Shown here: one piece after another, positions 1 through 64,000 of the stretch
Layout: each line of letters opens with the position of its first letter
Position numbering within the stretch: position 1 is the first letter of the stretch
Position numbers and translations under genes: made by a program
Notes under the pieces: model-generated
Told to the model about the DNA's origin: nothing
Database searches by the model: none
Seen by the model: only the letters and a program-made list of their open reading frames with translations
DNA from: Candidatus Heimdallarchaeum aukensis
Lineage (GTDB): Archaea; Asgardarchaeota; Heimdallarchaeia; Heimdallarchaeales; Heimdallarchaeaceae
NCBI GenBank assembly: GCA_021513695.1
Contig: CP084166.1
Span: 928,001-992,000 of the forward strand
Direction: 5' to 3'
Length of the DNA stretch: 64,000 bases

Positions 1-335
1 TTCCTTAATTTCAATTTTTTAATTATTTCTAATTATTTCGATAATCTCTGATTATCTCTTTTTTACCTTAAACGATTCTTCGGCGAACCGAAATAAACCC
101 CACTATTAAATTTTTTAAGTTGAAGAAAAACAAAGAAAGCTAGCAAAGAAGGTTAAATGAACTGTTCAAGAGAAAAAAAAATTATTTTGCTAAATTTTAA
201 CTTAAACTATTAAAGATATTAACTGTTTTCTGGCCAAGGATAGATAAAATTTCTTGCATCTCTTCTTCTATTGTATACTCAACTCACATTGGTAACAAAT
301 AAATAGAAGTGGGTTACGTGGGTAAGTGATATATT

Positions 336-1046
336 ATGAACAAACCCGAACGTAACCTGGAGAAACTAAGAAAGATTGTGGTTAAAAAAGCTTTGGAAGG
401 AGAGAAGATAAAAGAGATAGCTCACAAGTATATGGTGAGTAGGAAGTTTGTGTATAAGTGGTTGAAGAGGTTCAGAGAGAACCATGAAGGAGAATGGTGG
501 AAAGATAGATCTTCCAGACCAAAAACTATACACAAAAAAGTAGATGAGGAGTTAAAAGAGAGGATAAGGGAGTTAAGAATAAAACAAGGAATGAATGTGG
601 AGAAGATAGCTTATTTGTTGAAGAGAGAAGGAAAAGCACTCTCTCAGACGACAGTGACGAAAGTAATAAAAGAGTTAGGTCTTCCTTTATGGGTTAATAG
701 AAAAAAGAGGAAGAGACCTCGATACAAGAGTTTTGAACGTCAAAAACCTAACGAACTCTGGTAGATAGATGTGAAAGGACCATTCTGGGTAGAAGAACAG
801 GGACAACATCTCCACCTCATAACCTTGATAGACGACCAGTCACGATTCTGTCTGGGAGCTAAATTCCACCCTTTTGCACCAAGAAAAGAGCAGATAATAA
901 GTTTACTAGAGGAAGCAATAAAAGAGTACGGTTACCCCGAGTCTATCCTCACGGACAATGGAGCACTCTTCTCTTCCGTTAGAGGGAGGAACAAGTACCT
1001 TCTCCCGTTGGTGCCAAACAGAGGGAATAAAACACATCAGAGCTAG
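336..1046 (+). pseudogene. IS481-like (rve/DDE) transposase remnant. The N-terminal HTH part (336-764) ends in an in-frame TAG. The same frame continues (771-1046) through the DDE-core motifs (ITLIDDQSRF, ILTDNGALF) but stops before the catalytic Glu, so it is truncated.
   Basis: Frame arithmetic shows 336..764 and 771..1046 are in one frame, separated only by TAG at 762-764 (..PNELW*IDVKGPFW..). The HTH motif (MVSRKFVYKWLKRF) and the SRPKT motif are typical of IS481 OrfA. The C-terminal third of the catalytic domain is absent, and the next gene starts at 1095. Confidence 0.55.
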
Positions 1047-1094
1047 AGTTTTTCACCCCGAAACATGTGGAAAAGTAGAAAGATAAATCTATGA

Positions 1095-3113
1095 CTATAT
1101 CCTTATTATTTCTGCTCTTGTGTGTTGTGTTATTAGTTCTAAATATGATGGAGCAGGATCTATTCCTTTTTTGTTTCTTGTATCAAATATTGTCATTTTT
1201 ATTTTCTCTTTATTTATTGTTTGTGATAATTCTTCAATTTCCTTCTTTATACTCTTATTCTGTAATGAAGTGTTAGCTTTTCCATCAGTTATTAGTAACG
1301 CTTCTACAATACTCTTTCTGTTCTTATTGCGGAATTTTTTTGTGATACTTAATAGGGATTGAAATCCTGATGCTAATGGCGTTCTTCCTCCTGTAGGTAA
1401 AGTTTTCAATGCATCTATTACACGACAATAATCTCTTGTAGGAGGTACTGTAACATTAGCTTTCTTTCCTCTGAATGCTATCATACCAATATAGTCTCTT
1501 TTTACATATGCTTTTTCAACAAACTTTTCTGCTAAGCCTTTTGCTACACTAATTCTCCTTTGTAATCCCATGCTACCACTAGAATCTAAGATAATCAAGG
1601 TGAGTTTTGGTAATTGTTGTTTTCTTACTTTTACTCGTATCTCATCATCTGTAATTCTTAGTGGTAATTTCTTCATATTCCCTATAGCAGCATACAAGGT
1701 TCCAGATATGTCAATATCTCGTAATTGTTCCTTCTTATTTGGAGGTACATATGAAACAGGATGGCCTTGTAGTGAACCTACTGTTGTTATTCTAGCACTC
1801 CTTGAACCTCTCCACATATGATCGTCACTTAAGTTCTCATGTGCTCGCTGTATCTTTTTTTTTATCTCAATATCTGTTTTTGCACTCTCAAACGTTTCTT
1901 CATGTTCTCCCATTTTGTTATTATCTATATCGTTAGGCTTTTTTTTTACCTCTCTTTCAGCTTTTGTTTCCTCATTTCTTCCTTCCTGTTTTTCTTCTTC
2001 GTTTTTGTTGGATTCCATATCCTTTGTAATTTTTTCTATCATCTCTTGGGGAGCTATGTTATCAAATGGATTTGTTCTTAATCTATGGGGTAAAGCTAGT
2101 TCCATTGCTTTTTTTATGTCCTCTAATGTTACATCTCTACGTCCATCAAGTGCTGCAATTGCCTTTGCTGTTTTTACTGTAACAATTTCAGCTCTATGTG
2201 TCTTTATCCCTAATTTCATTATTGATTTTATTAAGGAGTTTAACAATTCATCATTAATGATTATTGTATCAATAATTTTCCTTGCATCAGTTACTGCTTT
2301 TCTAATTGTATTCTCTTCTCTTTCATATTCCAAGTAAAATTTATCTGGATTCTTGTGAAACTTTTCGACTCTTCTTATAACCTCAATTCTTTCTTCAAAC
2401 TTCTCCAAAGCCTCAATATTAACGTATAAACCAAATCTGTCCAACAATTGGGGGCGTAATTCCCCTTCTTCAGGGTTCATACTCCCTACTAATATAAATC
2501 TCGCAGGATGTTTTACTGAAATGCCCTCCCTTTCAATAATATTCCATCCCATAGCTGCAGCATCAAGCAATACATCAGCTACATAGTCATCTAAAAGATT
2601 CACTTCGTCAATGTACAAGATATTTCTATTTGCTTCTGCTAATATTCCCAGTTCTAAAGCTCTTACACCTTGGGTTAAAGCTTTTTTTATGTTCAGTGTT
2701 CCAACTAGTCTGTCTACTGTAACAGTTAATGGTAAATCTACTACTCTCATTCGTTTTGATGAGATTTTCAATTTCTGCCCTTCTATTGTCATACCATAAC
2801 AGGAATCGCACATTTCTAAATGATGGTACGGATTACAGTTGAAAGGACATTGTGCTACAACCTCAACCTCTGGTAGGACATATGATAATGCCCGAACAAT
2901 TGTTGACTTACCTGTGCCTTTTTCGCCAGTTAGGAGCACTCCTCCTATCGTTGGATCAACTGCGCAACATAGTAGTGCAAGTTTAGCTTTTTCCTGTTCC
3001 ACTATAGCAGTGAAGGGAAATACGATCTTTCTTTCATTTTTGTTCCTTTCTGTTAGATGTCCCATTTTGTATTCACTCATCTCTTTAGTTTTCATTCTCT
3101 TTGTTTTGAACAA
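1095..3113 (-). CDS. Chelatase ATPase/vWA subunit (ChlI/ChlD- or BchD-like fusion): AAA+ domain plus a C-terminal von Willebrand A domain. Probable partner of CobN.
   Basis: Walker A LLTGEKGTGKST. A Cys-rich insert CPFNCNPYHHLEMCDSCYG. A C-terminal vWA MIDAS motif LIILDSSGSMG. It overlaps the CobN stop by 29 nt, so the real start is probably an internal Met (MSEYKMGHL..). Confidence 0.8.
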   Translation of the reverse strand: MFKTKRMKTKEMSEYKMGHLTERNKNERKIVFPFTAIVEQEKAKLALLCCAVDPTIGGVLLTGEKGTGKSTIVRALSYVLPEVEVVAQCPFNCNPYHHLEMCDSCYGMTIEGQKLKISSKRMRVVDLPLTVTVDRLVGTLNIKKALTQGVRALELGILAEANRNILYIDEVNLLDDYVADVLLDAAAMGWNIIEREGISVKHPARFILVGSMNPEEGELRPQLLDRFGLYVNIEALEKFEERIEVIRRVEKFHKNPDKFYLEYEREENTIRKAVTDARKIIDTIIINDELLNSLIKSIMKLGIKTHRAEIVTVKTAKAIAALDGRRDVTLEDIKKAMELALPHRLRTNPFDNIAPQEMIEKITKDMESNKNEEEKQEGRNEETKAEREVKKKPNDIDNNKMGEHEETFESAKTDIEIKKKIQRAHENLSDDHMWRGSRSARITTVGSLQGHPVSYVPPNKKEQLRDIDISGTLYAAIGNMKKLPLRITDDEIRVKVRKQQLPKLTLIILDSSGSMGLQRRISVAKGLAEKFVEKAYVKRDYIGMIAFRGKKANVTVPPTRDYCRVIDALKTLPTGGRTPLASGFQSLLSITKKFRNKNRKSIVEALLITDGKANTSLQNKSIKKEIEELSQTINKEKIKMTIFDTRNKKGIDPAPSYLELITQHTRAEIIRI

Positions 3114-6100
3114 ATTTGTTCCATGTTTGTGTTATATTAGTTAATTTATTCTTCCAGTTTTCTACCTCTTCTGGACTATACATCCTTATTTCTCCCCCTT
3201 GAATCTCTGCTTCTCCACCTAAACTATCCTCTAGTACACCTTCAATATCGGCATATGCTTCTTCTAAATTGTCTTTCATCTCTTCTGTGGGTTGCCACAA
3301 CTTCCTTTCTATTGCTTCAGTAAGTCTTCTAGAAATCTCTTCTGCTGCCCATATATTGTTTTCAGCAAACCATTTTCTCATTTCTTCATCAATTATGTAT
3401 GTTTCTGCAATGTTATCGAATACCCAATCGTTAACTAATTTCGTTGTTGATGACCAGCCGTACAAATGCAAGATTTTCTTTGAGAATTCATTTGCTCCTC
3501 GATAACCATGCTTCTTCATTTCAGATATCCATGTTGGATTTAGCAGTTTTGCTCTTACAATTCTCTCTATCTCTTCTTTTATTCCTCGTATTTCTGCTCT
3601 TGTTATGTCTTTAGTATCTACAACAACTATTTCTACATCGTCTTTACCAGTCAGACTTTTTACTGTATTATAAAAACCTCCATGGGTGGAAAAATAACAG
3701 CAACAATTGAGAATATCATGTTCATCAGTAATATGATTTCTTGTAATAACTTCGACATTTTTCAAGTTCATTATTAAGCCTTCAGGGTTTGGTTCACCAA
3801 ATAGCTTTTTAGTATACATGTAACAGCCCCATTGTACCCACGTTTTAGCTAGATCTTCGTCATCTTTCCAAGCTGACGATTCAATAGCATAATTTACTCC
3901 AGATCCATAAGTACCTGAAGGGCTACACCAAACCCTACATTTTGCAATTTCGTGATTTTTTTCCCCACGTAACTCAGTCAAATATTCAAGATAATGCTTT
4001 TTGACATAATTAACATCTGTTGACTCTTCAAGCATAACAACCTTTGATACTGCTTCATCGATCAACTGAAAATAAATTGGTAGAGTATCTCTTACTATTC
4101 CACTGATTCGAACAGAAACATCGATTCGTGGCCTTCCAAGTTCTTCTAACGGAATAACTTCAACTCCTTTAACTGTTCCATCGGTTCGCCAAATAGGCTT
4201 AGTTCCTAATAAATAAAGAATCTGTGAGATCTGTTCTCCGTCTCCTTTATAACCATCAAGACTCCATAACCATTGACCAATAGTTTCTGGATATTTGCCA
4301 TGATGCTTATCGTAATGTTCAAGTAATTTTTCTGCTGTCTCTATTCCTATCTTCCATGCTGCGCGTGTTGGAATACTTGTAGGATCAATAGCATAAAAAT
4401 TCCTTCCAGTGGGTAGTATCTCTATCTTCCCTCTTGTTATTGACCCTGAGGGGCCAGGTTCTATAAACTGTCCACTTATCCCATATAAGAATCCATCTGT
4501 TTCAACTTTACATTCTTGAATTCTTTTTGCTATTTCTAATGCTCTTTGAAATGCTTCAAGAGCTTCTGCCTTTGAAGTGAATTTTAATTTTAATTCATTC
4601 ACTTTGGAACTCATATTTTCTATTAACTTCTTATGGAGGATTTCTGTGAAAGCTTCCATCGTGAGTTTTTCGTTATTAGTTTCATTTTCAAGAAGAGTCT
4701 TCAAAACCTCTATTGCAACTTTATGTAATATTTTAAGAGTATCTTTATTTAGAAGACCATATTCATTAATAACTAGTTTGTTGTTTCTTAAATGATTATA
4801 ATCAAGCCCAATACACTCTGCAAGACACCTTCTTATTGAATGAAATGAATGGGTATCATAACTCATTGTAGTGACTACATATTCTGCTAACTTTACTGAG
4901 TTTTTAGTGGGGTAGCCAAAAATATGCAATCCCATTTCGATTTGTGTTTCCATTGTCGCGTTTAGATAATTATGGATCTCCTCTACAACATGTTTAGGAT
5001 CTTCTTTTGTGATTGGAATATTGCTTTCTTTTGCTTTTTTTATGAGCTCTTCATATATTACTCTCACCCTAGCATTGTCACCCAGTTGTTCTGCTTTAGA
5101 ATATTCAGTTAATAATGAATCGATTTCGTCAAGCACTTCTGCCATTGCTAAAGGAGGGTACATGTGATCCACTATAGTGGCATAGCTTCTTCTCTTAGCT
5201 ATTACTCCTTCCATCGGATTCGAAACATTATAGACATATAGATGAGGAATATCATCAATAGATATTTCTGGCCAACATGAAGGTGATAAACCTACTCCTT
5301 TACCTGGTCTAAATTCAAGGTATCCATGTGTTCCAAAATGAACAATCATGTTTGCCTTCCAAATTCTTGAAATCCATCTATATACTGCAAACCATTGATG
5401 TGGAGGTGAAATCGATGGGTCATGAAGAATTTTGCATACATTGCCATCACAAGCTGCACCCGCACAGCCAGGCTTTGGTTGCGTGATAACTAGAACATTT
5501 CCAAAACTTATACCTGGTATGACAAACTTATTGTTATAAACCATACCAATTAACGGTTTAGGAGCTTTTCCCAAAAGAATATCCTCAGGATAGCCCCAAT
5601 CTTCTTGAATTTTCTCTTTAGTATCTATAGGTAGCTCGTTAAACCAGTTCATATATGTTTTAAGATCAGAATAACCAACTGCTCCACCTTTTTTCACTAT
5701 TTCGTCAACAGATGTCCAACGAAACTCACTTATTGCTTTTCGTTCAGTGAACATCTCAACTAGCTCTTTTCCATCCTTTGGAAGCGTTTCACCAATATTG
5801 TAACCTCTCTTCTTTAAGTCTTTAAGAAGTCGAACAACACTTTCGGGAACATCAAGGCCAAATCCAACACCAATACTTCCTTCAAGACTCTTACATGGCG
5901 GAGTTATTAGGACAATTGCTATTTTTCGCTTCTCTGGAGGAAGATATCGTAAAGTGATCCATTTCTTTACACGTTTAGCGATATATTGGGCATGGTGTTC
6001 AAAACATTCGTACCTCTTTATTCCTTGGGGATCAATCTTTGCACCACCTAAATATATAGGCTCAATAATCCCATCTACTTCAGGCATGATTACTGTATAG

Positions 6101-6987
6101 ATTTGACTCATGTAACTGATGCCTGTTTCATCAGAGAGCCAATCGTTGATACCTTTAGAGAAGTCTCGTACTCCTTGAAGTATTGGTATATTCATCTTTT
6201 TAAGTAATTCAAGCCCTCTCACACTTTTGAATCCTTCAGATTTTAATCGTATTATTTTTCTACTAAGTAAAAAGAAACTAGTTAAATTGATTAGAACATC
6301 GATAGTTGGCTTTTCATCTTTTATGAAAAAAGTTTGAATTGTACTTTCACTATCTGGAGCATCTACTCTTGTATCGCCAAAGGAATATGTGAATACAGGT
6401 ATAACGCCTATTCCTTCTTCTTCTAACGCATCTATAATCGGTTTCACATAATCAGTGTTGCCATATAGCCAAATCGATCTGTAAAACATTATCCCTACAA
6501 ATTTCTTTTCATTATGTGGATAGATCTTTAAATAATCATTTAGTTCGTTGAAAGTGCCATATTTAGGATGCCATATTCCATGCCATGGAACTTTTTTTAA
6601 TCCATCAACTTCAATATTTTCCCCCAAAGCTTGCAAAAGCAAGCGAATAAGTTGTGTAAGATTCTGCTCTCCTCCGAACTTATAAAATGCAATAGCCTTA
6701 CTGATTACCTCATTTGTAGCTTTAGAGAGATGAACTGTTGAGTCGGATCCAGAAATTATAATCTTTGCACTGCTTTGACTAATTGCTTTCTCAACATCTG
6801 TAGAAAGGCCAGCAGAATAGATAAAAATGGCATCTGCATTCTTAATGAATTCTTCGTGTTTTGTGGCTTGAGAATCTGTTGTAATAATATACCTGAATCC
6901 ATTTTTTTCTGATTCCTTTGACAAGGCTTTTGATAGTGATGGTATTGCTGTTCCACTATAACCTATGATAAATGCTAAATTAATCAT
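3085..6987 (-). CDS. cobN: Cobaltochelatase large subunit CobN (CobN/Mg-chelatase H family), 1300 aa.
   Basis: The length and conserved blocks (HFGTHGYLEFRPGKG, PTGRNFYAIDP) are typical of CobN/ChlH. It is adjacent to the ChlI/D-like gene. Confidence 0.85.
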   Translation of the reverse strand: MINLAFIIGYSGTAIPSLSKALSKESEKNGFRYIITTDSQATKHEEFIKNADAIFIYSAGLSTDVEKAISQSSAKIIISGSDSTVHLSKATNEVISKAIAFYKFGGEQNLTQLIRLLLQALGENIEVDGLKKVPWHGIWHPKYGTFNELNDYLKIYPHNEKKFVGIMFYRSIWLYGNTDYVKPIIDALEEEGIGVIPVFTYSFGDTRVDAPDSESTIQTFFIKDEKPTIDVLINLTSFFLLSRKIIRLKSEGFKSVRGLELLKKMNIPILQGVRDFSKGINDWLSDETGISYMSQIYTVIMPEVDGIIEPIYLGGAKIDPQGIKRYECFEHHAQYIAKRVKKWITLRYLPPEKRKIAIVLITPPCKSLEGSIGVGFGLDVPESVVRLLKDLKKRGYNIGETLPKDGKELVEMFTERKAISEFRWTSVDEIVKKGGAVGYSDLKTYMNWFNELPIDTKEKIQEDWGYPEDILLGKAPKPLIGMVYNNKFVIPGISFGNVLVITQPKPGCAGAACDGNVCKILHDPSISPPHQWFAVYRWISRIWKANMIVHFGTHGYLEFRPGKGVGLSPSCWPEISIDDIPHLYVYNVSNPMEGVIAKRRSYATIVDHMYPPLAMAEVLDEIDSLLTEYSKAEQLGDNARVRVIYEELIKKAKESNIPITKEDPKHVVEEIHNYLNATMETQIEMGLHIFGYPTKNSVKLAEYVVTTMSYDTHSFHSIRRCLAECIGLDYNHLRNNKLVINEYGLLNKDTLKILHKVAIEVLKTLLENETNNEKLTMEAFTEILHKKLIENMSSKVNELKLKFTSKAEALEAFQRALEIAKRIQECKVETDGFLYGISGQFIEPGPSGSITRGKIEILPTGRNFYAIDPTSIPTRAAWKIGIETAEKLLEHYDKHHGKYPETIGQWLWSLDGYKGDGEQISQILYLLGTKPIWRTDGTVKGVEVIPLEELGRPRIDVSVRISGIVRDTLPIYFQLIDEAVSKVVMLEESTDVNYVKKHYLEYLTELRGEKNHEIAKCRVWCSPSGTYGSGVNYAIESSAWKDDEDLAKTWVQWGCYMYTKKLFGEPNPEGLIMNLKNVEVITRNHITDEHDILNCCCYFSTHGGFYNTVKSLTGKDDVEIVVVDTKDITRAEIRGIKEEIERIVRAKLLNPTWISEMKKHGYRGANEFSKKILHLYGWSSTTKLVNDWVFDNIAETYIIDEEMRKWFAENNIWAAEEISRRLTEAIERKLWQPTEEMKDNLEEAYADIEGVLEDSLGGEAEIQGGEIRMYSPEEVENWKNKLTNITQTWNKFVQNKENEN

Positions 6988-6989
6988 GA

Positions 6990-7781
6990 TTAATCGGTCA
7001 CCTCGACTGGATAAACACTGATTGGATAGACAATTTTACAATGATTGTTGTTGATTATTCTCGCGTTTATTCCATATGCTTTTGCGATATTTGCTTCATT
7101 AATGACTACTTCTGGTTTTCCTGCCCCTATTATTTGACCTTTAGCAAGTATAACAATAAAATTTGAAAATCTCAATGCTAAATTAGGATCATGTTGGCTC
7201 ATTATTGCGCATATTTTTCTTTCTTTTACAATCTTGTTAATTATAGTCATAACTTTTAGTTGGTTTTTCAGATCTAAATGTGCAGTTGGTTCATCAAGAA
7301 TCAACACTTCTGGCTCTTGAGTTAAAGCTCTTGCAATTAATAATAATTGGCGTTCTCCTCCGCTAATTTGAGTATATGACCTGTCTCTCATATGGTAAAG
7401 ATTAACAAGTTTCAGCATTTCTTCAGCTTTAGAATAATCCTCTTCTGATGGCAGAGAAAACATTGAAGTGTAGGGAGTTCGCCCTAAAAGAACAAAATCT
7501 AGAGCAGAAAGAGCAAATAAAGGATTGTGATTTTGAGGAACATACCCGATTATTTTTGCCCTTTCCCTTTGTCCTATCTCGAAAATACTTTTCTTGTCTA
7601 TAAAAATACAGCCTTTTTTTGGCTTTAGAAGAGTACAGATGCATTTTAAAAGTGTAGTCTTGCCAGAACCATTTGGACCCAGTAGACTAACGACTCCACC
7701 TTTTTCAACTTGTATTTTTATCTCTCTTAATTCAAATTCAATATCATACGAAAATGAAAGATTATCAATTACTAATGCCAT
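6990..7781 (-). CDS. ABC transporter ATP-binding protein, iron-siderophore/cobalamin type (FepC/BtuD-like).
   Basis: Walker A LLGPNGSGKTTLLK, signature LSGGERQ, Walker B ILDEPT. It is in an operon with the FecCD permease and the substrate-binding protein. Confidence 0.85.
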   Translation of the reverse strand: MALVIDNLSFSYDIEFELREIKIQVEKGGVVSLLGPNGSGKTTLLKCICTLLKPKKGCIFIDKKSIFEIGQRERAKIIGYVPQNHNPLFALSALDFVLLGRTPYTSMFSLPSEEDYSKAEEMLKLVNLYHMRDRSYTQISGGERQLLLIARALTQEPEVLILDEPTAHLDLKNQLKVMTIINKIVKERKICAIMSQHDPNLALRFSNFIVILAKGQIIGAGKPEVVINEANIAKAYGINARIINNNHCKIVYPISVYPVEVTD

Positions 7782-8800
7782 ACGCCTTTACTCCTTTTTC
7801 TTAACAGGTAAAGAAAGAATGGTGCTCCACACAAAGTTGTGAGTATACCAACTGGAATTTCATAAGGTAGTAATGACCTTGCTATATTGTCAGCGAGTAA
7901 AAGAATAGATGCACCAGTTGCTGCAGATAGTGGAATTATTTTTCTATTATCAGCAGTTTTGAAGAGCATTCTTATTGTGTGCGGAATTATCAGTCCTATC
8001 CATCCTATAATGCCACATACTGAGATCAAAGAAGCAGAAACCAATGTTGCTGCTCCTAGAACTAGTAATCTCTCTTTCTCAACATTTATACCTAACGTTT
8101 TTGCTTCCTCATCCTTCATAGACAATGCATTAAGCCTCCATCTCATACCAAATAGAATTAAGGAACCTATTAAGATTGGAGGAAAAATTTGTAACACTTC
8201 TTTCCATGATATGGTTGAAAACCTTCCCAATAACCAATATACAATATCTGCAACATGGTTGGGTTCTACAATAAATTTAATAATAGATAAGCATGCTGAA
8301 AAAAGAGAAGAGACTATTATTCCTGCCAAAATAAGTGAAATTACTTGCACATCTCCCTGAGTTTTTGCTACCAAATATGTCGTACCAAATGCTATTATAC
8401 CAAATATGAAAGCAAATATTTGGACAAGAAATGAATCTAATAATAATAAAGAAATTGCAAGGGCTGCGCCAAACGCAGAACCAGCTGAAACACCTAGAAT
8501 ATACGTGTCTACAAGCGGGTTCCTAAAGACTGCTTGTAATGATGCACCAGAAACTGAAAGTGCAATTCCACCTAATACTGCTGCAATAATTCTAGGTAAT
8601 CTGATTTCGAAGATAATTACTTCATATGCTCTAGGCCATGATTTTTCTGGTGTGAGTGAAAAAATCTTAGAAATTATTATTCTTAGCACTGTTCCAGCTG
8701 GAATGTATAATCGACCAATAAAAATTGAGAAAAAAACTATAAGTAGTGGGGAAAAATAAAGAAAATAAAGAATTGCTTTTTTAGGTACTGATAGTTTCAT
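7772..8800 (-). CDS. FecCD/BtuC-family ABC permease.
   Basis: A polytopic membrane protein with the conserved FecCD motifs (RLPRIIAAVLGGIALSVSGASLQAVFRNPL). It overlaps the ATPase gene. Confidence 0.85.
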   Translation of the reverse strand: MKLSVPKKAILYFLYFSPLLIVFFSIFIGRLYIPAGTVLRIIISKIFSLTPEKSWPRAYEVIIFEIRLPRIIAAVLGGIALSVSGASLQAVFRNPLVDTYILGVSAGSAFGAALAISLLLLDSFLVQIFAFIFGIIAFGTTYLVAKTQGDVQVISLILAGIIVSSLFSACLSIIKFIVEPNHVADIVYWLLGRFSTISWKEVLQIFPPILIGSLILFGMRWRLNALSMKDEEAKTLGINVEKERLLVLGAATLVSASLISVCGIIGWIGLIIPHTIRMLFKTADNRKIIPLSAATGASILLLADNIARSLLPYEIPVGILTTLCGAPFFLYLLRKRSKGVWH

Positions 8801-8832
8801 AGTAACTCACATGTAAATTTTGGTAACTAACT

Positions 8833-9894
8833 TTATTGCCATTCAAAGGGATCATTGATACCATAAATATTCATGAAGAGATTATTTGAAACAGTTTCAA
8901 AATTTATATCAGTAAATAAGTCTGGATAAGCCCACATCCCCATGCGTAGCACAATAAGTGGTGAAGCAGGAGACCATGTACTAAGTTTAGGGTATTGGAA
9001 GACCTTTTGATTTTGAACCGCACTGATACTTTGCCATTGTGTGTCATTCAATATGTCTTCAGGAGTATATTTTGCTGATCCCCAAATTACAATAACATCA
9101 GGATTCCATGCGATGATTTCTTCAATTGAAACCTCAGCATATTTTTCTTTAATATCGACAGCAGGATTGATACAACCGCATATGTGTATGTAAGTGTTTG
9201 TTACACCAAGCCCGCCTGTTACTTTTGTTTTGCTGCTCCATAAGTGAATCATTTTTAGTTTTGAATCTATTGTAAGATCATTTGTCTTTGAGGAAGGTAT
9301 ATCCATTGTTTTTTTCATATAAGTGATGATTTCACTAGCCCTGTCACTCACATTGAATATTTCACCTAAAAGCTCTATGCATTGATATAAATCATCTAAG
9401 TTGTCTAAACTAATCAGCACTACGGATATGTTTAATGCTTCTATTTGAGGAAGTATGTCTTGCATATGAGAACTTGCATAAGCTATAACAACTTCAGGAT
9501 CTTCCAGAACTAATTCCTCGATGTTCACACTAAATGAGGAACCTGGTGAGGGAACATCTGTAAGGTTGAAATTATATTGTTCATCGGCAGCTACTAAGAT
9601 TGGATTACTATAAGCGTATTTTGAGATACCAACGACTTTATCCCATTGTCCTAAGGCATATACGATATCGTAACTCTCTAAAACTACTACTCTGTTGACT
9701 TCATAGGGAATTGTTACATTGCGCCCTTCAAAATCAGTAATAACCTTATAATCTGGGAGACCAAGATTATGTGATGATAAGTAGTATAGACCAACTATAC
9801 CGCCAGTTACTATACTAGCTATAATTATTCCAATTATTATAGCTCTTGAATTTATTTTTCTCAACAAGGTCATTTTTGCTCCTATGTGCCCCAA
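8833..9894 (-). CDS. Periplasmic (BtuF/FecB-like, cluster 8) substrate-binding protein with an N-terminal membrane anchor.
   Basis: An N-terminal TM helix followed by a PBP fold. It is the first gene of the ABC operon. Confidence 0.75.
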   Translation of the reverse strand: MGHIGAKMTLLRKINSRAIIIGIIIASIVTGGIVGLYYLSSHNLGLPDYKVITDFEGRNVTIPYEVNRVVVLESYDIVYALGQWDKVVGISKYAYSNPILVAADEQYNFNLTDVPSPGSSFSVNIEELVLEDPEVVIAYASSHMQDILPQIEALNISVVLISLDNLDDLYQCIELLGEIFNVSDRASEIITYMKKTMDIPSSKTNDLTIDSKLKMIHLWSSKTKVTGGLGVTNTYIHICGCINPAVDIKEKYAEVSIEEIIAWNPDVIVIWGSAKYTPEDILNDTQWQSISAVQNQKVFQYPKLSTWSPASPLIVLRMGMWAYPDLFTDINFETVSNNLFMNIYGINDPFEWQ

Positions 9895-10057
9895 ATTGGA
9901 TAAGTTATAAAAGTGTTACGATTTTAATATTCGTAACACATTGTTTGTATCCGAAAAAGATTAGAATAAGAACTTTTTAGGAACAAAGCCCCTGTCTCTC
10001 AAAAATTATTTGCCAATAGATCTATAAATAGAAAAGAAAAAAAGCAAGAAGAAGAAA

Positions 10058-10324
10058 TTATCTTCTAACTATAAACTTCTTGGAGATAAAAAAACCTAAA
10101 CAAAGTAAAACTACAACACAAAAAATGGCTCTAGTAGATAAACCAAATTTACCAGGGTAAGAATCAGCATTAAGAGGGTCTAAACCATTTTGTATCTCTT
10201 AATAATCTGAATAACCATCTCCATCAGTATCAAGATTGTTAGGGTCTGTGTTATAATTGTATTCCTCTAAATTGGTTAAACCGTCATTATCACTATCTTC
10301 ATCTGCATCATGGTTTTTGTTAGC
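10058..10324 (-). pseudogene. C-terminal remnant of a cell-surface protein. It has calcium-binding D-x-D-x-D (thrombospondin type 3-like) repeats and a PGF-CTERM-like anchor (YPGKFG + TM + KKFIVRR). It is interrupted by an in-frame TAA and truncated by the distal end of CRISPR array 1.
   Basis: My own reverse-strand translation gives ..DADEDSDNDGLTNLEEYNYNTDPNNLDTDGDGYSDY*EIQNGLDPLNADSYPGKFGLSTRAIFCVVVLLCLGFFISKKFIVRR*. There is no N-terminal part: the array begins 18 nt upstream. Confidence 0.4.
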
Positions 10325-10341
10325 TCTGTTTTAGCATACTC

Positions 10342-13300
10342 ATTTTCACACTACTTAGTTCAGCTTAAACCTCGTACTTGCTTGCAGAAGCACCTAGCAC
10401 GTAGTAATTTTCACACTACTTAGTTCAGCTTAAACCTTTCGATAATGATGGTGTTAGTGGTGAAGTGCAAAATTTTCACACTACTTAGTTCAGCTTAAAC
10501 AATCTATCAAGTGTCTCATTTTTTACGTTTCCTAGATTTTCACACTACTTAGTTCAGCTTAAACAATAACGTTTGAACATTGTTCTCGAATTCTTCATAA
10601 ATTTTCACACTACTTAGTTCAGCTTAAACAGTTGATGAAGGTGTGACAAAGTGTGACACTTCGATATTTTCACACTACTTAGTTCAGCTTAAACATTCTA
10701 CTTTTTTCTCAATCAATTTACAAGTTAGAGCGTCATTTTCACACTACTTAGTTCAGCTTAAACAGAACTAGGATCAGTCTCGGTCCATTCAGAAACTCGA
10801 TTTTCACACTACTTAGTTCAGCTTAAACTCCTAAAATAATAACTGATCCTAAGAATCCTGATAAGATTTTCACACTACTTAGTTCAGCTTAAACCCAGAG
10901 TGAGAACGGGGTTATAGGTCAATAATAAAGAAATTTTCACACTACTTAGTTCAGCTTAAACTTTGTTTTGATTTTTCTTTCTTTCAGGATAGCATCAATT
11001 TTCACACTACTTAGTTCAGCTTAAACAAATGGCTAAAAGAACCACAAGAACTTCAAGAAAATAATTTTCACACTACTTAGTTCAGCTTAAACTTTACATT
11101 TATATAACTTCCCCAGAAGATTATATATAATTTTCACACTACTTAGTTCAGCTTAAACCAGCAATGTTGGCACATCTCCCCACTCTACTTTCTCATTTTC
11201 ACACTACTTAGTTCAGCTTAAACATTACTCTTTTTTCTTTACAAAACATTTATATATTATATTTTCACACTACTTAGTTCAGCTTAAACGTTATATTAAG
11301 TGTTAAATAGTTCTCTTTTCCTTCTTATTTTCACACTACTTAGTTCAGCTTAAACGTAAAAAAATGAGTAATTCAGAAGAACATTTTCACACTACTTAGT
11401 TCAGCTTAAACTGAAAACCTTATAGGCTGGCGTGAATACGCAAACCTAATTTTCACACTACTTAGTTCAGCTTAAACACGTTTCCAAGTAAATCTGTTAC
11501 TATTTCAAATTTATTTTCACACTACTTAGTTCAGCTTAAACTGATTTACGTTACCCTCATGTTTGTTATGTTTATTTATTTTCACACTACTTAGTTCAGC
11601 TTAAACGAATTTACTTTACACAATGATCGTGCTGATACTGTTTTATTTTCACACTACTTAGTTCAGCTTAAACACATTGCTTGATATTGGAATTTTATAT
11701 CTTAATATATTTTCACACTACTTAGTTCAGCTTAAACCTGACTTTTTTGGAGAATTTGGTTTCGCTGATAGTAATTTTCACACTACTTAGTTCAGCTTAA
11801 ACTAGAAAATTGTATTCTTCAAACTATACGTATAGATATTCCATTTTCACACTACTTAGTTCAGCTTAAACCTTAAATTATCTTCAAACCAATCAGAATA
11901 ATAAAGTTCATATTTTCACACTACTTAGTTCAGCTTAAACATAAATATCGCTATTTCTCCTTTCTTAACTGTTCTTAATTTTCACACTACTTAGTTCAGC
12001 TTAAACCATAATCTATCATAAAAAAGTCTCCTATATCATAAGTATTTTCACACTACTTAGTTCAGCTTAAACACTATTTTTCCACCTTCTCTTTCTTCCC
12101 ATTCTCTCTTATTTTCACACTACTTAGTTCAGCTTAAACTTTGTACTTCACTGTGCTTAATATCTCTACTTATACTATTTTCACACTACTTAGTTCAGCT
12201 TAAACTTTATCACCCCTCATATATTTATTATACTTCCTAAAATTTTCACACTACTTAGTTCAGCTTAAACCGTACACCCATTCCTTAGGTGTCCAGTCTA
12301 ATACTTATTTTCACACTACTTAGTTCAGCTTAAACTCACCTATATATATGATGTTCTAACACATAAAAATCATTTTCACACTACTTAGTTCAGCTTAAAC
12401 CTGACTTTTTTGGAGAATTTGGTTTCGCTGATAGTAATTTTCACACTACTTAGTTCAGCTTAAACTAGAAAATTGTATTCTTCAAACTATACGTATAGAT
12501 ATTCCATTTTCACACTACTTAGTTCAGCTTAAACCTTAAATTATCTTCAAACCAATCAGAATAATAAAGTTCATATTTTCACACTACTTAGTTCAGCTTA
12601 AACATAAATATCGCTATTTCTCCTTTCTTAACTGTTCTTAATTTTCACACTACTTAGTTCAGCTTAAACCATAATCTATCATAAAAAAGTCTCCTATATC
12701 ATAAGTATTTTCACACTACTTAGTTCAGCTTAAACACTATTTTTCCACCTTCTCTTTCTTCCCATTCTCTCTTATTTTCACACTACTTAGTTCAGCTTAA
12801 ACTTTGTACTTCACTGTGCTTAATATCTCTACTTATACTATTTTCACACTACTTAGTTCAGCTTAAACTTTATCACCCCTCATATATTTATTATACTTCC
12901 TAAAATTTTCACACTACTTAGTTCAGCTTAAACCGTACACCCATTCCTTAGGTGTCCAGTCTAATACTTATTTTCACACTACTTAGTTCAGCTTAAACTC
13001 ACCTATATATATGATGTTCTAACACATAAAAATCATTTTCACACTACTTAGTTCAGCTTAAACCTCATAACAAATGGATAAAGACTATTGAAATCAAGAA
13101 TTTTCACACTACTTAGTTCAGCTTAAACCAATTATTATCGCAACAGCCATCTCAAGATCACCTTATTTTCACACTACTTAGTTCAGCTTAAACGTTTTTG
13201 AATAACAGTCTGTGAAGAGAGAGAAGCAAATTTTCACACTACTTAGTTCAGCTTAAACGTCTTATTTCGTTAAAATCTTCAACAATAGCTTGTTGATTTT

Positions 13301-16300
13301 CACACTACTTAGTTCAGCTTAAACACTTTAGACGTGAAAAATTGGTTAATGGTTTTAGGTGATTTTCACACTACTTAGTTCAGCTTAAACGTAAAGAGAA
13401 AAGAAGAAAGAAAAAGAACGATAAAAGAATTTTCACACTACTTAGTTCAGCTTAAACGAGATATTGCAACATTTTGCTACAAAAATATCTAAAAAATTTT
13501 CACACTACTTAGTTCAGCTTAAACTTTGAAGTATCTGTGATGTCTTTTGTGACTACTCCTGATTTTCACACTACTTAGTTCAGCTTAAACCTTACAGAGG
13601 GAGAATATGCGGGACAATATATTATTACATTTTCACACTACTTAGTTCAGCTTAAACATAGAAGAAGAGCTCATTACAACTTTCCTTTTCCGTGATTTTC
13701 ACACTACTTAGTTCAGCTTAAACAAGCGTCAGTAGCACCTACAAGCGGGACATTCACAAGATTTTCACACTACTTAGTTCAGCTTAAACTCTATTTTATA
13801 TACTTTCTCTAATTCTAAACTTCTACTATTTTCACACTACTTAGTTCAGCTTAAACAGTAGAAATGAAGGGGGGGTTAGGAGCTAGAAAAAATTTTCACA
13901 CTACTTAGTTCAGCTTAAACCAATTCTGTTAATTTGTTTATTTCTTCCCATCTTTCATTTTCACACTACTTAGTTCAGCTTAAACGATAAATGGTACAAT
14001 CGTTTGAACCCTTTTAGAAGAAATTTTCACACTACTTAGTTCAGCTTAAACAAGGTTATCGCCTTTACATTTAGGGTTCTCACAAGTAATTTTCACACTA
14101 CTTAGTTCAGCTTAAACTATTTATGTAAAAGTCCTCTTCATCTATTATTAAACTATTTTCACACTACTTAGTTCAGCTTAAACACTATAACTTTAAGCAC
14201 TTGTTTTACTATATCGAAAAATTTTCACACTACTTAGTTCAGCTTAAACAGTCCGTTCTCGTTTCTTATTTCTTCGTCATCGGTTCTAATTTTCACACTA
14301 CTTAGTTCAGCTTAAACATGATTTTGTATAGTTTCCTCTCTTTATAAATGAAAATTTTCACACTACTTAGTTCAGCTTAAACTCAGCGTTTTGTAGTTCT
14401 ATTTTTCGTAAGTCGTCATATTTTCACACTACTTAGTTCAGCTTAAACCATTTCTCCACCTCTTTTTCATTTCTACTTGTTCTAATTTTCACACTACTTA
14501 GTTCAGCTTAAACTTGCTCTCTAAATATATTGCATACATTCCTTTTCTGATTTTCACACTACTTAGTTCAGCTTAAACTGAACAAACACTCACAATCTTA
14601 TCTAATCTTTCAAACGTATTTTCACACTACTTAGTTCAGCTTAAACAAACTGAAGTCATGTCAAAGTTAGAAGCCCAACTATATTTTCACACTACTTAGT
14701 TCAGCTTAAACGAGCTTTTACTGAAGCAGAACTAAAAAGAAATACCCCAAATTTTCACACTACTTAGTTCAGCTTAAACCATTGAATTCCTCTTTCTTCC
14801 TCTGCACAATAGTGAATTTTCACACTACTTAGTTCAGCTTAAACACGGTGCTCTGAAATGATGGAGTTTGAACAAAAATATTTTCACACTACTTAGTTCA
14901 GCTTAAACGTACAATTATGTTAAATATAGAAGAATAAAAAGGAATTTTCACACTACTTAGTTCAGCTTAAACGATAAAAATGGTAGAAGAGCATAAGAAG
15001 AATGAGCTTAATTTTCACACTACTTAGTTCAGCTTAAACTCTATCCTCCTTTTTTTTGGTTTGCAGTTTATACAAGAATTTTCACACTACTTAGTTCAGC
15101 TTAAACTTCATAGAACTTGATGTTAGGGTTAGGAAAAACCTCATTTTCACACTACTTAGTTCAGCTTAAACTGTAGCTTTGAAAGTTTATCATAGTTATG
15201 TGAGAATTATTTTCACACTACTTAGTTCAGCTTAAACAGATGAAATTTCCGAATTAGTTACTTTATTTCCGTCTGATTTTCACACTACTTAGTTCAGCTT
15301 AAACATTGGAGCTCTTCCCTTGACAATACAAATATTACAAATTTTCACACTACTTAGTTCAGCTTAAACGAACGATTACAGTATAGAACAGACGAATATT
15401 ATTATATTTTCACACTACTTAGTTCAGCTTAAACATCAGCAACTCTTTGCTGGTTCTCAAGAGCTTTTTGATTTTCACACTACTTAGTTCAGCTTAAACG
15501 TGAAAAGTCTCTTGTGTAGGTATATCGTGCTGCGTATTTTCACACTACTTAGTTCAGCTTAAACAGGTTCTCACTTTGGACAAAAGAAGCAAGTTTAGAC
15601 GAATTTTCACACTACTTAGTTCAGCTTAAACTTTCTCCTGAAAGAAGATCGTATGGTAACGAATACGTATTTTCACACTACTTAGTTCAGCTTAAACTCT
15701 ACCACAATGAAGATCATGAGAAGAAACCCACACATTTTCACACTACTTAGTTCAGCTTAAACATTTTTTTCACCCATAATCATTTCCACCCCTCTTTGAT
15801 TTTCACACTACTTAGTTCAGCTTAAACTCAAGGTCAAAATGGGGAAAAAGGTCGAACTATGGTATTTTCACACTACTTAGTTCAGCTTAAACAACGCTTG
15901 TTTTGGGGTTTCACACCCCAAAATCTTATTTTCACACTACTTAGTTCAGCTTAAACTCTGCTTTATCTTCTTCTTTTTCACAATCTCTATGAATTTTCAC
16001 ACTACTTAGTTCAGCTTAAACTTTGCACCTATTATATTTTAAGAGTAAAGAATATAATTTTCACACTACTTAGTTCAGCTTAAACCAGAGAAAGACGCGG
16101 GTTCAATTTCGTATAAGTAAGTAATTTTCACACTACTTAGTTCAGCTTAAACTATCTTCTTTATCTCTTTTTCTACTAACTCATTCTTATTTTCACACTA
16201 CTTAGTTCAGCTTAAACTAGATAAAGGAAGTTTAGATAAAGCGATACAAGAATTGCTAAATTTTCACACTACTTAGTTCAGCTTAAACAAGCGAGTTCAG

Positions 16301-16420
16301 TATCTTCTTTTTCCTCATAGACCTTAATTTTCACACTACTTAGTTCAGCTTAAACATTTATTCCTGCTATACGCAATAGACTTGAAAACGTATTTTCACA
16401 CTACTTAGTTCAGCTTAAAC
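10342..16420 (-). CRISPR. CRISPR array 1: 93 repeats and 92 spacers, of which 82 are unique. The repeat is ATTTTCACACTACTTAGTTCAGCTTAAAC on the + strand, the reverse complement of the array-2 repeat. Spacers are 27-43 nt, mostly 35-38. It is transcribed on the minus strand from the leader at 16421-16535.
   Basis: Perfectly conserved 29-nt direct repeats with a ~65-bp period, counted by reading through the array. Orientation was inferred from the conserved leader and from identity to the array-2 repeat. Confidence 0.97.
11738..13063. repeat. Tandem segmental duplication inside array 1. A block of 10 spacer+repeat units (11738-12400) is repeated, apparently identically, at 12401-13063 (663 bp per copy).
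   Basis: Spacers ctgacttttttggagaatttggtttcgctgatagta .. tcacctatatatatgatgttctaacacataaaaatc occur twice in the same order. Confidence 0.9.
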
Positions 16421-16535
16421 GAAGTTTATTTTCTTTTCTAGCTATATTTTTCTCTCGTTTTGTCACTCACCTTCCTGGTCGACCTCCAATAAGGTATTAA
16501 CTTTATAAATATTGACCAGATACATAAACGTTTAC
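16421..16535 (-). promoter_or_regulatory. CRISPR leader of array 1 (minus-strand orientation). It is ~95% identical to the array-2 leader and contains a TATA-like TTTATAAAG and a GGAGGTCGACCAGGAAGGTGAGTGACAAAA block.
   Basis: The reverse complement of 16421-16535 aligns almost base-for-base with 28858-28971, including the junction ..AAAATAAACTTC|GTTTAAG. Confidence 0.8.
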
Positions 16536-16569
16536 CTTATAAACAATGACTAGTACCATTAAATTTGCT

Positions 16570-18075
16570 TTATTTTTTTGCTATTTTCTCTGCAATTACA
16601 GGATGTTTTTCGTTTACTGCATACCAGAATTTTGCCTTTCCTTTTAAATTTGGTTTTATTATTATCCATCCCTTTTTTTCCATATCTACTAGGATTCTTG
16701 GTTTATTCATTTTGAATTGATTTATGTTTATTTTTTTATGATCATGGTATTTATTTTCTTTTTGCATCCATTCATTTATTTTCCTGAAGCTCCCTGCAGC
16801 TAATCCACCTATCAAGATTGACCCATCCATACAGAGTTTGTATTCTTTTGGTTTTTCCAGTACTGACATGTATTTATCTATCATAAAGTCTAAAATTATT
16901 TCATGTTCTCCCTCTGGCCTTTCGAACATTTTTTCTTTTGTTCCTTCTTTAATTATTTTATTTTTTAGTTTGTCTAGTTGACTATTTTTTTCAAGAAGCA
17001 ACCTATTTTTTTCATGTGGGTCCCATAAATTTATTTTCTCAATTAATATTTGTTCTAAGTTTTGATACTCTCTTTCAATTACTAATTTTGTACTTATTTT
17101 CTTGAATATTTTTCTCTGGTAATTTTGTGGCAGGTAGTATGATCTTCTTCCTATAGAGTGATATAGAATTGGATTTAGGGTATTAACTATATAGTTTACT
17201 AGAGCTATTTTTTCTTCCATGTTTAGCTCCGAAAAGATATTTTCTTCTATTATTGATACTATTCTTTGTATTAGAGTTTTAATCATGAAAGCTGTTAGAA
17301 TAGCTTTTTTTACTCTCTTTTTGAATAATTCATTTTTCTTTTTGTAATGTACTATAGCATAAGTATCAATTCCGAGGGATAAAACGTCTATTTTTTCCTT
17401 TGAGCTATATATCTTTTCTATGTTTTTTTCTTCTAACTTTTGAAAATGAACACTAGGTAATTCAATTATTGAGATGACATTTGAAGATTCTAAATAAATA
17501 TTACTAAATTCTTTAAAGAATGCTCTAAGCAAACAAAATTTTACCTGTTCATTTTTCTTTTTTTTGCCTTTTTCATTTGTAAATATTTTTATTATTTCCC
17601 TTCGTAAATTTTCTAAACTCTCTTCTTCCAGAATTTTTTCACTTAAAATTACTTTCTTTTCTACTTCAGCTATTAATGATGGATAAATGTTTATCTTTTT
17701 TAATCCATTTACGATTTTAACTACTGTTCTTGGTTCATTCCAATAAACAGTTCTTGTTTCAATTGGAATAAGCGGTCTTAAAGGCACTCTTCTAAAAAAT
17801 AAATATTTTTTAGCGTAATAGTACAGATATGAATCATTAGTCAATTTCAGAAAAAGACTTGAGTAGTATGGAATGAAAATGTCGAACTTTTTTCTACCTT
17901 TTCTTATTACCATTTTTATTCTTTTTTTGAACTCTGTTTCTGATTTAAGGAAAGAGAGTTCTTTTCTAATCTTTTTTGAATAAAGGATTTCTGGAATGGC
18001 ATAAAACTGATGGAAAGAGATTTTTATTGTATTCATTTTATTCTCCCTAATACCATTTTTGAAGAGTAGTATCAT
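16570..18075 (-). CDS. Hypothetical protein (501 aa) with no recognisable motifs. It is co-oriented with the downstream leader of array 1 and overlaps the upstream tandem-Lrp-like gene.
   Basis: A long clean ORF. It has a 29-nt overlap with 18047..19525, which suggests an operon. Its stop is 35 bp from the leader. Confidence 0.6.
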   Translation of the reverse strand: MILLFKNGIRENKMNTIKISFHQFYAIPEILYSKKIRKELSFLKSETEFKKRIKMVIRKGRKKFDIFIPYYSSLFLKLTNDSYLYYYAKKYLFFRRVPLRPLIPIETRTVYWNEPRTVVKIVNGLKKINIYPSLIAEVEKKVILSEKILEEESLENLRREIIKIFTNEKGKKKKNEQVKFCLLRAFFKEFSNIYLESSNVISIIELPSVHFQKLEEKNIEKIYSSKEKIDVLSLGIDTYAIVHYKKKNELFKKRVKKAILTAFMIKTLIQRIVSIIEENIFSELNMEEKIALVNYIVNTLNPILYHSIGRRSYYLPQNYQRKIFKKISTKLVIEREYQNLEQILIEKINLWDPHEKNRLLLEKNSQLDKLKNKIIKEGTKEKMFERPEGEHEIILDFMIDKYMSVLEKPKEYKLCMDGSILIGGLAAGSFRKINEWMQKENKYHDHKKININQFKMNKPRILVDMEKKGWIIIKPNLKGKAKFWYAVNEKHPVIAEKIAKK

Positions 18076-19525
18076 ATCTTGAAGTTGGCAGATTTACTCT
18101 TTTAGTATACATAAAGCTGGTTATAAAAAAATAAGGTTCTTCTTCTTCAAAAATCGAAGAAAACAAATCTATGAAATTAATTACTAATTCATTGGGTATT
18201 CTTACTGTAACAATTAGTCCCTTTTCATCTGTTATTAAATTAGTAAACGGTTCAGAATAAACTTCTGGAAACAGAGATAATCTATCATGAATCTCTTTTT
18301 GATCCACTTTTTTCTTAAATATAATCATCACATCGTTAGTTCCAAAAATTGGTATTATATTTACTCTTTTTATGTATAGTTGTTCATTTGTGAAGTGTTT
18401 CAAATATTTTCTTATTGTGCTCTGTGAAATATTAGTTTCCTTCTCTATTCTACTTACAGTCAAATCTCTATTCTTAATTATATATTCAAGTATCTTAAGG
18501 CCAGGCTTAGTTAATTTTAATTCACTTTCTTTTGTGTCTTCGAATCTAGGTTTCAATTCATTCTTTGTTTTACTCTTATTATGAAGTGCAATTGCAATTT
18601 CGCTTATCGAATAATTCCAATTTTTGTTTTTATAATCATATTTTGAATAATCAAACGTTGTTATCTGTTCTTCTCTATGCAGAACTAAAATTTCATATTT
18701 TGTTATTTCTTTTTTCTTGATTGACAAGTCAAAAAATTCACTTATTCTCCTACATATCTCCTTCAACAAGGGCACTGGGAATGAGTAGTAGAGTAACAAT
18801 GCCTTGCATGATGTATTCAGTGTCATCGATTTTCTTAAGAACATTTTAGGGAAATTTTCTTTTTTATGTATTGAAGAGAGTTCATCAAATCCATAAACAA
18901 TCACAAGAAGCAAGACAAAGTTTGTCTTTTTCAAATTCAAACTTATTCCTTCATAGATTATTCCTTTATCAAAGAGTAATTTTTTTGTTCTTGTTATATT
19001 TCCTGCATCTTTATTCAAAATTTTACTTAATTCTTTGGTTGAAGTAATTTGATATTTGATCATTGCTTGTAGTAATGAAAACTCTGCTTTTGTTAGACTA
19101 GGCTTGATTCTACTCCTTAATGTAAAAAAGAATCTCAGGAAAAGAGACCAATTTTCTAATAGTATTTTATTTTTTTTATATTCTAAAATAGAAAGTAATT
19201 TATTAGCTGTTTCTTCATCTTGAAGAAACTGTTTATATGACGAGAATATTACATATTTCAAATCATTATATTCTTTCTCTGTACTATATTCAGACCAAAA
19301 ATTCAACCATTTTTCTAATTGTTGTCTAGTTATGCTTTTTTTTCCTTTATTTTTCTGAAAATAAAGTATTCTATATATTTTAAAACATATTAAATCCCAA
19401 GCAGGTGTTTTTGGAACTATATTTAGTTCTTCAACTTTTTTTTTAAAAAATTTAAAATGTGATCCTAAGATTTCTCTCCCTTTCTCTAAAATTACTTCTC
19501 TTTCTTTTATTTGAGAATATTTCAT
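18047..19525 (-). CDS. Tandem Lrp/AsnC-like regulator (492 aa): an N-terminal ~130-aa domain plus two wHTH-RAM-like modules. It is a paralog of 34762..36246.
   Basis: Two wHTH segments (LTKAEFSLLQAMIKYQITSTKELSKIL.., LTKPGLKILEYIIKNRDLTVSRIEKETNISQSTIRKYL). A C-terminal LSLFPEVYSEP..GLIVTVRIP block resembles an AsnC RAM domain. It aligns with the 494-aa protein over its full length. Confidence 0.6.
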   Translation of the reverse strand: MKYSQIKEREVILEKGREILGSHFKFFKKKVEELNIVPKTPAWDLICFKIYRILYFQKNKGKKSITRQQLEKWLNFWSEYSTEKEYNDLKYVIFSSYKQFLQDEETANKLLSILEYKKNKILLENWSLFLRFFFTLRSRIKPSLTKAEFSLLQAMIKYQITSTKELSKILNKDAGNITRTKKLLFDKGIIYEGISLNLKKTNFVLLLVIVYGFDELSSIHKKENFPKMFLRKSMTLNTSCKALLLYYSFPVPLLKEICRRISEFFDLSIKKKEITKYEILVLHREEQITTFDYSKYDYKNKNWNYSISEIAIALHNKSKTKNELKPRFEDTKESELKLTKPGLKILEYIIKNRDLTVSRIEKETNISQSTIRKYLKHFTNEQLYIKRVNIIPIFGTNDVMIIFKKKVDQKEIHDRLSLFPEVYSEPFTNLITDEKGLIVTVRIPNELVINFIDLFSSIFEEEEPYFFITSFMYTKRVNLPTSRYDTTLQKWY

Positions 19526-19724
19526 CCAAGTTTAAATTTATTGTCAGTTTAAATTTTTTTTGTAATACTGACCTTGAACTATTGTCCAAAATAGACAAAG
19601 CTTATCCTTTTAGTTTTATTCTATTTCAAGCCTTCTAAGTAGATAGTTTTTAAATTACTTCACAGACATTTTCGATTTTTTGTTGTCCAGAGATGTATTG
19701 TCACAATTAAAAAGAGGTGACAAA

Positions 19725-19799
19725 ATGAAAAAGGATTATTATCTTCCTCCTCCTGAAGATGATGAACCAAATGATCCAGAACCATTTCCTTTTCCTTAA
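19725..19799 (+). CDS. Possible small ORF (24 aa, MKKDYYLPPPEDDEPNDPEPFPFP) with a good RBS (GAGGTGA, 4-nt spacer).
   Basis: An SD-like GGTGA sits 4 nt upstream of the ATG. An inverted repeat overlaps the RBS. The ORF is too short to support strongly. Confidence 0.2.
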   Translation: MKKDYYLPPPEDDEPNDPEPFPFP

Positions 19800-20022
19800 A
19801 AGGGATAAAGAAGGTATTAAAACCTTCACGTTCTTCTACTAACAACCTAAGAACGTCCAATTATACAATTGGACTTCTTTTTTTATTTTTTTCTATCAAA
19901 CTACTTATCATACTAGAATTTTTGTTGGTTTACTTTAATTTAAAAAAAGCTCAAATTCTAATAATTCTTTTTTTAAACTCTTAAAACTCTATTAAAAGTT
20001 TTTATAGTTTGTTGAGATAAAA

Positions 20023-20745
20023 TTGTTGATGAGGATTCTTATTTCTTTTAAGCCTAAATTTGATGTTTCAGAGGATGCCATAGTAAAACATGATATTCAA
20101 GGATTTATTTATAATCTAATCAAGTACAAAGATACTAAAGTTCTTTTAGATCATGATAAACATCATTTCAAATTTTTTTGTTTTAGCGATATTTTTCCTC
20201 AAGGTGATTTTAAAAAAGGAGAGACAAAAAATCTGTTAATTAGTTCTCCTACAAAAGAGCTAATAAATTTAATTGATGATAATCTTCCTCTTGAGAAATC
20301 CTATAGATTAGCTGGATTAACCATCGAAGTTATATCCAAAAAAACTTTTAACTTTCCCACAAAAAACAACTTTATTTCTGGAAGTCCTATAGTTTTATAC
20401 AAAGATAATACAAAGAATGAATATTTTAGCTTTAAGAAACACAAAAGTCTTAATTTCTTTCTCAATAGATTACAAGAAAATGCTGTGAAAAAGTATCAAA
20501 TTTACTATAACGATCCTGAATTTCAATTGTCTGGAAAGATTTTTGATACAATTGAATTTAGAAAGGAGGTTGCAGTTCACAACAGGAAACAAGGAAATGA
20601 ATTTATTCACATTGGCACTCTTTGGAAAAAATTAGAAAAAGAATACATAAAGAAAGAAGAAAGAAGGTTTTATCATTTTATCATGGAAAGTGGTCTTGGC
20701 GAAAAAAATAGTATGGGTTTTGGTTTTTTAAATCCTATTCAATAA
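20023..20745 (+). CDS. cas6: Cas6 endoribonuclease (type I-B).
   Basis: It is ~240 aa with the C-terminal glycine-rich loop GLGEKNSMGFGF, and it is the first gene of the cas operon. The likely start is the ATG at 20026. Confidence 0.85.
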   Translation: MLMRILISFKPKFDVSEDAIVKHDIQGFIYNLIKYKDTKVLLDHDKHHFKFFCFSDIFPQGDFKKGETKNLLISSPTKELINLIDDNLPLEKSYRLAGLTIEVISKKTFNFPTKNNFISGSPIVLYKDNTKNEYFSFKKHKSLNFFLNRLQENAVKKYQIYYNDPEFQLSGKIFDTIEFRKEVAVHNRKQGNEFIHIGTLWKKLEKEYIKKEERRFYHFIMESGLGEKNSMGFGFLNPIQ

Positions 20746-20850
20746 ATTGTATTTTTTTGTTTAAATTTTACAATTAATTTTTGAAAAAACAACCTTTAAA
20801 ATATTTTTTTCTTTCTGTTTTACCAATAAAACTTAATTATTGGTGTTCCA

Positions 20851-22863
20851 TTGATACAAGCAGTTAAACAATTAGGAAAAAAAATACGAGAGATTTATCC
20901 TGAAAAATATGCAGATTTTGTCGATGTCTTTATTGCAGATGTAAAAACAGATTTATTTTTGATAGAATTAGAGAAAAAAGAAAACGATTTTCAATATAAT
21001 AAAATTGTTTGGATGGAACCAAAACCTGAGATAATTCCTAAATTACTTTATAAAGACTTTGGGAGAAATATCAAAATTAGACCTGCGCCTGTAGCTAAAG
21101 TAGGTTATTTCCAGACCAAATCAAAAGATGGTAAAATTTCAGAAAAAGAGCTCGAGAATCACAAGAAGAAAATAAAAAGCGAACTAGACGCTTCCATAAT
21201 TAAATGGTTTTCTCAAGAAATTGATAGAAGAAAAGAAGGTAGTGAAAAAAGAATTTTCTTGGAAAATATAAAAAAAGGAATACTCAATTCATTAGATAAT
21301 ATAATTACAGATATTAAAGAACAGATGGATTTTTCAGGTCAAAATAAGAAAAAAAATGAAAAGTGTATAATAACACTACAATTTTTGGAAGGTGGTAAAG
21401 AATATTACCTTCGTGACTTTGATATTTTTTCTAAAGCTTTTTTAGATAAAAACTTGGAACGTTACGCAAATAAATGGGGAATAACTTCTAAAGGAGAAGA
21501 TGCTGTTTGTTCATTATGTCATGAGAAAAAAGAAGAAGTCTTTGGTTGTGCCTCAGACATTTTTAGCTGGTACACTCTTGATAAAAGAGGATTTGCACCA
21601 TTCTTTGATCAGACTTTAGGATGGAAACTATTTCCTGTCTGTAAAGAATGTATTATTGATCTAGAGATAGGCAAAAAATTTGTTTTAAACAATCTACGTC
21701 TTAAGTTTAATGATTTTACTAACTTTTTCTTAATTCCAAAGCTTCTAAATCCTAAAATTATCGATAAGGGTATTTTGAGAAGATTTGAGCTTTTCAAGAG
21801 TATTTCAGTTGAAAATAATGAACTATTGGAAAAATATAGGAAAAAAGAAGAGATACTTAAGAGAGCTACAAAAAGCACAATTGAAATGATCGGAGAACAA
21901 GAAAAAGATAACAATTTTACGCAGAATATGATTTTCCTGAATTTAATTTTCTTTGATGATGATGGAAAATCTATAAAGATTCTACGTAGTATTGAAGATG
22001 TTCTTCCTTCCAGGTTTGTTCAGATAACTGATGAGCTATATAAAATAAATAAGGATGAAACTTTGGACAGCTATAAAATTTATTTGCAATTAGTTTTAAA
22101 CATCTTATATCTGGAAAAAGAAAGTAAACGCGGTTCTACAATTGATAAAAAGTATTTATCTACAATCGATTCTCTTCTTAAAGATGTACCTTTAGATTAT
22201 GATGTTCTTATAAAGGATATCGCTTCAAGTTGTCAAGAGATAGTAAAGGAAAGTTATCTTTCTGATAACAATCTAAAAAAAATAGCTAAAAAAATTACAA
22301 ATATTGACAAAGGTAATAATGACGTAGAATTTGGCAACTCTTATGAGTTAATAATTAATGCTTATTTAAAATATTTAGTTTTATTAAAAAGATTAAATCT
22401 AATCCAAAAATGGAGGGTATCAAAAATGATTGATAAAACAGGACTTGAAGAAGAAATATCAGATAATAAGAGTCGACTAAGCATCTTAAATTCAATATTT
22501 AATGCTTATTCTGACTTTTTTGATCAACCCATTATTCGTGCTGTCTTTGTATTAGGCATTTTGACTAAGCTATTGATGAATATTCAGTATCGCAATCTCA
22601 ATGCTACGCCTTTTTTCAACAGGTTAAATGGGTTAAAATTGAATAAAAGAATAATAATCAAACTTGTTTCCGAAGTAAAAGGAAAACTAAGTGAATACTC
22701 TATAGCTTATGTTGATTTAGAAGAAGAGATGGCTAAATACTTCTTAGAAGCTGGTCACAATTGGCTGGTTTCTGATGACGAACTTAGTTTCTTCTTCGCT
22801 TTGGGAATGAATAACGCGAGTAAATTTAAATCAGAAACAAAAGAAGGTGAAGAAAATGAGTGA
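20851..22863 (+). CDS. cas8b: Cas8b (Csh1) large subunit of type I-B Cascade.
   Basis: 670 aa, located between cas6 and cas7. It carries a Cys-rich zinc-finger-like segment (CSLCHEKKEE..CKEC). Confidence 0.8.
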   Translation: MIQAVKQLGKKIREIYPEKYADFVDVFIADVKTDLFLIELEKKENDFQYNKIVWMEPKPEIIPKLLYKDFGRNIKIRPAPVAKVGYFQTKSKDGKISEKELENHKKKIKSELDASIIKWFSQEIDRRKEGSEKRIFLENIKKGILNSLDNIITDIKEQMDFSGQNKKKNEKCIITLQFLEGGKEYYLRDFDIFSKAFLDKNLERYANKWGITSKGEDAVCSLCHEKKEEVFGCASDIFSWYTLDKRGFAPFFDQTLGWKLFPVCKECIIDLEIGKKFVLNNLRLKFNDFTNFFLIPKLLNPKIIDKGILRRFELFKSISVENNELLEKYRKKEEILKRATKSTIEMIGEQEKDNNFTQNMIFLNLIFFDDDGKSIKILRSIEDVLPSRFVQITDELYKINKDETLDSYKIYLQLVLNILYLEKESKRGSTIDKKYLSTIDSLLKDVPLDYDVLIKDIASSCQEIVKESYLSDNNLKKIAKKITNIDKGNNDVEFGNSYELIINAYLKYLVLLKRLNLIQKWRVSKMIDKTGLEEEISDNKSRLSILNSIFNAYSDFFDQPIIRAVFVLGILTKLLMNIQYRNLNATPFFNRLNGLKLNKRIIIKLVSEVKGKLSEYSIAYVDLEEEMAKYFLEAGHNWLVSDDELSFFFALGMNNASKFKSETKEGEENE

Positions 22864-23785
22864 AATAATAAAAAATAGGTCTGAAATAGTTTTTTTGTAT
22901 GATGTTAGAGACGGTAATCCAAATGGTGACCCTGCTGATGGGAACAAGCCTAGGATTGATGAAACCAGTGGTATCAACATAGTAACTGATGTTCGACTAA
23001 AGAGAACAATAAGAGACTATATAAACAAGGTTAAAGGCCATGAAATTTTTGTTAAAAAGATAGAAGACTTAGAAGGGATAATCCAAACTTCTAAACAACG
23101 AGCACAAGATTTTCAGAATGATCCAGATAAGATTCTTTCTGAATGCGTGGATGTCAGGATGTTTGGGGGAACTATACCAATAAAAATTTCTGATAAGAAA
23201 GATGGTAGCATTACTTTTACTGGTCCCGTTCAATTCTCTATGGGGAGATCTCTTCACAGAGTCGAGTTAAAACATGTTAAAGGAACAGGAGCTTTTGCTT
23301 CTTCAGAAGGAAAGAAACAACAGACTTTTCGAGAAGAGTGGATACTACCTTATTCACTAATAAGCTTTTATGGTGTAATAAATGAGAATGGTGCAGAAGA
23401 TACACAGTTAACCGAAGAGGATGTTAAGCTTCTTGTAGAAAGTATCTGGAATGGGACTAATGATTTGTTAACAAGAAGTAAGATGGTTCATAGATCTAGA
23501 GTTCTTTTACAAATTATTTACCAAGAGAAAAACTTCCATGTCGGAGAGCTTGACAAAAAGATTAAGATGAAGGCTAAAGTTGAAGATGAAAAAATTAGAG
23601 GTACGGATGACTACACTCTTGAATTTGATAATTTTGTAGAAGCGATCAAAAATAACAAAGAAAAAGTAAAAATTATTCGTTACAAAGTAGATGACAGTAT
23701 TAATCTTGAATTTAATGGTGACAAAAAGACTATAGAAGAGATTCTAAAACTTACAGAATGTGAATTGGAAGAGCTGAAATTTTAA
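22847..23785 (+). CDS. cas7: Cas7 (Csh2) backbone subunit.
   Basis: The N-terminal signature LYDVRDGNPNGDPADGNKPR is typical of I-B/I-C Cas7. The true start is probably the ATG at 22859, preceded by GGTGA. Confidence 0.9.
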   Translation: MKKMSEIIKNRSEIVFLYDVRDGNPNGDPADGNKPRIDETSGINIVTDVRLKRTIRDYINKVKGHEIFVKKIEDLEGIIQTSKQRAQDFQNDPDKILSECVDVRMFGGTIPIKISDKKDGSITFTGPVQFSMGRSLHRVELKHVKGTGAFASSEGKKQQTFREEWILPYSLISFYGVINENGAEDTQLTEEDVKLLVESIWNGTNDLLTRSKMVHRSRVLLQIIYQEKNFHVGELDKKIKMKAKVEDEKIRGTDDYTLEFDNFVEAIKNNKEKVKIIRYKVDDSINLEFNGDKKTIEEILKLTECELEELKF

Positions 23786-23791
23786 TAATAG

Positions 23792-24553
23792 GTGAGACTA
23801 ATGCTAAAACAGGAAGCTGAAGTAAGAGAAGTTTTAGTTTTCGATATTTGGGGTGATTTTGCTCATTTTAAGAAAAACTATGCTACAACTTCAGCTCTTA
23901 CATACAATTTTCCTCCTCGAAATACTATTGCAGGAATAATTGGAGCAATTTTAGGTTTAAAGAGGGCAGATTTTCCTGAAAAATTGTCTCCTGAAAAGAG
24001 TTACATTGGTGTTTCAATACTCTCTCCAATAATGAAAAAAACTATTACAATGAATCTTATTCACACTAAACCTTCTGAATCACTTATATTCAAAAATAAT
24101 TTTGGTTATTTCAAAAAGCACACACAGATTCCTTTTCAATTTTTATCTAATATCTCATTTAGGGTGTATTTTTCAACTGACGATGAGGAAATGTTTTCAC
24201 AACTATATACATATCTTAAAAACCATAAGTCTCATTATACAGTTTCGTTAGGTTTGAGCAATCTACTTTGTAACTTTAAGTTAATAGGAAAAAAAACAAT
24301 AAGAAAAAAAGAAGTAGCTAACAAAGAAGTAGAGGTTTTAACAGTAATTCCGATGAACAAAGTCAAAGAAGTAAATGTGTTTAAAAATCCTAAAATGAAT
24401 ATCGAGAATTTACCCAGATTTATCGATAGTTCAAGAACAGTTCATGAATACCAGGAAGTTCTATCAAGCATGGATCCAGAAAAACCTCTTTTTGTAGTCC
24501 CTAGAGATACCTTATGGGAGATTGAAAATGACAAATTCATCAGTTTCCTCTGA
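23792..24553 (+). CDS. cas5: Cas5 (Cas5h/Cas5b).
   Basis: ~250 aa. The N-terminal LVFDIWGDFAHFKK..PPRNTIAGIIGAILG is typical of Cas5. It sits between cas7 and cas3. Confidence 0.85.
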   Translation: MRLMLKQEAEVREVLVFDIWGDFAHFKKNYATTSALTYNFPPRNTIAGIIGAILGLKRADFPEKLSPEKSYIGVSILSPIMKKTITMNLIHTKPSESLIFKNNFGYFKKHTQIPFQFLSNISFRVYFSTDDEEMFSQLYTYLKNHKSHYTVSLGLSNLLCNFKLIGKKTIRKKEVANKEVEVLTVIPMNKVKEVNVFKNPKMNIENLPRFIDSSRTVHEYQEVLSSMDPEKPLFVVPRDTLWEIENDKFISFL

Positions 24554-26990
24554 AAATCAGATAAACATTTTTTCTCACCCTAATAAAAATATTTTAGAAC
24601 ATTTAAGTGAGACAGAAAGAGAAATTCTAAATATCCTTGAAAAACTACAGCCCAATTTTTCAATCAAAAAAAACATTATTATCGAAATCGCTAGAATTTT
24701 AGCTTTAACACATGATATTGGAAAATGCACAATCTTTTTTCAAGAATATCTTCATTCAAACGAAGAAAATAACTTCAAAAAATTGGGAGAATATCAAAGT
24801 TCAAAACTTCACCACCATGGACTAATCTCTGCAGTTTTTACCTATTATACACTAAAGAAACTTTTAAATTCAAATAATGAGCAGTTCTATGACCTGAATA
24901 GTGGATATAAAGACCTATTACCTCATATAGGCTTTTTAACAACAAAAAAACATCATGGTAATTTAGGAAATTTTTATGATGAGATTATTATAAACAGAAC
25001 AAGTGAAGAAAAGATTAGACAGCAACTAGAAAATTTCCATCCCCAATTCGAAAATGTTGTCGAATTCATAAGAAATAAAATTAATATAACAATTTCATTT
25101 AATGAATTTTCAGAATCCTTTGGAGATTTAATTGATGAATTAGCTTTCAGTGATGAACTATTATTGAACTATTATGAAAATAGTAGAGATTGTGAACTTT
25201 ATCTATTTACTTTATTTTTACATTCAATCTTAACAGATGCAGATAAAACTTCTGCTATTGGTGTCTCTAAGCCTATTCTTCCATTTATTTCTTCTAACAA
25301 AATTATCAAAAACAGGAAAAAAATAATCCAGAAAAAAGGAAAAAAGACATATTTAGATAACTTAAGAGAGAATATTTACAAAGAAGTAATTGCAAAGATA
25401 GAAAAAACACCTTTAGATAACAAAATATTTACATTAACAGCTCCTACAGGTTCAGGAAAAACTCTCACAGTTTTTGAAGCAGCATTTAGATTGAAAGATA
25501 AAATTTTAAGGAGAACTAATATAGAAATGAAAATTATTTATTGCCTTCCATTTCTCAGCATCATTGATCAAAATGCTCACATTATTAACCAACTGCTAGA
25601 TCCTGACTCAGTTAAGTTTCTTCCTTCAACTCAACTACTAATTCATCATTACTTGGCAGAAGTTCAATACAGCTCTTATGAAGAAGATTATACCTTTGAT
25701 GAAAGTAGATTCCTAATTGAGGATTGGCATTCTTCAGTTATTATTACAACCTTTATTCAGCTTTTTCATAGTATTTTTACCAATAGAAATAGCAAGATAA
25801 GGAAACATCACAATATACAAAATTCTATCATAATACTTGATGAAGTTCAAAACATTCCTCATAAGTATTGGTTATTGATCAGGGAAGTTTTTCAAAGATT
25901 ATCAGAGATCGAGAATGTTTATATCATTTTTACAACAGCCACACAGCCTAAAATTTTTAGTTCAGAAGAGAAAGTTGTTGAATTACTTGAAAATAAGGAA
26001 AAATACTTTGAACAGTTAAGTAGAATTACTTTAGAACCAAAAATTGATAACAATATCACACTCAACGAGTTTATTTTAGAAATTAATGAGAAACTGCAAA
26101 AGAACAGTGACAAGGATATTCTAATTGTTGCGAATACAATCCGAGAAGCTCAAGAGATTTTTGACAGTATTAATTTTAAAAAAGATCATGATAAGTTATT
26201 TTTCCTTTCAAGTCAAATAATCCCTAGAAAGAGGAAAGAAAGAATTGAAGAAATAAAGAGAAAATTAGAAAAAGAAAAAGATAAAAGAGAGAGTAATGAA
26301 AAACGAATTATTTTAGTAACTACCCAATTAATTGAAGCAGGAGTAGATATCGATTTTGATATTGTAATAAGAGATTTAGGACCAATAGATTCTATAAATC
26401 AAGTAGCAGGAAGATGTAACAGAAACGGAGAAGAAGAAAAGGGAAAAACAATTGTTTATTCAGTCATTGACCAAAAAACAAAAAGATTATTTGCTTCATA
26501 CATTTATGACGGATTTATTTTAAGTAAAACGAAGGATGTTCTAAAAAACAAAAGAGTGATAGAAGAACAAGAATTCCTCAAAATCATTGACGATTATTAT
26601 TTAAGCATCGAAAAGACAGGGGACACAATAACCTCCACTAATATACTAGACTCTATCTTTAATTTAGAGTTTGATGAAATAGGTAAATTTAGCCTGATAG
26701 AAGAAAGAGCTGATCAAGTTCCTGTTTTTATTGAGATAGATAAAAAGGCAAAGGAAATTTGGGCAGAATATTTGGAAATATGGAATATTAAAGATTGGAA
26801 GAAAAGAAATGAGAAATTTATAAAAATCAAAAATGATCTCTATAGTAACTTAATTAACGTAGACAAGAAAAAAATCAAAACAATTGAGCAAATAAAGGGT
26901 TATTATTATATCGATTTTCAAAATGCTAGGAACTACTACGACAATGAAAAAGGTTTCATTGGGAAAGAAAAAGATGTTATTTTATTATAA
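24522..26990 (+). CDS. cas3: Cas3 with an N-terminal HD nuclease domain and a DExH helicase.
   Basis: HD motif LTHDIGK. Helicase motifs TAPTGSGKT, ILDEVQ, TATQP and VTTQLIEAGVDIDFD. 822 aa. Confidence 0.9.
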   Translation: MKMTNSSVSSENQINIFSHPNKNILEHLSETEREILNILEKLQPNFSIKKNIIIEIARILALTHDIGKCTIFFQEYLHSNEENNFKKLGEYQSSKLHHHGLISAVFTYYTLKKLLNSNNEQFYDLNSGYKDLLPHIGFLTTKKHHGNLGNFYDEIIINRTSEEKIRQQLENFHPQFENVVEFIRNKINITISFNEFSESFGDLIDELAFSDELLLNYYENSRDCELYLFTLFLHSILTDADKTSAIGVSKPILPFISSNKIIKNRKKIIQKKGKKTYLDNLRENIYKEVIAKIEKTPLDNKIFTLTAPTGSGKTLTVFEAAFRLKDKILRRTNIEMKIIYCLPFLSIIDQNAHIINQLLDPDSVKFLPSTQLLIHHYLAEVQYSSYEEDYTFDESRFLIEDWHSSVIITTFIQLFHSIFTNRNSKIRKHHNIQNSIIILDEVQNIPHKYWLLIREVFQRLSEIENVYIIFTTATQPKIFSSEEKVVELLENKEKYFEQLSRITLEPKIDNNITLNEFILEINEKLQKNSDKDILIVANTIREAQEIFDSINFKKDHDKLFFLSSQIIPRKRKERIEEIKRKLEKEKDKRESNEKRIILVTTQLIEAGVDIDFDIVIRDLGPIDSINQVAGRCNRNGEEEKGKTIVYSVIDQKTKRLFASYIYDGFILSKTKDVLKNKRVIEEQEFLKIIDDYYLSIEKTGDTITSTNILDSIFNLEFDEIGKFSLIEERADQVPVFIEIDKKAKEIWAEYLEIWNIKDWKKRNEKFIKIKNDLYSNLINVDKKKIKTIEQIKGYYYIDFQNARNYYDNEKGFIGKEKDVILL

Positions 26991-27002
26991 CGAAATGATG
27001 GA

Positions 27003-27031
27003 GTTCAAGCTAAACTAAGTAGTATGAAAAT
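27003..27031 (+). repeat. Solitary degenerate CRISPR repeat (26/29 identical: GTTCAAGCTAAACTAAGTAGTATGAAAAT) in the cas3-cas4 intergenic spacer. It is in the same orientation as the cas genes and array 2.
   Basis: Direct comparison with the array repeat GTTTAAGCTGAACTAAGTAGTGTGAAAAT shows 3 mismatches. No second repeat lies nearby. Confidence 0.8.
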
Positions 27032-27073
27032 TAGAGGTAGAAGTAATGGTATTAAATTCTTGGTGAAATTGTA

Positions 27074-27604
27074 ATGGTGGAGTTAAATCATATTAGCATT
27101 AAGAATACTGATTTTGCAGTAACTGGAGTAATGGTTCAATATTTATTTTCATGTAAAAGAGAATTGTGGTTTTTTACCAAAAAAATTGATTTCAACAAAG
27201 AGGATCAGAACATTCAAATTGGCAAAATAATACATGAAACAAGCTATAAACGAAATAAAAAAGAGTTTGACTTAGGTTTTGTAAAATTTGACTTAATTGA
27301 AACAAAAAACAGGATAATAATTTCTGAAATAAAAAAATCTTCAAAACTTTTGGAACCTGCAAAAATGCAACTTTTGTATTATGTTTACATTTTAAGTAAA
27401 ATAACTGAAAAAGAAGTAGAAGGAGAAATTAGAATTCCAAAAGAGAGAAAAAAAGTAAAGATTCAATTGCAAAACGAAGAAGAAAAATTAATTCAAAAAG
27501 CTTTGAGAGAGATTAAAGAAATTTCCTTACTGGAAAGACCTCCCAAAGCAGAAAAAAAATTTTATTGTAAGAATTGCGCTTATTACATTTTTTGCTGGGT
27601 TTGA
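27074..27604 (+). CDS. cas4: Cas4 (RecB-like nuclease with a C-terminal Cys cluster).
   Basis: 176 aa. An N-terminal Cys (FSCKREL), a C-terminal CKNCAYYIFC, and a RecB-like core (IGKIIHE). Confidence 0.85.
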   Translation: MVELNHISIKNTDFAVTGVMVQYLFSCKRELWFFTKKIDFNKEDQNIQIGKIIHETSYKRNKKEFDLGFVKFDLIETKNRIIISEIKKSSKLLEPAKMQLLYYVYILSKITEKEVEGEIRIPKERKKVKIQLQNEEEKLIQKALREIKEISLLERPPKAEKKFYCKNCAYYIFCWV

Positions 27605-28591
27605 GTGAAAAAAATGAAAGATTCTATTTACATTACAAAGGAAGGAGTAATTTACAGAAAAGATAATACTATTGTTTTTCAAAATCAAGAACAAAAGCAT
27701 ACTTTACCTATCGAAGCAGTGAAAGATATATATTGTATTGGCAAAGTAACTATAAGATCTGGAGCAGCTTATCAACTAATGGAAAAAAGGATTCCTGTAC
27801 ATTTTTTCGGAAAATATGGACACTATAGAGGAACATTACAACCAAAACAAGATCTAATCTCTGGAGAAGTAATAGTAAAACAAGTTCAACATTATACTGA
27901 TTACATAAAAAGAATAAAAATTGCAAAAGAGATGTTTAAAGGAATAAAACACAACATTCTCTGGGTTCTAAAATATTACAAATCAAAAAGAGATATAGAA
28001 GATGTAGTTGAAAAAATTGAACATGTTAATATTCAAGAAGAAATATTAAAAATAAATACATTAAGAAGTTTAGAAGGTCAAATATGGGAACTTTTCTATC
28101 AAGCTGCTGATACAATTTGTCCTTCATGGGGTTTTAGAAAAAGGACTAGAAGGCCTCCTTTAGATGAAGGAAATGCACTAATATCTTATGGAAACTCAGT
28201 TCTATATGGAAAAACAATTTCTGAAATATTCAAAACTTATCTTCATCCTGCAATTTCGTTTATACACGAACCAAGTGAAAGAAGGTACTCTTTAGCCTTA
28301 GATCTAGCTGATATTTTCAAACCAGTAATAGTTTTTAGAACAGTCTTCAGGCTTATAAATCAGAAAATAATTTCAAAGAAAGATTTTGAAAAAGAAGTAG
28401 GAGTCCAAATTTCAGAAAAAGGAAAAAAAGTATTTATCACAGAATTAGAAAAAACATTCACAACTACAGTAAGACATCCAAATCTGAAAAGAAATACCTC
28501 ATACCAGTTTTTGATAAGACTTGAAGGACTAAAAATAATGAAACATGTTCTAGGAGATAAAAAATATGAAAGCTTTAAAGCATGGTGGTAG
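27605..28591 (+). CDS. cas1: Cas1 integrase.
   Basis: 328 aa, sharing the N-terminal Cas1 fold signature (IYITKEGVIYRKDNTIVF). It is adjacent to and overlaps cas2. The likely start is the ATG at 27614. Confidence 0.9.
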   Translation: MKKMKDSIYITKEGVIYRKDNTIVFQNQEQKHTLPIEAVKDIYCIGKVTIRSGAAYQLMEKRIPVHFFGKYGHYRGTLQPKQDLISGEVIVKQVQHYTDYIKRIKIAKEMFKGIKHNILWVLKYYKSKRDIEDVVEKIEHVNIQEEILKINTLRSLEGQIWELFYQAADTICPSWGFRKRTRRPPLDEGNALISYGNSVLYGKTISEIFKTYLHPAISFIHEPSERRYSLALDLADIFKPVIVFRTVFRLINQKIISKKDFEKEVGVQISEKGKKVFITELEKTFTTTVRHPNLKRNTSYQFLIRLEGLKIMKHVLGDKKYESFKAWW

Positions 28592-28857
28592 AGATATACG
28601 TGATAATCGTTTATGACGTGGGAGAAGAAAGAGTAAATAGAATACATAAATTCTTGAAAGCATATTTAACATGGACACAAAATTCAGTATTTGAAGGAAA
28701 AATAACAAAAGCAACATTAGCTCAAATAAAAACAGGAATAAAAAGCATAATAAAAAAAGAAGTCGATTCAATAAAAATATTCAAAATAAAAGGAGAACAA
28801 TGGATGAATATTGAAATAATGGGAGTAGAAAAAAATAAGTTTCAGAATATAATTTAG
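28582..28857 (+). CDS. cas2: Cas2.
   Basis: 91 aa with the N-terminal VIIVYDV motif. It lies immediately upstream of the leader of array 2. Confidence 0.9.
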   Translation: MVVEIYVIIVYDVGEERVNRIHKFLKAYLTWTQNSVFEGKITKATLAQIKTGIKSIIKKEVDSIKIFKIKGEQWMNIEIMGVEKNKFQNII

Positions 28858-28971
28858 GTAAATCGTAAGAATCAGGTCGACATTTATAAAGATGATACAT
28901 TATTGGAGGTCGACCAGGAAGGTGAGTGACAAAAGGAAAGAAAAATATAACTAGAAAAGAAAATAAACTTC
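28858..28971 (+). promoter_or_regulatory. CRISPR leader of array 2 (TATA-like TTTATAAAG at ~28883). It is nearly identical to the array-1 leader.
   Basis: See the array-1 leader. It sits directly between the cas2 stop and the first repeat. Confidence 0.8.
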
Positions 28972-31900
28972 GTTTAAGCTGAACTAAGTAGTGTGAAAAT
29001 TTCTTTTGTTCTTTGGAGGAGGACAACCTTCAACGAGTTTAAGCTGAACTAAGTAGTGTGAAAATCAGTCTGGGTATATTTTATGCCCCTCAATATTTTG
29101 AGTTTAAGCTGAACTAAGTAGTGTGAAAATTGCTGGCTGGACTGGGCATAATTTCCAGAAATCTCTGTTTAAGCTGAACTAAGTAGTGTGAAAATAGTAA
29201 AATAGCTTTTATTTATTCCGTAGTAATATATGGTTTAAGCTGAACTAAGTAGTGTGAAAATCGCTATTGTAGTCGAGTTAGAAGATGGAGAGATTGAGTT
29301 TAAGCTGAACTAAGTAGTGTGAAAATAAATATATTGTGATGAATTGGATAAAAGAACTAAAAGTTTAAGCTGAACTAAGTAGTGTGAAAATAAACCAGAA
29401 GGAATGACTTTCATTCCTGCTACAGGTTTAAGCTGAACTAAGTAGTGTGAAAATTAATCAGAATAAAATGCTCATAATCATTGGTATAATAGTTTAAGCT
29501 GAACTAAGTAGTGTGAAAATGCAAAGCAATGAAAGGAGTGTTTTGTCTGGTGAGGTCGTTTAAGCTGAACTAAGTAGTGTGAAAATCAATCAGATTTGAG
29601 GGACAAAATAGTCCCGTTGGGACGTTTAAGCTGAACTAAGTAGTGTGAAAATACTGAAGAACAAGAAAAGAATATAAAAAGAACCAAGGTTTAAGCTGAA
29701 CTAAGTAGTGTGAAAATTAATATATCTATCGACTTGAACAAATTAGTTGAAGAGGGTTTAAGCTGAACTAAGTAGTGTGAAAATGGTAAATCCCCCAACA
29801 ATCCTGAAAGTGTTAAATTTGTTTAAGCTGAACTAAGTAGTGTGAAAATATTGTTCTTTTTTCAAATCATCTATTTTTTTTGCTCGTTTAAGCTGAACTA
29901 AGTAGTGTGAAAATTACAATTGACAGTAGTCACACACAAACCATTTAGGTGTTTAAGCTGAACTAAGTAGTGTGAAAATAAAATTCTTCGTGTGTCATAT
30001 AAAAGGCATCATCAGTTTAAGCTGAACTAAGTAGTGTGAAAATAGATCAGAGAGACTTGGGTAGAGTTAGTGAGATCTATGTTTAAGCTGAACTAAGTAG
30101 TGTGAAAATTACATATTTTTGAATAATTGAGACATGCATATGACGTTTAAGCTGAACTAAGTAGTGTGAAAATACAGCTCTCAACTGATAAGAGCGTTCT
30201 TTTTCATTGTTTAAGCTGAACTAAGTAGTGTGAAAATTTGTCAAAGTGTTTGTATAAGTGTCAATATAATCTGTTTAAGCTGAACTAAGTAGTGTGAAAA
30301 TATGTCTTTAGAGACTTGTTGAAGAGCAGGATTGTCAGGTTTAAGCTGAACTAAGTAGTGTGAAAATCAAGCATTTCTGCGATAACGACACCAGAACCAT
30401 TAAGTTTAAGCTGAACTAAGTAGTGTGAAAATTAAATGTGGTCGTGTATCGTTATATGGTGCTCTGAAATGTTTAAGCTGAACTAAGTAGTGTGAAAATA
30501 TATCTCCAGAGTGCCAAATTTCAACATTTGACACGTTTAAGCTGAACTAAGTAGTGTGAAAATCCAATTAATTAAGCCGCTGTTTCAAAAGGTGGTTCAG
30601 TTTAAGCTGAACTAAGTAGTGTGAAAATTTCGATGGATCCATAAAGGTAAATTAGGATCCCAAAAGTTTAAGCTGAACTAAGTAGTGTGAAAATAAAAAG
30701 CCAAGAGATGGATTGATGAACAAAAAAACCGTTTAAGCTGAACTAAGTAGTGTGAAAATCAGTCTGGATAGAGTTTGTGCCCATTAATATTCTGAATTGT
30801 TTAAGCTGAACTAAGTAGTGTGAAAATAGAGTAGGATTGTCAGATTGATCCATAAGGTATAGAAGTTTAAGCTGAACTAAGTAGTGTGAAAATGGTGACG
30901 CCACAAGCGAGGCATTCCCAAGCTCAATAGTTTAAGCTGAACTAAGTAGTGTGAAAATGGATTAAAAAATATGTCTCCTCTCGCTCGTTACGGGTTTAAG
31001 CTGAACTAAGTAGTGTGAAAATAATATCTTTAGATACCTGTTGAAGAGCGGAGTTGGTTTAAGCTGAACTAAGTAGTGTGAAAATCCAAAATTCTCGACT
31101 GCCTCTAAAGCAAATGAGAAAGTTTAAGCTGAACTAAGTAGTGTGAAAATTTTTTTTTCTGTCTGTTATTTCTTCTACTTCTTCTGTTTAAGCTGAACTA
31201 AGTAGTGTGAAAATTTATGATATGCGAACGTTTGCATGTTTGCGAATACAAGTTTAAGCTGAACTAAGTAGTGTGAAAATAGAAAACGTTTGGCTCGAAT
31301 GGATTGGTTTCTATGTCGTTTAAGCTGAACTAAGTAGTGTGAAAATTTGCTAAACCCGCCGCATAATCTTTTTTCTTTTATTTTGTTTAAGCTGAACTAA
31401 GTAGTGTGAAAATTAACCTGCAGAAATATCTTGTAAAATCTTGAATTCAACCTTGTTTAAGCTGAACTAAGTAGTGTGAAAATTAGTTTTGATTTGTAAA
31501 AGACGGATATCCACTTGTTGTGCTGTTTAAGCTGAACTAAGTAGTGTGAAAATATCAACACGTGGGTTTCTATCCAAATCTAATCCTCTGTTGTTTAAGC
31601 TGAACTAAGTAGTGTGAAAATAGCGATATAAAGAAGTTATCCTTTTCAGTATAATAAGGTTTAAGCTGAACTAAGTAGTGTGAAAATAAATTTCTAAAAA
31701 TATTGAAAGGTCAAAATCAAGATTGTTTAAGCTGAACTAAGTAGTGTGAAAATCTAACATGTGTAAGATTCATTGGGCCAATCCAAATTGTTTAAGCTGA
31801 ACTAAGTAGTGTGAAAATCTAAACACAATTTGCATGATGCCATGCTTGTTTTTTGTTTAAGCTGAACTAAGTAGTGTGAAAATGTTGGTTGTGTATAGTG

Positions 31901-33583
31901 TAAATAGATTTTTCTGATTGGGTTTAAGCTGAACTAAGTAGTGTGAAAATTTCTACTTCAAAGAATGAGCACCAATAGTTAAACCAGTTTAAGCTGAACT
32001 AAGTAGTGTGAAAATGCTTCATCTGCTAAAAGTTGTAGTTGTTCATAAAGGTTTAAGCTGAACTAAGTAGTGTGAAAATTGTGCTACATATATACACACC
32101 TATATCCTGTTTATCGTTTAAGCTGAACTAAGTAGTGTGAAAATATCCTGATAGGTGAGTCCTACAGGAGAAAGAAAAAGTTTAAGCTGAACTAAGTAGT
32201 GTGAAAATATCCTGATAGGTGAGTCCTACAGGAGAAAGAAAAAGTTTAAGCTGAACTAAGTAGTGTGAAAATCCCAATAGCATCCTCTTTTATCTGGGGC
32301 TTGGTTTATGTTTAAGCTGAACTAAGTAGTGTGAAAATCTGTGATTTCTGCGGAAATAAACATGTGACGGAAAGTTTAAGCTGAACTAAGTAGTGTGAAA
32401 ATGCAACTCTTTCCGTCCAGCGCACTAAAGCTGCTTTTGGGTTTAAGCTGAACTAAGTAGTGTGAAAATGTTTTTCATGGTAGCTTGCTACCAAAAATTT
32501 ACTTAAAAGTTTAAGCTGAACTAAGTAGTGTGAAAATGAGACTGTTAATAGCGAAGTCAGATTCCTCAAAAGGTGTTTAAGCTGAACTAAGTAGTGTGAA
32601 AATTTGTCTTTACACAGGGCATTCTCAGTTCTGGAGGAAGTTTAAGCTGAACTAAGTAGTGTGAAAATCACATAAACAAATTAGAAAGCGAAATAACCAC
32701 AGTTGTTTAAGCTGAACTAAGTAGTGTGAAAATCAATATTCTTCATCTTCTTCTAAATCATACAATAGCGTTTAAGCTGAACTAAGTAGTGTGAAAATAG
32801 AAAAGAGGAACCGTTGTTCTTAAAGGTAAAAATCGTTTAAGCTGAACTAAGTAGTGTGAAAATAAAGAGTATTGAACTCCTGGTTCAAAACTGATTTTGC
32901 AGTGTTTAAGCTGAACTAAGTAGTGTGAAAATTAATTGCTTTTTTGTCTGCATGACTTGGTAATTCAAAGTTTAAGCTGAACTAAGTAGTGTGAAAATTT
33001 CAAGGTGAGACCAACGATCCTGGTTACTTCGGTTGTTTAAGCTGAACTAAGTAGTGTGAAAATAATATGTAATTAAATAAGTTTTTATTGTGGTAAAATG
33101 TTTAAGCTGAACTAAGTAGTGTGAAAATACATTAAGAAAACGCTTACCATCTAAAGAAACAATCGTTTAAGCTGAACTAAGTAGTGTGAAAATTCATAAG
33201 TTGACCAATATTCAGAAATTACATAACGTTTAAGCTGAACTAAGTAGTGTGAAAATGAAAGCGTTTAGAATTGGTGGCGGTTCTGGTTGCAGGTTTAAGC
33301 TGAACTAAGTAGTGTGAAAATTACTGGGCAATGGAAAAAAGCTGTTGCCGCATTCAAGTTTAAGCTGAACTAAGTAGTGTGAAAATTAACTCACTCGCTC
33401 ACCCTCAGAGAGAGCCACAAACGTTTAAGCTGAACTAAGTAGTGTGAAAATTAATTTACGTCATGACTATGATGCGACCCCCAACGAGGTTTAAGCTGAA
33501 CTAAGTAGTGTGAAAATATTTGACTACTAGGTTTAGGTTTGAATATGAACCAGAGTTTAAGCTGAACTAAGTAGTGTGAAAAA
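28972..33583 (+). CRISPR. CRISPR array 2: 71 repeats and 70 spacers, of which 69 are unique. The repeat is GTTTAAGCTGAACTAAGTAGTGTGAAAAT. The terminal repeat is degenerate (..GAAAAA).
   Basis: 29-nt repeats with a ~65-bp period. The leader-distal last repeat has one mismatch. One spacer (atcctgataggtgagtcctacaggagaaagaaaaa) is present twice in tandem (32145-32179 and 32209-32243). Confidence 0.97.
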
Positions 33584-33606
33584 ATAGATTGCCGATTAAA
33601 TTTTCT

Positions 33607-34407
33607 TTATTTGTAGAACAAATGTGAAATTGAACAATAATATCTTTTCAATTCAATTAATTCTTTTTCACTTTGTAATTTATTTTTCTGCTTTTCTATT
33701 TCAGAAAAAACAAATTCTACATCCTCAACATCTGTAAGATCTAATATATTCATTATTGTTTCATTTACTATTCTATCCCAAACTGTTATTCTTTTTATGC
33801 ACTTGTTAAAGAAGTTGCTAATTGGATTTTGAAGATTAATCAATTTTCTTAATTCTATTAATGAAATTAATTGTTCATTCTCAAAATTCTTTAGATATCT
33901 TCTATTCATTTCTATTATAACTTCAATAATAGCTTTGATATTCTCTTCATTTATTTTATTTCCTCTTGATTCTTTTATTTTCGTCTTTTTATAAGAATTC
34001 ATCAGTAGATTAACCACAGTTACTAAATGTAAATCAAATTCCTGATTAATCGTTTCTTTTTTGTCTATTAACAAGTCTCTTGCTTTTAGGCCAAGCATCC
34101 AGGAAAAAAGTCCACTTAATTGTGAATTTACTAATAATTTACTATTTTCTTGTGATGTTTTAATTTCTCTAAGTTTGTCTTGATAGAAGGGATTAAACAT
34201 ACCAAAAACGTGAGATACAATCAAGTTGTCAATAAAGAAAGATTCAATTTGTTTTTTAATTTCTTTCTCTTCTGGATTTTTTGAACTTTTTTTCATCTTT
34301 TCAGCTATTTTTTTTAAATCAGTAAAATAGTCACATAATTTCTTATTTGAACTAGCCAAAAATTCGAAATCACTATTACCCATATCGTTAATATATCTCT
34401 TCAACAC
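33607..34407 (-). CDS. Hypothetical protein (266 aa) with no recognisable domain. Its stop codon abuts the distal end of array 2.
   Basis: A clean ORF of the same low-GC Lys/Asn/Ile-rich composition as its neighbours. Confidence 0.55.
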   Translation of the reverse strand: MLKRYINDMGNSDFEFLASSNKKLCDYFTDLKKIAEKMKKSSKNPEEKEIKKQIESFFIDNLIVSHVFGMFNPFYQDKLREIKTSQENSKLLVNSQLSGLFSWMLGLKARDLLIDKKETINQEFDLHLVTVVNLLMNSYKKTKIKESRGNKINEENIKAIIEVIIEMNRRYLKNFENEQLISLIELRKLINLQNPISNFFNKCIKRITVWDRIVNETIMNILDLTDVEDVEFVFSEIEKQKNKLQSEKELIELKRYYCSISHLFYK

Positions 34408-34761
34408 ATCACATCCTGCCTAAAAGAAAGATTTCGTGTATTTCCTGTTTGTTTTAACTGTTTTGATTTAACAATAGGCTTTTTCGTGATCAGAGAATTT
34501 CTTATCATTTTTTTCACTTTAGGAATGATGATTAATATTGATTAATAGATTGAATCTTTTTTATCTTATATTTATTAGATTTTATTTTTCCTAAAAAGTT
34601 ATAAAATTCACACTAAAAATTATAACTTTGTGTTCTCTCTTTCCTGTTGTTAAATACACATTTTTGCTCCAAAGCGAATTATTTTATTCCAAACGGCTAG
34701 AAACAGAAGGTTAATTTCGTTTAAGAAAAGTTCTTAATAGGTTGAATTATTTAGTGTTTAG

Positions 34762-36246
34762 ATGGTTGATTTTGGTCTTATTGATCTTCAAGAAGCAATG
34801 AATGAAGCTGAGACCATATTAGGTGACAAATATACTTATTTTCAGTCATTAATTACAAAATATTCTGTAAAGCCAAGCAAGCCATTTTGGGATATAATTA
34901 TTTTTCTTACAGGTTTAAAGGTATACAAAGATACTGAACTATTTAACAAATGGATTAATTTTTGGAACAAGTATTCAGTATCAAGAAAATACAAGAACCT
35001 TATTTATCAGCCTTCTGCTTCTTTTTCTCCTTTCTTAACTGAAGAAGAAGCAGAAAAAAAGTTCACTAAACTGCTGAAAATGCTTTATAACCGCGATAGT
35101 GAACTTACCGAAGATCAACTTTGGACTTTATTTTTTTCTCTTTTTTATAAGCTTCGAAATGCAATTAAACCTAAATTCAGTAAGGTTGAATTTAGAGTAT
35201 TTCTAACTATTCTTAGCGAACAAACAACTATTCTTTCTACCCTCAACAAAAGTTTGATGATGGCAAAATCCAATCTTTCTGCATACATAAAAAGAATTAG
35301 AGAGAAAAAAGTTATTTTCGAAGGTTTTTTACTAAACCTAAGAAAATTTAACCTAAGTATTTTCTATTCAAGGATTAAATATCCTTTGTCATGTAATGAA
35401 AAAATTACTAAAATTATTCCTAGAGGAAAATTCTTAAGAAGAGTTTATGAGGGTCATATTGCATGTAATTATACTTTTCTGAGCTATTTAGCACCAAATT
35501 TAGATGAAATTAAAAAAGAATTTCTAAAAAACAAAAAAGAGATTTTGGAAGTTATTCCAAATGCTGAAATAGATTTTTTTAGAAGTGATAGAAATAGTAG
35601 ACTATATTCTTTCAATTACAGTAATTATGATTTCAAAAAGGGAAAATGGAATTTTGATATAGATGACATAAATTATAATTTATTTTGGCTTAATAATACA
35701 AAGAATAGCAAAACAGACAATTTAGTTAAGATAATTGAAAATTTTCCTTCTAACGAAGATTATGAACTAAAATTTGATAAAGAAACACTAGACATCCTAA
35801 GGTTTTTCTACTTAAATCCACAAAAGTCAGTTTCACAGATTATTGAAGAAATGGATGTAAGAGAAAGCAAAATAAGAAAAGCTATCAGTGACTTTGAAGA
35901 AAATCAAATTTTAAGAGCGAGAGTGAACCCTGCACCAGTATTTGGTTTGTCTAACATTATTCTCTATATTAAAGAGAAAAAAGACAAATTGAGAAAAATA
36001 CATGAAGAGCTTTCTTTTTTCCCAGAAGTTTATAGTGAACCTTTAGTTAATATCGAGACACAAGAGGAAGAGCTAATGATTATTGTAAGAGCTCCTGAAG
36101 CAATAACATTTCAAGTTGTAGAAGCTCTTTATCAAAAATATGAAAAAAAGATAGTGGGTTTATTCCTTATTGATCAAATGTACTCAACAAGGCAGGATCT
36201 TCCTCTAGAGAACTTTGATACTTTATTTAAGAGATGGAAAATATAA
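34762..36246 (+). CDS. Tandem Lrp/AsnC-like regulator (494 aa), paralog of 18047..19525.
   Basis: Alignable blocks are shared with the 492-aa protein: WTLFFSLFYKLRNAIKPKFSKVEFRVF.. vs WSLFLRFFFTLRSRIKPSLTKAEFSLL.., and LSFFPEVYSEP vs LSLFPEVYSEP. Confidence 0.6.
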   Translation: MVDFGLIDLQEAMNEAETILGDKYTYFQSLITKYSVKPSKPFWDIIIFLTGLKVYKDTELFNKWINFWNKYSVSRKYKNLIYQPSASFSPFLTEEEAEKKFTKLLKMLYNRDSELTEDQLWTLFFSLFYKLRNAIKPKFSKVEFRVFLTILSEQTTILSTLNKSLMMAKSNLSAYIKRIREKKVIFEGFLLNLRKFNLSIFYSRIKYPLSCNEKITKIIPRGKFLRRVYEGHIACNYTFLSYLAPNLDEIKKEFLKNKKEILEVIPNAEIDFFRSDRNSRLYSFNYSNYDFKKGKWNFDIDDINYNLFWLNNTKNSKTDNLVKIIENFPSNEDYELKFDKETLDILRFFYLNPQKSVSQIIEEMDVRESKIRKAISDFEENQILRARVNPAPVFGLSNIILYIKEKKDKLRKIHEELSFFPEVYSEPLVNIETQEEELMIIVRAPEAITFQVVEALYQKYEKKIVGLFLIDQMYSTRQDLPLENFDTLFKRWKI

Positions 36247-36484
36247 TCCAAAAGTAAGATTATTTTGAACCATTTTTTAGGAATAAGAAAAAATGGTTAT
36301 AGATGTAAAAAAAATCGGTAGATGTATGAAATATACTTTTCACAAGTTTTGTGATGGAAAATATAGGTATCACATCATTTACTTGTAGATCATTTGTCAT
36401 ATTTACTTGGTTCCTAAATTAATAGAGTAAACATTCGTTGTTTTTTTATCCAAAAATTATAATAATGCTTTCTTTATTTTATAA

Positions 36485-37351
36485 GTGAAAAAAATGAGTG
36501 ATGATAATAATTTTTCTTCTGATTTAAATAATGCCGATAGTGATTTTCTTTTTTCTTCCTCTTCTTTTGAGTCAAACCTTATTAATGGTGAAAAGGTCTT
36601 TAACGATTTTCTTATTCCTTATCGAACTATTTCTTTTTTTGGTCTTGTAGTCTTGACTTTATCCTTTCTTTTGCCTTTGATAGTTATTTTAGTTGTTCAG
36701 TTTGGTACTGATTTTTCTAGAGCTGTTAAATACACTATTGATGTCATAATGGGTTTGTGGCTATTTTTCACTTTCTTGTTTTTCTTTTTCATTGGTTCAA
36801 GTAATCAACGACTTATTATTACTAACTTTCGTTTAATTTGCATTAGAGAGTATTTTCCTTTTTTCTTTAAGAAGTTTAGAATTCTCAAGGAATGTTCTAC
36901 TGATATTAATAGTGTTACTCTTGTTGAGCGCAAAAAGTTTTCTCGTCCTGAACCTTTTATGTTTTTCACTGGATTGTTGATGTTTTTTGTTAGTTTATTA
37001 CTTTTTATTTCTATTAAGATTGTTGAGCAGTTCAACATTTCTTCTTTCATTCAATATAAGAAAACCATTCTTATTAGTAGTTCAATACTTTTGATTCTTT
37101 CTTTTATGCTTATTATTTATGCTATATTCTTTTTCTCCAAGAATATTTACAAACTAGCTTTTTCCATTGGTCAAACTTATCCTCTACCGCCTGTTATTGA
37201 CAGATTATTTTCAAGGAGTTTGAAAGCTGGTTATTGGGTAATTTACGGTTGGGAAAAAGATTCAAAAAGGATGTATGAAGAAGCTCCTCAAATACTATTT
37301 TCTCTTAAATTTGATAAGCATCTTCAACAGAATAATTTGAAGGAGCATTAA
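36485..37351 (+). CDS. Phe-rich integral membrane protein (4-6 TM) of unknown function. The real start is probably the ATG at 36497.
   Basis: Hydrophobic segments. GGTGA-like GTGAAAAAAATG context. Confidence 0.5.
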   Translation: MKKMSDDNNFSSDLNNADSDFLFSSSSFESNLINGEKVFNDFLIPYRTISFFGLVVLTLSFLLPLIVILVVQFGTDFSRAVKYTIDVIMGLWLFFTFLFFFFIGSSNQRLIITNFRLICIREYFPFFFKKFRILKECSTDINSVTLVERKKFSRPEPFMFFTGLLMFFVSLLLFISIKIVEQFNISSFIQYKKTILISSSILLILSFMLIIYAIFFFSKNIYKLAFSIGQTYPLPPVIDRLFSRSLKAGYWVIYGWEKDSKRMYEEAPQILFSLKFDKHLQQNNLKEH

Positions 37352-37789
37352 TTTTTTTTATTACTTTCAACAAGTGGGACTTTTTTAACTAACTTACTAG
37401 CATAATAATTTTTTACTAACTTATTTTTCACTTATAATTCTTATTCTTCTCCTTTTTCTTTACTTTTTTCTTTCTTTATCCTTCTTTATTAATTTCTGTT
37501 AGTACCGACAATTCTTTAACCACATTATTAATTTTAAAAAATGGAATATGAATTCTTAAGCTTCCAAAATGGATCTTTATTTAATGAGACTCACTGTTGT
37601 AGAAATTTAATTTAAAACTATGACTTTTGTACAGAAACTTTTTTTACGAAGTTTTGGGTGTACACCTATTGCTAAGTTTTTTCCTGTTTGCTTCTTACTT
37701 TGCTGTTTCTTTGATTGAATTATTCCTATGCTTTTAATTCCTATTGTTAAGGAGTAATAACAGGAGAAGCTCTTGCGTGAGGGAATAAG

Positions 37790-38053
37790 ATGTCACAAGC
37801 AAAATTTCGTATTTATTGGAAGTCCTATTATCCTGAACGCATTACAGAGGAGTACATCAAAGCTGATAATCCTTGTCACGCTTTACTCTTAATTCGTGAC
37901 AAGTTCTTTGCTGAACATTCTGACGATATTTATTGTGCTTATGTATTTAGTCTACAAGTGAGAAAGGAAGGTTGTTGGGCTGATTGGACTTCTGAGAATG
38001 GTTTAGACATTACTACTCTTGCTGAAGAATTAGAGCTATTTACTTACTCTTGA
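37790..38053 (+). CDS. Small hypothetical protein (87 aa) with a codon usage that is atypical for this window (more G/C third positions).
   Basis: An ORF preceded by a ~440-bp non-coding stretch. Confidence 0.35.
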   Translation: MSQAKFRIYWKSYYPERITEEYIKADNPCHALLLIRDKFFAEHSDDIYCAYVFSLQVRKEGCWADWTSENGLDITTLAEELELFTYS

Positions 38054-38198
38054 TCTTGGTTCTTGTGTTGACAAGTAAAATATTCATAATTGTGCTTTCT
38101 ATGATGACTGAATAAAGTCCGATTGATTGAATTCTTCGTTGCTATTAAAGTTCTTTGATTTTGTTTAATTTTCTTTTCTTTCTTTTTTCTTTTATTCT

Positions 38199-39230
38199 TT
38201 ATTTTTCTTTCTTTGCTTCGTCTTTTGCTCTGTTTTTTGTTTTTATTTTATTTGTTCGTTCTGTCTCTATTTCTTTTTCTTCTATTTTTTTACTTTTATC
38301 TAGTATAATTATTATTACTCCTGCTATTATTCCTATTCCTCCCAGAATGTAAGATAGTGTTATTGGTTCTTTTAGTATTATTGCGCCTAGTATTATTGCG
38401 AACACTGGTTCATCTAGTAGTAGTAATGAGCTTTTTGATGACTCTTGATATTTTGCTGAGATCATCAACAGTCCATATGGTATTACGCTTCCTGCTAGTG
38501 CGAATCCTATTCCTATTAGTATTATTTTTGTTTTCATTATATTTTCTATTTCCATTTTTGCTAACTCTTCTGGTAGGGGTAGTATTGAGAACATTATTAG
38601 TAGAGGTAGAGCTATAATTATTGCCCATGATATCACCCAAGCTATTGATAGGGAATAGGGAACGTTTTTTCTTTTTTCTGCGCTTGCTCTTCCTACTAAA
38701 AGGTAGAAAGCGTAGAACAGTCCATTTAGTATTGCTAGAGTTGTTCCAACTATTGATGACATAAATGACTCCCATTTCCACACTTCTGTCAATGTGATTA
38801 ATCCTGCTGTTGCTACTATTATTGCTAGTATTTTGCTTTTTGTTATCCTTTCTTTTAGGAATATCCTTCCCAGTATTAGTGTTATGAACGGGTGTATCTG
38901 TATTAGCAGTGCTGCTTCTCCTGCTGGTGTTCCTACTGCTATTGAACTTAGGTAAACAACTATCATCATTACGAAGATTAAACTTTGTAACAGGTATGTT
39001 TTCTGATTTGTTAGCTTAATCGAGTTCTTTACTTGTTCTTTGTTTTTCTTTAATGTGTAGAAAACTATTATTCCTAACCCAAATATCGAACCGAAGAATA
39101 TTCTTAGCAATGATTGTTCTATACTTGAAACATTCAGATCTCTTAATATTGCTGAGATTACTGGTATTGAACCAAAAAATAGTCCTGCTGTGATTGATGC
39201 TAAATATGAAAAATTAGTTTTTTTATCCAT
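38199..39230 (-). CDS. DMT superfamily (EamA-like) transporter with 10 TM helices and a Lys/Glu-rich C-terminal tail.
   Basis: Two EamA-like halves and a polytopic profile. Confidence 0.7.
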   Translation of the reverse strand: MDKKTNFSYLASITAGLFFGSIPVISAILRDLNVSSIEQSLLRIFFGSIFGLGIIVFYTLKKNKEQVKNSIKLTNQKTYLLQSLIFVMMIVVYLSSIAVGTPAGEAALLIQIHPFITLILGRIFLKERITKSKILAIIVATAGLITLTEVWKWESFMSSIVGTTLAILNGLFYAFYLLVGRASAEKRKNVPYSLSIAWVISWAIIIALPLLIMFSILPLPEELAKMEIENIMKTKIILIGIGFALAGSVIPYGLLMISAKYQESSKSSLLLLDEPVFAIILGAIILKEPITLSYILGGIGIIAGVIIIILDKSKKIEEKEIETERTNKIKTKNRAKDEAKKEK

Positions 39231-39347
39231 TCTGGTTCGGGGTGTTTTTCTTTTTCACATTTATCAATCTTTACTCTTTCTCCATTCAATTTTCTATTAT
39301 TTATTCTTTCTTTTTTTCTCATTCTTTTCTGATTTTTACTATTTTTT

Positions 39348-39396
39348 CTATCAAACTTATCTATCAAACTTTTCTATCAAACTTTTCTATCATTTC
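39348..39396. repeat. Tandem 13-nt repeat (CTATCAAACTTTT x3.5) in the divergent intergenic region between the DMT transporter and the HIT gene.
   Basis: Read directly from the sequence: ctatcaaacttat ctatcaaactttt ctatcaaactttt ctatcatttc. Confidence 0.7.
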
Positions 39397-39445
39397 TTAT
39401 GCAGCTTTTTCATAATTTTCTTAAATTGAAATTTTTCTTTCTCAT

Positions 39446-39904
39446 ATGGACTGCAGTTGGTGCAATTTAGATAGTTTTTCTGACTATTTCATTTACGACA
39501 GTGAATATTTCAGCGTTTATCTTTCTGAAGATCAAAGTCTTTTAGGTAGACTTATCTTGGTTCTTAATCGTCACGCTTCTTCTTTAAGTGATTTGACTCA
39601 TGAAGAAATACATGATTTTCTTTCTAATGTTAAAATCATTGAAAAAACTTTGACTAAAGCCTTTGGTACAACTATGTTTAATTGGAGTTGTTTGATGAAC
39701 AATTCTTTCAAAAAGCAACCTAGTTTTCCTCATGTCCATTGGCATTGTCGTCCTCGTTATGCTCACGATGTTTCTTTTACTGGTTTAGTTTTTTCTGACC
39801 CTGATTTTGCTCATCATTATAATAACAAAAGAAAACTTTTTGTCTCTCCTGAGGTTCGACAATCTATTATTTCTGCCATCCGAGACAATCTCTCTTCTGT
39901 CTAA
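39446..39904 (+). CDS. HIT-family hydrolase.
   Basis: A histidine triad motif (HVHWH) in a HIT-like context near the C-terminal third. It is 152 aa. Confidence 0.65.
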   Translation: MDCSWCNLDSFSDYFIYDSEYFSVYLSEDQSLLGRLILVLNRHASSLSDLTHEEIHDFLSNVKIIEKTLTKAFGTTMFNWSCLMNNSFKKQPSFPHVHWHCRPRYAHDVSFTGLVFSDPDFAHHYNNKRKLFVSPEVRQSIISAIRDNLSSV

Positions 39905-40187
39905 TTTATAGAAATTATTTTTTCTCTTCCTTCTTCTTTCCTTCAGATATGTTTGTACTTTACTTCTACTTTTTTTTGTTTCTTTCTTTCTTCCTTCCAC
40001 TTGTTTAAACATATAACCTTTTCTTATTTTATTTTGTAAGGCATTTTATCATTCTACTTTTTATATTCTAGGCCCACCTAATCCATTTGCACTTTTTTTC
40101 GAAACGCTTTTAAACATGCTCAAATATTTTTCATTGATTGAAGAATCTTTCTTCGGTCATAATAATAACAAATTAGAAGGAATTATT

Positions 40188-42281
40188 ATGAAAAAAAGAA
40201 TGTTAATAACAAGCATTTTCATTTTTGCCTTTTTAGTAGCAGTTATTCCTTTAACTGCAAATGCTAAAGTCCTTTCTACTAGAGCTACAAAGGATTTGGG
40301 CGGTGGAGATGCTTATAACGCATATAGTGCATCTGATTATGCAACCCTTATTAGTACACCTATTTCGGGTTACGGAGATATTTACTATTCCAGTGATCAG
40401 TATGATCAATACAAAGTAGCAGTAAGTTCAGGAGATCAAGTAACGATTGAGTTTACTGCCCCTAGTGGAGCAACAGGAATTGATCTTCCTGTTTATGACA
40501 CTGACAAGTCTCGAATACTCATTCGTTACAACATCCAGACTTTCTCCGAGACTGTTACTGCTTCTGGCAACGGTTACATTTACTTTACTATAGATGCAGA
40601 CACTTATGATGATAGAGGTACTTATTATCTCAGTGTTTCTAAATCTGGAGCAGTTGACACTACTCCACCTACTGTAAGTATTACTGACCCTGCTGATGGA
40701 GCAACTGTTTATTCTGCAGATGTCACTGTTTCATGGACTGGTTCTGACAATGTCGGCATAGACTATTACGAGGTCAGAATTGATGGTGGTTCATGGATCA
40801 ATGTCGGAACATCTACAAGCTACACCTTTACTGGTTTAGCTGACGGTAGTCATACTGTAGATGTTAACGCTTATGACGCTGCAGGAAATGTTGGTTCTGA
40901 CAGTGTAACTTTCACTGTTGATACCAGTGCTCCTCCTACTGAGTATACTTTCACTGGTTCACTTAGTGCTGGACAGGACAGTACTCAACACACCTTTAAC
41001 GTTCCTTCCAACACCATTAAGATCGAGGTTCAGCTTCAAATGCCCAGTGGTGCAGATTACGATTTAAGCCTTTGGGACTCTAATGGAGCTCGAACTGGTG
41101 GTTGGACTTCAACTGATAGTAGTACTAAAACAGATATTGCCAACAGTGATTATTCTGGTTATTCTGCTGATCCTGAGTGGGTTACTGTTGATCCTCCTGC
41201 TGTTTTTGGTACCTGGAAGACTGGTTGTTATGCTTACAGTGGTTCTGGTACTTACACCATCACTGTTACTCTAACGCTCAGTGGTCCAGATACTACTGCA
41301 CCTACTGTTACTATAACTGACCCAACAGATGGTTCTACAGTTAATTCTGCTGATGTTACTGTTTCATGGACTGGTTCTGACGATGTTGGTATTGACCACT
41401 ATGAAGTCAGAATCGATGGTGGTTCATGGATCAATGTTGGAACATCTACAAGCTACACCTTTACTGGTTTAGCTGACGGCAGTCACACTGTAGATGTTAA
41501 TGCCTATGATGCTGCAGGTAACGTTGGTTCTGACAGTGTGACTTTCACTGTTGATACCACTACCAATCCTGTTGAAAAATGGGCAGTTATTGTTGGTATT
41601 AGTGACTACAAAGCTATTAGTGATCTTTCTTACTGTGATGAGGATGCAACTGACTGGTATTATCAACTTACCAGCAGTCAAATGAGTTATGACCATATCA
41701 CTGTTTTAGGAGATGGATATTCTTCTAACTATCCTCAATGGGATGGCTATGCTACAGAGTACAATGTTAAACAAGCTTTGAACAACATGGTTAATTCTGC
41801 TGACTCTAATGACATTATAGCTTTCATCAGTTCTGGTCATGGTTCGGGTAATGGTGCAGGTTCTTCATACTTGTGTATGTGGGACTGCAGTTCAGGAGAA
41901 AACGGAGAAGATGGAAATCTCTATGACACTGAATTAGCAGCAATTCTTGACGGAGCTGTTGCTGACAGGATTTTCGTCTTCTTAGACCATTGTTACAGTG
42001 GTGGTTTTGGAGACGACCTCATGAATATGCCTAACAAAGACCGTGTTTACCTAACAACAACCTGTACAGAAAATGGTTATGGTTATGATGACTCCACTCA
42101 TCAAAATGGTGCTTGGACTTACTACTTCCTAGATTACTCTTGGCAGCAACATTTCGGTGGTGCAGCTAATGTTGCTATGGAAGACATCTTCGACTATGCT
42201 TTAGCTGCTTATCCATACAGTGGTGGAGACACTCCTCAAGAGTTCGATGGAAACACAGGTGCGTACTTCTACCTGGCATAA
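40188..42281 (+). CDS. Secreted multidomain protein. It has a signal peptide, two near-identical Ig-like domains, a pre-peptidase-C-terminal-like domain and a C-terminal caspase-like (peptidase C14/metacaspase-like) domain.
   Basis: Signal peptide MKKRMLITSIFIFAFLVAVIPLTANA. A caspase His/Cys dyad context (SSGHGSG .. LDHCYSGGFG). The ORF-track start at 40116 is probably too far upstream. Confidence 0.7.
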   Translation: MKKRMLITSIFIFAFLVAVIPLTANAKVLSTRATKDLGGGDAYNAYSASDYATLISTPISGYGDIYYSSDQYDQYKVAVSSGDQVTIEFTAPSGATGIDLPVYDTDKSRILIRYNIQTFSETVTASGNGYIYFTIDADTYDDRGTYYLSVSKSGAVDTTPPTVSITDPADGATVYSADVTVSWTGSDNVGIDYYEVRIDGGSWINVGTSTSYTFTGLADGSHTVDVNAYDAAGNVGSDSVTFTVDTSAPPTEYTFTGSLSAGQDSTQHTFNVPSNTIKIEVQLQMPSGADYDLSLWDSNGARTGGWTSTDSSTKTDIANSDYSGYSADPEWVTVDPPAVFGTWKTGCYAYSGSGTYTITVTLTLSGPDTTAPTVTITDPTDGSTVNSADVTVSWTGSDDVGIDHYEVRIDGGSWINVGTSTSYTFTGLADGSHTVDVNAYDAAGNVGSDSVTFTVDTTTNPVEKWAVIVGISDYKAISDLSYCDEDATDWYYQLTSSQMSYDHITVLGDGYSSNYPQWDGYATEYNVKQALNNMVNSADSNDIIAFISSGHGSGNGAGSSYLCMWDCSSGENGEDGNLYDTELAAILDGAVADRIFVFLDHCYSGGFGDDLMNMPNKDRVYLTTTCTENGYGYDDSTHQNGAWTYYFLDYSWQQHFGGAANVAMEDIFDYALAAYPYSGGDTPQEFDGNTGAYFYLA
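40653..41566 (+). repeat. Intragenic tandem duplication. A ~270-bp domain-coding unit occurs twice (40653-40925 and 41293-41566) at ~90% nucleotide identity.
   Basis: The protein block TTPPTVSITDPADGATVYSADVTVSWTGSDNVGIDYYEVRIDGGSWINVGTSTSYTFTGLADGSHTVDVNAYDAAGNVGSDSVTFTVDT is repeated as TTAPTVTITDPTDGSTVNSADVTVSWTGSDDVGIDHYEVRIDGGSWINVGTSTSYTFTGLADGSHTVDVNAYDAAGNVGSDSVTFTVDT. Confidence 0.9.
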
Positions 42282-42486
42282 CCTTTTTCTTTTTTTCTTT
42301 TTTCAGAGATTCCTTCGAAAATCTCTTTTTTTTCCTTTAATTTTAAGTAAATCTACATGTTTTCAAAAAATATGGATAAAGATTACCAGAAACACATTAT
42401 TGTTTTAGTTTCAAACAGATCAGAATAATTCATTTATTAAAAAAAAGAATAAATAAAGAATCTATTTCTTATTTTCTTTATTTAGT

Positions 42487-42900
42487 TTATTTTTCTGTTA
42501 TCCACATTTTATTGAAAGCTTTTCTTGTTGTTAGAATACTTGCTCCTATCCACGTTCTGTGCATTCTATCTGTGGTTGCTGTAATTCTTACAACTGCATT
42601 TTTTGGTGCAACTTTTTTCAATTCATAATCTATTCTTTCTCTCATTCCAGGTATCATTGAACTTCCTCCACATAAGATAACATTAGGCCACAACAGTTAT
42701 TCTATTTCTTTACATTTTTGTATAGTTTAAACTATTTCTTCAACTAAGCCTTTTTTCTTTTCCTTTTCGCTTTCTTCAAACAATATTTCTGGTGCAAGAA
42801 ACTTTTCTTTGCTAATTGTATACACAAAGAAAGGAGAATTTTTGTGAAAAGGTTTTTGGAAAAGCAGTTTATCAATACAAGGAACCAAGTTTAGGAGTAG
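42487..42900 (-). pseudogene. Actin-family (eukaryote-like actin/Lokiactin-like) C-terminal remnant with two in-frame TAA stops. The 5' two-thirds of the gene are absent.
   Basis: The minus-strand frame reads ..VYTISKEKFLAPEILFEESEKEKKKGLVEEIV*TIQKCKEIE*LLWPNVILCGGSSMIPGMRERIDYELKKVAPKNAVVRITATTDRMHRTWIGASILTTRKAFNKMWITEK. This aligns with the actin C-terminus (..[72 protein letters not shown]). Confidence 0.7.
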
Positions 42901-42930
42901 TTAAATGAAAAAAAAAGAAAAAGGAACACA

Positions 42931-43152
42931 CTATTCTTGTTTAACTGTAGATATCTTGAAAACTGTATATAATCCACAGTAACCTGTAATCCCAGTAATC
43001 AACGAGATTAATCCCACGATCAACAATATAATTAACAAGACCAAGTTTATTGGGGAGCTAAGTACAAAGTAGAAAACTATTGCCAAAACAGTTAGAATTG
43101 TTCCTAAAGCTACTCTTATTATTCTATCAGTTTTTCCTTCATTTACTTGCAT
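42931..43152 (-). CDS. Small two-TM membrane protein (YgaP/DUF2892-like).
   Basis: 73 aa with RIIRVALGTIL..GLISLITGITGYCGLYTVF. Confidence 0.5.
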   Translation of the reverse strand: MQVNEGKTDRIIRVALGTILTVLAIVFYFVLSSPINLVLLIILLIVGLISLITGITGYCGLYTVFKISTVKQE

Positions 43153-43278
43153 AGTGATTTAAAGTTCTTCAAAAGAGTATAAATATGTTAGTTATTTACA
43201 AAATCCTCGAATTAGCAGTAAAACAAATATAGATGCAAAAATCTGCCTGTTTTTAAGATATCTTAAATGTTCTGAGAG

Positions 43279-44042
43279 GGTAGTGTCTAGTTTTCTTCCG
43301 ACAAAAATATTTGTGGGGACTCTAATAGTAAGATATGAACATTCAAAAACTATCTACTCTTTTTAAGAGATGCAGAGTCCCCAAAAAGATAATAATAAAA
43401 GTTTTTTATGAATATATTGGTTCAAAGAATGGTTTGAGGACAGTAGCATGGAAGAATGGTTTAACACACCAAACATTATGGTATTGGGTAAAGAAGTTCA
43501 GGCTCTTTAGGAAAAGTTTACATAGAATTGTAGCAGAGAGAGGGGGAATACCAGAGATTATAGTAGTTGATGAGACGGAGATTAAGACCTCTCAAGGCTC
43601 AATGTATATGTGGTTCGCGTTAGATCCTTACAACAAGACTTTACTGGGTTTTAGTATTACTAAAGGACGGAGTAATCTTGAATGTTTACTAACTTTCCGT
43701 TATTGGCTCAAATGTTGGGGTTTTAAGCCCCGTATTGTCGTTACAGATGCAGGGGTATGGTATCCTGCCTTACTTCGTCTAGGTATCAAAATCTCCGTTA
43801 TCAAAGGTGGTTTACGCTCCTATATTGAACGTTTTAATGCTACTCTTAAGAGTTATCGTTGGTTTCATTCTATTCTCCACTGCACTTGTCCTATCCGTGC
43901 CGTCTATGGCTCTACTCATCTTTCTGGTTTTCTTACTCTCTTTATGCTCCATTATAATTTCGTTCGTCCTCATCAGAGCTTGGGACATCCTCCCCTTAGT
44001 TCCTTTTTACCTAGGAGGTGGTATAAAAACTAGACACTACCA
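43279..44042 (+). mobile_element. IS6-family-like insertion sequence (764 bp) with 16-bp perfect terminal inverted repeats GGTAGTGTCTAGTTTT. It carries a single DDE transposase.
   Basis: IRL GGTAGTGTCTAGTTTT lies at 43279-43294. IRR AAAACTAGACACTACC at 44027-44042 is its exact reverse complement. The size, single ORF and GG-start IRs fit IS6. No clear target-site duplication is visible. Confidence 0.75.
43335..44033 (+). CDS. DDE transposase (IS6-like), 232 aa.
   Basis: An N-terminal HTH (LTHQTLWYWVKKF). The catalytic D..D..E context is VVDETEI, VVTDAG and ERFNATLK. A C-terminal YNFVRPHQSLG motif. Its stop codon lies inside the IRR. Confidence 0.75.
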   Translation: MNIQKLSTLFKRCRVPKKIIIKVFYEYIGSKNGLRTVAWKNGLTHQTLWYWVKKFRLFRKSLHRIVAERGGIPEIIVVDETEIKTSQGSMYMWFALDPYNKTLLGFSITKGRSNLECLLTFRYWLKCWGFKPRIVVTDAGVWYPALLRLGIKISVIKGGLRSYIERFNATLKSYRWFHSILHCTCPIRAVYGSTHLSGFLTLFMLHYNFVRPHQSLGHPPLSSFLPRRWYKN

Positions 44043-44372
44043 AGAAAGCAGGTCCAAAAATTAATTTTTATTAATGTGGGGGTTTATGTCGGAATTATGA
44101 ACTATTTTCAGATTATAGACCCCCACAAAGTAAGAAAATTCATATCATTAATGAACCTTTCCTTAAGAAACTGGTGAAAAATGGACCGAGAGAAAGTAAG
44201 AGAGGGAGAAAGAGAATAGCAGAAAGGTGGGTAATACTGGCTTTAGCAATCATTGCTAGAATAGAAGTACAACTACTTTTTACTTTTTCGGACCGTTTAT
44301 TAGGTGAAAAAGAATTTTTGGACATGCTTAATAAGAAAAAAGAAAAATTAATTATTTAATATGTTTATTTTG

Positions 44373-46013
44373 TTATTCTTTTTTAGTCCATACATCAATT
44401 ACATCTTTAGATTTCTTGAGAGTTAAAGCGTAAAAGATAACTGCCAAAAAACCAAAAGAACCTGCAACTATCCAGAAAACATAAGGTTTTTGCATCTGTA
44501 TGTCTGTTCTTACATTCAATTTTATTTCTGTTACATCATGTATCCAGGATTTCCCATCTGAAACAGCTACTTTAATGTAATATGAACCAGGTTCTACACC
44601 ATCTAGATCCCACAAGAATGAAGAGTTGTTAACATTTGTTGCTAAAAGATCCCAATATATTCCATCTTGAGAAACAAAAATAGAAGCATTAAGTTTGTCA
44701 TTATCTTCATCTGATGCAATCCATTGAATAGTATAGTTATCAAATACTTGATTAGGGTCTGAAGGGTTTTTTACCTCAATATTAGGCAAATTATTAGTGT
44801 AAGTCAGTTGAGGATTTTCTGCAAGAAAAAGTAACGATGGAAAAATCAATTCACAATTACTAATCACTTCATCAGCATCTGGGTTAAAATAATCAGTCCA
44901 ATAAGAGTAACTGTTTGTTCCAAAAGTTTCAATTGTGAAGCTCTTAATGTTGTGATATAAATAAGAATAGTCTCCCCATTCTCCAGAAGTTATATAGCCA
45001 TAAATTGTATCATTCCATAGGGGAAAATTAAGGATCTCTTGTAATTCAAGTAATAGAGCGTTGAACTCTTTTTCATCTTTTTCTGGTAATGAACCATTAA
45101 TTCCCCAAGGTGCTATTATTGCTTCAACACCACTGTGTAAACTTACAGCAAAATTAAAAGAATGATTATACATGAAATTACGTAATGCTCTTGTTTCTGG
45201 TTCACTGAAGGGATAAGCGCCATGATATGTGTCATCTCTCCTAAATGGAGAAGCACCTTGGTCGCCCCAAAAAGCTCCATAATTCCTATTTAGGTCTACT
45301 CCTCCTGGTCTGTCTTCTCCAATGTACCCGCTTCCGTCAATGTCTTTTTCTTCGATGTCAGAGCTGTTTGTTTCAGTGTTCCAGAAATATACTCTCTCCT
45401 TTTCATCGTCTAAACTTCCATCAAGATCGTCATCAATTGGAGCCAAGTTTTTGCGTTGTTCTGGATACCAGTGTAAAATAGAGATACCATCAGGATTAAG
45501 CATGGGAATTACATAAATTTCTGTACTTTGAAGTAAGTAGTCAAAAATTGAATCATAAATTGTGTTAAATATAATCCAATCAATAAAGTATAGTGCATTT
45601 TCAACAGTAATTACTTCTCTAGCATGATGAGCTGCAACAATGTAATACTCAGTTTTAGCAGAAGTAACAGTTTCATCGGTTAAACGAACAGCCCAGATAG
45701 TTCTGTTTTCCCAAGTCTTCCCAATGGAAAAAACTTCCACTAATTCAGGAAAAGAATTATTCAGAATAATGAGTTTATTTGTAACTTCAGTGTAATTATG
45801 ATATGGTCCAAGTGATTCTCCCCAATAAACAAAATCTTCTCCTGGTATGTCAGAGGGAGCATTAGAAAACTCGTCCCAAATCCAAGAATATTCTGGTTCT
45901 TCTGCTAAATAAACATACTCTGGAGTATTCTTAGCAGAAATTGAAGATATTAAATGTGAGTTTAAGAATAAAACAATTACAATTAAGGAAATAACTTGAT
46001 ACTTTTTCATCAT
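44373..46013 (-). CDS. Secreted M14-family zinc carboxypeptidase-like protein with a C-terminal TM anchor.
   Basis: Signal peptide/TM at the N-terminus. HHAREVIT (an HxxE zinc-binding motif as in M14 HAREW). A C-terminal hydrophobic helix followed by KKSKD. Confidence 0.65.
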   Translation of the reverse strand: MMKKYQVISLIVIVLFLNSHLISSISAKNTPEYVYLAEEPEYSWIWDEFSNAPSDIPGEDFVYWGESLGPYHNYTEVTNKLIILNNSFPELVEVFSIGKTWENRTIWAVRLTDETVTSAKTEYYIVAAHHAREVITVENALYFIDWIIFNTIYDSIFDYLLQSTEIYVIPMLNPDGISILHWYPEQRKNLAPIDDDLDGSLDDEKERVYFWNTETNSSDIEEKDIDGSGYIGEDRPGGVDLNRNYGAFWGDQGASPFRRDDTYHGAYPFSEPETRALRNFMYNHSFNFAVSLHSGVEAIIAPWGINGSLPEKDEKEFNALLLELQEILNFPLWNDTIYGYITSGEWGDYSYLYHNIKSFTIETFGTNSYSYWTDYFNPDADEVISNCELIFPSLLFLAENPQLTYTNNLPNIEVKNPSDPNQVFDNYTIQWIASDEDNDKLNASIFVSQDGIYWDLLATNVNNSSFLWDLDGVEPGSYYIKVAVSDGKSWIHDVTEIKLNVRTDIQMQKPYVFWIVAGSFGFLAVIFYALTLKKSKDVIDVWTKKE

Positions 46014-46165
46014 TTGTTTTTTATTTCCAACGCTTAAAAATTATTTGAAAGATTTGAAAAAGACCAATTTTTTTGTTCTCTTTTCGATATTTTTCATTTT
46101 AGACGAAGAGAAAGTTTAAATAAGGGTTGTGCATAATTGTGTCATAATCAAGAATAATTCATAAG

Positions 46166-46414
46166 ATGAAGAAAATGAGTAAGGAAAAAATCTCAATATC
46201 AATAGATGCAAGAGGGAGTCATTGCCCTGGACCAATGATGGAATTAATTAAAGCCATAAGACAGGCAGAAGTTGGAGAAATTGTTGAGCTTTTGAGTTCA
46301 GAGGAAGGATCTTTAAGTGATATTCCTGCATGGATTGAAAAAGCGAAACATGAACTTGTTGATATGATAAAAGAAGACGGTTATAATCGTTTTCTAGTCA
46401 GAAAAACGAGGTAA
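46166..46414 (+). CDS. tusA: TusA-like sulfurtransferase (CPxP motif).
   Basis: RGSHCPGPMMEL. 82 aa. The real start is probably the ATG at 46178. Confidence 0.8.
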   Translation: MKKMSKEKISISIDARGSHCPGPMMELIKAIRQAEVGEIVELLSSEEGSLSDIPAWIEKAKHELVDMIKEDGYNRFLVRKTR

Positions 46415-46420
46415 AGATTA

Positions 46421-47563
46421 ATGAATAAAATTATAGTCATTGGTGGAGGATTTTCAGGTCTTACTATAGCTAACAAACTTGCAAAAAAAGCTAGAAAATA
46501 CAAGTTAGACATAACTCTGATCGAACCAAAAGACCATAATTTTTACGAGCCAGATCTGATTTTTTATGCATTTAACAATAAGAAACTGTCCAAGTTATAT
46601 AAACCGATGCATAAACTCGTGAGGAAAAGAGTTAATCACATTGGGATGCGGGCTAAAAAGGTCGAGACAGAGAAAAAGAAAGTAATATTAGAAGATGGGA
46701 CAGAGTTAGATTACGATTATCTAGTTCTTGCTACTGGAGTTAAATATATAGAAAAAGATTTCAAATATAGTGAACAAAAACACATTCATCACTTCTATAG
46801 CCCACCAGCAACAGAAAAGTTTAGACAAATGATAAAACGTTTTAAAGGAGGAACAATTGTTATCTCACCATCAACTGTGCCCTATAAATGTCCTCCAGCT
46901 CCTGTAGAATTCACTTTTATGTTAGATTCTTATTTAAAGAAAAGAAAGTTAAGAGACAAAGCAACGATAAAGTTTCTCTATCCTCTTTCTGTGCCTTTTA
47001 CAGTTAAAGAAGCTGCTGTTGTGGTAGCTGAGATGTATAAAAAAAGAGGAATAGAATTTGTTCCTTACTGTAATTACGAAAAAGTGGATATTGAGAACAA
47101 AAAATTCATCTCTTTTGAAGGAGAAGAGATAGAATACGATGAACTTGTACTGCTACCCATACATGAAGGTCAAGATATAATCAAAGAATCAGGTCTGGGA
47201 GATAAAGAAGGATATGTTCCTACAGACAAATTCACACTGCAAGTGAAAGGGCATCCAAATATATATGCTATCGGTGACTGTACAGATCTACCTACTTCTA
47301 AGGCTGGAGCAGTTTCTCATTATTCTGCACCTACTATCGTAAAAAATATTATTAACCAGATTAAAGGAAAAGAAGCTTCAGCAAAGTATAACGGAAAGAC
47401 AATTTGCTTCTTAGTAACTAGTTATCAAAAAGCAATGATGTTGGACTTTTCATATAACCATCCTTCAAGAAAGTATGGATTAATTCCAATGAGAATCTAT
47501 ATGCTCTTTAAAAGGCTATTTAGGTTCTTGTATTTTCATATATTAATTAAAGGAATAATATAG
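46421..47563 (+). CDS. FAD-dependent pyridine nucleotide-disulfide oxidoreductase, sulfide:quinone oxidoreductase (SQR)-like.
   Basis: N-terminal Rossmann fold IIVIGGGFSGLTIANKL. Other motifs are YKCPPAPVE and AIGDCTDLPTSKAG. It lies among tusA/dsrE genes. Confidence 0.65.
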   Translation: MNKIIVIGGGFSGLTIANKLAKKARKYKLDITLIEPKDHNFYEPDLIFYAFNNKKLSKLYKPMHKLVRKRVNHIGMRAKKVETEKKKVILEDGTELDYDYLVLATGVKYIEKDFKYSEQKHIHHFYSPPATEKFRQMIKRFKGGTIVISPSTVPYKCPPAPVEFTFMLDSYLKKRKLRDKATIKFLYPLSVPFTVKEAAVVVAEMYKKRGIEFVPYCNYEKVDIENKKFISFEGEEIEYDELVLLPIHEGQDIIKESGLGDKEGYVPTDKFTLQVKGHPNIYAIGDCTDLPTSKAGAVSHYSAPTIVKNIINQIKGKEASAKYNGKTICFLVTSYQKAMMLDFSYNHPSRKYGLIPMRIYMLFKRLFRFLYFHILIKGII

Positions 47564-47812
47564 GTGAAAAAAATGAGTGAAAATAAAATCACAAAAATAT
47601 TAGATGTAAAAGGGCTTAACTGTCCTTTACCAATTTTAAAAACAAAAAAAGCTATAAACGAAATTGAAGTTGGAGAAATAATAGAAGTTCTTGCCACTGA
47701 TCCAGGTTCAGTAAATGACTTTCAGGCATGGATTGAATCAACTGGACACGAACTAGTGGAATCTGCAGAAGAAAATGGCATTTTCCGCTATTTAATTAAA
47801 AAAACAAAATAA
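47564..47812 (+). CDS. tusA: TusA-like protein (second copy).
   Basis: GLNCPLP CPxP motif. Confidence 0.8.
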   Translation: MKKMSENKITKILDVKGLNCPLPILKTKKAINEIEVGEIIEVLATDPGSVNDFQAWIESTGHELVESAEENGIFRYLIKKTK

Positions 47813-47814
47813 AG

Positions 47815-48297
47815 GTGAAAAAAATGAGTGAAAAAAAGAAAAAAATAGCTATAATTGCTTCTAAAGCCAATTTAGCAGATGCTTACCCTCCTTTTATCTT
47901 AGCGTCTACAGCAGCTGCAATGGATTATGAAGTATCAATATTCTTTACTTTCTTCGGTCTTAATTTGCTTAAGAAAAAAGGATTGAAGAAAGTTAAGATT
48001 ACTCCTGTAGGAGAAACTGCAATGCCCATGCCTATTCCACAAATAGTTGGAATGCTTCCTGGAATGACTGACATGGCAACAGCAATGATGAAAAATTGGA
48101 TGAAAAAGGCCAATGTGGTCTCTTTAGAAGAGTTAAGAGAATTATCTCTAGAAGCTGGAGTAAAAATGATTGCTTGTCAAATGACAATGGACGTAATGAA
48201 AGTTAAAAGAGAAGAATTAATTGATGAAATAGAGGTTGGAGGAGCTGCCACTTTCCTACAATTTGCATCAGAAGCCGACATTACTTTATACATTTAA
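47815..48297 (+). CDS. DsrE/DsrF-like family protein.
   Basis: 160 aa of DsrE-like fold with a conserved Cys in MIACQMTM. Confidence 0.65.
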   Translation: MKKMSEKKKKIAIIASKANLADAYPPFILASTAAAMDYEVSIFFTFFGLNLLKKKGLKKVKITPVGETAMPMPIPQIVGMLPGMTDMATAMMKNWMKKANVVSLEELRELSLEAGVKMIACQMTMDVMKVKREELIDEIEVGGAATFLQFASEADITLYI

Positions 48298-48308
48298 CCT
48301 AGTTTGAA

Positions 48309-48695
48309 GTGATAAGGATGTCTGAACAAAAAAAGAAGATGATTATCGTTGTTACTAGAGGAGAAGAAAGTAAAGAAACCTTAGAACCTCCTCTTCATAT
48401 TGCAACTATGGCTGCTCTGTTAGATGCAGAAGTAAAGATGATATATACTGCTAAAGCCGGACTACTATTAAAGAAAGGTGTACCAGAAAAACTAATTCCT
48501 CAAGAAGGAAGACAACCATTGATAGAAACAATTCGAGAAGCAAAAGAAGCAGGTGTTCAAATATACGTATGCACCCCAGTGCTAGAATGGAATAAACTTA
48601 ATAAAGATGATTTCATAGAAGAAATAGATGGAATTGTCGGAGCAATGACTTTAGTTAAAGAGTCACTTGAAGCTAACTCGACAATATCATTCTAA
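48309..48695 (+). CDS. DsrE/DsrF-like family protein (second copy).
   Basis: 128 aa with a conserved Cys in YVCTPV. Confidence 0.6.
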   Translation: MIRMSEQKKKMIIVVTRGEESKETLEPPLHIATMAALLDAEVKMIYTAKAGLLLKKGVPEKLIPQEGRQPLIETIREAKEAGVQIYVCTPVLEWNKLNKDDFIEEIDGIVGAMTLVKESLEANSTISF

Positions 48696-49120
48696 TGAAG
48701 TGGAAAATAATGTCTCTCTCACTTAACTCGCTGTTATCCAAAGATATTACCTGCTTTGATGTAATAAAGAATCTTTTTGCCTTAACTGATAATGAAATTG
48801 ATGTTTTAGCTTGTATTAACCACCTTCAACCAGTAAGCATAGCTAGAATTACAGAAATAATACCCAAAGATAGAGCCACTATATCAAGATCTATCTCTAG
48901 ATTAATGAGCATCGGAGTTGTACGGAAAGAAAAAGAAAATTTGGAGAAAGGAGGATACCAATTTCTGTATAGTAGCTTACCTATGAACGAATTAAGAAAA
49001 TTTGTAAAAAGTACCTTGAATGCAATAATTGAAAATATGAGTATCGCAATGGATAACTTAACAAAAGAAAAATGTGAAGAAAAATTCCAAGAAGTAAAAA
49101 GGAAATACAGCAAAAAATAG
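48695..49120 (+). CDS. wHTH transcriptional regulator (TrmB/MarR-like).
   Basis: LACINHLQPVSIARITEIIPKDRATISRSISRLMSIGVV. Confidence 0.6.
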   Translation: MKWKIMSLSLNSLLSKDITCFDVIKNLFALTDNEIDVLACINHLQPVSIARITEIIPKDRATISRSISRLMSIGVVRKEKENLEKGGYQFLYSSLPMNELRKFVKSTLNAIIENMSIAMDNLTKEKCEEKFQEVKRKYSKK

Positions 49121-49236
49121 ATTTCCTTTAACAATTTTCCTTTACATTTTTGTTGGTTAACGTTTTATAAAATAGTTATCCTTTTCATTTTATAGATAAA
49201 AGAATTCAAAAAAACTCTTATATTAAATCTTTTTTT

Positions 49237-49521
49237 TTGAGTAAACAAGAAAATAGTGTGATAATAATGACAGAAGTAGATCTAAATAAAATCAAAGCGC
49301 ATCATATTGTAGATGCTAGAGGTTCAGCATGTCCTGGACCATTATTAGAAGCAAAGAAAGGAATCTCAAAGGTTCCCAAAGGAGGAGTCCTTGAAGTTCA
49401 ATCTAGCGACCCTGGTACAAAAAATGATCTTCCTGCATGGTGTAGACGAGCAGGACATAAATTTTTGGGCGTTTTAGAAGCAGATGGATATGATAGAGTT
49501 TTCATTCAAAGACTAAAATAG
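49237..49521 (+). CDS. tusA: TusA-like protein (third copy).
   Basis: RGSACPGPLLEA CPxP motif. Confidence 0.8.
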   Translation: MSKQENSVIIMTEVDLNKIKAHHIVDARGSACPGPLLEAKKGISKVPKGGVLEVQSSDPGTKNDLPAWCRRAGHKFLGVLEADGYDRVFIQRLK

Positions 49522-49563
49522 AATATTCCTTTTTTTATTAAATTTTAAAAAAAATAAAAAGAA

Positions 49564-50001
49564 TTATATTAAGATATTTGCTTTTGCTTTTGTTGCTGCT
49601 TCAATATATGAAGCTATACCAGAAATTTCATCTACAAGATCAGAGAAATCATCTTCTGGGATATCAAAAAGTGGGATCATGTTAGAACAAGCAATTATTT
49701 TAACATTTCCTGACTCTTTTGCTTTCTTAAGAGCTGCTCTCCAATTACCTAGTCCTTTTTCTTTCATATTTTTGCGCATCAGTTCCTCATAAGGTTGTCC
49801 CTCTATACTTACTGGAAAATGATCTGGTGCGCCTTTTCTAAAAGCATGAGTTCCCCAAAAAGCTAGAAAAATATGTACATCATAATCCATTGCAATAGCT
49901 CCATTTGTTATTGTTGCAAGAGCTATGAGTTTTTCTTCTGTTCCAGAGGTTACCATTATACTAAATAATTCTCTTTCTTCTGACATAATAAACCACATCA
50001 C
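49564..50001 (-). CDS. DsrE/DsrF-like family protein (third copy).
   Basis: 145 aa with a conserved Cys in IIACSNM. Confidence 0.6.
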   Translation of the reverse strand: MMWFIMSEERELFSIMVTSGTEEKLIALATITNGAIAMDYDVHIFLAFWGTHAFRKGAPDHFPVSIEGQPYEELMRKNMKEKGLGNWRAALKKAKESGNVKIIACSNMIPLFDIPEDDFSDLVDEISGIASYIEAATKAKANILI

Positions 50002-50210
50002 ACTGGTTGCGTGTCCAGATTCACAACTGGCATTTTAAAGATTTTGTAGTTTTTATAACAATAAAAATATTTTTTAATAGATTACGAATTGTTTTTTATA
50101 ATAAGCTCTTTTTATAATTGGCTTTTATCTTAACATATATGCTTTTTTAGTTTATTATCGCTCTATAATTTAAAAAAAATTATTATATCTTTTAAAAATT
50201 TTATTCCAAC

Positions 50211-50630
50211 ATGCAACAAAATGCAAAAAGACAAAAAATTAAAACCAAGAAGATTCTGATTATAACAACAAACGATATTTCTTATCTTGGTGCAGACACA
50301 GCAGGACAGCAACATCTAAAGTATTCAGAAGATGCTCTGATAATACGTGTTCCTGATCCTGTAATTTTTCCACCTGATTTTTATGTGAGAACATTAGAGA
50401 AAGGATTTGGGGGGATAATTGTAGCTTCTGCTGGTGATGAATCTCCTTTCTTGAATTCTCATGCCAGATTAGCGAAGAATATTGATGCTGCTTATAAAAT
50501 AATGAATGAAAAAGGAATTGACACAAAAAGGCTTGTTCTTACAGCCATTTGTAGCATTTGTGCAGGAAGTTTTATCAAAGCTGTTAACAACATGACTAAA
50601 TATTTAGACAGTGTTCATGAGCAAGAGTAA
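50211..50630 (+). CDS. MvhD/FlpD-like iron-sulfur protein (methyl-viologen-reducing hydrogenase delta-subunit domain).
   Basis: 139 aa. ILIITTNDISYLGADTAG .. TAICSICAGSF, typical of MvhD. Confidence 0.7.
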   Translation: MQQNAKRQKIKTKKILIITTNDISYLGADTAGQQHLKYSEDALIIRVPDPVIFPPDFYVRTLEKGFGGIIVASAGDESPFLNSHARLAKNIDAAYKIMNEKGIDTKRLVLTAICSICAGSFIKAVNNMTKYLDSVHEQE

Positions 50631-50643
50631 AGAGGAGAGATAA

Positions 50644-51927
50644 ATGAAAAATTATGATGCTTTAGTGATTGGAGCAGGGATCTCTGGTATTCAGACTGCG
50701 TTAGATCTAGCAGAACAGGGATTTAAAGTATTAATGATTGATAAAAAGAAAAGTACGGGAGGAGTAATGATTCAATTAAGTAAAGTTTTTCCGACTTTAG
50801 ATTGTGCATCTTGTATTACTACTCCCAAGATGAGTGAAGCGAGTAATCACCCAAATATAGAAACATGGACATTAAGTGAAGTTACAAGCATTAGTGAAAA
50901 TAACGGTTCTTATGTAGTAAATATACTCAAACACCCGCGATATGTAGATCTTGTAAAATGTACTGGTTGTGGAATATGTGAAGAAGTTTGTCCTGTAATA
51001 GTTGAAGATGAATATAATGAATACTATGGAATAAGGAAAGCTGTGGGTGTACCCTTTGGCACTGCAATTCCTCAAAAGGCAGTGTTAGAACCAGAATATT
51101 GCATTTTTTGTGGGGCTTGTGCGAAAAAATGTCCTACACAAGCAATTGAGTATGATCAAGAGCCAGAAAACATAGAAGTTAAAGTAAAAGCTGTAATTGT
51201 TGCTACAGGTTTTGAACAAACGCCAATAAAAGAAGAATATGGGGGAGGACGGTATAAGAATGTAATCAATGCCCTTACTATGGAAAGGCTTTTAGCTCCA
51301 ACAAGTCCTTTTGGTGGAGTTTTTCGCCCAGGAGATGGCAAGAATCCCTATTCTATTGCTTATATTCAATGCGCTGGTTCAAGAGATGCGAGTATTGGTG
51401 TTCCTTATTGTTCTAGAGTCTGTTGTATGTTCGCAGTGAAACAAGCCATGTTACTCTGCGGAGCAGCACCTTTAGCTGATATTACAATCTACTATATGGA
51501 TATCCGAGCTTTTGGTAAAAGGTATGAAGAGTTCTTCCAAGAAGCAAGAGAAATGGGTATAAATTTTGTTAAAGGTAAAGTCGCAAAAATAGAAGAACTG
51601 GAAAATGGTAATCTTAAGCTTAGAGTAGAGGTTCAAGAAGAGGAAGATTATGGAGTTAAGGAAATAGAACATGAACTTGTTGTTTTATCATCTGGAATGC
51701 TTCCCGCTTGGAAACCTGAAAAAGTGAGAGAAATATTACCGCTTGAAATCCACAAGTATGGTTTTATTAAAAGTCTACAACCACATGTAAATCCGTCTCA
51801 AACTAATTTAGATGGAATATTTGTTTCAGGAACAGCTATGGCCCCAATGGATATTGTAGATTCAATTTATAGCGGTAGTACAGCAGCAATGAAAGCTGCT
51901 TTGTACATTAAGAAAATTAAGGAGTAG
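50644..51927 (+). CDS. HdrA-like flavoprotein (QmoA-like): an FAD/TrxR fold with an inserted 2x[4Fe-4S] ferredoxin.
   Basis: VIGAGISGIQTALDLAEQG. CTGCGICEEVCP and CIFCGACAKKCP. The HdrA signature CAGSRD..YCSRVCC. Confidence 0.8.
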   Translation: MKNYDALVIGAGISGIQTALDLAEQGFKVLMIDKKKSTGGVMIQLSKVFPTLDCASCITTPKMSEASNHPNIETWTLSEVTSISENNGSYVVNILKHPRYVDLVKCTGCGICEEVCPVIVEDEYNEYYGIRKAVGVPFGTAIPQKAVLEPEYCIFCGACAKKCPTQAIEYDQEPENIEVKVKAVIVATGFEQTPIKEEYGGGRYKNVINALTMERLLAPTSPFGGVFRPGDGKNPYSIAYIQCAGSRDASIGVPYCSRVCCMFAVKQAMLLCGAAPLADITIYYMDIRAFGKRYEEFFQEAREMGINFVKGKVAKIEELENGNLKLRVEVQEEEDYGVKEIEHELVVLSSGMLPAWKPEKVREILPLEIHKYGFIKSLQPHVNPSQTNLDGIFVSGTAMAPMDIVDSIYSGSTAAMKAALYIKKIKE

Positions 51928-51930
51928 ATC

Positions 51931-53958
51931 ATGATGTCAGAGAAAGTGAAAATCGGAGTTTATGTTTGTCATTGCGGCTTCAACATAGCTGAAATGGTAG
52001 ACGTAAAAAAAGTTGCTGAAGTGTTGGGAAAAGAAGAAGATGTGGAAGTTGCAAAAGATTTTATTTTTATGTGTTCTGACGCTGGGCAAAAGATGATTGA
52101 AAATGATATCAAAGAAAAGGGAATAAATAGGGTTATTGTTGCATCATGTTCTCCACTATTGCATGAAAAAACATTTCAAGGTGTTTTGGAGCGTGCAGGG
52201 CTAAATAAATTCCTCTTTGAACACATAAACATTAGAGAGCAAGTAAGTTGGGTAAGTAAAAACAAAGAGTCGGCTACAGAAAAGGCTATTCGTTTAATTA
52301 GAGGAGGAATAGCGAAAATACGGAAACAACAAGCTCTTGAACCAATTCTAAAGAAAGTGACTAAAAGTGTAGCAGTTATAGGAGGAGGAGTTGCAGGGCT
52401 AATTTCAGCAAAGAATTTGGGTGAAATGGGCGTTGATGTAACATTAATAGAAAAAAGTCCTTTTATTGGAGGAATGGTTGCAAGATGGGATAAATTGTTT
52501 CCAAACGATGAAAATGCTCAAGACATAGTTCGTAAACTAATAGAAGAAGTAAAAGATAATAAACATATACGGATTCTTACTAATTCTCAGATAGTGGGAG
52601 GAAAAGGGAGTTTAGGTGGATATTCTGTCACAATAGAGACAATTTCCAGAGGAATCAAAAGACTTCCAGAGAATATAGAAAACATTCTTTCTTCTTGCCC
52701 CATAGAAATAGACTCTCCTGAATCTTTTGGGTTAGAAAAAAGAAAAATTGTTTACAAACCAGAATACATATGCTATCCTGAAGAATATGCCATAGATTGG
52801 GATAATCTATCTGATGCAAAAGAACTAGAGAAATACAAAAAATGGGTTAAAGAGTCTAATCTTGAAGAAAAATTTGAATTAGAAAAAACAGTAACAAAAG
52901 AAGAAATTAATGTGGGAGCAATAATATTCGCTACTGGTTTTGAACCTTATGAACCTTATGAGGGAGAATATGGGTGGAAGAAGCATCCAAATGTTGTTAC
53001 TTTGCCACAATTAATAGAAATTCTAAAAAGAGTAGACAAAAATCAAACTCATTTCGTTTATAATGGGAAGGAAATTAAATCTGTAGCCTTTATTCATTGT
53101 GTTGGAAGTAGACAAATAGAAGGAGAAGATATCCCAGGACCTGATGGAAAGCTAAATACTTACTGCTCACGATATTGTTGTAATGCTACTATACATACAG
53201 CCAATGAATTGAAGAAACTTTACCCAAATTTACACGTTTATGAATTCTATCGTGATATTCGTACATATGGTCTTGACGATGAGGATATGTATACTAAAGC
53301 TTCCAAGAACGATGTTATATTTTTGAGATTTAACAATGAGTATAAACCAGAAGTTCAGATTTTAGAGAATGAAAAGTATAATTTTGTTATATCTGTAAAA
53401 GATCAATTAAGTTACTACGAAGAAGTTGACATACCAGCGGATATGGTAGTGTTAAGTGTTGGAATGGTTCCTCCACAGATAGATGATCTAGTATCTATTT
53501 TCACTGTCTCAAGAGGAAATGATGGTTTCCTACTTGAAGCTCATCCAAAACTAAAACCTGTTGAAACTTCTTCTGGTATTTTCCTTGCTGGAACAGCGCA
53601 AGGACCTATGAATGCAAGTGAAGCTGCTGCAGGAGCTACAGCAGCTGCAGTTAAAGTAGCAGCAGTGGTTTCTAAAGATGAGCTAGCTTTATCTCCATTT
53701 ATTGCTCGTGTTGACATTACAAAATGTGATGCTACTGGAAAATGTGTTGAAGTGTGTGAATATAATGCTATTGAAGTAACTGAGGTTGAAGTCGAAAAAG
53801 GAAAAGTGGAAAGAAAAGCGCAAGTTAATCCTACTTTATGTGTAGGAGGAGGAACATGTGTAAGCGCATGCCCTAACCAAGCTATTCGCATTGTTGGATG
53901 GACGAACGAGCAAATTGAAGATATGATTACTGCGATGATCAAGGAGGTTAAAGAATAA
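51931..53958 (+). CDS. HdrA-like flavoprotein (QmoB-like, full-length HdrA architecture).
   Basis: N-terminal IGVYVCHCGFNIAEMVDV. FAD motif VAVIGGGVAGLISAKNLGEMG. CVGSRQ..YCSRYCC. A C-terminal 2x[4Fe-4S] region (CVEVCEYNAI, CVGGGTCVSACP). Confidence 0.8.
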   Translation: MMSEKVKIGVYVCHCGFNIAEMVDVKKVAEVLGKEEDVEVAKDFIFMCSDAGQKMIENDIKEKGINRVIVASCSPLLHEKTFQGVLERAGLNKFLFEHINIREQVSWVSKNKESATEKAIRLIRGGIAKIRKQQALEPILKKVTKSVAVIGGGVAGLISAKNLGEMGVDVTLIEKSPFIGGMVARWDKLFPNDENAQDIVRKLIEEVKDNKHIRILTNSQIVGGKGSLGGYSVTIETISRGIKRLPENIENILSSCPIEIDSPESFGLEKRKIVYKPEYICYPEEYAIDWDNLSDAKELEKYKKWVKESNLEEKFELEKTVTKEEINVGAIIFATGFEPYEPYEGEYGWKKHPNVVTLPQLIEILKRVDKNQTHFVYNGKEIKSVAFIHCVGSRQIEGEDIPGPDGKLNTYCSRYCCNATIHTANELKKLYPNLHVYEFYRDIRTYGLDDEDMYTKASKNDVIFLRFNNEYKPEVQILENEKYNFVISVKDQLSYYEEVDIPADMVVLSVGMVPPQIDDLVSIFTVSRGNDGFLLEAHPKLKPVETSSGIFLAGTAQGPMNASEAAAGATAAAVKVAAVVSKDELALSPFIARVDITKCDATGKCVEVCEYNAIEVTEVEVEKGKVERKAQVNPTLCVGGGTCVSACPNQAIRIVGWTNEQIEDMITAMIKEVKE

Positions 53959-54260
53959 TGTCTGAAGAAAAATATGATTATCGAACAGCCCTAAAAAAGC
54001 TGAAAGAAAAAATGGGTGGAACAAAAGCTGAATTGTTAGAGAGAAACAAGCAAAGAAACAAAGACAAGAAACTAGTGGTACAAGCAATTAAGGAGGGTCT
54101 TTCAACTGTTCCTAAGGTTGCAGAGAAAACTGGTCTTCCAACAGATAGGGTGTTTTCTATAATTAACCAACTAGTAAAATATGAAGGGCTTGTGATGAAA
54201 GACAAGCGAAGCGAATATCCTGTGTATGGTTTTGTAGAAGAAGGTGAAAAAGATGAGTAA
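53958..54260 (+). CDS. Small wHTH-like protein (100 aa) between the HdrA-like and HdrC/E-like genes.
   Basis: An ORF translationally coupled on both sides. Confidence 0.4.
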   Translation: MSEEKYDYRTALKKLKEKMGGTKAELLERNKQRNKDKKLVVQAIKEGLSTVPKVAEKTGLPTDRVFSIINQLVKYEGLVMKDKRSEYPVYGFVEEGEKDE

Positions 54261-55473
54261 TATTACAGTTGATCTAAATCTAATTAAAGAAATTAAAAAA
54301 TATGGAGCATTTGATGTCTCTGCTTGCTTTAACTGCGGAACATGTACAGCAATTTGTCCTTTGACTGATGAAGAAGGTAATTTTCCAAGACGTATTATTA
54401 GATATGCACAATTAGGTCAAAAAGAAAAACTTGAAGGTTCAAAAGAGTTATGGTTATGTTATTACTGTGGTGAGTGTTCTGACACTTGCCCTCGTGAAGC
54501 AGATCCAGGAGAGTTCATGATGTCAGCAAGGAGATATGCAATAGCTAGTTATGATCCTACAGGTATCTCCAAACTTCTTTACAAATCTAAACTTTTTTCT
54601 GGTTTTATGGTCGCTTTAGTAGCATTTTTGGTAGGATTGGCTTTTTACATTGTACGTGGAAATGAGGTACACGCAGATTCTTTGCTTTTTGAAATCGATC
54701 CTGCTTATATTCATTGGGGTGGTTATGCTCTTATGGCATTTTTAGCCATAGTTGTAGTTGCTGAACTGTGGAAAATGACGACTAGGATTTATAAGAAGGA
54801 AAAAGAAAAACTGGAGAAAGAAGGAGTAGAAATAGATGAGAAAATTTTTCCAAAGCTTGTTAGATGGGTGAAAAATGCGTTTAACATTGTATTTGTTGAA
54901 TTTATAGCTCAAAAAAGATACTTTAGAAGAGAAAAAGTTGAAGAAGAAAAATGGATTTTTTCTAAATGGTTTATTCACTTAAACATAGTTCTTGGTTTTT
55001 CTGGATTATTTGTGGCAACTGCACTAGATTTCTTTTTAGATATTATAAACGTAAAGAAAACTCCAATCGGTGCAGTACCTTTATTCTATCCCACAAGATT
55101 GTTAGGAACAATTGCTGGATTAATGTTACTATATGGAATAATTCTCGCTTTCTTCTTTAGACTTAAGAAACAAGACTCTTCAAGAGAACATTCACGATTT
55201 TCTGATTGGTTTCTTTTATCCTTGCTTTTTGGACTAGCTGTTTCAGGATTTATACTAGAAATTCTAGTCTACTTTCCTTTAGCTAATGAACAATTTGCTT
55301 TCTGGACTTTTATTGTGCATGTGGTTTTTGCTGTAGAGATGATTATTTTTGCACCATTTTCAAAACTTGCTCATCTTATGTATAGAACCTATGCTCTTTG
55401 GATTTACAAAAATTTACAAACAGCACCCAAAAAATATCCAGAAATAGCTGATCTAATAATATATGAAGATTAA
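54244..55473 (+). CDS. HdrC-like 2x[4Fe-4S] domain fused to an HdrE/NarI-like membrane domain (QmoC-like).
   Basis: CFNCGTCTAICP and CYYCGECSDTCP, followed by 5-6 TM helices with conserved His residues. The real start is probably the ATG at 54256. Confidence 0.7.
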   Translation: MKKMSNITVDLNLIKEIKKYGAFDVSACFNCGTCTAICPLTDEEGNFPRRIIRYAQLGQKEKLEGSKELWLCYYCGECSDTCPREADPGEFMMSARRYAIASYDPTGISKLLYKSKLFSGFMVALVAFLVGLAFYIVRGNEVHADSLLFEIDPAYIHWGGYALMAFLAIVVVAELWKMTTRIYKKEKEKLEKEGVEIDEKIFPKLVRWVKNAFNIVFVEFIAQKRYFRREKVEEEKWIFSKWFIHLNIVLGFSGLFVATALDFFLDIINVKKTPIGAVPLFYPTRLLGTIAGLMLLYGIILAFFFRLKKQDSSREHSRFSDWFLLSLLFGLAVSGFILEILVYFPLANEQFAFWTFIVHVVFAVEMIIFAPFSKLAHLMYRTYALWIYKNLQTAPKKYPEIADLIIYED

Positions 55474-55497
55474 AGAGAAAATCTTTTTCTCTTTTTT

Positions 55498-56217
55498 TTA
55501 GAATTTTCCAAGATAATTTTCAATTTCTGGAACTTCTGACAATTTGGAAGAAGGACCAAAAAATAGTGTTTCTCCCCTATTTAGAAACAGAACATTGTCA
55601 GACCAATTTTCAATTAATAATCGTGAATGACTAGTAAAAATTAATGTCTTACCTTTTTCAATCACATCTTTTTCCAAAATTTCCTGCAAGGATTTTCTAG
55701 TTGGATAATCAATATTAGCAAAAGGTTCATCCAAAACAATTATTGAAGGATCCATAACTAAAACTCCTGCAATAGCTACTCTTTTCCTTTGCCCAAAAGA
55801 GAGTCTGAAAGGAGAATGATCCTTATATTCTCTTAAATCCACAATTTCCAAAGCTTTTTCTACTTTTTCTTCCACTTCTTCTTCAGTAAAACCTAAATTC
55901 CTAGGCCAAAAGGCTACATCTTCATATACGCTTGCAGAAAAAACTTGTGAATCAGGGTTTTGAAAAACGAATCCTACTCTTTTTCTAATTTCTTTAATTG
56001 TTTCTCTATTTAATTCAAGTTCTTGAACCTTTATTCTTCCTTTCTGGTGAAATTCAAGTCCAAGTAGTAATCTTAACAGAGTTGTTTTACCAGCTCCATT
56101 ATTTCCACAAATAGCAAATTTTTCTCCAATATTAATTGTAAAAGAGAGATTCTTTAACGCAAAAGATTTGTCTGGATACTCAAAGTGAACGTTTTCAAAA
56201 ACTATTTCATGATGCAT
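55498..56217 (-). CDS. cbiO: ECF/cobalt ABC transporter ATPase (CbiO-like).
   Basis: ICGNNGAGKTTLLR, LSFGQRKRV and VLDEPFANID. Confidence 0.8.
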   Translation of the reverse strand: MHHEIVFENVHFEYPDKSFALKNLSFTINIGEKFAICGNNGAGKTTLLRLLLGLEFHQKGRIKVQELELNRETIKEIRKRVGFVFQNPDSQVFSASVYEDVAFWPRNLGFTEEEVEEKVEKALEIVDLREYKDHSPFRLSFGQRKRVAIAGVLVMDPSIIVLDEPFANIDYPTRKSLQEILEKDVIEKGKTLIFTSHSRLLIENWSDNVLFLNRGETLFFGPSSKLSEVPEIENYLGKF

Positions 56218-56984
56218 TTTTGAATAATACCTCCTGATATTAGACTAAAAAGAGTACTAATGAAAATGAGAAAAAGAAAATCTGCAATTGTTACTCTTTC
56301 TCGTTTTATAAGTAAATTATCTTCTAAACCTCGAAGAACCATTGCTTCGTAAACCTCTGTTCCATGTTTAATAGATTTTATAAGAATCCCACCCATCAAA
56401 GCCGCAGCAGCTTGAAACTTCCTTTTTCTTGATGCAGAATCTAATCCTCTCATCTTTTGAGCTGTTCTAATGTTTTCTCCTTCTTCAACAAGAAGAGGAG
56501 TATAACGCAACATAAGTAAAATGATAGTAACAATAATATTAGGAATAAAAAGACTGCGAAGACTCTGAATAAATTGTTGCATTGTCACACAAGTCGTATA
56601 CAGAGTAATTACAGAAACAGAGAAAATACCTCTAACCCAGATAAATAGAGCTCTATTTAATCCGTCGGAATAAATCTCAAAATTAATACCAATAAAGGAA
56701 TTTGAATAAATTACTTCTCCAAGTTTTAGAAATAAAGATGGAATACCTAAAAAGAAAATTAAAACTGAAGCTGGAATTATAAGCCTAATAGTTCTTACAA
56801 TTGAAGCTTTTATTGACAAAAAGAAAATTAAGGCTCCTAAGTAAATAATAAAAATGTTAAACAAATTGTTACTTAATAAAAATAAAACGATTACTAATAT
56901 GGTAAAGATAAGTAGTGCAACAGAAGAGAATATTCTCTGATTTTTCTTATCACTAAATGGAAATAAAAATTTTGTATTGTTCAT
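56202..56984 (-). CDS. cbiQ: ECF transporter transmembrane (T) component, CbiQ-like.
   Basis: A polytopic membrane protein that overlaps cbiO and lies next to cbiM. Confidence 0.7.
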   Translation of the reverse strand: MNNTKFLFPFSDKKNQRIFSSVALLIFTILVIVLFLLSNNLFNIFIIYLGALIFFLSIKASIVRTIRLIIPASVLIFFLGIPSLFLKLGEVIYSNSFIGINFEIYSDGLNRALFIWVRGIFSVSVITLYTTCVTMQQFIQSLRSLFIPNIIVTIILLMLRYTPLLVEEGENIRTAQKMRGLDSASRKRKFQAAAALMGGILIKSIKHGTEVYEAMVLRGLEDNLLIKRERVTIADFLFLIFISTLFSLISGGIIQKCIMK

Positions 56985-57051
56985 CGCTTATTCTCTTTTT
57001 GCTTATAAAGAAAAAAAAATAAAGAGTTATTAACTCTTACTTTTTTTAAGA

Positions 57052-58053
57052 TTATTCACCTTTTTCTTGGACAGCTTTTTGTCCTTTTTTGAATTTATAA
57101 AGCCTGAATCTGTAAAGTAAGTAGCTAAATCCAATTAGTACGAAGAAGAGTATGATCATTACAATTGCCATAGCCAAGATATCCCAACCTAACCCTTCAG
57201 GAAAGCCAAATATTCCGGATTCAAGAACTGTAACATCGATACCATTTTCAGAAAGAACTTCAAAAGTTTTCTCTAGTCCATCAGGATTACTGCTGGCTAC
57301 TATACCAAAAATAGACATTACGGCAAAAGAAGCAAAAGTAGCAATACCCGCCCAAATAGGTATTCTAAATTTGGGTTCTGCTTCTTCAGTTCTTTTGGTA
57401 AAGAATAAGGCACTTCTTGCATCTTCGAATAAACTTGGTTCTGCTCTGAAAACAAAGAAAACTATAGCAAAAGTGATTAAACCCTCAGCTACCCCAATTA
57501 TTGAATGTAAGATTAGCATCCATGAGAATATTAGACCTGCAGCTGCACTCTGAGCAAGAGTAAGCTCAATTGAAGCAAATAAAGCCATACATATTGTTGA
57601 AAAGAAAGCAGCGATTCCAGCAGCAATGGCAAACTTCTTTCTATCTTCCTTCCATTTATCAGGTAGGAAATAGTAAATTGCATAAGTAGTAAAAGCACCT
57701 ATTATAGCCATGTTAATAACATTGGCACCATAAGCTAAGAAACCTCCATCTCCAAACATTGCTTGAACAATGAGTATTGAAGAGATGATGAGTATACCAA
57801 CCCATGGGCCAACAAGCGTCGTAGCTAAAGCTGTTCCTATTAAATGTCCGCTTGAACCAAAAGGAACAGGAAAGTTAAACATCTGTGCGGCGAATAATCC
57901 TGCAGCTAAAACTCCTACTAGAGGAATTTGCTTCATCGTTAATCTTGATCTACTTTGCCATATGGCAACTAGTATCATGATTACGGCAATAACTAAATAG
58001 ACAATTGCTTGTCCTATCGGTAAGATTCCATCAGGCATGTGCATGAGTAACAC
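57052..58053 (-). CDS. cbiM: Cobalt/nickel ECF transporter substrate component CbiM, with a C-terminal CbiN-like extension.
   Basis: The N-terminal MHMPDG (the Met-His N-terminus characteristic of CbiM) implies that the real start is the 4th codon, at 58044. The CbiM core has ~230 aa and is followed by ~100 extra aa with TM helices. Confidence 0.8.
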   Translation of the reverse strand: MLLMHMPDGILPIGQAIVYLVIAVIMILVAIWQSRSRLTMKQIPLVGVLAAGLFAAQMFNFPVPFGSSGHLIGTALATTLVGPWVGILIISSILIVQAMFGDGGFLAYGANVINMAIIGAFTTYAIYYFLPDKWKEDRKKFAIAAGIAAFFSTICMALFASIELTLAQSAAAGLIFSWMLILHSIIGVAEGLITFAIVFFVFRAEPSLFEDARSALFFTKRTEEAEPKFRIPIWAGIATFASFAVMSIFGIVASSNPDGLEKTFEVLSENGIDVTVLESGIFGFPEGLGWDILAMAIVMIILFFVLIGFSYLLYRFRLYKFKKGQKAVQEKGE

Positions 58054-58165
58054 CTTTTTTGAATTCGTGTTACCAGATTTTATCTAATATATAAATCTAT
58101 TGGAAAAGAGTAGAGCAAAGAGAAAAGAAAAAAAAATAAATAAAGTTGAAAAATAGAACAAAAAT

Positions 58166-58471
58166 ATGAACGGTAAAACAAAGATCATTGCAGAACTAGT
58201 AATCTCTCCTGTGGGCGAAGGAACTAGCCTTTCAAAATATGTTAAAGAAGCAGTAAAAGTAATTGAATCGTTTCCTAATATAAGAGTGGAACATCATTCT
58301 ATGGGGACAAATATTGAAGCTGATGATATAGACACAATTCTTGAAGTTACAAAAAAAGCGCATGAATCTCTATTCAAAATTGGCTGTCAAAGAGTAGTAA
58401 CGACATTAAAAATAGATGACAGAAGAGATAAACCCAGAAAAATGGAAGATAAGGTAAAAGCATTACATTAA
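58166..58471 (+). CDS. MTH1187/YkoF-family small protein.
   Basis: 101 aa with IAELVISPVGEGTSLSKYV typical of the DUF77/MTH1187 fold. Confidence 0.6.
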   Translation: MNGKTKIIAELVISPVGEGTSLSKYVKEAVKVIESFPNIRVEHHSMGTNIEADDIDTILEVTKKAHESLFKIGCQRVVTTLKIDDRRDKPRKMEDKVKALH

Positions 58472-58861
58472 TTATTTTCTATAAGCATTAATAATAGGCT
58501 GTAGAATATTGCTAATTCTTAACTCGATAAGATTAATCAACTCTTCTAATTTTTTCTTTCCTTCTTCAGTGATTTGGTATAATCTTGTTTTTCTTTTATC
58601 CTCTGTTAAAACAGAAATAACTAGGCCCTCTTTCTCTAATTTTCTCAATTCAGGGTATAAAGTACCCGATTTCAATTTAACAAGATCATTTGTTAAACTT
58701 CTAATGCTTTTAATTAAAGAGTAGCCTGATGAATTAGGTTTTTTTTGTAAACAAATAAGAATAAGTGTCCTTGTGATTGGTAAACTTTCAATTGTTTTAA
58801 ATTTGGACAATAAAGATTTTTGCCCATCTTTTTCTATGTGCTTTTTTTTCATTCTCTGCAA
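58472..58861 (-). CDS. PadR-family transcriptional regulator.
   Basis: GTLYPELRKLEKEGLVIS wHTH typical of PadR. Confidence 0.65.
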   Translation of the reverse strand: MQRMKKKHIEKDGQKSLLSKFKTIESLPITRTLILICLQKKPNSSGYSLIKSIRSLTNDLVKLKSGTLYPELRKLEKEGLVISVLTEDKRKTRLYQITEEGKKKLEELINLIELRISNILQPIINAYRK

Positions 58862-58911
58862 CTCAGTATTATTTGTGATTATAAAGAAGGTAAAAAAAAT
58901 TTTGTGGTTAA

Positions 58912-59391
58912 TTAACTAACTGGGATTCTTGCAATTAAACCACTTAAAACAAGAACAGTTATTCCGAAAATAATATTCACGATAAGAAGAACAAAGTTTA
59001 GTTTCTCAGTTGTCTTTTTGTTTTTAAAGGATATTTTCTTAATAAATATGCTCCTGAACAGCGCTGTTATTACCATAAGTAATACAATTATGTGCTTAAT
59101 TGATAGCATTACCCCATAGTTTGTTGAAAAACTCATTAGACCACTGAAATTTGGAGATGCCTTTCCTAAAGGTAGTCCAGTTATAATTAACCCTATAATG
59201 CTAATGTATGTGGTTATACTAAGTTTCTTCTTTATATTTTCTAATAGTTTCTTTCTTTCTTGTTCTTTTTCAATTGTTTTTCTTACAGCAGGTAAAACCG
59301 CAAGAAACAGAGCTAACATTCCACCTATCCACATAGCTGTAAATAAATCGTGTAATGCCGATATTATTCCCATAAATACCCAACTTGCCAT
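58912..59391 (-). CDS. Membrane protein (4 TM) of unknown function.
   Basis: Hydrophobic helices. Co-directional with the PadR gene. Confidence 0.45.
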   Translation of the reverse strand: MASWVFMGIISALHDLFTAMWIGGMLALFLAVLPAVRKTIEKEQERKKLLENIKKKLSITTYISIIGLIITGLPLGKASPNFSGLMSFSTNYGVMLSIKHIIVLLMVITALFRSIFIKKISFKNKKTTEKLNFVLLIVNIIFGITVLVLSGLIARIPVS

Positions 59392-59560
59392 AAAATCACC
59401 ATGTTATGTTGTTAATCAACATGTAGGGTCTCTACATATAAAGTTTACTCTTAAACGCTTGAATGATGAATGGAAGAAAATTGTAAATCTGAAAAATTGT
59501 TTTAAAAAATCCAATTTTAAGATAAATCTAAAAAAGAAAAAGTTAGAGAAAAGTTAAGTT

Positions 59561-60085
59561 TTAAAGTGTTTTTCTCTTTTTTCTAAGGGTAAGTAACCCA
59601 CTAACAAGTAGTAGTCCCGATAGAGTAATGATAAGGGTATATCCTGGTACTTTTGAAGTAAGAACTAGACTCAGTACAATTGTTACATTGACTTCTCCTG
59701 TTGATATTGCTCCATTAGAAGTGATGTTTGCATTTTCTATCACAATGTAACGAACAACATCTTCTGTTTGAGTGATGTTGAATTCTATCAGTGAGGTATT
59801 AGTATATAGGTGTTCAGCTGTATACGCTGTTGGGTTACCATGAAATGTAGAATTGTAGTTTAGAAAATTCTCTTCATCTAATATTAAAAGGTCGATATTT
59901 TGTGTGCTGTTTACTTTAAGATGGTAAGTATTGTCTTTTTCTATTACTGCTCTTAATCCGTAGTAACTATCTTGAGGCATAGCTTCTGTATTATTGAACA
60001 GTTCTCTTTCAAGTGCGAGAGCAGGCAAAGCGCTAATTAAAACAATGAACCAGCTTATAATTAGAATTTTTATTTTTTTATTCAT
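59561..60085 (-). CDS. Secreted protein with a C-terminal TM anchor. Unknown function.
   Basis: An N-terminal signal/TM, an N-glycosylation-sequon-rich ectodomain, and a C-terminal TM followed by RKKRKTL. Confidence 0.45.
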   Translation of the reverse strand: MNKKIKILIISWFIVLISALPALALERELFNNTEAMPQDSYYGLRAVIEKDNTYHLKVNSTQNIDLLILDEENFLNYNSTFHGNPTAYTAEHLYTNTSLIEFNITQTEDVVRYIVIENANITSNGAISTGEVNVTIVLSLVLTSKVPGYTLIITLSGLLLVSGLLTLRKKRKTL

Positions 60086-60095
60086 TTTTATCCCT

Positions 60096-61514
60096 CTAGT
60101 AATTTCTTGCAGCTCTTTCTGGTTTGACTAAAGCGATAATTGCCAAACCAATGATCAACATTAAGCCTATGAATAGTAGTGCTAATGCATATGTCTTATA
60201 GTTCCATGTCCTATAGAATATCAAAAATGTAGCACCCCATATTAAAGGTCCAACAGCGGAACTAAGTTTACCACTGAATTTAGAAAAGCCAAAGTATTCT
60301 CCAAACTTCTCCTTTGGTGCAAGCGTCGCTATCATAGCTCGTTGACATACCCATGTTCCTCCAAGAGCTGGACCTGCTAACACTCCCATCAAGATTATCA
60401 TTATAAAAGGAAAGTTAGCACCGATTTCTACTGGAGACCATAACATTATTCCTACAAATCCAATTATGACAGCAGCAATCCAGAGTCCACCAACCAAGAA
60501 AAATGCATTTTTAGCACCTTTTTTATCTGCAAACATACCTACAAAGTAAGTAAATATTACTGCAGAAATTGTAGAAAGCACGATGAATACCATTCCAAAC
60601 GTCTCTGACATTAATAGTCCATCTCTAACAATTGGAAACATATATGCAACTATTACATTTGCAGCATCGACGAATAAGAAGTAACCAATAATGAAAATGA
60701 ACATCTCTCTGTGGGTCTTGATTTCCTTGAATGTTGTCTTCAGTTGTCTAAATGCTTGTTTTATCAGTTGCATCGTAGGTGGTTTTTCACCTTTTTTCTG
60801 CCTTTCTTTAACAAATAAGAAAGGTATTGCAAATACAAGAAACATACCCATAGCGATCAAAAATGGCCAAGGTACTCCATAATAACCATATTGTAACTGT
60901 ACTGGAGGCTTGTAAGAGGCAATTTCAGCTACTTTGGGTAATTGACTTATTGGCGTTCCCCATATGCCTTCACAAATAATCATAACAGGTAAAGATAGTA
61001 AAGTACCAAAGTATCCAAAAGCAACACCAAAGGCTCCAACTTTACCAACATCTTTAGGTGCAGCTATAAATGCTAACATTGCATCGTAGTAAGCAAGACT
61101 CCATTGATAACTAACGTTCGCAATAACATAAAATATCAGTACTAGTGTTAAATTGTGCCAAAAGCCTAAAAGGCTTGCAAATAAGAGTATTGCAAATGTT
61201 AACCCTACTACAAATGGTTTTCTTTTTCCTGCTGAATCGCTAACAGCTCCCATCACAGGCATGCTAAAAGCAATTATGATTTGCATCGCAGCAACAACAC
61301 CACTAAAAATAGCATTAGCTTTATCGTAACTAAGACCGTTTTCAAGTTGTCCAACGATTAAAACGTAGCGGTTGATTATTAGTGAAACAATAACCATACT
61401 GTATATAGTATTTGCCAAATCATACATGCTCCATTTAAAAACATTAAGCCAAGAAGTGTTAGATTCTACCTCCACTTCTGTTTCTAGCGAAGTAACTTTT
61501 TTTTCATTTGACAT
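60096..61514 (-). CDS. MFS transporter.
   Basis: 12 predicted TM helices. 472 aa. Confidence 0.65.
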   Translation of the reverse strand: MSNEKKVTSLETEVEVESNTSWLNVFKWSMYDLANTIYSMVIVSLIINRYVLIVGQLENGLSYDKANAIFSGVVAAMQIIIAFSMPVMGAVSDSAGKRKPFVVGLTFAILLFASLLGFWHNLTLVLIFYVIANVSYQWSLAYYDAMLAFIAAPKDVGKVGAFGVAFGYFGTLLSLPVMIICEGIWGTPISQLPKVAEIASYKPPVQLQYGYYGVPWPFLIAMGMFLVFAIPFLFVKERQKKGEKPPTMQLIKQAFRQLKTTFKEIKTHREMFIFIIGYFLFVDAANVIVAYMFPIVRDGLLMSETFGMVFIVLSTISAVIFTYFVGMFADKKGAKNAFFLVGGLWIAAVIIGFVGIMLWSPVEIGANFPFIMIILMGVLAGPALGGTWVCQRAMIATLAPKEKFGEYFGFSKFSGKLSSAVGPLIWGATFLIFYRTWNYKTYALALLFIGLMLIIGLAIIALVKPERAARNY

Positions 61515-61754
61515 GACTGTTTTTTTTATTACTGATTTATAAAAATTGTCGCTATCTTTGTTAATTTCTAAATGAATATTTCTTAATTAATTTGGTTATT
61601 TGTTATTAGTTGAACTATGAATTTCTAACTTTTATTATCGATTATTTCTATGCAAGTAAATTTCAAAAAAAGATACAACTATAATATTGAAGTAATTAAT
61701 AGTTGTTTAGTATTTTTTTCTGATTTTCTACTTTTTTCAATTTATTATTTCTAA

Positions 61755-63119
61755 TTAAGGTAAATGGTGATTGTAGAAAGGATCTACCTCTGTGTATTTT
61801 TCTCCGTCATAAATGAAAAATTCTGAATGAACATCATGAATTTCATCATATTGCTGGAAAAGAGGAGAAGTAGCAAGTATACTCCACTTTTTAGCTATTT
61901 CTGGATGAACAAAAATTATTTTGTTTGTCTCTTCATATCTTTTAATTGCTTCACAGAGAGATAAAGAAGCTGCCAGTGTTATCGCTGTTGGACTTCTTCT
62001 GAAGCTTGAATGATTCCAAAATTTTGTATTTTTTACAATAGTTTTCCTGCTTTTATCAGGATAAATATCCTTTGAAATTTTAGAAAGATCGATCAATTTG
62101 TTCAATAATTCTCTGTAATTTTTCTTGCTAAACTGGTATTTTGTACTAATGTCAAAGACAGTGAATCTAGCATCTAAAAATTCTGGTAATTCTTTTGCTG
62201 CACTTATAACATAATAATTTAATTCAAATTTTGATTGTTGTTCCAGAAGTTTATCAAGTAATTTTAGATCAATATCTACTTCATCTATAAAAATTACTGT
62301 TTTGTCAAATTTCATTTTTTCTGCTACCCATTTAGAAACATTTTCAGCCTTATTTGCTTCAATTTCTTCTTCATCTACATAGTTTCCTTCTTCGTCTTTC
62401 CAGAATTCAGTTCGATAAATAAAGGGTAGATTCTTTCTTTTACATTCTTTAATTAAAGAGTAAACTATCTGTGTTTTGCCTGACCCACCGTATCGACCAT
62501 AAATATGGACATATTTTTTTGGCTTTTTTCCCTTTAGTAATTTGTTAAATTCTCTTTCTATCTTTCTAGTTATTTTATGTTTTATTGTGAACTTATGTCT
62601 AGCCCAACAGATTGAAGGATCAACTAAAGGTAAAAAATTGTTGTACTTTTTAGCTATATTTTTTGCTTCCTCACGAGTTAGGCCTAGATGAAAAGAAAGT
62701 AGCTTTTCTTCATCGTAAGGAAGAGGTTTTTTTTCTATAATGTCTTCTCCATAAAGAAGTTCTTTTGTTTTATTGAGATTAATCATATCTTCTGGAAGAA
62801 GGAATCTTGGGTTAAAAAGATTGATTTTCCACAAGTCTGATTCTTTTATTATATATCCACGAGAAAAAGAATTAGCAATTTTTACTCCATCAGGCCAACC
62901 AAATTGGTCTTGTATTTTATCGTAGATATAGTCTATTTTCCTTAATTTTTTCTCTTTTACTTTGTCATTAAATATTAAAACTAGTCCTTCTCTATCTTTT
63001 AGAATAGTATTAAATCTGCTTATTTCTCGCTTAAAAGAATAAATGGCTGTGAGATTATTATTGTATGTTCTTACTAATTCATCAACAAGTTTTGTTTTAG
63101 CCAAATTTTCCTCATTCAT
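61755..63119 (-). CDS. P-loop NTPase (archaeal ATPase-like) of unknown function.
   Basis: Walker A GRYGGSGKT. Walker B VIFIDEVD. Confidence 0.55.
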   Translation of the reverse strand: MNEENLAKTKLVDELVRTYNNNLTAIYSFKREISRFNTILKDREGLVLIFNDKVKEKKLRKIDYIYDKIQDQFGWPDGVKIANSFSRGYIIKESDLWKINLFNPRFLLPEDMINLNKTKELLYGEDIIEKKPLPYDEEKLLSFHLGLTREEAKNIAKKYNNFLPLVDPSICWARHKFTIKHKITRKIEREFNKLLKGKKPKKYVHIYGRYGGSGKTQIVYSLIKECKRKNLPFIYRTEFWKDEEGNYVDEEEIEANKAENVSKWVAEKMKFDKTVIFIDEVDIDLKLLDKLLEQQSKFELNYYVISAAKELPEFLDARFTVFDISTKYQFSKKNYRELLNKLIDLSKISKDIYPDKSRKTIVKNTKFWNHSSFRRSPTAITLAASLSLCEAIKRYEETNKIIFVHPEIAKKWSILATSPLFQQYDEIHDVHSEFFIYDGEKYTEVDPFYNHHLP

Positions 63120-63309
63120 TTGAATTCACTAATTATTGTTAAATTAGAAGTAAAACAACCCCTAAATAACTCTTATTAAAAGATCTCAATTTTCACTAAA
63201 AACTTATTGCAAATTAATAGTGACTTTTTCTATAAATTATATCACAAACCTTCTATATCTATTTCTTTGAAATAAAAAAATACTTAAATCAATCCTTAAC
63301 TTTTTTTTA

Positions 63310-64000
63310 TGCACATTTACGACGCAAAAGATGAGCAATCCTGCTTTTACTGTAGGAAGATAAATGAATACGAAAAGGATTATCCAATACGAAAAGGAGT
63401 ATTCACATTAGATAATTATGTTTATCGATGTCCTTTACACTCTCAATACAAATGTTCTAAATGTGGAGAATTTCACCATTTTAATTGGATGTATTATTGT
63501 CCTGAAGAGAAAAAACTTTTTTGTGGTTCATGTAACCCACCTACGTTACATCCTGTAGAGTTTTTTGATAGAACTTATGCGTATAAATTCAAGTGCACGA
63601 TTTGTGGTGAAGAGCATTTTGATTTGTATTTTGAAGAATATAAAGGAACCCACCCTTTTGAAATAAACCAAACAGAAGCTTTAGAGACAATAATAAGTGA
63701 TGTGAAACAATTACCGCATTGGAAACCTAAACAAGTAAGAGAAGGAAAAAAAATAAGCATAGAAGATGTAATTAGTAAGAACAAATTGTTTAAAGATCTA
63801 AAAAATGAATTTCATATTGGCTCTCTTGGAATTTATTCTGAACGAGAAGATATTGATCAGATTAACTTTGATGATACAAAGAATAAATGGGAACAGAATG
63901 CTGAAATTTGGATATCAGCGTATGATACAATGTCTGAACAAGATGAAGGAGATTTAAATAGACAATTAGTGATTGATCCTGTTTTAATGAATCTTATAGG
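63310..64000 (+). CDS. Partial ORF (5' end present, runs off the window) encoding a protein with multiple CxxC zinc-ribbon motifs.
   Basis: My own translation from the ATG at 63310 gives MHIYDAKDEQSCFYCRK..CPLHSQYKCSKCGEF..CGSCNPP..CTICGEEHF.. with no stop before the window end. It is absent from the ORF track because it is incomplete. Confidence 0.45.

What the first reader, a model, noticed from the sequence alone, without database searches (positions are those of the whole stretch)
29066..31055. Families of related and overlapping spacers in array 2 (repeated sampling of the same target region from divergent variants)
Spacer 2 (cagtctgggtatattttatgcccctcaatattttga) and spacer 28 (cagtctggatagagtttgtgcccattaatattctgaatt) are clearly homologous, at ~75% identity. 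Spacer 21 (atgtctttagagacttgttgaagagcaggattgtcag) and spacer 32 (aatatctttagatacctgttgaagagcggagttgg) are also homologous. Spacer 29 (agagtaggattgtcagattgatccataaggtatagaa) overlaps the 3' end of spacer 21 by ~11 nt. This is the pattern expected from primed adaptation against escape variants of one mobile element. It also gives a handle to find the target.
Basis: seen in the sequence. Interest (0 to 1): 0.5.

Follow-up and report, generated by a model that had tools for sequence, protein, structure and literature searches.

The report
Related CRISPR spacers resampling one target
Five spacers in a type I-B CRISPR array of the Asgard archaeon Candidatus Heimdallarchaeum aukensis were captured at different times from diverged versions of the same two protein-coding spots of an unidentified virus or plasmid, which is a real but ordinary record of repeated infection.

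Summary
Spacers 2 and 28 align in register from base 1 (29/36 identical). Spacers 21 and 32 align with a 1-nt offset (27/33). Spacer 29 overlaps the 3' end of spacer 21 by 16 nt (15/16). After correcting for all comparisons, the two long pairs are expected about 1e-4 times by chance.

Ten of the 13 mismatches fall on one codon phase, and most are synonymous in an open frame on the opposite strand. All 163 non-terminal repeats are identical. The spacers are therefore independent captures from diverged coding variants, not duplicates that drifted inside the array.

The locus is a complete type I-B system with two arrays (92 and 70 spacers). It lies in the published 3.08-Mb genome of Ca. H. aukensis. 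Conserved leaders give the acquisition order: 32, then 29, then 28, then 21, then 2.

Priming by the older, roughly 80%-matching spacers is plausible, because H. hispanica I-B primes from a 73% match. It cannot be shown here. PAM-limited resampling from a small pool of mobile elements explains the counts equally well. The roughly 19% divergence is mostly synonymous, so it reflects lineage diversity rather than escape mutation.

No target was found in any phage, plasmid, viral-contig, metagenome or protein collection, or in the published Heimdallarchaeum mobilome. This is a known phenomenon of low-to-moderate interest.

The parts
29066..29101 (+). Array-2 spacer 2. Family 1, the newer member. 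Second spacer from the leader.
   Evidence: It is 29/36 identical to S28 in register. The reverse frame reads QNIEGHKIYPD.
30760..30798 (+). Array-2 spacer 28. Family 1, the older member. 39 nt long.
   Evidence: The reverse frame reads IQNINGHKLYPD. It extends 3 nt beyond S2 at the 3' end.
30302..30338 (+). Array-2 spacer 21. Family 2, the newest member.
   Evidence: It is 27/33 identical to S32. The reverse frame reads DNPALQQVSKD.
30828..30864 (+). Array-2 spacer 29. Family 2, intermediate age. It overlaps the S21 protospacer by 16 nt and extends the target region by 21 nt.
   Evidence: 15/16 identical in the overlap. The reverse frame reads LYLMDQSDNPT, continuous with the S21 frame.
31023..31056 (+). 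Array-2 spacer 32. Family 2, the oldest member. It starts 1 nt upstream of the S21 register and is 34 nt long.
   Evidence: The reverse frame reads NSALQQVSKDI.
30433..30470 (+). Array-2 spacer 23. Tentative third target region: its reverse complement overlaps array-1 spacer 24.
   Evidence: 14/15 identical. The one mismatch is synonymous in the frame FLFKLHHFRAPYNDTRPHL, one of two stop-free frames of the merged 58-nt sequence. The overlap is not significant on its own.
14845..14879 (-). Array-1 spacer 24. Tentative partner of array-2 spacer 23, on the opposite strand.
28972..33583 (+). CRISPR array 2: 71 repeats and 70 spacers. The repeat is GTTTAAGCTGAACTAAGTAGTGTGAAAAT. The terminal repeat is degenerate.
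28858..28971 (+). Leader of array 2. About 110 nt are conserved with the array-1 leader, which fixes the acquisition order (spacer 1 is the newest).
10342..16420 (-). CRISPR array 1: 93 identical repeats and 92 spacers (82 unique). It contains no in-register relatives of the families.
20023..28857 (+). Type I-B cas operon, in the order cas6, cas8b (TM1802 family), cas7, cas5, cas3, cas4, cas1, cas2.

Best explanation
Shown:
- Array 2 belongs to a complete type I-B CRISPR-Cas locus of Ca. Heimdallarchaeum aukensis.
- Spacers 32, 29, 28, 21 and 2 (oldest to newest) are five separate integration events.
- They come from two short protein-coding regions, each sampled in two or three sequence variants that differ by about 19%, mostly at synonymous sites.
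- Partners share the same start, or a start 1 nt apart.
- The spacers are antisense to the inferred genes. The encoded peptides are LYLMDQSDN[P/S][A/T]LQQVSKDI and IQNI[E/N]GHK[I/L]YPD.

Inferred:
- The shared start is what Cas4/Cas1-Cas2 selection at a fixed PAM would give.
- The host lineage met successive related lineages of a virus or plasmid.
- The older crRNAs (S32, S28, S29) still bound the newer variants imperfectly. S32 has a seed mismatch at position 4. S28 has none in positions 1-8, and three of its seven mismatches fall at positions 12, 18 and 24, which in other type I Cascade complexes are flipped out and not read.
- That imperfect binding recruited Cas3 and primed the capture of the matching replacements, S21 and S2, at or next to the same sites.

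The independent-acquisition part is close to certain. Involvement of priming is roughly even odds.
For: - A type I-B gene set with cas3 and cas4-cas1-cas2 sits next to the array.
- Conserved leaders on both arrays and a degenerate terminal repeat give the time order.
- The alignments are significant.
- 5 of 7 and 5 of 6 mismatches fall on one codon phase (simulated p = 0.087 and 0.029).
- In the inferred reverse frame, 7 of 10 changed codons are synonymous, and all five spacers are open in that frame.
- All repeats except the degenerate terminal one are identical, while the spacers differ by about 19%, so in-array drift is excluded.
- Partner spacers differ in length and ends: 36 vs 39 nt, and 37 vs 34 nt with a 1-nt shift.
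- H. hispanica I-B adaptation is primed by a natural spacer only ~73% identical to the virus (PMC3936756). Priming there tolerates more mismatches and 23 PAMs (PMC4066796). P. furiosus I-B also primes (PMC7293040).
- S21 lies 21 nt upstream of the older S29 protospacer in the same orientation. That is the majority class in H. hispanica.
- The 5' flank of S29, read from S21 and S32, is TGA. This falls within the TNA class of the Cas8b1 system of H. thermocellum.
Against: - No target was found, so protospacer clustering, strand bias and the PAM could not be measured.
- Two same-site pairs among 151 spacers is compatible with unprimed, PAM-limited resampling.
- S29 lies downstream of S32 in the same orientation, which is the minority class (11%) in H. 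hispanica.
- TGA has a purine at position -2, whereas all profiled Cas8b proteins prefer a pyrimidine there.
- The genome comes from a metagenomic assembly scaffolded with Nanopore reads from amplified DNA. It contains an exact 663-bp array duplication. Co-occurrence of all the spacers in one cell's array is therefore not guaranteed.
Confidence: 0.55

Rival explanations
1. Unprimed (naive) resampling. Cas4/Cas1-Cas2 can only take fragments next to a PAM, and the host faces a small pool of related elements. The same sites are therefore hit again by chance or because they are acquisition hot spots, with no role for the older crRNAs.
For: - Only 2 same-site pairs and 1-2 partial overlaps occur among 11,325 spacer pairs.
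- A birthday-type estimate, n(n-1)/2c, gives about 5,700 equally likely sites. That corresponds to tens to a couple of hundred kb of PAM-bearing DNA (my inference).
- P. furiosus takes up correctly processed spacers without any effector genes (PMC7293040).
Against: - In the best-studied archaeal I-B system, adaptation strictly requires priming (PMC3936756).
- All five related spacers lie in array 2, and three of them (28, 29, 32) sit within five positions of each other. This hints at bursts, but the support is weak (P about 0.02-0.09, my calculation).
Confidence: 0.35
2. The related spacers come from a conserved gene shared by different mobile elements, or from paralogues, rather than from variants of a single element. 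This is compatible with either the primed or the unprimed route.
For: - About 19% nucleotide divergence with mostly synonymous changes implies long separation of the source sequences.
- Three haplotypes are seen at family 2.
- Nothing links family 1 to family 2 except their proximity in the array.
Against: Nothing direct. The shared start positions only show that the local sequence and PAM are conserved.
Confidence: 0.3
3. Co-occurrence in one array is an artefact or the result of recombination. The assembled array would be a mosaic of arrays from co-existing strains that each sampled their own local variant.
For: - The genome was built by metaSPAdes and then scaffolded with Nanopore reads from amplified DNA (PMC8813620).
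- Array 1 has an exact 663-bp, 10-unit tandem duplication, and array 2 has a duplicated unit.
- Short-read Logan contigs break at both arrays.
Against: - The related spacers are separated by many unique spacers.
- Array 2 has no block repeats.
- k = 99 exceeds the repeat-spacer-repeat length, so unique paths are resolvable.
Confidence: 0.1
4. A spacer was duplicated within the array and then drifted by mutation, or the similarity is due to chance.
For: Exact spacer duplications do occur in these arrays.
Against: - All repeats bar the terminal one are identical, while the spacers differ at 6-7 positions.
- The mismatches follow codon phase.
- The spacer ends differ.
- The chance expectation is about 1e-4 per pair.
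Confidence: 0.02

Closest known systems
[quoted passage not shown]
   Same: - It is an archaeal type I-B system with cas3 and cas4-cas1-cas2.
[quoted passage not shown]
- S21 lies upstream of S29 in the same orientation, which matches the main strand rule seen there.
   Different: - There, priming was shown genetically and by mapping 97 new protospacers. Here there is no target, no map and no genetics.
- Here the new spacers re-sample the very same site, not just the neighbourhood.
- The PAM of this system is unknown.
CRISPR-guided discovery of the Heimdallarchaeum mobilome (Wu et al. 2022, PMC8813620)
   Same: Same organism and the same arrays. That study also found no spacer matches in virus databases or GTDB, and only a few in local metagenomes.
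   Different: That paper does not mention priming or related spacers. Its 56 mobile-element contigs do not contain k-mers from these spacers.
Cas8b1-type I-B PAM recognition (T. maritima YYD; H. thermocellum TTN/TNA; PMC13199841)
   Same: The Cas8b here belongs to the TM1802 family (Pfam E = 4e-96). The flank inferred for S29 (TGA) and the A at position -1 of S21 fit TNA or TTA-type PAMs.
   Different: Only one full flank and one partial flank could be read, and both come from sister variants rather than from the true targets. TGA breaks the rule of a pyrimidine at position -2.
Imprecise ('slipped') spacer acquisition.
   Same: S21 and S32 start 1 nt apart at the same site. If the PAM were TTG, S29 would start 1 nt too late.
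   Different: A degenerate PAM (for example TTT followed by A) would make both registers canonical. Slipping cannot be called without the target.

Membership tests
[quoted passage not shown] | Signature large subunit Cas8b together with Cas7, Cas5 and Cas6 | tested here: met
   Cas_TM1802 (PF09484) E = 4e-96 and TIGR02591 Csh1. Cas7/Csh2 TIGR02590 scores 281 bits against a cutoff of 171. Cas5b TIGR02592 and Cas6 TIGR01877 are also matched.
[quoted passage not shown] | Cas3 with HD nuclease and helicase domains | tested here: met
   TIGR01587 cas3_core and TIGR01596 cas3_HD are both matched in the ORF at 24522-26990.
[quoted passage not shown] | Adaptation module cas4-cas1-cas2, with a subtype I-B Cas1 | tested here: met
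   TIGR03641 cas1_HMARI scores 408.7 bits against a cutoff of 304. Cas4 is matched by PF01930 and Cas2 by PF09827.
[quoted passage not shown] | Adjacent repeat-spacer array with a leader | tested here: met
   Two arrays with 29-nt repeats and 34-42-nt spacers (one of 27 nt), and a conserved ~110-nt leader.
Footprint of primed adaptation | An older spacer that partially matches the DNA from which newer spacers were taken | tested here: met
   S32 and S29 are older than S21, and S28 is older than S2. Identities are 81-94%.
Footprint of primed adaptation | New protospacers cluster around the priming protospacer on the target | tested here: inconclusive
   S29, S21 and S32 lie within a 59-nt stretch. 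The positions of all other spacers are unknown because no target was found.
Footprint of primed adaptation | Strand bias relative to the priming protospacer | not testable with these tools
   This needs the target sequence. There are only two informative relations: S21 upstream of S29 in the same orientation (fits) and S29 downstream of S32 in the same orientation (minority class), by the rule in PMC3936756.
Footprint of primed adaptation | The priming protospacer carries a PAM permissive for Cascade binding | not testable with these tools
   The flanks of the S32 and S28 protospacers are unknown.
Escape mutants of one element | Few substitutions, concentrated in the PAM or seed | tested here: not met
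   6-7 substitutions are spread over positions 3-33, mostly at third codon positions. There is no seed change at all between S28 and S2.
In-array duplication followed by drift | Repeats and spacers accumulate substitutions at comparable rates, and the unit boundaries are identical | tested here: not met
   There are no substitutions in the 163 non-terminal repeats. Partner spacers differ in length and ends.

The most novel reading that the evidence does not exclude
The series S32, S29, S21 and the pair S28, S2 would be a natural record of primed 'memory updating' by an Asgard-archaeal type I-B system. In this reading, older crRNAs with about 80% matches drive re-capture of the very same PAM-defined sites from newly arriving relatives of a persistent, still-unsampled Heimdallarchaeum virus lineage. 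The 1-nt register shifts would be slipped acquisitions that help keep priming going. The two or three reconstructed peptides would then be the first sequence tags of that virus.
Probability: 0.25. Interest if true: 0.45.

Novelty: already known. Interest (0 to 1): 0.25.

Why it matters
Viruses of Heimdallarchaeia, among the closest known archaeal relatives of eukaryotes (Wu et al. 2022, PMC8813620), are almost unknown. These arrays are among the few records of them.

The related spacers show that Ca. H. aukensis repeatedly met diverging relatives of the same coding sequences. They also yield a 59-nt target stretch and a 39-nt target stretch, with their peptides, which can be used as probes. 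Beyond that, the pattern is what CRISPR biology already predicts, so it does not open a new question.

Tried and rejected
Nucleotide searches with the arrays:
- Whole arrays by blastn against INPHARED phages and array 2 against PLSDB plasmids: no match.

IMG/VR viral contigs (8 scans):
- Near-exact family patterns: no match.
- Codon-degenerate patterns for both families and for the S29 tail: only random hits, whose flanks do not match.
- Codon-degenerate pattern for the tentative third region: no match.
- The newest spacers of both arrays: no match.

JGI metagenome contigs:
- A 35-nt codon-degenerate family-2 pattern and the repeat: no match.

GTDB representative genomes:
- The repeat and Cas1: no match. 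The window region may be masked in that collection.

Peptide searches:
- Reconstructed peptides, padded with X, against 5.8 billion proteins: no candidate.
- tblastn of the peptides against phages: no match.

Other searches:
- Self-targets in the window at DNA and protein level: none.
- k-mers of S2, S21, S28, S29, S32, A1_24/A2_23 and nine leader-proximal spacers in the published Heimdallarchaeum mobilome FASTA (the positive control worked): none.
- Logan contigs carrying the cas operon break at both leaders, so no alternative array versions could be read.

Considered and rejected:
- S26 as a further family-2 member. It would need a 1-nt gap, and its score is within the noise.
- A general antisense bias of the spacers: none found.
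- Additional weaker in-register families: none found.
Full report
**What is at the locus**

The window holds two CRISPR arrays with the same 29-nt repeat, GTTTAAGCTGAACTAAGTAGTGTGAAAAT.
- Array 1 lies at 10342-16420 on the minus strand. It has 93 repeats and 92 spacers, of which 82 are unique.
- Array 2 lies at 28972-33583 on the plus strand. It has 71 repeats and 70 spacers. Its last repeat is degenerate.

Between the arrays sits a complete type I-B operon at 20023-28857, in the order cas6, cas8b (TM1802/Csh1 family), cas7, cas5, cas3 (HD plus helicase), cas4, cas1 (I-B-specific model, 409 bits) and cas2.

Both arrays are preceded, in the repeat-forward direction, by a conserved leader of about 110 nt. 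Spacer 1 of each array is therefore the newest. The five spacers of the finding were acquired in the order 32, 29, 28, 21, 2.

**Host**

An HdrA/QmoB-like protein in the window (51931-53958) is 100% identical to an NCBI protein annotated 'Candidatus Heimda...' on a 3,081,793-bp contig. The same protein occurs in JGI metagenomes 3300033141, 3300033150 and 3300033156, and in the sequencing run SRR15988954.

Wu et al. 2022 (PMC8813620) describe two circular Heimdallarchaeum genomes of 3.32 and 3.08 Mb. The 3.08-Mb genome is Ca. H. aukensis, from a sediment enrichment. The window is thus from a published Asgard-archaeal genome. That paper does not mention priming or related spacers.

**Checking the observation**

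Exact ungapped alignment gives:
- S2/S28: 29/36 identical, in register from position 1.
- S21/S32: 27/33 identical, with S32 starting 1 nt upstream.
- S21/S29: a 16-nt overlap with 15/16 identical, offset by 21 nt.

With a per-base match probability of 0.276, the two long pairs have tail probabilities of 6e-11 and 1.4e-10. Over about 1.3 million comparisons, that is 8e-5 and 1.8e-4 expected.

Thirty shuffles never exceeded an overlap score of 13, against 15 observed for both pairs.

The S21/S29 overlap alone would be marginal (0.06 expected). It involves a spacer already in a family, however, and it continues that family's reading frame.

No further in-register families exist. Pairs with at least 60% identity number 10 observed against 8.1 in shuffles, and the 10 include the two real pairs.

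One additional, tentative overlap turned up. The 3' end of array-1 spacer 24 matches the reverse complement of array-2 spacer 23 at 14/15 positions. The single mismatch is synonymous in the frame FLFKLHHFRAPYNDTRPHL, one of two stop-free frames of the merged sequence. About 0.1-0.2 such overlaps are expected by chance.

**What the differences mean**

- Mismatch positions are 9, 12, 14, 18, 24, 26 and 33 for S2/S28, and 3, 12, 15, 27, 29 and 30 (S21 numbering) for S21/S32. Ten of the 13 fall on one codon phase (simulated p = 0.087 and 0.029).
- On the reverse strand that phase is the third codon position of an open frame. Family 1 reads QNIEGHKIYPD and IQNINGHKLYPD. Family 2 reads LYLMDQSDNPT, DNPALQQVSKD and NSALQQVSKDI. 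Seven of the 10 changed codons are synonymous.
- The partner spacers differ in length and ends: 36 vs 39 nt, and 37 vs 34 nt with a 1-nt shift.
- All 163 non-terminal repeats are identical.

Together these facts exclude chance and exclude duplication followed by drift. They show independent captures from diverged, protein-coding versions of the same sites. At family 2, at least three haplotypes were sampled.

**What can be said about mechanism**

The shared start position is what PAM-anchored selection by Cas4/Cas1-Cas2 would give.

The only flanks that can be read come from sister spacers. The three bases 5' of S29 are TGA in both S21 and S32. The base 5' of S21 is A in S32.

The Cas8b is of the TM1802 (Cas8b1) family. 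Profiled Cas8b1 systems use YYD, TTN/TNA, TTB/CCC or TTA, and all profiled Cas8b proteins prefer a pyrimidine at position -2 (PMC13199841). TGA fits only the TNA class. A TTG PAM would put S29 one base out of register. The PAM therefore stays unresolved.

Consider the older crRNAs against the newer variants:
- S32 has a mismatch at position 4, which is inside the seven-nucleotide seed reported for T. maritima I-B.
- S28 has no mismatch in positions 1-8. Three of its seven mismatches are at positions 12, 18 and 24, which are not read by type I Cascade complexes. That last point is established knowledge for other subtypes and is only inferred here.

Such partial matches are the substrate for priming:
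- In H. hispanica I-B, a natural spacer only ~73% identical to the virus is required for adaptation, and it drives adaptation (PMC3936756).
- Priming there tolerates more mismatches and 23 PAMs (PMC4066796).
- P. furiosus I-B also primes (PMC7293040).

S21 lies 21 nt upstream of the older S29 site in the same orientation, which is the main class in H. hispanica. S29 lies downstream of S32 in the same orientation, which is the minority class.

**Why priming is not proven**

With no target, neither protospacer clustering nor strand bias can be measured.

The counts are also compatible with unprimed resampling. Two same-site pairs among 11,325 spacer pairs imply about 5,700 equally likely sites, which is a plausible number of PAM sites in tens to a couple of hundred kb of mobile DNA (my inference).

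Two weak hints point towards bursts. All five related spacers lie in array 2. Spacers 28, 29 and 32 lie within five positions of each other (P about 0.02-0.09 by my calculation).

The term 'escape variants' is not supported. The differences are numerous, spread along the protospacer and mostly synonymous, so they reflect standing divergence between lineages. Whether the two families lie on one element is unknown.

**Hunt for the target**

Every route was negative:
- Arrays against phage genomes and array 2 against plasmids.
- Eight pattern scans of IMG/VR, including codon-degenerate designs. Their only hits had unrelated flanks.
- JGI metagenome contigs.
- GTDB representative genomes.
- Peptide queries against 5.8 billion proteins and against phage genomes.
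- The window itself.
- The 56-contig Heimdallarchaeum mobilome published by Wu et al., searched by k-mer with a working positive control.

This agrees with that paper's report that none of the spacers matched virus databases or GTDB.

**Caveats**

The H. aukensis genome was assembled from a metagenome with metaSPAdes. It was then scaffolded with Nanopore reads from amplified DNA.

Array 1 contains an exact 663-bp tandem duplication of ten repeat-spacer units. Array 2 contains one duplicated unit. Short-read contigs break at both arrays.

Co-occurrence of all the spacers in one cell's array is likely, but it has not been verified at the level of single reads.

**Verdict**

The reading 'repeated sampling of the same target region from divergent variants' is supported. 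'Primed adaptation against escape variants of one element' is plausible in part but unproven, and the 'escape' part is contradicted by the pattern of substitutions.

This is an ordinary feature of an active type I CRISPR array, in a host of special interest whose viruses are still unsampled.

Noticed in passing
window 11709-13034 (array 1): An exact tandem duplication of a 663-bp block of ten repeat-spacer units: 11709-12371 is identical to 12372-13034. It could be unequal recombination between repeats or an artefact of the metagenome and Nanopore-scaffold assembly.
   Followed up: partly
window 32145-32243 (array 2): Spacers 49 and 50 are identical (ATCCTGATAGGTGAGTCCTACAGGAGAAAGAAAAA). This is a single-unit duplication.
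   Followed up: no
window 27003-27031: A solitary degenerate repeat (GTTCAAGCTAAACTAAGTAGTATGAAAAT, 3 mismatches to the consensus) lies between the cas3 stop and the cas4 start. No second repeat follows it. The 18 nt downstream have no partial match elsewhere in the window. Not resolved.
   Followed up: partly
window 14845-14879 (array 1, minus strand) and 30433-30470 (array 2): Spacers in the two different arrays overlap by 15 nt on opposite strands (14/15 identical). The mismatch is synonymous in the frame FLFKLHHFRAPYNDTRPHL, one of two stop-free frames of the merged sequence. This may be a third repeatedly sampled target region, but the overlap is not significant on its own.
   Followed up: partly
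window 16421-16530 (minus strand) and 28858-28971: The two arrays share a conserved leader of about 110 nt. It includes an ATTTATAAAG box that resembles an archaeal TATA element.
   Followed up: partly
window 11356-11382 (array 1): One unusually short spacer of 27 nt, among spacers otherwise 34-42 nt long.
   Followed up: no
window 16570-19525 (minus strand): Two large ORFs lie between the array-1 leader and cas6. One is 501 aa with no family hit. The other is 492 aa with two winged-helix DNA-binding domains and could be a regulator associated with the CRISPR locus.
   Followed up: no
window 43335-44033: An ORF with weak, below-threshold matches to the integrase core (rve) domain, consistent with the abundant transposases reported for this genome.
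   Followed up: no

What the first reader, a model, noticed from the sequence alone, without database searches (positions are those of the whole stretch)
40188..42281. Secreted caspase-like (C14) protein with a very recent internal domain duplication
The signal peptide is followed by two ~90-aa Ig-like domains whose coding sequences are ~90% identical at the nucleotide level (40653-40925 and 41293-41566). A PPC-like beta-sandwich lies between them, and a C-terminal caspase-like domain has His (SSGHGSG) and Cys (DHCYSGG) dyad motifs. This gene has higher local GC than its neighbours and lies near the IS. It is a candidate horizontally acquired extracellular protease/effector. An M14 carboxypeptidase with a membrane anchor lies 2 kb downstream.
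Basis: partly seen in the sequence, partly recalled or inferred. Interest (0 to 1): 0.5.

Follow-up and report, generated by a model that had tools for sequence, protein, structure and literature searches.

The report
Exported metacaspase-like protease of a Heimdallarchaeon
This gene encodes an exported, probably Arg/Lys-cutting, caspase-family protease that is inherited vertically and common in Asgard archaea; its two look-alike Ig domains are an old duplication kept similar by gene conversion, so the finding is real but fairly ordinary.

Summary
The gene at 40188-42281 (+) encodes a 697-aa protein: signal peptide, PPC-like sandwich, Big_7 Ig domain, second PPC-like sandwich, second Big_7, and a C-terminal Peptidase_C14 domain. 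His551 and Cys602 align with the catalytic dyad of metacaspases.

It is 100% identical to GenBank UJG41617.1, 'caspase family protein', of Ca. Heimdallarchaeum aukensis. Published PM71 primers match the window exactly.

1. The duplication is not very recent. The copies are 86-87.5% identical in DNA, with dS 0.54, at least as diverged as the two Heimdallarchaeum species (dS 0.21-0.49). Both copies occur in orthologues down to 68% identity. Against the Ca. H. endolithica orthologue, sites 1-69 group by position and sites 129-267 by genome (Fisher p=2.7e-6). That indicates an old duplication with later gene conversion.

2. Horizontal acquisition is not supported. The extra GC sits at codon position 2 and reflects a T/S/D/G/A/Y-rich, Lys/Arg-poor composition. 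GC3 is normal. The gene lies in a 6-kb block collinear with Ca. H. endolithica. Relatives are almost all Asgard archaea, with several paralogues per genome.

The most likely role is a Sec-exported, basic-residue-specific endopeptidase that digests extracellular protein. No activity has been tested.

The parts
40188..42281 (+). Gene for the exported C14 protein (697 aa plus stop). GenBank model UJG41617.1 starts at 40116 and is probably 24 codons too long.
   Evidence: 100% identity to P0243/UJG41617.1; in-frame stops upstream in orthologues.
40174..40183 (+). Conserved Shine-Dalgarno-like TAGAAGGAAT, 5-14 nt upstream of the ATG.
   Evidence: identical in the window, L001, L002 and L003.
40188..40265 (+). 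Sec-type signal peptide, aa 1-26 (MKKR, hydrophobic core, ANA|K).
   Evidence: Read from the sequence. 168 of 225 family members have a comparable N-terminus by a crude hydrophobicity rule; most exceptions are truncated gene calls.
40266..40655 (+). N-terminal PPC / collagen-binding-domain-like beta-sandwich, aa 27-156.
   Evidence: Pfam PPC only E 0.0064, below cutoff. hhalign to paralogue PPC is not significant. AF2 pLDDT 86.5. Foldseek hits ColG CBD 1nqj, PPC 5sv5, the Tk-SP jelly roll and GOLD domains.
40656..40928 (+). Big_7 Ig-like domain, copy 1, aa 157-247.
40929..41288 (+). Middle PPC-like beta-sandwich, aa 248-367.
   Evidence: hhalign 96%, E 4.4e-9 to canonical PPC domains of paralogues. 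No Pfam hit on its own.
41289..41561 (+). Big_7 Ig-like domain, copy 2, aa 368-458. 87.5% nt and 91% aa identical to copy 1. Its 3' two-thirds is homogenised with copy 1 by gene conversion.
41562..42278 (+). Peptidase_C14 (metacaspase-like) catalytic domain, aa 459-697. Single chain, no linker, ends at the C-terminus.
   Evidence: Pfam PF00656 36.8 bits. Profile hits to Yca1 (5.4e-11), AtMC4 and TbMCA2. AF2 pLDDT 93.6. Foldseek hits to GSU0716, AtMC9 and MALT1 with TM 0.66-0.73.
41838..41840 (+). Codon of catalytic His551 (SSGHGSG).
   Evidence: Aligned to the metacaspase catalytic His. Invariant in 43 family members (H98 in A1 numbering).
41991..41993 (+). Codon of catalytic Cys602 (DHCYSGG). 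Asp600, two residues before it, is invariant.
   Evidence: (C149 and D147 in A1 numbering).
43279..44041 (+). Context only: IS6-like insertion sequence with 16-bp perfect terminal inverted repeats and transposase 43335-44033. It lies just past the point (43203) where collinearity with Ca. H. endolithica ends.
44373..46013 (-). Context only: exported, C-terminally anchored M14 carboxypeptidase, convergent with the C14 gene. The adjacency is not conserved.

Best explanation
The gene encodes a Sec-exported, modular cysteine endopeptidase of the caspase family (C14, metacaspase/orthocaspase branch). It belongs to the resident gene set of Ca. Heimdallarchaeum aukensis.

After signal-peptide removal the mature protein of about 671 aa is very acidic and poor in Lys/Arg. 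It consists of four beta-sandwich modules (PPC-like, Big_7, PPC-like, Big_7) followed by a compact single-chain caspase-fold domain. The modules most likely act as a spacer or as binding arms for polymers or the cell envelope.

The His551/Cys602 dyad sits in an acidic S1 pocket formed by Cys483, Asp486, Ser549 and Asp600. These are the equivalents of TbMCA2 Cys92, Asp95, Ser156 and Asp211. The enzyme should therefore cut after Arg or Lys, possibly helped by Ca2+. Its most likely job is to break down extracellular proteins for a peptide-fermenting archaeon. That would make it a functional analogue of the exported gingipain-like clan-CD peptidases of sediment archaea.

The two Big_7 modules come from an old duplication. 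They stay alike through purifying selection and recurrent gene conversion over their 3' two-thirds.

**Shown:** domain anatomy, dyad and pocket residues, fold, orthology and synteny, family distribution, and the mosaic pattern in the repeats.

**Inferred:** export, P1 specificity, Ca2+ dependence and the nutritional role.
For: **Family and fold**
- C14 HMM hit above Pfam's threshold on the isolated domain.
- A family profile hits only metacaspases and the bacterial C14 protein GSU0716 among solved structures: Yca1 5.4e-11, C. glabrata MCA1 7.4e-10, AtMC4 5.3e-7, TbMCA2 5e-6.
- AF2 model pLDDT 93.6, pTM 0.92. Foldseek hits to clan CD structures have probability 1.0.

**Active site**
- The dyad and Asp600 are invariant, and Cys483, Asp486 and Ser549 are at least 90% conserved, in 43 family members.
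- These residues align with the TbMCA2 S1-pocket residues named in PMC4357240.
- That review states that metacaspases strictly prefer Arg/Lys at P1.

**Export**
- A canonical signal peptide is present, and no C-terminal anchor.
- In 229 of 231 family members the C14 domain ends within 10 aa of the C-terminus. 168 of 225 have a signal-like N-terminus.
- Many members are just signal peptide plus C14.
- The mature protein has pI about 4.05 and K+R 3.1%, against 10-20% in cytoplasmic neighbours.

**Vertical inheritance**
- 94%-identical orthologue in a collinear block of Ca. H. endolithica.
- At least 4 paralogues in that genome. 119 relatives in GTDB species genomes, almost all Asgard archaea.

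**Repeat history**
-.

**Ecological precedent**
- Exported clan-CD (C25) peptidase genes dominate signal-peptide-bearing peptidases in anoxic sediments. Arg-specific substrates are hydrolysed fast there (PMC6752024).
Against: - No activity, localisation or expression data exist for any member of this family.
- The signal peptide was judged by eye and by a crude rule, not with a trained predictor.
- The whole-protein Pfam scan did not list C14, and identity to solved metacaspases is only about 15%.
- The Ca2+ site is only partly conserved. Asp566 and Asp580 are invariant, but the equivalents of TbMCA2 Asp190 and Asp220 are Thr or variable.
- Low K+R and an acidic pI are common in exported marine proteins, so they do not prove self-protection from a trypsin-like activity.
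- A nutritional role is an analogy. Nothing in the neighbourhood, such as peptide transporters, supports it.
Confidence: 0.6

Rival explanations
1. One reading: a horizontally acquired extracellular effector whose Ig domain was duplicated very recently.
For: - The gene has the highest GC of the ORFs measured in the window, 0.412.
- An IS6-like element lies 1 kb downstream.
- The copies are 86-87.5% identical in DNA.
Against: - GC3 is not deviant (z 1.4). The excess is at position 2 and comes from amino-acid composition.
- The gene and 3.7 kb upstream are collinear with Ca. H. endolithica at the same roughly 87% identity.
- dS between the copies is 0.54, at least the interspecies dS.
- Both copies occur in orthologues down to 68% identity.
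- 13 of 14 position-supporting sites lie in nt 1-69.
- The family is Asgard-wide.
Confidence: 0.04
2. An envelope-maturation enzyme. The exported clan-CD domain would process or ligate the cell's own surface proteins, in the manner of a sortase, PorU or legumain transpeptidase, rather than digest food proteins.
For: - Clan CD includes transpeptidases such as PorU and legumain-type ligases. Legumains appear among the fold hits.
- There are several paralogues per genome with varied binding modules.
- The Ig/PPC modules could dock on the envelope.
Against: - The NCBIfam PorU match covers only the Ig region, residues 209-284, not the catalytic domain.
- Sequence profiles match metacaspases only, not C13 or C25.
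- No conserved partner or substrate gene lies nearby.
- There is no membrane anchor.
Confidence: 0.15
3. An intracellular cell-death or defence caspase, like the EACC1- or CHAT-associated caspases of prokaryotic conflict systems. The N-terminal hydrophobic segment would be a membrane anchor rather than a cleaved signal.
For: - Weak NCBIfam match to 'caspase, EACC1-associated type' (E 3.4e-10).
- Large CRISPR arrays lie in the same window.
Against: - The score is 39.8 against a cutoff of 140.
- No effector or sensor domain is present. The architecture consists of typically extracellular modules (PPC, Big_7).
- An A-x-A cleavage site is present, and the mature part has an extremely acidic, Lys/Arg-poor composition.
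- The CRISPR arrays end 6.7 kb or more upstream of the gene (33517 vs 40188) and are not adjacent to it.
Confidence: 0.04
4. Mainly an adhesin or binding protein in which the caspase domain has a non-proteolytic role.
For: - Four of the five domains are binding-type beta-sandwiches.
- Pseudo-orthocaspases exist in bacteria (PMC6426788).
Against: - His, Cys and the pocket Asp residues are invariant or nearly so across 43 members. That argues for retained catalysis.
- Many family members are signal peptide plus C14 only.
Confidence: 0.07

Closest known systems
Metacaspases / orthocaspases (MEROPS C14B; Pfam PF00656), e.g. yeast Yca1, T. brucei MCA2, Arabidopsis MC4/MC9, Geobacter GSU0716
   Same: - Caspase-hemoglobinase fold.
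- His-Cys dyad in the SGHG and DxCxSGG motifs.
- Equivalents of the four S1-pocket residues (Cys, Asp, Ser, Asp) that give Arg/Lys specificity.
- Single-chain monomer-type layout.
   Different: - It is exported via a signal peptide, whereas known metacaspases are cytoplasmic.
- The catalytic domain is at the extreme C-terminus, behind PPC-like and Big_7 modules.
- It has no type I prodomain and no type II linker.
- About 15% identity to solved structures.
- The Ca2+ site is only half conserved.
- Invariant extra cysteines (Cys563, Cys626) might form disulfides; this was not tested.
Gingipains and gingipain-like C25 peptidases of sediment archaea and bacteria
   Same: - Exported clan-CD cysteine endopeptidases.
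- Ig-like and adhesin modules.
- Arg/Lys P1 preference.
- Proposed role in extracellular protein degradation in anoxic sediments (PMC6752024).
   Different: - It is a different family. Sequence profiles match C14 only, not C25.
- The module order is reversed: here the binding modules come first and the catalytic domain last.
- It has no T9SS C-terminal domain and no long prodomain.
Secreted peptidases carrying PPC (pre-peptidase C-terminal) or collagen-binding domains, e.g. clostridial collagenase ColG and Thermococcus Tk-SP subtilisin
   Same: The same beta-sandwich accessory fold, attached to an exported protease.
   Different: - The PPC-like modules here are N-terminal to the protease, not C-terminal.
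- The catalytic class is cysteine (C14), not metallo or serine.
Concerted evolution of internal repeats in surface proteins
   Same: Intragenic repeats are more alike within a genome than between orthologous positions in related genomes. A sharp tract boundary is visible.
   Different: Only two copies are involved, separated by an unrelated 120-aa domain. The 5' 70 nt have escaped conversion since the two Heimdallarchaeum species split.

Membership tests
Peptidase family C14 (Pfam PF00656) | Significant match to the family HMM above the curated threshold. | tested here: met
   The isolated domain scores E 4.5e-9, 36.8 bits, against a cutoff of 21.4. The match is not listed in the whole-protein scan. 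Many homologues carry a precomputed PF00656 hit.
Peptidase family C14 (Pfam PF00656) | Catalytic His and Cys at the canonical positions (His in xSGHG, Cys in DxCxSGG). | tested here: met
   His551 and Cys602 align to the dyad of AtMC4, TbMCA2 and Yca1. Both are invariant in 43 relatives.
Peptidase family C14 (Pfam PF00656) | Caspase-hemoglobinase (clan CD) fold. | tested here: met
   AF2 pLDDT 93.6. Foldseek hits to GSU0716, AtMC9, MALT1 and legumain with E 5e-11 to 1e-8 and TMq 0.61-0.73.
Metacaspase/orthocaspase branch (C14B) | Acidic S1 pocket (TbMCA2 Cys92, Asp95, Ser156, Asp211), giving Arg/Lys specificity. | tested here: met
   Cys483, Asp486, Ser549 and Asp600 align to these residues. 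The residue list comes from PMC4357240. Asp600 is invariant and the other three are at least 90% conserved.
Metacaspase/orthocaspase branch (C14B) | Cleavage after Arg/Lys; Ca2+ dependence. | not testable with these tools
   This needs enzyme assays. For the Ca2+ ligands, the equivalents of TbMCA2 Asp173 and Asp189 are invariant Asp. The equivalents of Asp190 and Asp220 are Thr or variable.
Type I / type II metacaspases | N-terminal Pro-rich or zinc-finger prodomain (type I), or a long p20-p10 linker (type II). | tested here: not met
   The catalytic domain is a compact 239 aa with no linker. It is preceded by a signal peptide and beta-sandwich modules.
EACC1-associated caspase (NCBIfam NF047832) | Score above the curated cutoff. 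| tested here: not met
   39.8 bits against a cutoff of 140.
Gingipain / PorU (C25) | C25 catalytic domain match. | tested here: not met
   The PorU model matches only residues 209-284, the Ig region, at 36.6 bits against a cutoff of 420. No C25 chain appears among the profile hits in the PDB.
Big_7 (PF17957) | HMM match above threshold. | tested here: met
   Two stretches, E 2.1e-21, 76.8 bits against 24.1.
PPC (PF04151) | HMM match above threshold. | tested here: not met
   The N-terminal domain scores 17.8 bits against 25.9, and the middle domain has no hit. By other tests both are PPC-like: the middle domain by hhalign at 96%, the N-terminal domain by fold.
IS6 family insertion sequence (neighbour) | Single DDE transposase, 700-900 bp, short terminal inverted repeats. 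| tested here: inconclusive
   The element is 763 bp with 16-bp perfect inverted repeats. The best NCBIfam match is the IS6 transposase, but at 47 bits against a cutoff of 125. No target-site duplication was looked for.

The most novel reading that the evidence does not exclude
The Asgard-wide family of exported, single-chain metacaspase-like peptidases may be the archaeal sister group, or source, of eukaryotic metacaspases. Its best sequence matches among solved structures are fungal type I metacaspases, ahead of the one bacterial C14 structure. If so, the ancestral role of the metacaspase lineage would have been extracellular Arg/Lys-specific digestion rather than cell death. The eukaryotic enzymes would then come from the archaeal host rather than from the mitochondrial ancestor.
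Probability: 0.1. Interest if true: 0.65.

Novelty: new member of a known kind. Interest (0 to 1): 0.3.

Why it matters
Asgard archaea are the closest known relatives of the eukaryotic host cell, and the cultured ones live by fermenting peptides and amino acids. An exported, multi-copy, modular family of metacaspase-like peptidases runs across Heimdall-, Loki-, Thor-, Njord- and Hermod-archaea. It is a plausible part of how they obtain those peptides.

The family is also a data point for the origin of eukaryotic metacaspases. MEROPS already noted C14 and M14 as families shared by Asgard archaea and yeast but absent from the other archaea compared (PMC5753285).

For this particular gene the practical value is corrective:
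- It is not a recent acquisition.
- Its repeat is not young.
- The GenBank start codon is probably wrong.

The repeat is a clean small example of a gene-conversion tract with a visible boundary.

Tried and rejected
- **Whole-protein Pfam scan.** Scanning the isolated C-terminal 241 aa recovered C14 above threshold. The miss is a scoring or filter effect in a repeat-rich, compositionally biased protein.
- **Exact look-up of the 697-aa product.** It found nothing because GenBank uses the longer 721-aa model. Cluster listing and BLASTP resolved this.
- **hhalign of the N-terminal domain against paralogue PPC domains.** Not significant. Its fold was settled by AF2 plus Foldseek instead.
- **DNA for the 68%-identical orthologue P0005.** It could not be fetched, so that orthologue was used only at protein level.
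- **Functional link with the M14 gene.** Considered and rejected. The adjacency is not conserved, the two genes are separated by an IS, and they lie at a synteny break.
- **C13 or C25 membership.** Considered because of fold hits and a PorU hit. Rejected on sequence profiles.
- **Rfam scan of the window.** No match.
- **Literature searches.** They found no description of this exported Asgard C14 family, only the MEROPS remark that C14 occurs in Asgard proteomes.
- **Disulfide prediction.** Model coordinates could not be inspected, so the disulfides suggested by the invariant cysteines remain untested.
Full report
**What is there**

The ORF 40116..42281 (+) is 100% identical over 721 aa to GenBank UJG41617.1, 'caspase family protein' of Candidatus Heimdallarchaeum aukensis.

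The window comes from that genome. Wu et al. 2022 (PMC8813620) published a primer pair for PCR-verifying the end-joining region of the PM71 assembly. Both primers match exactly, at 42768-42794 (+) and 44174-44200 (-).

- Orthologues L002 and L003 have in-frame stop codons 3-4 codons upstream of the equivalent ATG.
- All four loci conserve TAGAAGGAAT 5-14 nt upstream.

**Anatomy of the 697-aa product**

| Residues | Window coordinates | Domain | Evidence |
|---|---|---|---|
| 1-26 | 40188-40265 | Sec-type signal peptide (MKKR, hydrophobic core, ANA\|K) | Read from the sequence |
| 27-156 | 40266-40655 | PPC / collagen-binding-type beta-sandwich | Pfam PPC only E 0.0064; AF2 pLDDT 86.5; Foldseek hits to ColG CBD, a B. 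anthracis PPC domain and the Tk-SP jelly roll |
| 157-247 | 40656-40928 | Big_7, copy 1 | E 2.1e-21, 76.8 bits for both copies together |
| 248-367 | 40929-41288 | PPC-like sandwich | hhalign 96%, E 4.4e-9 to canonical PPC domains of paralogues |
| 368-458 | 41289-41561 | Big_7, copy 2 | |
| 459-697 | 41562-42278 | Caspase-family (C14) domain | See below |

**The C14 domain**

The whole-protein Pfam scan did not list C14. The isolated domain scores 36.8 bits, E 4.5e-9, against a threshold of 21.4.

A profile of 43 relatives matches only metacaspases and GSU0716 among all PDB sequences:

| Chain | E-value |
|---|---|
| Yca1 | 5.4e-11 |
| C. glabrata MCA1 | 7.4e-10 |
| AtMC4 | 5.3e-7 |
| TbMCA2 | about 5e-6 |
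| AtMC9 | 3e-4 |
| GSU0716 | 1.5e-3 |

The AF2 model is confident (pLDDT 93.6, pTM 0.92). Foldseek finds clan-CD structures with TMq 0.61-0.73.

**Active site**

His551 (SSGHGSG) and Cys602 (DHCYSGG) align with the catalytic dyad. Both are invariant in the family.

Cys483, Asp486, Ser549 and Asp600 align with TbMCA2 Cys92, Asp95, Ser156 and Asp211. PMC4357240 names these as the putative S1 pocket of an enzyme class with strict Arg/Lys preference. Asp600 is invariant and the others are at least 90% conserved.

Of the four Ca2+-ligand aspartates of TbMCA2, two have invariant Asp equivalents (Asp566, Asp580). The other two do not.

**The repeat**

The two Big_7-coding segments are 86% identical over 287 nt. 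In codon register they are 87.5% identical in DNA and 91% in protein, and the flanks are unrelated.

1. Synonymous divergence between the copies is 0.54 (0.89 in codons 1-40, 0.34 in codons 41-91), with dN 0.04. The window gene and its Ca. H. endolithica orthologue differ by dS 0.21-0.49, depending on the domain.
2. Orthologues at 94%, 85%, 85% and 68% identity all carry both copies at the same positions.
3. In the four-sequence comparison of window and Ca. H. endolithica:
   - 14 informative sites group the copies by position, and 13 of these lie in nt 1-69.
   - 12 sites group them by genome, all in nt 129-267.
   - 1 site supports the third topology.
   - Fisher p = 2.7e-6.
4. In the more distant orthologues L002 and L003 the copies group by genome along the whole length (25 vs 3 and 23 vs 3 sites).

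The simplest reading is an old duplication. Gene conversion has repeatedly homogenised its 3' two-thirds, including after the aukensis/endolithica split. The 5' 70 nt have kept position-specific differences since before that split. Purifying selection (dN/dS about 0.07) accounts for the rest of the protein-level similarity.

**Is it foreign?**

The gene is GC-richer than its neighbours (0.412 vs 0.317 +/- 0.036). The excess is at codon position 2 (0.480 vs 0.310, z 3.3). GC3 is 0.277 vs 0.232 +/- 0.033 (z 1.4).

The cause is composition. The protein is rich in T, S, D, G, A and Y, with only 3.1% Lys+Arg in the mature part. Cytoplasmic neighbours have 10-20%.

Window 36451-42456 is collinear with the Ca. 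H. endolithica chromosome at about 87% nt identity. This covers the 288-aa membrane protein, the 87-aa ORF, the EamA transporter, the HIT protein and the C14 gene. The 73-aa membrane protein gene at 42909-43203 is also shared.

Collinearity ends at 43203, just before the IS6-like element. That element spans 43279-44041 and has perfect 16-bp inverted repeats.

The IS and the rearrangement are thus downstream of the gene and do not include it. The M14 carboxypeptidase (44373-46013, -) lies beyond the break and is not near the orthologue in Ca. H. endolithica. No functional link between the two peptidases can be inferred.

**The family**

A search with the C14 domain alone found 308 proteins. Every one that carries a name is from Asgard archaea (Heimdall, Promethearchaeota/Loki, Thor, Hod, Hermod).

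A scan of one genome per GTDB species found 119 relatives. The best 80 are:
- Asgard archaea, including the cultured Promethearchaeum syntrophicum MK-D1 and Lokiarchaeum ossiferum.
- About six Bathyarchaeia.
- One contig binned as Spirochaetia.

Ca. H. endolithica alone has at least four copies (L010, L014, L031, L049). Ca. H. aukensis has at least one further paralogue (P0123).

Architectures are modular. The C14 domain is always last, ending within 10 aa of the C-terminus in 229 of 231 members. It is preceded by 0-8 PPC-like and Big_7 modules in many orders. 106 of 248 proteins are C14 only.

By a crude rule, 168 of 225 C14-bearing members have a signal-peptide-like N-terminus. Most of the rest are visibly truncated gene calls.

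**Mechanism proposed**

1. The protein is exported through Sec and the signal peptide is cleaved.
2. The beta-sandwich modules hold or target the enzyme. This is inferred from the known roles of PPC/CBD and Ig modules.
3. The C14 domain cleaves after Arg or Lys. This is inferred from the conserved pocket.

The most likely purpose is extracellular protein degradation for a peptide-fermenting organism. This parallels the exported gingipain-like C25 peptidases that dominate signal-peptide-bearing peptidase genes in anoxic sediments. Arg-P1 substrates are among the fastest hydrolysed there (PMC6752024).

The extreme scarcity of Lys/Arg in the mature protein fits self-protection from such a specificity, but it is not specific evidence.

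Rival explanations (an envelope-processing or transpeptidase role, an intracellular death or defence caspase, a non-catalytic adhesin) are less well supported. They are laid out separately in this report.

**Novelty**

The gene is already annotated as a caspase family protein. MEROPS noted in 2017 that C14 and M14 homologues occur in Asgard proteomes (PMC5753285).

I found no paper describing three things: that this Asgard family is exported, that it is modular, and that its Ig repeats evolve in concert. It is a new, uncharacterised member and subfamily of a known kind, not a new kind of system.

The most novel reading that cannot be excluded is that this family is the archaeal sister of eukaryotic metacaspases. 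That needs a proper phylogeny.

Noticed in passing
window 42487-42693 (-): A 68-aa ORF (MWPNVILCGGSSMIPG...WIGASIL...MWITEK) is the C-terminal end of an actin-fold protein. NCBIfam 'syringactin' matches at E 5.3e-11, covering model positions 204-269 of 286. It lies in a roughly 450-bp stretch (42457-42908) that is absent from the collinear Ca. H. endolithica locus. It is probably a truncated remnant of an actin-like gene.
   Followed up: partly
window 42768-42794 (+) and 44174-44200 (-): Exact matches to the primer pair that Wu et al. 2022 (PMC8813620) used to verify the 'end-joining region' of the Ca. H. aukensis PM71 assembly. This identifies the source genome. It also shows that the IS6-like element between the C14 and M14 genes is where the assembly was closed. 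The authors report confirming the junction by PCR and Sanger sequencing. A short-read contig carrying the M14 gene ends near 44207.
   Followed up: yes
window ~10406-16355 and ~29358-33517: Two long CRISPR arrays share the same 29-nt repeat (GTTTAAGCTGAACTAAGTAGTGTGAAAAT) in opposite orientations, with a period of about 65 nt. No ORF of 60 aa or more occurs in 9895-16569. The arrays flank ORFs 16570-28591, which are probably cas genes but were not checked. The ORFs at 1095-9894 (-) were also not examined.
   Followed up: partly
window 40116-40187: The GenBank protein model UJG41617.1 starts 24 codons upstream of the conserved start. The Ca. H. endolithica model (P0001) likewise starts 18 codons upstream of it. 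Orthologues have stop codons in that stretch, so the deposited N-termini are probably over-extended and would hide the signal peptide from predictors.
   Followed up: yes
window 46166-47563 and beyond; locus L004: Beyond the M14 gene lies a sulfur-relay and redox cluster: several TusA genes, DsrE/DrsE_2 genes, a Pyr_redox_2/FCSD-type flavoprotein, and FlpD with heterodisulfide-reductase-like Fer4 proteins.
   Followed up: no
locus L037 (CAYPZJ010000293.1, 'uncultured Spirochaetia bacterium' MAG): This is the only bacterial-labelled genome among the 80 best family loci (63% identity to the C14 domain). It sits on a 6.7-kb contig. It could be a mis-binned archaeal contig or a real transfer.
   Followed up: no
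window 42931-43152 (-): A 73-aa ORF with two hydrophobic segments is conserved next to the C14 gene in Ca. H. endolithica (89% nt identity, L001 12306-12600). It has no family match.
   Followed up: partly

Follow-up and report, generated by a model that had tools for sequence, protein, structure and literature searches.

A probable pseudogene relic of a divergent actin-related gene in Candidatus Heimdallarchaeum aukensis

Introduction

What is the end of a eukaryote-type actin, lacking its beginning, doing on the minus strand of the Candidatus Heimdallarchaeum aukensis chromosome? The stretch of DNA analyzed here (the window) comprises 64,000 nt of CP084166.1 (928,001–992,000), and coordinates below are window positions unless another contig is named. 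The original prediction took a minus-strand frame in it for the decayed remainder of a Lokiactin-like gene, either a pseudogenized extra copy or, less likely, the product of an assembly problem. Wu et al. 2022 (PMC8813620) described the genome of H. aukensis and reported that actin, profilin, and gelsolin are universal across the known Asgard phyla, which complete genomes confirm; the supplementary files of that paper list no locus tags for actin. Rodrigues-Oliveira et al. 2022 (PMC9834061) reported Lokiactin in all Asgard lineages, together with ARP-like paralogs that have histories of loss and gain. We therefore asked of this locus whether the frame is a functional gene, what kind of actin it came from, and how it came to be truncated. 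The evidence makes it very probable that H. aukensis has lost a divergent ARP-like actin paralog, of which 42487–42822 (minus strand) preserves a drifting, non-functional 3' relic.

Results

The frame matches the C-terminal third of actin

The minus strand at about 42484–42900 translates to a sequence ending in FVYTISKEKFLAPEILFEESEKEKKKGLVEEIV, a stop, TIQKCKEIE, a second stop, LLWPNVILCGGSSMIPGMRERIDYELKKVAPKNAVVRITATTDRMHRTWIGASILTTRKAFNKMWITEK, and a third stop. Within it, a coding frame of 111 codons (42490–42822, minus strand), which we call the relic, corresponds to about the C-terminal third of an actin-family protein. It aligns with beta-actin residues ~250–360, a stretch that takes in subdomain 3, the end of subdomain 4, and a portion of subdomain 1. 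Pfam PF00022 (Actin) matches the relic with E = 1.3e-25 and 90.3 bits (cut-off 27), over only positions 270–394 of the 410-position profile. The top PDB matches are all Arp1 or actin: Arp1 at 3e-21, the Asgard "HC1 actin" (9wc4) at 3e-20, and many actins at ~1e-18, with 75–78 bits for actins including HC1 actin. Searching the whole 64-kb window with human beta-actin (ACTB) by tblastn gave the relic as the single match (residues 247–360, 36% identity, E = 4e-17). A profile made from the closest full-length relatives placed the bounds of the relic at exactly 42490–42822 (118.7 bits, HMM positions 266–379 of 384), and the same profile detected no actin homology in the other two minus-strand frames of 42400–43200. 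These results bear out the predicted homology, with its extent corrected from residues ~235–375 to ~250–360. The frame contains no frameshift, and its GG(S/T) and WIGAS motifs remain visible.

The N-terminal part is indeed absent, as had been predicted, and the loss amounts to ~250–262 codons rather than ~230. By tblastn, no homology to actin residues 1–246 was found anywhere in the 64-kb window. Between the start of actin homology and the stop codon of the YgaP-like gene upstream lies a 108-nt spacer (42823–42930, minus strand), in which a T-rich run comes first and none of the frames shows homology to actin. At the other end, the relic also stops ~15 residues short of the C-terminus of eukaryotic actin. 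The N-terminal two-thirds of actin hold both phosphate-binding loops and subdomains 1–2, and because these are gone, the product of the relic cannot be an actin. A complete ATPase fold of the actin/HSP70/hexokinase type is not encoded, the N-terminal part being absent and the remainder interrupted by two in-frame stops.

Both of these predicted TAA codons are present, the first at 42727–42729 (minus strand, relic codon 32) and the second at 42697–42699 (minus strand, relic codon 42). Their supposed placement at conserved Tyr/Asp positions did not hold, since both align with variable positions: the first with Asn in beta-actin, Phe in Arp1, and Lys in the relative P0160 (described below), and the second with Lys/Arg in actins and Ser in P0160. 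If the first codon had encoded Lys, a single step (AAA to TAA) would be needed. The parent gene probably ended at the terminal TAA (42487–42489, minus strand) as well, since two other relatives, P0013 and P0158, stop after that same residue (HWITKK followed by a stop).

Downstream of the second TAA, the relic forms a TTG-initiated ORF of 68 aa (42487–42693, minus strand). The closed 3.08-Mb genome of H. aukensis encodes the very same protein as UJG41618.1 (K9W45_03925, annotated "hypothetical protein"), to which UniRef gives the automatic name "Actin, cytoplasmic 2." This exact match agrees with the prediction that the actin flags an Asgard archaeon, the lineage being Heimdallarchaeial and not Loki.

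Strains share the truncation and accumulate protein-changing differences

Two other assemblies contain the locus at ~98% DNA identity, on contigs of 10.4 kb (L001, from GCA_054381415.1) and 2.3 kb (L002, from GCA_054383975.1). Both have the same neighbors, the same 5' truncation, and the first TAA, which is thus carried by all three alleles. At the second position, the window and L002 have TAA and L001 has TCA (Ser). TCA is probably ancestral because P0160 also has Ser there, and TAA would then be a recent nonsense mutation in an already dead gene.

Among the three alleles, the 336-nt relic has eight variable sites, all eight of which change an amino acid or a stop and none of which is synonymous; the 108-nt spacer has four. 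Two of the changes fall in the conserved CGGSSM motif, turning LCGGSSM into LYGGSSM and LCGGSLM. Taking 80% of sites as non-synonymous and counting eight substitutions in three alleles, the probability that all eight are non-synonymous is P = 0.17 under neutrality, P = 5e-5 at omega = 0.1, and P about 0.008 at omega of at least 0.3. For the flanking genes, dN/dS between the two Heimdallarchaeum species is 0.10–0.12. The pattern fits a relic that is drifting without purifying selection. Eight substitutions make a small sample, in which neutrality is not rejected and weak selection (omega of at least 0.3) is only mildly disfavored.

The relic lies in a segment that H. endolithica lacks

The convergent downstream neighbor of the relic is a gene for a 721-aa protein (40116–42281, plus strand) that combines Ig-like (Big_7) repeats with a conserved C-terminal region, which we used as a synteny anchor to find the corresponding locus in the closed genome of Ca. 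H. endolithica (CP084167.1; L003). The immediate upstream neighbor of the relic, which shares its strand, is an intact gene for a YgaP-like transmembrane protein of 73 aa (42931–43152, minus strand; Pfam PF11127, E = 2.9e-19), which is conserved in L001, L002, and H. endolithica. Window 37599–42456 corresponds to 7528–12338 of the H. endolithica locus, and window 42909–43203 to 12321–12615, both at 87–89% identity. Absent from H. endolithica is a segment of ~470 bp (42459–42930) consisting of the relic, the 108-nt spacer, and ~28 nt past the relic stop, and tblastn found no actin in the syntenic locus. Nor did any of the other 79 of the 80 loci with a homolog of the 721-aa protein have an actin within 10 kb. 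Because H. endolithica does without the segment at the same site, the segment is dispensable.

A short, imperfect direct repeat bounds the segment, with its left copy, CTATTTCTT, at 42462–42470 (plus strand) and its right copy, CTATTCTT, at 42931–42938 (plus strand), overlapping the stop codon of the YgaP-like gene. Only a single copy occurs in H. endolithica. By eye, the segment ends show only a T-rich, low-complexity resemblance and no terminal inverted repeats. That H. endolithica lives without the segment is consistent with a working actin elsewhere, and the literature statement that actin is universal in Asgard phyla is likewise consistent with the working actin of H. aukensis being a different gene elsewhere in its genome. 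The same truncation and TAA in two other assemblies, together with the absence of the segment from the sister species, support the prediction of a pseudogenized extra actin copy. The relic thus combines a disrupted frame, apparently relaxed selection, and absence from H. endolithica, as expected of a pseudogene.

The 721-aa protein itself is of a secreted or surface type, with an internal duplication of ~270 nt at ~88% identity (Big_7) and a weak caspase-like (Peptidase_C14) match on record for its C-terminal region. Its homologs, 40–94% identical, are widespread in Asgard and Bathyarchaeia MAGs, and H. endolithica has several paralogs.

The parent was probably an ARP-like paralog and not a Lokiactin

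The original prediction called the relic Lokiactin-like. Over this segment, it is 36% identical to both ACTB and HC1 actin and 38–43% identical to partial actins of Wukong, Hod, Kari, Sigyn, and Loki, whereas conventional Asgard actins share 65–87% identity with one another and 54–59% with human beta-actin. The comparison set of conventional Asgard actins consisted of HC1 actin and the partial proteins (<200 aa) found with its segment; among the matches listed in that search, all were shorter than 200 aa and none came from Heimdallarchaeum. Modest decay cannot explain a drop from ~65–87% to ~40% identity, so the relic is not merely a decayed Lokiactin. The prediction of a eukaryote-like rather than an MreB- or crenactin-type protein fared better: alongside the Arp1 and actin structures at the top of the PDB matches, NCBIfam gave no crenactin, MreB, or ParM match at E ≤ 0.01, and only weak matches to "syringactin" (51 bits, cut-off 300) and BeeR (15.7 bits, cut-off 530).

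Close relatives of the relic are scarce. A HMMER search of 1.84 billion cluster representatives with the 68-aa ORF returned nothing above 48% identity beyond its own cluster, and a word-indexed search of 5.8 billion clusters with the 113-aa relic returned its own cluster only. Because the collection, about 15 billion proteins in all, holds the annotated ORF of this very genome and yet contains nothing above ~48% identity, a recent source paralog can be discounted. A metagenome scan with the stops replaced by K and S was swamped by the low-complexity pattern EKEKKKGL of the query and gave, among the matches listed, actin-like sequences of 31–35% identity on ~1.3-kb contigs. The nearest sequence over 113 residues is P0160 (385 aa, from a Heimdallarchaeaceae MAG) at 45% identity, followed by P0013 and P0158 (379 aa; P0158 is on contig JAHLWR010000011 of Heimdallarchaeota isolate 18H4_34) at 44% and P0021 at 41%. 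P0013 is itself divergent, with 31% identity to beta-actin.

In a neighbor-joining tree of 111 columns, the relic was sister to P0013, P0158, and P0160 in 109 of 300 bootstraps (36%), and it joined no sampled ARP-like group with support. Subfamily HMMs of P0013/P0160 scored 102.6–118.7 bits on the relic, and a profile of other divergent Asgard-like actins scored 117.5 against 102.6, so that HMM scores did not tell the actin subgroups apart. From these comparisons we conclude that the parent would have been an ARP-like, fast-evolving paralog in the eukaryote-type actin family and not the conserved Lokiactin, with a tentative tie to the P0013/P0160 group. The 45% identity argues that the parent formed a lineage separate from that of P0160. 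It is conceivable, at somewhat less than even chances, that the relic is the only trace of an otherwise unsampled actin-related lineage specific to Heimdallarchaeum, caught during its loss.

The intact relatives (379–385 aa) are encoded in a conserved operon, directly after the gene for a 243–246-aa protein that they overlap by 8–11 nt (loci L083, 561–2433; L085, 654–2532; L086, 8733–11140; L087, 5162–7569). The partner protein has a basic N-terminus (GPGRPRKYA followed by ERKRAYRERKKERL), coiled-coil character, and no Pfam family, and L085 has a second actin-like gene just upstream. By analogy, the arrangement recalls an actin-like ATPase paired with a DNA-binding adaptor. The partner has no tblastn match in the window, where the gene upstream of the relic is the YgaP-like one.

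Error, a functional short ORF, and the neighboring insertion sequence

An insertion sequence (IS) of 763 bp (43279–44041, plus strand) lies upstream, with perfect 16-nt terminal inverted repeats GGTAGTGTCTAGTTTT and a gene for a 232-aa DDE transposase (43335–44033, plus strand). In NCBIfam, the transposase comes closest to the IS6 family (47 bits; cut-off, 125), and Pfam gives only weak rve/rve_3 matches. IS6 elements are ~0.7–0.9 kb long, with terminal inverted repeats and an 8-bp target duplication. No target-site duplication was found around this IS, the flanks being TCTGAGAG and AAGAAAGC. The IS is present in L002 and absent from L001. Beyond it lies a gene for an M14 peptidase in the window and one for a 1004-aa FG-GAP-like protein in L001; H. 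endolithica has neither. Such a picture suggests IS-mediated rearrangement at a strain-variable hotspot.

The original prediction noted an IS6-like element ~380 bp upstream, and this IS could in principle have cut the actin gene short by inserting into it or by causing a deletion: it is 457 bp from the start of actin homology, and the missing target-site duplication suggests that it took part in a rearrangement. However, the intact, conserved YgaP-like gene and its flanks (42931–43278) stand between the IS and the relic, L001 has an identical truncated relic with no IS at the site, and H. endolithica keeps the YgaP-like gene and the same downstream neighbor with neither IS nor relic. Given the intervening gene and the IS-free relic of L001, we conclude that the IS did not truncate the actin gene, and we rate such a role as very improbable. 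An intact, possibly essential actin gene that merely appears broken through sequencing or assembly error, or through stop-codon recoding, has a negligible probability. Its appeal is that the frame is otherwise open and that both interruptions are TAA, but a closed genome and two MAG contigs of other assemblies all show the same 5' truncation and share the first TAA. These two independent strain-level assemblies exclude the assembly problem that the original prediction had kept as its less likely alternative. Moreover, no frame contains N-terminal actin sequence, the segment is missing from the closed H. endolithica genome, and the sequence is far too divergent for a conserved Lokiactin. TAA is also the commonest genuine stop in the window, terminating 26 of 41 long ORFs, and recoding is not credible for that reason. 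A working short gene is very unlikely as well. The 68-aa ORF (78 aa in L001) might encode a free actin subdomain-3/1 fragment, for example a decoy or cap for filaments or actin-binding proteins; NCBI annotation calls the ORF in three assemblies, the frame has no frameshift, and the GG(S/T) and WIGAS motifs are recognizable. Yet all eight polymorphisms change amino acids or stops, the conserved CGGSSM included, and the strains differ in ORF length solely through the polymorphic stop. No Shine-Dalgarno-like GGAGG/GGTGA motif closely precedes the TTG start, homologous mini-proteins are confined to a single 90% cluster, and the sister species lacks the whole segment. Slimmer still is the prospect that the 68–78-aa ORF is translated and that a dying actin paralog has thereby been exapted into a new regulatory micro-protein, one that interferes with or caps the cell's own actin filaments or actin-binding proteins.

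In-situ decay or insertion of a fragment

A non-functional relic could have arisen by decay in place or by insertion of a fragment, and we slightly favor decay in place, at a little better than even chances, because deletional decay is common for prokaryotic pseudogenes, whose usual fate it is, and no insertion mechanism is evident; no outgroup that would fix the polarity keeps this synteny. Under decay in place, a full-length paralog would once have stood downstream of the YgaP-like gene, its 5' two-thirds would have been deleted in the aukensis lineage, and deletion between short direct repeats CTATT(T)CTT would have removed it wholly in endolithica. Alternatively, the ~470-bp piece was never a working gene here and entered the intergenic spacer in the aukensis lineage as a fragment from an unsampled donor, either through illegitimate recombination or as what was left of a larger insertion that has since been deleted. 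This is possible, if the less likely of the two courses. It takes one event instead of two, and it accommodates the lack of the segment in H. endolithica and at all other loci with this neighbor, a bounding direct repeat that could be a target duplication, and the lack of any protein more than ~48% identical in a collection that includes the proteome of this genome. The different gene context of the intact relatives and the strain-variable hotspot with an IS just upstream also speak for insertion. Against it, no mechanism is known by which a gene fragment lacking a promoter would enter and leave a 9-nt duplication, neither terminal inverted repeats nor a mobile-element gene is present in the segment, and the G+C content of the segment, 29.6%, is host-like (window, 31.8%). 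In AT-rich DNA, slippage deletion in H. endolithica would leave such short direct repeats just as well, and they may be coincidental. Timing bears on both courses. In a neutral AT-biased simulation, two stops in 111 codons fit best at 0.02–0.10 substitutions per site, and the split of the two species corresponds to dS ~0.34, or ~0.17 per lineage, at which P(≤2 stops) = 0.34. That one or two stops without a frameshift correspond to ~0.02–0.10 substitutions per site, below the ~0.17 since the split, favors insertion, and inactivation is probably, on this weak indication, no older than the aukensis/endolithica split.

Other features of the window

The window also holds a type I-B-like CRISPR-Cas locus with Cas6, Cas8b/TM1802, Cas7, Cas5, Cas3, Cas4, and Cas1 (10406–16355, 20023–28591, 29358–33517), flanked by two very large arrays in opposite orientation that share a ~29-nt repeat, ATTTTCACACTACTTAGTTCAGCTTAAAC. 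Units recur every ~65 bp, numbering roughly 90 in one array and 64 in the other, and duplicated spacers produce higher-order periods of 130–330 bp. The locus is presumably one of the systems C1–C7 of Wu et al. 2022 (PMC8813620). No Pfam match was found at E ≤ 1e-4 for a 501-aa ORF beside the first array (16570–18075) or at E ≤ 0.001 for ORFs of 494 and 288 aa beside the second (34762–37351). A 13-nt tandem repeat, TTTTCTATCAAAC, occurs in 3.8 copies at 39344–39392 between the EamA-like and HIT genes, and Rfam and tRNA scans of the window gave no matches.

Discussion

As a taxonomic flag, a eukaryote-type actin in a prokaryote-style genome pointed correctly to an Asgard archaeon. The relic offers a concrete, datable case of the loss of an actin-related paralog, a kind of loss inferred from the patchy distributions of Asgard ARPs. 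In practical terms, UJG41618.1 is a pseudogene fragment and should not enter actin counts in censuses of eukaryotic signature proteins. This is otherwise an ordinary pseudogene that matters little by itself; the uncharacterized Heimdallarchaeial actin-like gene in a conserved operon may merit a separate look.

Like the ARP-like paralogs of Asgard archaea (PMC9834061), the relic belongs to the PF00022 fold family, shows ARP-scale divergence from actin, and has Arp1 as its best solved-structure match; it differs from them in keeping only the C-terminal third, interrupted by stops. With P0160 and P0013/P0158 it shares the WIGASIL and LW.N motifs, and with P0013/P0158 the same end residue, whereas those relatives are intact and sit in a different gene context. 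Lokiactin, conventional Asgard actins, and eukaryotic actin are of the same family and alignable over residues ~250–360, but the relic is far less identical to them than they are among themselves and lacks ~15 C-terminal residues. Truncation, nonsense codons (one of them polymorphic), apparently neutral substitutions, and absence from a sister species are all shared with other prokaryotic pseudogene relics, from which this one differs only in its parent, a eukaryotic signature protein paralog without a close relative in the databases.

What the first reader, a model, noticed from the sequence alone, without database searches (positions are those of the whole stretch)
46166..55473. Sulfur-relay plus Qmo-like electron-transfer island
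The island carries three TusA genes, three DsrE-like genes, an SQR-like flavoprotein and a wHTH regulator. These are followed by MvhD, a short HdrA-like protein (QmoA-like), a full HdrA-like protein (QmoB-like but with MvhD split off as a separate gene) and an HdrC-HdrE fusion (QmoC-like). No HdrB (CCG-domain) and no AprAB/Sat are present in the window. TusA/DsrE sulfur carriers combined with a membrane-anchored Qmo-type module is an unusual arrangement, especially for a putative Asgard archaeon. It may represent a quinone-linked persulfide/thiosulfate or heterodisulfide redox system.
Basis: partly seen in the sequence, partly recalled or inferred. Interest (0 to 1): 0.6.

Follow-up and report, generated by a model that had tools for sequence, protein, structure and literature searches.

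The report
Sulfur-carrier-linked Qmo-like membrane redox cassette
A Heimdall (Asgard) archaeon carries a sulfide-oxidising SQR/TusA/DsrE operon next to a widespread but uncharacterised gene cassette, which probably wires protein-bound sulfur to the membrane quinone pool through a split HdrA flavoprotein pair.

Summary
All 12 listed genes are real, plus one missed 100-aa winged-helix gene (53958-54260). No CCG/HdrB, AprAB, Sat or Dsr is present in the window.

The island is two separable modules.
- Module A (46166-49120) is TusA, SQR, TusA, DsrE2-like, DsrE and a Cys-rich wHTH. This operon is conserved in Heimdallarchaeia.
- Module B (49237-55473) is TusA, DsrE, an MvhD-like protein, a short HdrA, a long HdrA, the small wHTH and a QmoC-like protein.

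Module B is not an unusual arrangement. The same cassette recurs in bacterial and metagenomic loci: of 23 loci with enough flank, 22 have TusA and 23 have the MvhD-like gene. In a related genome of about 84% nucleotide identity it has been cleanly deleted.

Key features of module B:
- The two HdrAs show the complementary N-terminal-domain/Cys197 pattern of an obligate heterodimer.
- The MvhD-like protein has lost the canonical [2Fe-2S] cysteines but has an invariant CxxC.
- QmoC keeps 8 Fe-S cysteines, conserved histidines and a NarI/EtfD-like fold.

My best reading is a reversible quinone plus ferredoxin-coupled oxidoreductase acting on TusA/DsrE-bound sulfane sulfur. It is Qmo-like in architecture ("type II Qmo") but is not canonical QmoABC. 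The function is inferred, not shown.

The parts
46166..46414 (+). TusA-1, first gene of module A. The likely true start is 46175.
   Evidence: PF01206 at 6.8e-21. Single Cys20 in the CPGP motif. The same position is held by a 79-aa TusA in L095, L096 and L097.
46421..47563 (+). Sulfide:quinone oxidoreductase-like flavoprotein (type II/III-like SQR).
   Evidence: NF049943 type III SQR model at 341 bits, below the selenoprotein-subtype cutoff. Full-length match to human SQOR 6oi5 at 163 bits, with both catalytic Cys aligned (C157, C329) and the C-terminal amphipathic helices aligned. Orthologues of 50-68% identity in Heimdallarchaeaceae and Hodarchaeales.
47564..47812 (+). TusA-2.
   Evidence: PF01206 at 5.1e-26. 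Cys20 in the CPLP motif. Conserved in L095-L097.
47815..48297 (+). DsrE2-like sulfur carrier.
   Evidence: PF13686 at 7.8e-53. NF047629 DsrE2 at 205.4 bits against a cutoff of 210. The single Cys121 is invariant in 19/19 relatives.
48309..48695 (+). Small DsrE-family sulfur carrier.
   Evidence: PF02635 and PF13686. Cys88 is invariant in 18/18 aligned small DsrEs.
48695..49120 (+). TrmB/MarR-type winged-helix regulator of module A. The likely start is M6.
   Evidence: Pfam TrmB, MarR and HVO_A0114. Conserved at the operon end in L095-L097, with three invariant Cys: C20, C40 and C127.
49237..49521 (+). TusA-3, the cassette-type TusA of module B.
   Evidence: PF01206. It is the best phmmer match to the TusA that precedes the MvhD-like gene in 22 of 23 cassettes. 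Cys32 is invariant in 28/28. The left breakpoint of the deletion in L097 lies inside this gene.
49564..50001 (-). DsrE-family carrier of module B, transcribed divergently from the MvhD-like gene.
   Evidence: PF13686 at 2.8e-18. An orthologue sits at the same place in Heimdall locus L002 at 127 bits. Cys105 is conserved in 5/5.
50211..50630 (+). MvhD/FlpD-like protein that lacks the canonical [2Fe-2S] cysteines and carries an invariant CxxC (C114, C117).
   Evidence: PF02662 at 2e-15. Alignment to solved MvhD chains shows CCNWC replaced by TTNDI, MC by PD, and GCHHGDCH by SAGDESPF. The CxxC is present in 27/27 cassette members. The CxxC type and the canonical-Cys type are nearly mutually exclusive among library representatives.
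50644..51927 (+). Short HdrA (QmoA-like). It has the FAD/TrxR-like core with an intact inserted 2x[4Fe-4S] ferredoxin domain and the Cys197-equivalent pair, and no N- or C-terminal domains.
   Evidence: 399.5 bits to HdrA 5odc_A residues 146-567. Invariant C54/C57, C106-116, C153-163 and C243/256/260/261. Its clade is sister to methanogen HdrA.
51931..53958 (+). Long HdrA (QmoB-like, without a fused MvhD). It has the N-terminal cluster domain, the FAD core, a degenerate Cys-free inserted domain and a C-terminal ferredoxin domain. It lacks the Cys197 equivalent.
   Evidence: About 400 bits to HdrA 5odc_A, 8rvu and others over their full length. Conserved C13/15/48/73, C390/412/416/417 and C599/605/609/637/643/647. 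The DCxxC motif is replaced by DENAQ.
53958..54260 (+). Cys-free small winged-helix protein ('p100'), translationally coupled between the long HdrA and QmoC. It is either a subunit or an in-operon regulator.
   Evidence: Overlaps both neighbouring genes. Found by phmmer in 12 of 23 full cassettes, and a small ORF sits at this position in others. Weak HTH_20, ArsR and PF0610_N hits in 10-11 of 21 members. The AF2 model is helical, pLDDT 70.
54244..55473 (+). QmoC-like membrane anchor: an HdrC-like 2x[4Fe-4S] domain plus a six-helix NarI/EtfD-like cytochrome b domain. The likely start is 54253.
49297..55318 (.). The interval that is missing in the related Heimdallarchaeaceae genome L097. It marks the bounds of module B as a dispensable unit.
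   Evidence: blastn: window 44333-49296 matches L097 7919-12872, and window 55319-63307 matches L097 12877-20921, both at about 84% identity. The junction fuses the 5' end of TusA-3 to the last ~155 nt of QmoC.

Best explanation
The island combines two sulfur-trafficking modules that share TusA/DsrE carriers and the quinone pool.

Module A (TusA, SQR, TusA, DsrE2-like, DsrE, wHTH) oxidises sulfide at a membrane-associated SQR. Electrons go to quinone. The sulfane sulfur is handed to TusA/DsrE carriers. A three-cysteine winged-helix regulator controls the operon.

Module B encodes a membrane complex built like Hdr/Qmo. The short and long HdrA form an obligate heterodimer with one complete bifurcation-type flavin site. 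The QmoC-like subunit (two [4Fe-4S] clusters plus haem b) is the high-potential branch to quinone or quinol. The intact inserted ferredoxin domain of the short HdrA is the low-potential branch to ferredoxin. In a sister variant a GltD/NfnB-like NAD(P)H module is inserted at that domain. The port used by the hydrogenase in Mvh-Hdr is occupied here by a cluster-less MvhD-like protein with an invariant CxxC, always encoded beside TusA.

I propose that the complex catalyses the reversible reaction: TusA/DsrE-persulfide + 2e- <-> carrier thiol + H2S. Carrier-bound sulfur (about -270 mV) would be the mid-potential partner between menaquinone (about -74 mV) and ferredoxin (about -450 mV).

At physiological sulfide concentrations I favour the reductive direction, roughly 55:45. 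In that direction menaquinol plus reduced ferredoxin are confurcated onto sulfane sulfur. This makes the complex a cytoplasmic terminal reductase for sulfur mobilised from S0, polysulfide or thiosulfate, or produced by SQR.

What is shown: gene content, conservation of the cassette, cofactor-ligand patterns, folds, and the deletion polymorphism. What is inferred: complex formation, the substrate, the role of the CxxC, the coupling mode and the direction.
For: Cassette linkage:
- Of 23 related loci with at least 6.3 kb upstream, 22 have TusA, 23 have the MvhD-like gene, 22 have the short HdrA and 23 have the long HdrA.
- 17 of 20 loci with both flanks have a DsrE (examples).
- The carriers keep their active cysteines: TusA 28/28, DsrE2-like 19/19, small DsrE 18/18.

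HdrA heterodimer:
- The long HdrA has the N-terminal cluster domain but no Cys197 equivalent in any of 42 aligned members.
- The short HdrA lacks that domain but keeps C54/C57.
- This is the pattern interpreted as a heterodimer in PMC9012536.
- Only the short HdrA keeps the eight cysteines of the inserted ferredoxin domain.
- The short-HdrA and long-HdrA clades have parallel topology.

QmoC-like subunit:
- Eight invariant Fe-S cysteines. H245, H359 and H377 are invariant and H157 is at least 90% conserved. H359 and H377 are 18 residues apart.

MvhD-like protein:
- The canonical cluster cysteines are absent.
- The CxxC is invariant in 27/27 members, including those with no other cysteine.

Other support:
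- The variant with an NAD(P)H module scores 471 bits to PRK12771 and 315 bits to gltA.
- Flanks of bacterial cassettes are enriched in ArsR (6), LysR (7), rhodanese (4), thioredoxin (3), class-I flavoprotein disulfide reductases (4) and YeeE (2) among 103 ORFs. No Apr, Sat or Dsr family appears among the families listed.
- The SQR catalytic cysteines are conserved.
- Operon A is conserved in Heimdallarchaeia. In L096 it sits next to an HdrCB-hydrogenase cluster.
- A preprint on a cultured Asgard archaeon independently proposes Hdr-dependent reduction of TusA/DsrE persulfides.
Against: - There is no biochemical or expression data for any member.
- No recognisable sulfur-chemistry active site is present, since there is no HdrB/CCG domain. 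The proposed CxxC site is conjecture. It could instead be a trans ligand for an Fe-S cluster, because the C-terminal ferredoxin motifs of the long HdrA each lack one Cys in this window.
- The closest relative that has the cassette (L004, 61% QmoC identity) has no TusA or DsrE nearby.
- In the window, TusA-3 is separated from the MvhD-like gene by a minus-strand DsrE, so co-transcription is not guaranteed.
- The canonical QmoC-like sequences used for contrast lack the H157 equivalent, so assignment of four haem ligands is incomplete.
- The direction of the reaction cannot be derived from sequence.
- Adjacency to SQR, which produces both quinol and sulfane sulfur, would make the reductive direction partly futile if both modules run at once.
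- The presence of a quinone pool in this organism was not tested.
Confidence: 0.5

Rival explanations
1. Same complex and same substrate, but the physiological direction is oxidative. Sulfide, or the carrier thiol plus sulfide, is the bifurcation donor. One electron pair reduces quinone and the other reduces ferredoxin, or NAD(P)+ in the sister variant. The cell would gain low-potential reductant from sulfide, working in parallel with SQR.
For: The cassette is adjacent to a sulfide-oxidising SQR operon that shares the carrier types. At standard potentials (my own knowledge) sulfide lies almost exactly midway between menaquinone and ferredoxin. With NAD(P)+ as the low-potential acceptor (variant b) only this direction is exergonic under standard conditions. 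The TusA/MvhD-like pair sits at the port used by the electron donor in Mvh-Hdr.
Against: At millimolar or lower sulfide the couple shifts upward and the ferredoxin-linked reaction favours reduction. TusA and DsrE are known mainly as donors of sulfane sulfur to enzymes. The bacterial flanks contain rhodanese and YeeE, which mobilise sulfur. A sink for the accumulating carrier persulfide and an oxidant for the quinol are not evident in the window.
Confidence: 0.22
2. It is an ordinary QmoABC complex that serves an APS reductase (AprAB/Sat) encoded elsewhere in the genome. The TusA and DsrE genes are unrelated neighbours.
For: The subunit architecture is the same: two HdrA paralogues plus an HdrC-cytochrome b fusion. 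The best NCBIfam hit of the anchor is qmoC. 'Type II' Qmo accompanies Apr in Vulcanisaeta and Ammonifex according to PMC10504309. Some Heimdall MAGs are reported with Sat and AprB-type assimilatory genes.
Against: The qmoC score of 216.9 is below the cutoff of 300. No apr or sat is present in the window. TusA is linked in 22 of 23 cassettes and no Apr, Sat or Dsr family appears among the families listed for the flanks. MvhD is separate and cluster-less. The cassette is dispensable in a sister genome.
Confidence: 0.06
3. It is a hydrogen- or formate-linked Mvh/Hdr-type bifurcating complex. The MvhD-like protein docks a hydrogenase encoded elsewhere. Quinone replaces the heterodisulfide as acceptor, and sulfur carriers are not substrates.
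For: FlpD/MvhD family membership. Both HdrAs match methanogen HdrA strongly, at about 400 bits. In Heimdall locus L096 a real MvhD-[NiFe] hydrogenase-HdrCB cluster lies next to the same SQR/TusA/DsrE operon.
Against: All canonical [2Fe-2S] ligands of MvhD are missing, so it cannot relay electrons in the canonical way. No hydrogenase genes lie in the window, or in any cassette locus whose called genes were examined. The conserved neighbours are TusA and DsrE.
Confidence: 0.05
4. It is a non-respiratory homeostasis system. The cassette removes excess persulfide or repairs persulfidated or oxidised carrier thiols (reactive sulfur species stress) using whatever reductant is available. The quinone link serves only as an electron dump, and p100 or the wHTH acts as a persulfide sensor.
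For: ArsR- and LysR-type regulators, thioredoxin and flavoprotein disulfide reductases flank the bacterial cassettes. Cys-rich and small winged-helix proteins lie within the island. The cassette is dispensable in a relative. SQR is commonly viewed as a detoxifying enzyme.
Against: A seven-cofactor, membrane-anchored HdrA heterodimer with an intact low-potential branch is elaborate for simple detoxification. Simple NAD(P)H persulfide reductases exist for that role.
Confidence: 0.12

Closest known systems
QmoABC (quinone-interacting membrane-bound oxidoreductase of sulfate reducers). This includes the 'type II' Qmo of Vulcanisaeta moutnovskia and Ammonifex degensii described in PMC10504309.
   Same: Two tandem HdrA paralogues plus a subunit that fuses an HdrC-like 2x[4Fe-4S] domain to a NarI-like cytochrome b. 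There is no HdrB. Like type II, the flavoproteins are closer to methanogen HdrA, and the module occurs in organisms without Dsr or Apr.
   Different: QmoC is below the curated qmoC cutoff. There is no aprBA or sat linkage, and the conserved partners are TusA and DsrE instead. MvhD is a separate, cluster-less protein with a CxxC rather than a C-terminal domain of QmoB. There is an extra small winged-helix gene. I had no type I or type II reference sequences, so membership of 'type II' was not tested directly.
HdrABC-MvhAGD of methanogens (PDB 5ODC, 8RVU, 7BKB).
   Same: The HdrA domain set is present: N-terminal cluster domain, FAD core with the CX..CXXXCC cluster, inserted and C-terminal ferredoxin domains, the Cys197 trans ligand, an HdrC-like domain and an MvhD-fold protein.
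   Different: The HdrA functions are split over two complementary subunits. HdrB and the hydrogenase are absent. HdrC is fused to a membrane cytochrome b. MvhD lacks its [2Fe-2S] ligands.
Tandem or fused heterodimeric HdrA paralogues of ANME archaea and Moorella MetFV-HdrABC-MvhD (PMC9012536).
   Same: [quoted passage not shown]
   Different: The partner modules differ. Here they are a membrane QmoC-like anchor and sulfur carriers rather than HdrBC, MetFV or Fdh.
sHdr-associated sulfur relay: TusA, DsrE3 and DsrE2 next to hdr-like genes, for example Metallosphaera cuprina dsrE3A-dsrE2B-tusA (PMC4175335, PMC11094781).
   Same: Clustered TusA and DsrE2/DsrE carriers with conserved active cysteines are encoded beside an Hdr-type redox complex.
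   Different: There is no sHdrB1B2/CCG, no LbpA, and no sHdrA-type flavoprotein (6tjr scores only 105-113 bits). This system is membrane and quinone linked.
Type II/III sulfide:quinone oxidoreductases (human SQOR, 6OI5; Heimdallarchaeaceae SQRs in PMC11193907).
   Same: Full-length homology, both catalytic cysteines and the C-terminal membrane helices. SQR is already reported as widespread and mostly type III in Heimdallarchaeaceae.
   Different: Here it is embedded in a fixed TusA-SQR-TusA-DsrE2-DsrE-wHTH operon. The Heimdall study examined does not mention TusA or DsrE.

Membership tests
Canonical QmoABC | QmoC reaches the curated equivalog score (NF038018, cutoff 300 bits). | tested here: not met
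   216.9 bits.
Canonical QmoABC | Genetic linkage to aprBA (and sat). | tested here: not met
   None in the window. No Apr, Sat or Dsr family appears among the families listed for 103 flanking ORFs of related cassettes. The rest of the genome was not available.
Canonical QmoABC | Two HdrA-like flavoproteins plus an HdrC-like Fe-S domain fused to a membrane cytochrome b, with no HdrB. | tested here: met
Canonical QmoABC | QmoB carries a C-terminal MvhD-like domain. | tested here: not met
   The long HdrA ends after its ferredoxin domain. The MvhD-like protein is a separate upstream gene.
'Type II' Qmo (Chernyh 2020; Neukirchen 2023) | QmoA and QmoB are closer to typical HdrA than to bacterial type I QmoAB. 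| tested here: inconclusive
   About 400 bits and 36-45% core identity to methanogen HdrA. This compares with 158-251 bits to Desulfobacterota Qmo-like paralogues. Those paralogues are themselves not Apr-linked, and no type I or type II reference sequences could be obtained.
NarI/HdrE-type dihaem cytochrome b anchor | NarI-like helical fold. | tested here: met
NarI/HdrE-type dihaem cytochrome b anchor | Four conserved haem-ligating histidines in membrane helices. | tested here: inconclusive
   H245, H359 and H377 are invariant and H157 is at least 90% conserved within the cassette type. The geometry could not be inspected. The H157 equivalent is absent in the Desulfobacterota paralogues.
HdrABC-MvhAGD | HdrB with CCG domains (non-cubane clusters). 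| tested here: not met
   No PF02754 hit and no CCG tripeptide in any ORF of 60 aa or more.
HdrABC-MvhAGD | MvhD cysteines that bind the [2Fe-2S] cluster. | tested here: not met
   All are replaced in the residue-by-residue alignment to 9sw2_D and 9sfi_K.
HdrABC-MvhAGD | HdrA FAD core with its characteristic [4Fe-4S] motif and ferredoxin domains. | tested here: met
   Present, but distributed over two subunits.
Heterodimeric HdrA pair (PMC9012536) | Complementary presence of the N-terminal cluster domain and the Cys197 ligand. | tested here: met
sHdr sulfur-oxidation system | sHdrB1/B2, sHdrC1/C2, an sHdrA-type flavoprotein and LbpA. | tested here: not met
   No CCG domain. sHdrA 6tjr scores 105-113 bits against about 400 for methanogen HdrA. 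No lipoate-binding protein was found among the window ORFs of 100 aa or more that were scanned.
TusA | PF01206 above the gathering score, plus the active-site Cys in the CPxP motif. | tested here: met
   Three genes at 73-91 bits. Cys20, Cys20 and Cys32.
DsrE2 (NF047629 equivalog) | Score of at least 210 bits. | tested here: not met
   205.4 bits for 47815-48297, which is marginal. PF13686 is clearly met at 179 bits.
Sulfide:quinone oxidoreductase | FAD fold, the two redox cysteines and the C-terminal membrane-binding helices. | tested here: met
   Alignment to human SQOR over residues 3-378, with C157 and C329 aligned to the catalytic cysteines. The subtype (III) was not tested phylogenetically here and is taken from PMC11193907.

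The most novel reading that the evidence does not exclude
The cassette encodes a previously unrecognised class of flavin-based electron-bifurcating enzyme: a carrier-persulfide/sulfide : quinone + ferredoxin (or NAD(P)) oxidoreductase. In it a cluster-less MvhD-fold protein with an invariant CxxC, loaded by TusA and DsrE, takes over the thiol/disulfide chemistry that HdrB performs in heterodisulfide reductases. This would give many anaerobes, and Heimdall-type Asgard archaea, an energy-coupled cytoplasmic sulfur redox step that current annotation misses.
Probability: 0.2. Interest if true: 0.8.

Novelty: new variant of a known kind. Interest (0 to 1): 0.55.

Why it matters
Qmo/Hdr-type complexes are central to anaerobic energy conservation. 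However, 'type II' Qmo-like modules in organisms without Apr or Dsr have no assigned function (PMC10504309).

This work shows that such a module is almost always encoded with TusA, DsrE and a CxxC-bearing MvhD-like protein. That gives a concrete, testable substrate hypothesis: carrier-bound sulfane sulfur.

If the hypothesis is correct, it would add a widespread cytoplasmic, quinone-linked sulfur redox reaction to the sulfur cycle. It would also refine metabolic models of Heimdallarchaeia, the closest archaeal relatives of eukaryotes, where hydrogen-sulfur syntrophy scenarios are debated.

For this particular window, the value lies mainly in being a clean archaeal example with a natural deletion control.

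Tried and rejected
- **Desulfobacterota loci as canonical Qmo references.** I first treated L010-L014 this way. NCBIfam showed their QmoC also falls below the qmoC cutoff (202 bits), and their neighbour is a FixC-like flavoprotein, not AprAB. I therefore used them only as 'other Qmo-like paralogues'.
- **Word-indexed homologue search with the MvhD-like protein.** It found only 3 proteins. The exhaustive representative search was needed. Many of its hits are fragments or frameshifted ORFs.
- **First hmmalign column mapping for the CxxC count.** It was offset and I discarded it. I redid the count with MAFFT.
- **Single-sequence AF2 model of p100.** It reached only pLDDT 70 with an unmodelled wing, so I ran no fold search on it.
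- **Rfam and tRNA scans of the window.** Both found nothing.
- **Literature searches for the cassette.** Searches combining QmoC, Qmo-like, TusA, DsrE, MvhD and Asgard terms found no description of it. The library covers open-access papers only, so this is not proof of absence.
- **Recent horizontal transfer of module B from composition.** Rejected, because its GC content (0.33-0.35) matches the flanks.
- **sHdr.** Rejected for lack of CCG domains and for the weak match to sHdrA.

Full report
**1. Observation**

- Three TusA genes (PF01206, 73-91 bits).
- Three DsrE-family proteins. One scores 205.4 bits against the DsrE2 equivalog, whose cutoff is 210.
- An SQR-like flavoprotein.
- A TrmB/MarR-type winged-helix protein.
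- An FlpD/MvhD-family protein.
- A 427-aa and a 675-aa HdrA homologue.
- A 409-aa protein with an HdrC-like two-cluster domain followed by six hydrophobic helices.

One gene was missed: a 100-aa ORF at 53958-54260 that overlaps both neighbours.

The other ORFs of 100 aa or more in the window encode:
- a cobaltochelatase and an ABC uptake set;
- a type I-B CRISPR-Cas system;
- transporters and an M14 peptidase;
- a CbiMQO transporter, identified by synteny with related loci;
- a thiamine-binding protein, PadR and CopD.

None is HdrB, AprAB, Sat or Dsr. No CCG tripeptide exists in any six-frame ORF of 60 aa or more.

The best named homologues of QmoC and SQR are from Candidatus Heimdallarchaeaceae, so the Asgard attribution holds.

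**2. The island is two modules**

Module A is TusA, SQR, TusA, DsrE2-like, DsrE and wHTH (46166-49120).
- The SQR-like protein has orthologues of 50-68% identity across Heimdallarchaeaceae, Hodarchaeales and other Asgard MAGs.
- In three such genomes (L095, L096, L097) the same six-gene operon is present in the same order. Upstream lies the same M14 peptidase (L095, L097). Downstream lies CbiMQO (L096; CbiQ and CbiM are called in L097).

Module B is TusA-3, a minus-strand DsrE, the MvhD-like gene, the short HdrA, the long HdrA, p100 and QmoC (49237-55473). It is absent from those three loci.
- L097 shares about 84% nucleotide identity with the window over 13 kb.
- In L097 the interval 49297-55318 is missing exactly.
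- The junction retains the first ~60 nt of TusA-3 fused to the last ~155 nt of QmoC.
- This is the signature of a deletion in the relative, or an assembly collapse, and not of an insertion here.
- SQR and the small DsrE are also truncated in L097.
- Module B is therefore a dispensable unit.

**3. Module B is a widespread conserved cassette**

The closest QmoC homologues sit in the same gene order in another Heimdallarchaeaceae contig: DsrE(-), TusA, MvhD, HdrA, HdrA, 100 aa, QmoC. The same holds in large bacterial contigs, including Anaerolineales, with a small DsrE after QmoC.

A metagenome scan with a QmoC profile matched 600 stretches, of which 474 encode relatives, and 80 loci were fetched. 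I mapped the window's proteins onto all loci with phmmer.
- Among 23 loci with at least 6.3 kb upstream, 22 have TusA, 23 the MvhD-like gene, 22 the short HdrA and 23 the long HdrA.
- 17 of 20 loci with both flanks carry a DsrE.
- The single exception without carriers is L004, the nearest relative.
- SQR and the module-A regulator have no homologue in any of the 94 loci fetched by then, so A and B are independent units.

Two cassette variants exist.
- Variant (a), the window type, has a short HdrA of about 430-470 aa plus p100.
- Variant (b) has a 905-933-aa 'short' HdrA. A GltD/NfnB-like NAD(P)H-binding flavoprotein module is inserted in its ferredoxin domain (PRK12771 471 bits, gltA 315 bits). 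A DsrE2-like gene lies between the MvhD-like gene and this HdrA.

I scanned 103 flanking ORFs of bacterial cassettes. The most frequent families were:

| Family | ORFs |
|---|---|
| LysR | 7 |
| ArsR | 6 |
| Class-I pyridine-nucleotide disulfide oxidoreductases | 4 |
| Rhodanese | 4 |
| Thioredoxin | 3 |
| YeeE/YedE sulfur transporter | 2 |

No Apr, Sat or Dsr family is among those listed.

**4. Protein features**

(a) The HdrA pair.
- Both proteins match methanogen HdrA structures at about 400 bits. They match sHdrA (6tjr) at only 105-113 bits.
- Residue alignments and family-wide cysteine counts show the following.

| Feature | Long HdrA | Short HdrA |
|---|---|---|
| N-terminal cluster domain | Present (C13, C15, C48, C73) | Absent |
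| HdrA-type cluster | C390, C412, C416, C417 | C243, C256, C260, C261 |
| C-terminal ferredoxin domain | Present | Absent |
| Inserted ferredoxin domain | Cysteines lost | All eight cysteines kept |
| DCxxC pair (Cys197 equivalent) | Replaced by DENAQ; no aligned Cys in any of 42 members | Kept (C54, C57) |

- Chadwick et al. (PMC9012536) document two points. Cys197 of one HdrA ligates the N-terminal cluster of its partner. Tandem HdrAs with complementary loss of the N-terminal domain and Cys197 imply heterodimers. The pattern here is the same.
- In this window each C-terminal ferredoxin motif has only three cysteines: CDATGKCVEVC and CVGGGTCVSAC. In the second motif the missing Cys is present in 39 of 42 relatives.
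- I built a neighbour-joining tree on 349 shared columns, without bootstrap.
  - All cassette short HdrAs form a clade sister to methanogen HdrA, with 44.6% identity to 5odc.
  - All long HdrAs form a second clade (35.7%).
  - The Desulfobacterota Qmo-like paralogues form a third.
  - The Heimdall sequences group together within both cassette clades, and the two clades have parallel topology.

(b) The MvhD-like protein.
- Alignment to solved MvhD chains shows that every canonical cluster cysteine is replaced.
- A C-terminal CxxC (C114, C117) is invariant in 27 of 27 cassette members.
- An exhaustive profile search of 1.84 billion representatives found 405 relatives at E <= 1e-3. Among hits covering both halves of the protein, the CxxC type and the canonical-Cys type are almost mutually exclusive.
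- Other cysteines vary from zero to three between members, including bacterial ones. So the CxxC is conserved independently of any four-Cys cluster site.

(c) QmoC.
- The eight Fe-S cysteines and H245, H359 and H377 are invariant. They are also conserved in the Desulfobacterota paralogues.
- H157 is at least 90% conserved within the cassette type.
- H359 and H377 are 18 residues apart. From my own knowledge, the two haem ligands on NarI helix V have the same spacing.
- An AF2 model built on 56 sequences has pLDDT 83.6.

(d) p100.
- It is a cysteine-free protein of about 90-100 aa with winged-helix features: conserved Y75, Y87 and Y90, and weak ArsR, HTH_20 and PF0610_N hits.
- Whether it is a subunit or a regulator is open.

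(e) The carriers.
- The active-site cysteines are invariant in each family.

(f) SQR.
- It is full-length homologous to human SQOR. Both catalytic cysteines (C157, C329) and the C-terminal membrane helices align.

(g) The module-A regulator.
- It has three cysteines invariant in four orthologues.

**5. Mechanism**

These points are shown:
- the parts list;
- the cofactor-ligand patterns;
- the folds;
- the tight genetic linkage of TusA, DsrE and the MvhD-like gene with the HdrA pair and QmoC.

These points are inferred by analogy with the Mvh-Hdr structure, as summarised in PMC9012536.
- The heterodimer has one complete flavin-centred three-way junction.
- QmoC's clusters and haems lead to the quinone pool, in place of HdrC and HdrB.
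- The inserted ferredoxin domain of the short HdrA leads to ferredoxin. In variant (b) the inserted NAD(P)H module sits at this domain.
- The C-terminal ferredoxin domain of the long HdrA faces the MvhD-like protein, whose gene is always next to TusA.

Standard potentials from my own knowledge are about -74 mV for menaquinone, about -270 mV for S0 or persulfide/HS-, about -450 mV for ferredoxin and -320 mV for NAD(P). Carrier-bound sulfur is thus the mid-potential partner. I therefore propose a reversible reaction: carrier persulfide + 2e- <-> carrier thiol + H2S, coupled to quinone/quinol and ferredoxin.

At sulfide concentrations of 1 mM or less the sulfur couple rises to about -180 mV or above. 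This favours the reductive, confurcating direction for the ferredoxin-linked type, which I favour at roughly 55:45.

This parallels three things. First, the confurcation model long discussed for Qmo and APS reductase. Second, a recent preprint idea for a cultured Asgard archaeon. Third, the arrangement in L096, where the same SQR/TusA/DsrE operon neighbours an HdrCB-flavoprotein-[NiFe] hydrogenase cluster.

The CxxC is the candidate thiol/persulfide-exchange site. Alternatively, it supplies trans ligands to the three-Cys clusters of the long HdrA.

Module A most simply oxidises sulfide to carrier persulfide while reducing quinone. SQR is already reported as widespread in Heimdallarchaeaceae (PMC11193907).

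**6. Comparison and novelty**

Architecturally this is a Qmo-type complex. [quoted passage not shown]

It fails several defining tests of canonical QmoABC: the qmoC cutoff, Apr linkage and the fused MvhD domain. It is not Hdr or sHdr, because HdrB is absent.

Six literature searches found no paper describing the TusA/DsrE/MvhD-like linkage or the CxxC subfamily. The library holds only open-access papers.

I rate it a new variant of a known kind. The window's copy is one member of a large uncharacterised family. It is notable for being archaeal, for sitting next to the lineage's SQR operon, and for having a natural deletion counterpart.

**7. Limits**

- There are no expression or biochemical data.
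- There are no type I or type II Qmo reference sequences.
- The tree is neighbour-joining without support values.
- No coordinates were available to check histidine geometry or the position of the CxxC.
- The rest of the genome is unseen.
- The L097 deletion could be an assembly artefact.

Noticed in passing
window 10342-16420 and ~28650-33583; cas genes 20023-28591: A large type I-B CRISPR-Cas locus (cas6, cas8b, cas7, cas5, cas3, cas4, cas1). It is flanked by two arrays of the same 29-nt repeat, ATTTTCACACTACTTAGTTCAGCTTAAAC. One array has 93 copies. The other has about 70 copies in inverted orientation.
   Followed up: partly
window 16570-18075 (-) and 18047-19525 (-): Two overlapping ORFs of about 500 aa lie between the first CRISPR array and cas6. 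Neither has any NCBIfam hit at 1e-5.
   Followed up: no
L097 12872/12877 junction, corresponding to window 49297-55318: A Heimdallarchaeaceae genome with about 84% nucleotide identity lacks exactly the Qmo-like cassette. The deletion leaves a 72-aa chimeric ORF made from the 5' end of TusA-3 and the 3' end of QmoC. SQR (306 aa) and the small DsrE (75 aa) are also truncated there.
   Followed up: yes
L096 1-8603 (GCA_013166775.1): In another Asgard genome the conserved TusA-SQR-TusA-DsrE2-DsrE-wHTH operon lies beside a divergently transcribed cluster. That cluster encodes HdrC, HdrB (CCG), a 427-aa flavoprotein, NuoF-like and NuoG-like proteins, MvhD and the small and large [NiFe]-hydrogenase subunits.
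   Followed up: partly
L008, L020, L022, L023, L048, L053, L062, L067, L069, L076, L089: A cassette variant in which the 'short' HdrA is 905-933 aa because a GltD/NfnB-like NAD(P)H flavoprotein module is inserted in its ferredoxin domain. Where the upstream flank is present, a DsrE2-like gene lies between the MvhD-like gene and this HdrA; in L048 it precedes MvhD and in L008 none was detected there.
   Followed up: partly
L010-L014 (Desulfatiglandales/Desulfobacteraceae MAGs): A different Qmo-like paralogue set whose QmoB-like protein has a fused VhuD/MvhD domain. It lies next to a FixC-like flavoprotein and ABC exporters, not AprAB. Its QmoC also scores below the qmoC cutoff, at 202 bits.
   Followed up: partly
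window 48695-49120: The module-A winged-helix regulator has three cysteines (C20, C40, C127) invariant in four Heimdall orthologues. This suggests a thiol- or persulfide-sensing switch. The real start is probably M6.
   Followed up: partly
window 46166, 47564, 47815, 48309, 54244: Several island ORFs start with (A/G)TG AAA AAA ATG ('MKKMS...'; 'MIRMS...' at 48309), and orthologues are 3 residues shorter. The annotated starts are therefore probably the internal ATG, and the A-rich triplets are leader sequence.
   Followed up: partly
window 43335-44033: A 232-aa ORF with no Pfam hit at 1e-5 lies just outside the synteny block shared with L097, which begins at 44333. It may be an insertion-sequence-like gene.
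   Followed up: no
window 1095-9894: A CobN plus ChlI/VWA-type chelatase pair lies next to a FecCD/ABC/periplasmic-binding-protein uptake system. Together with CbiMQO at 55498-58053, this makes the window rich in cobalt and corrinoid-related genes.
   Followed up: no
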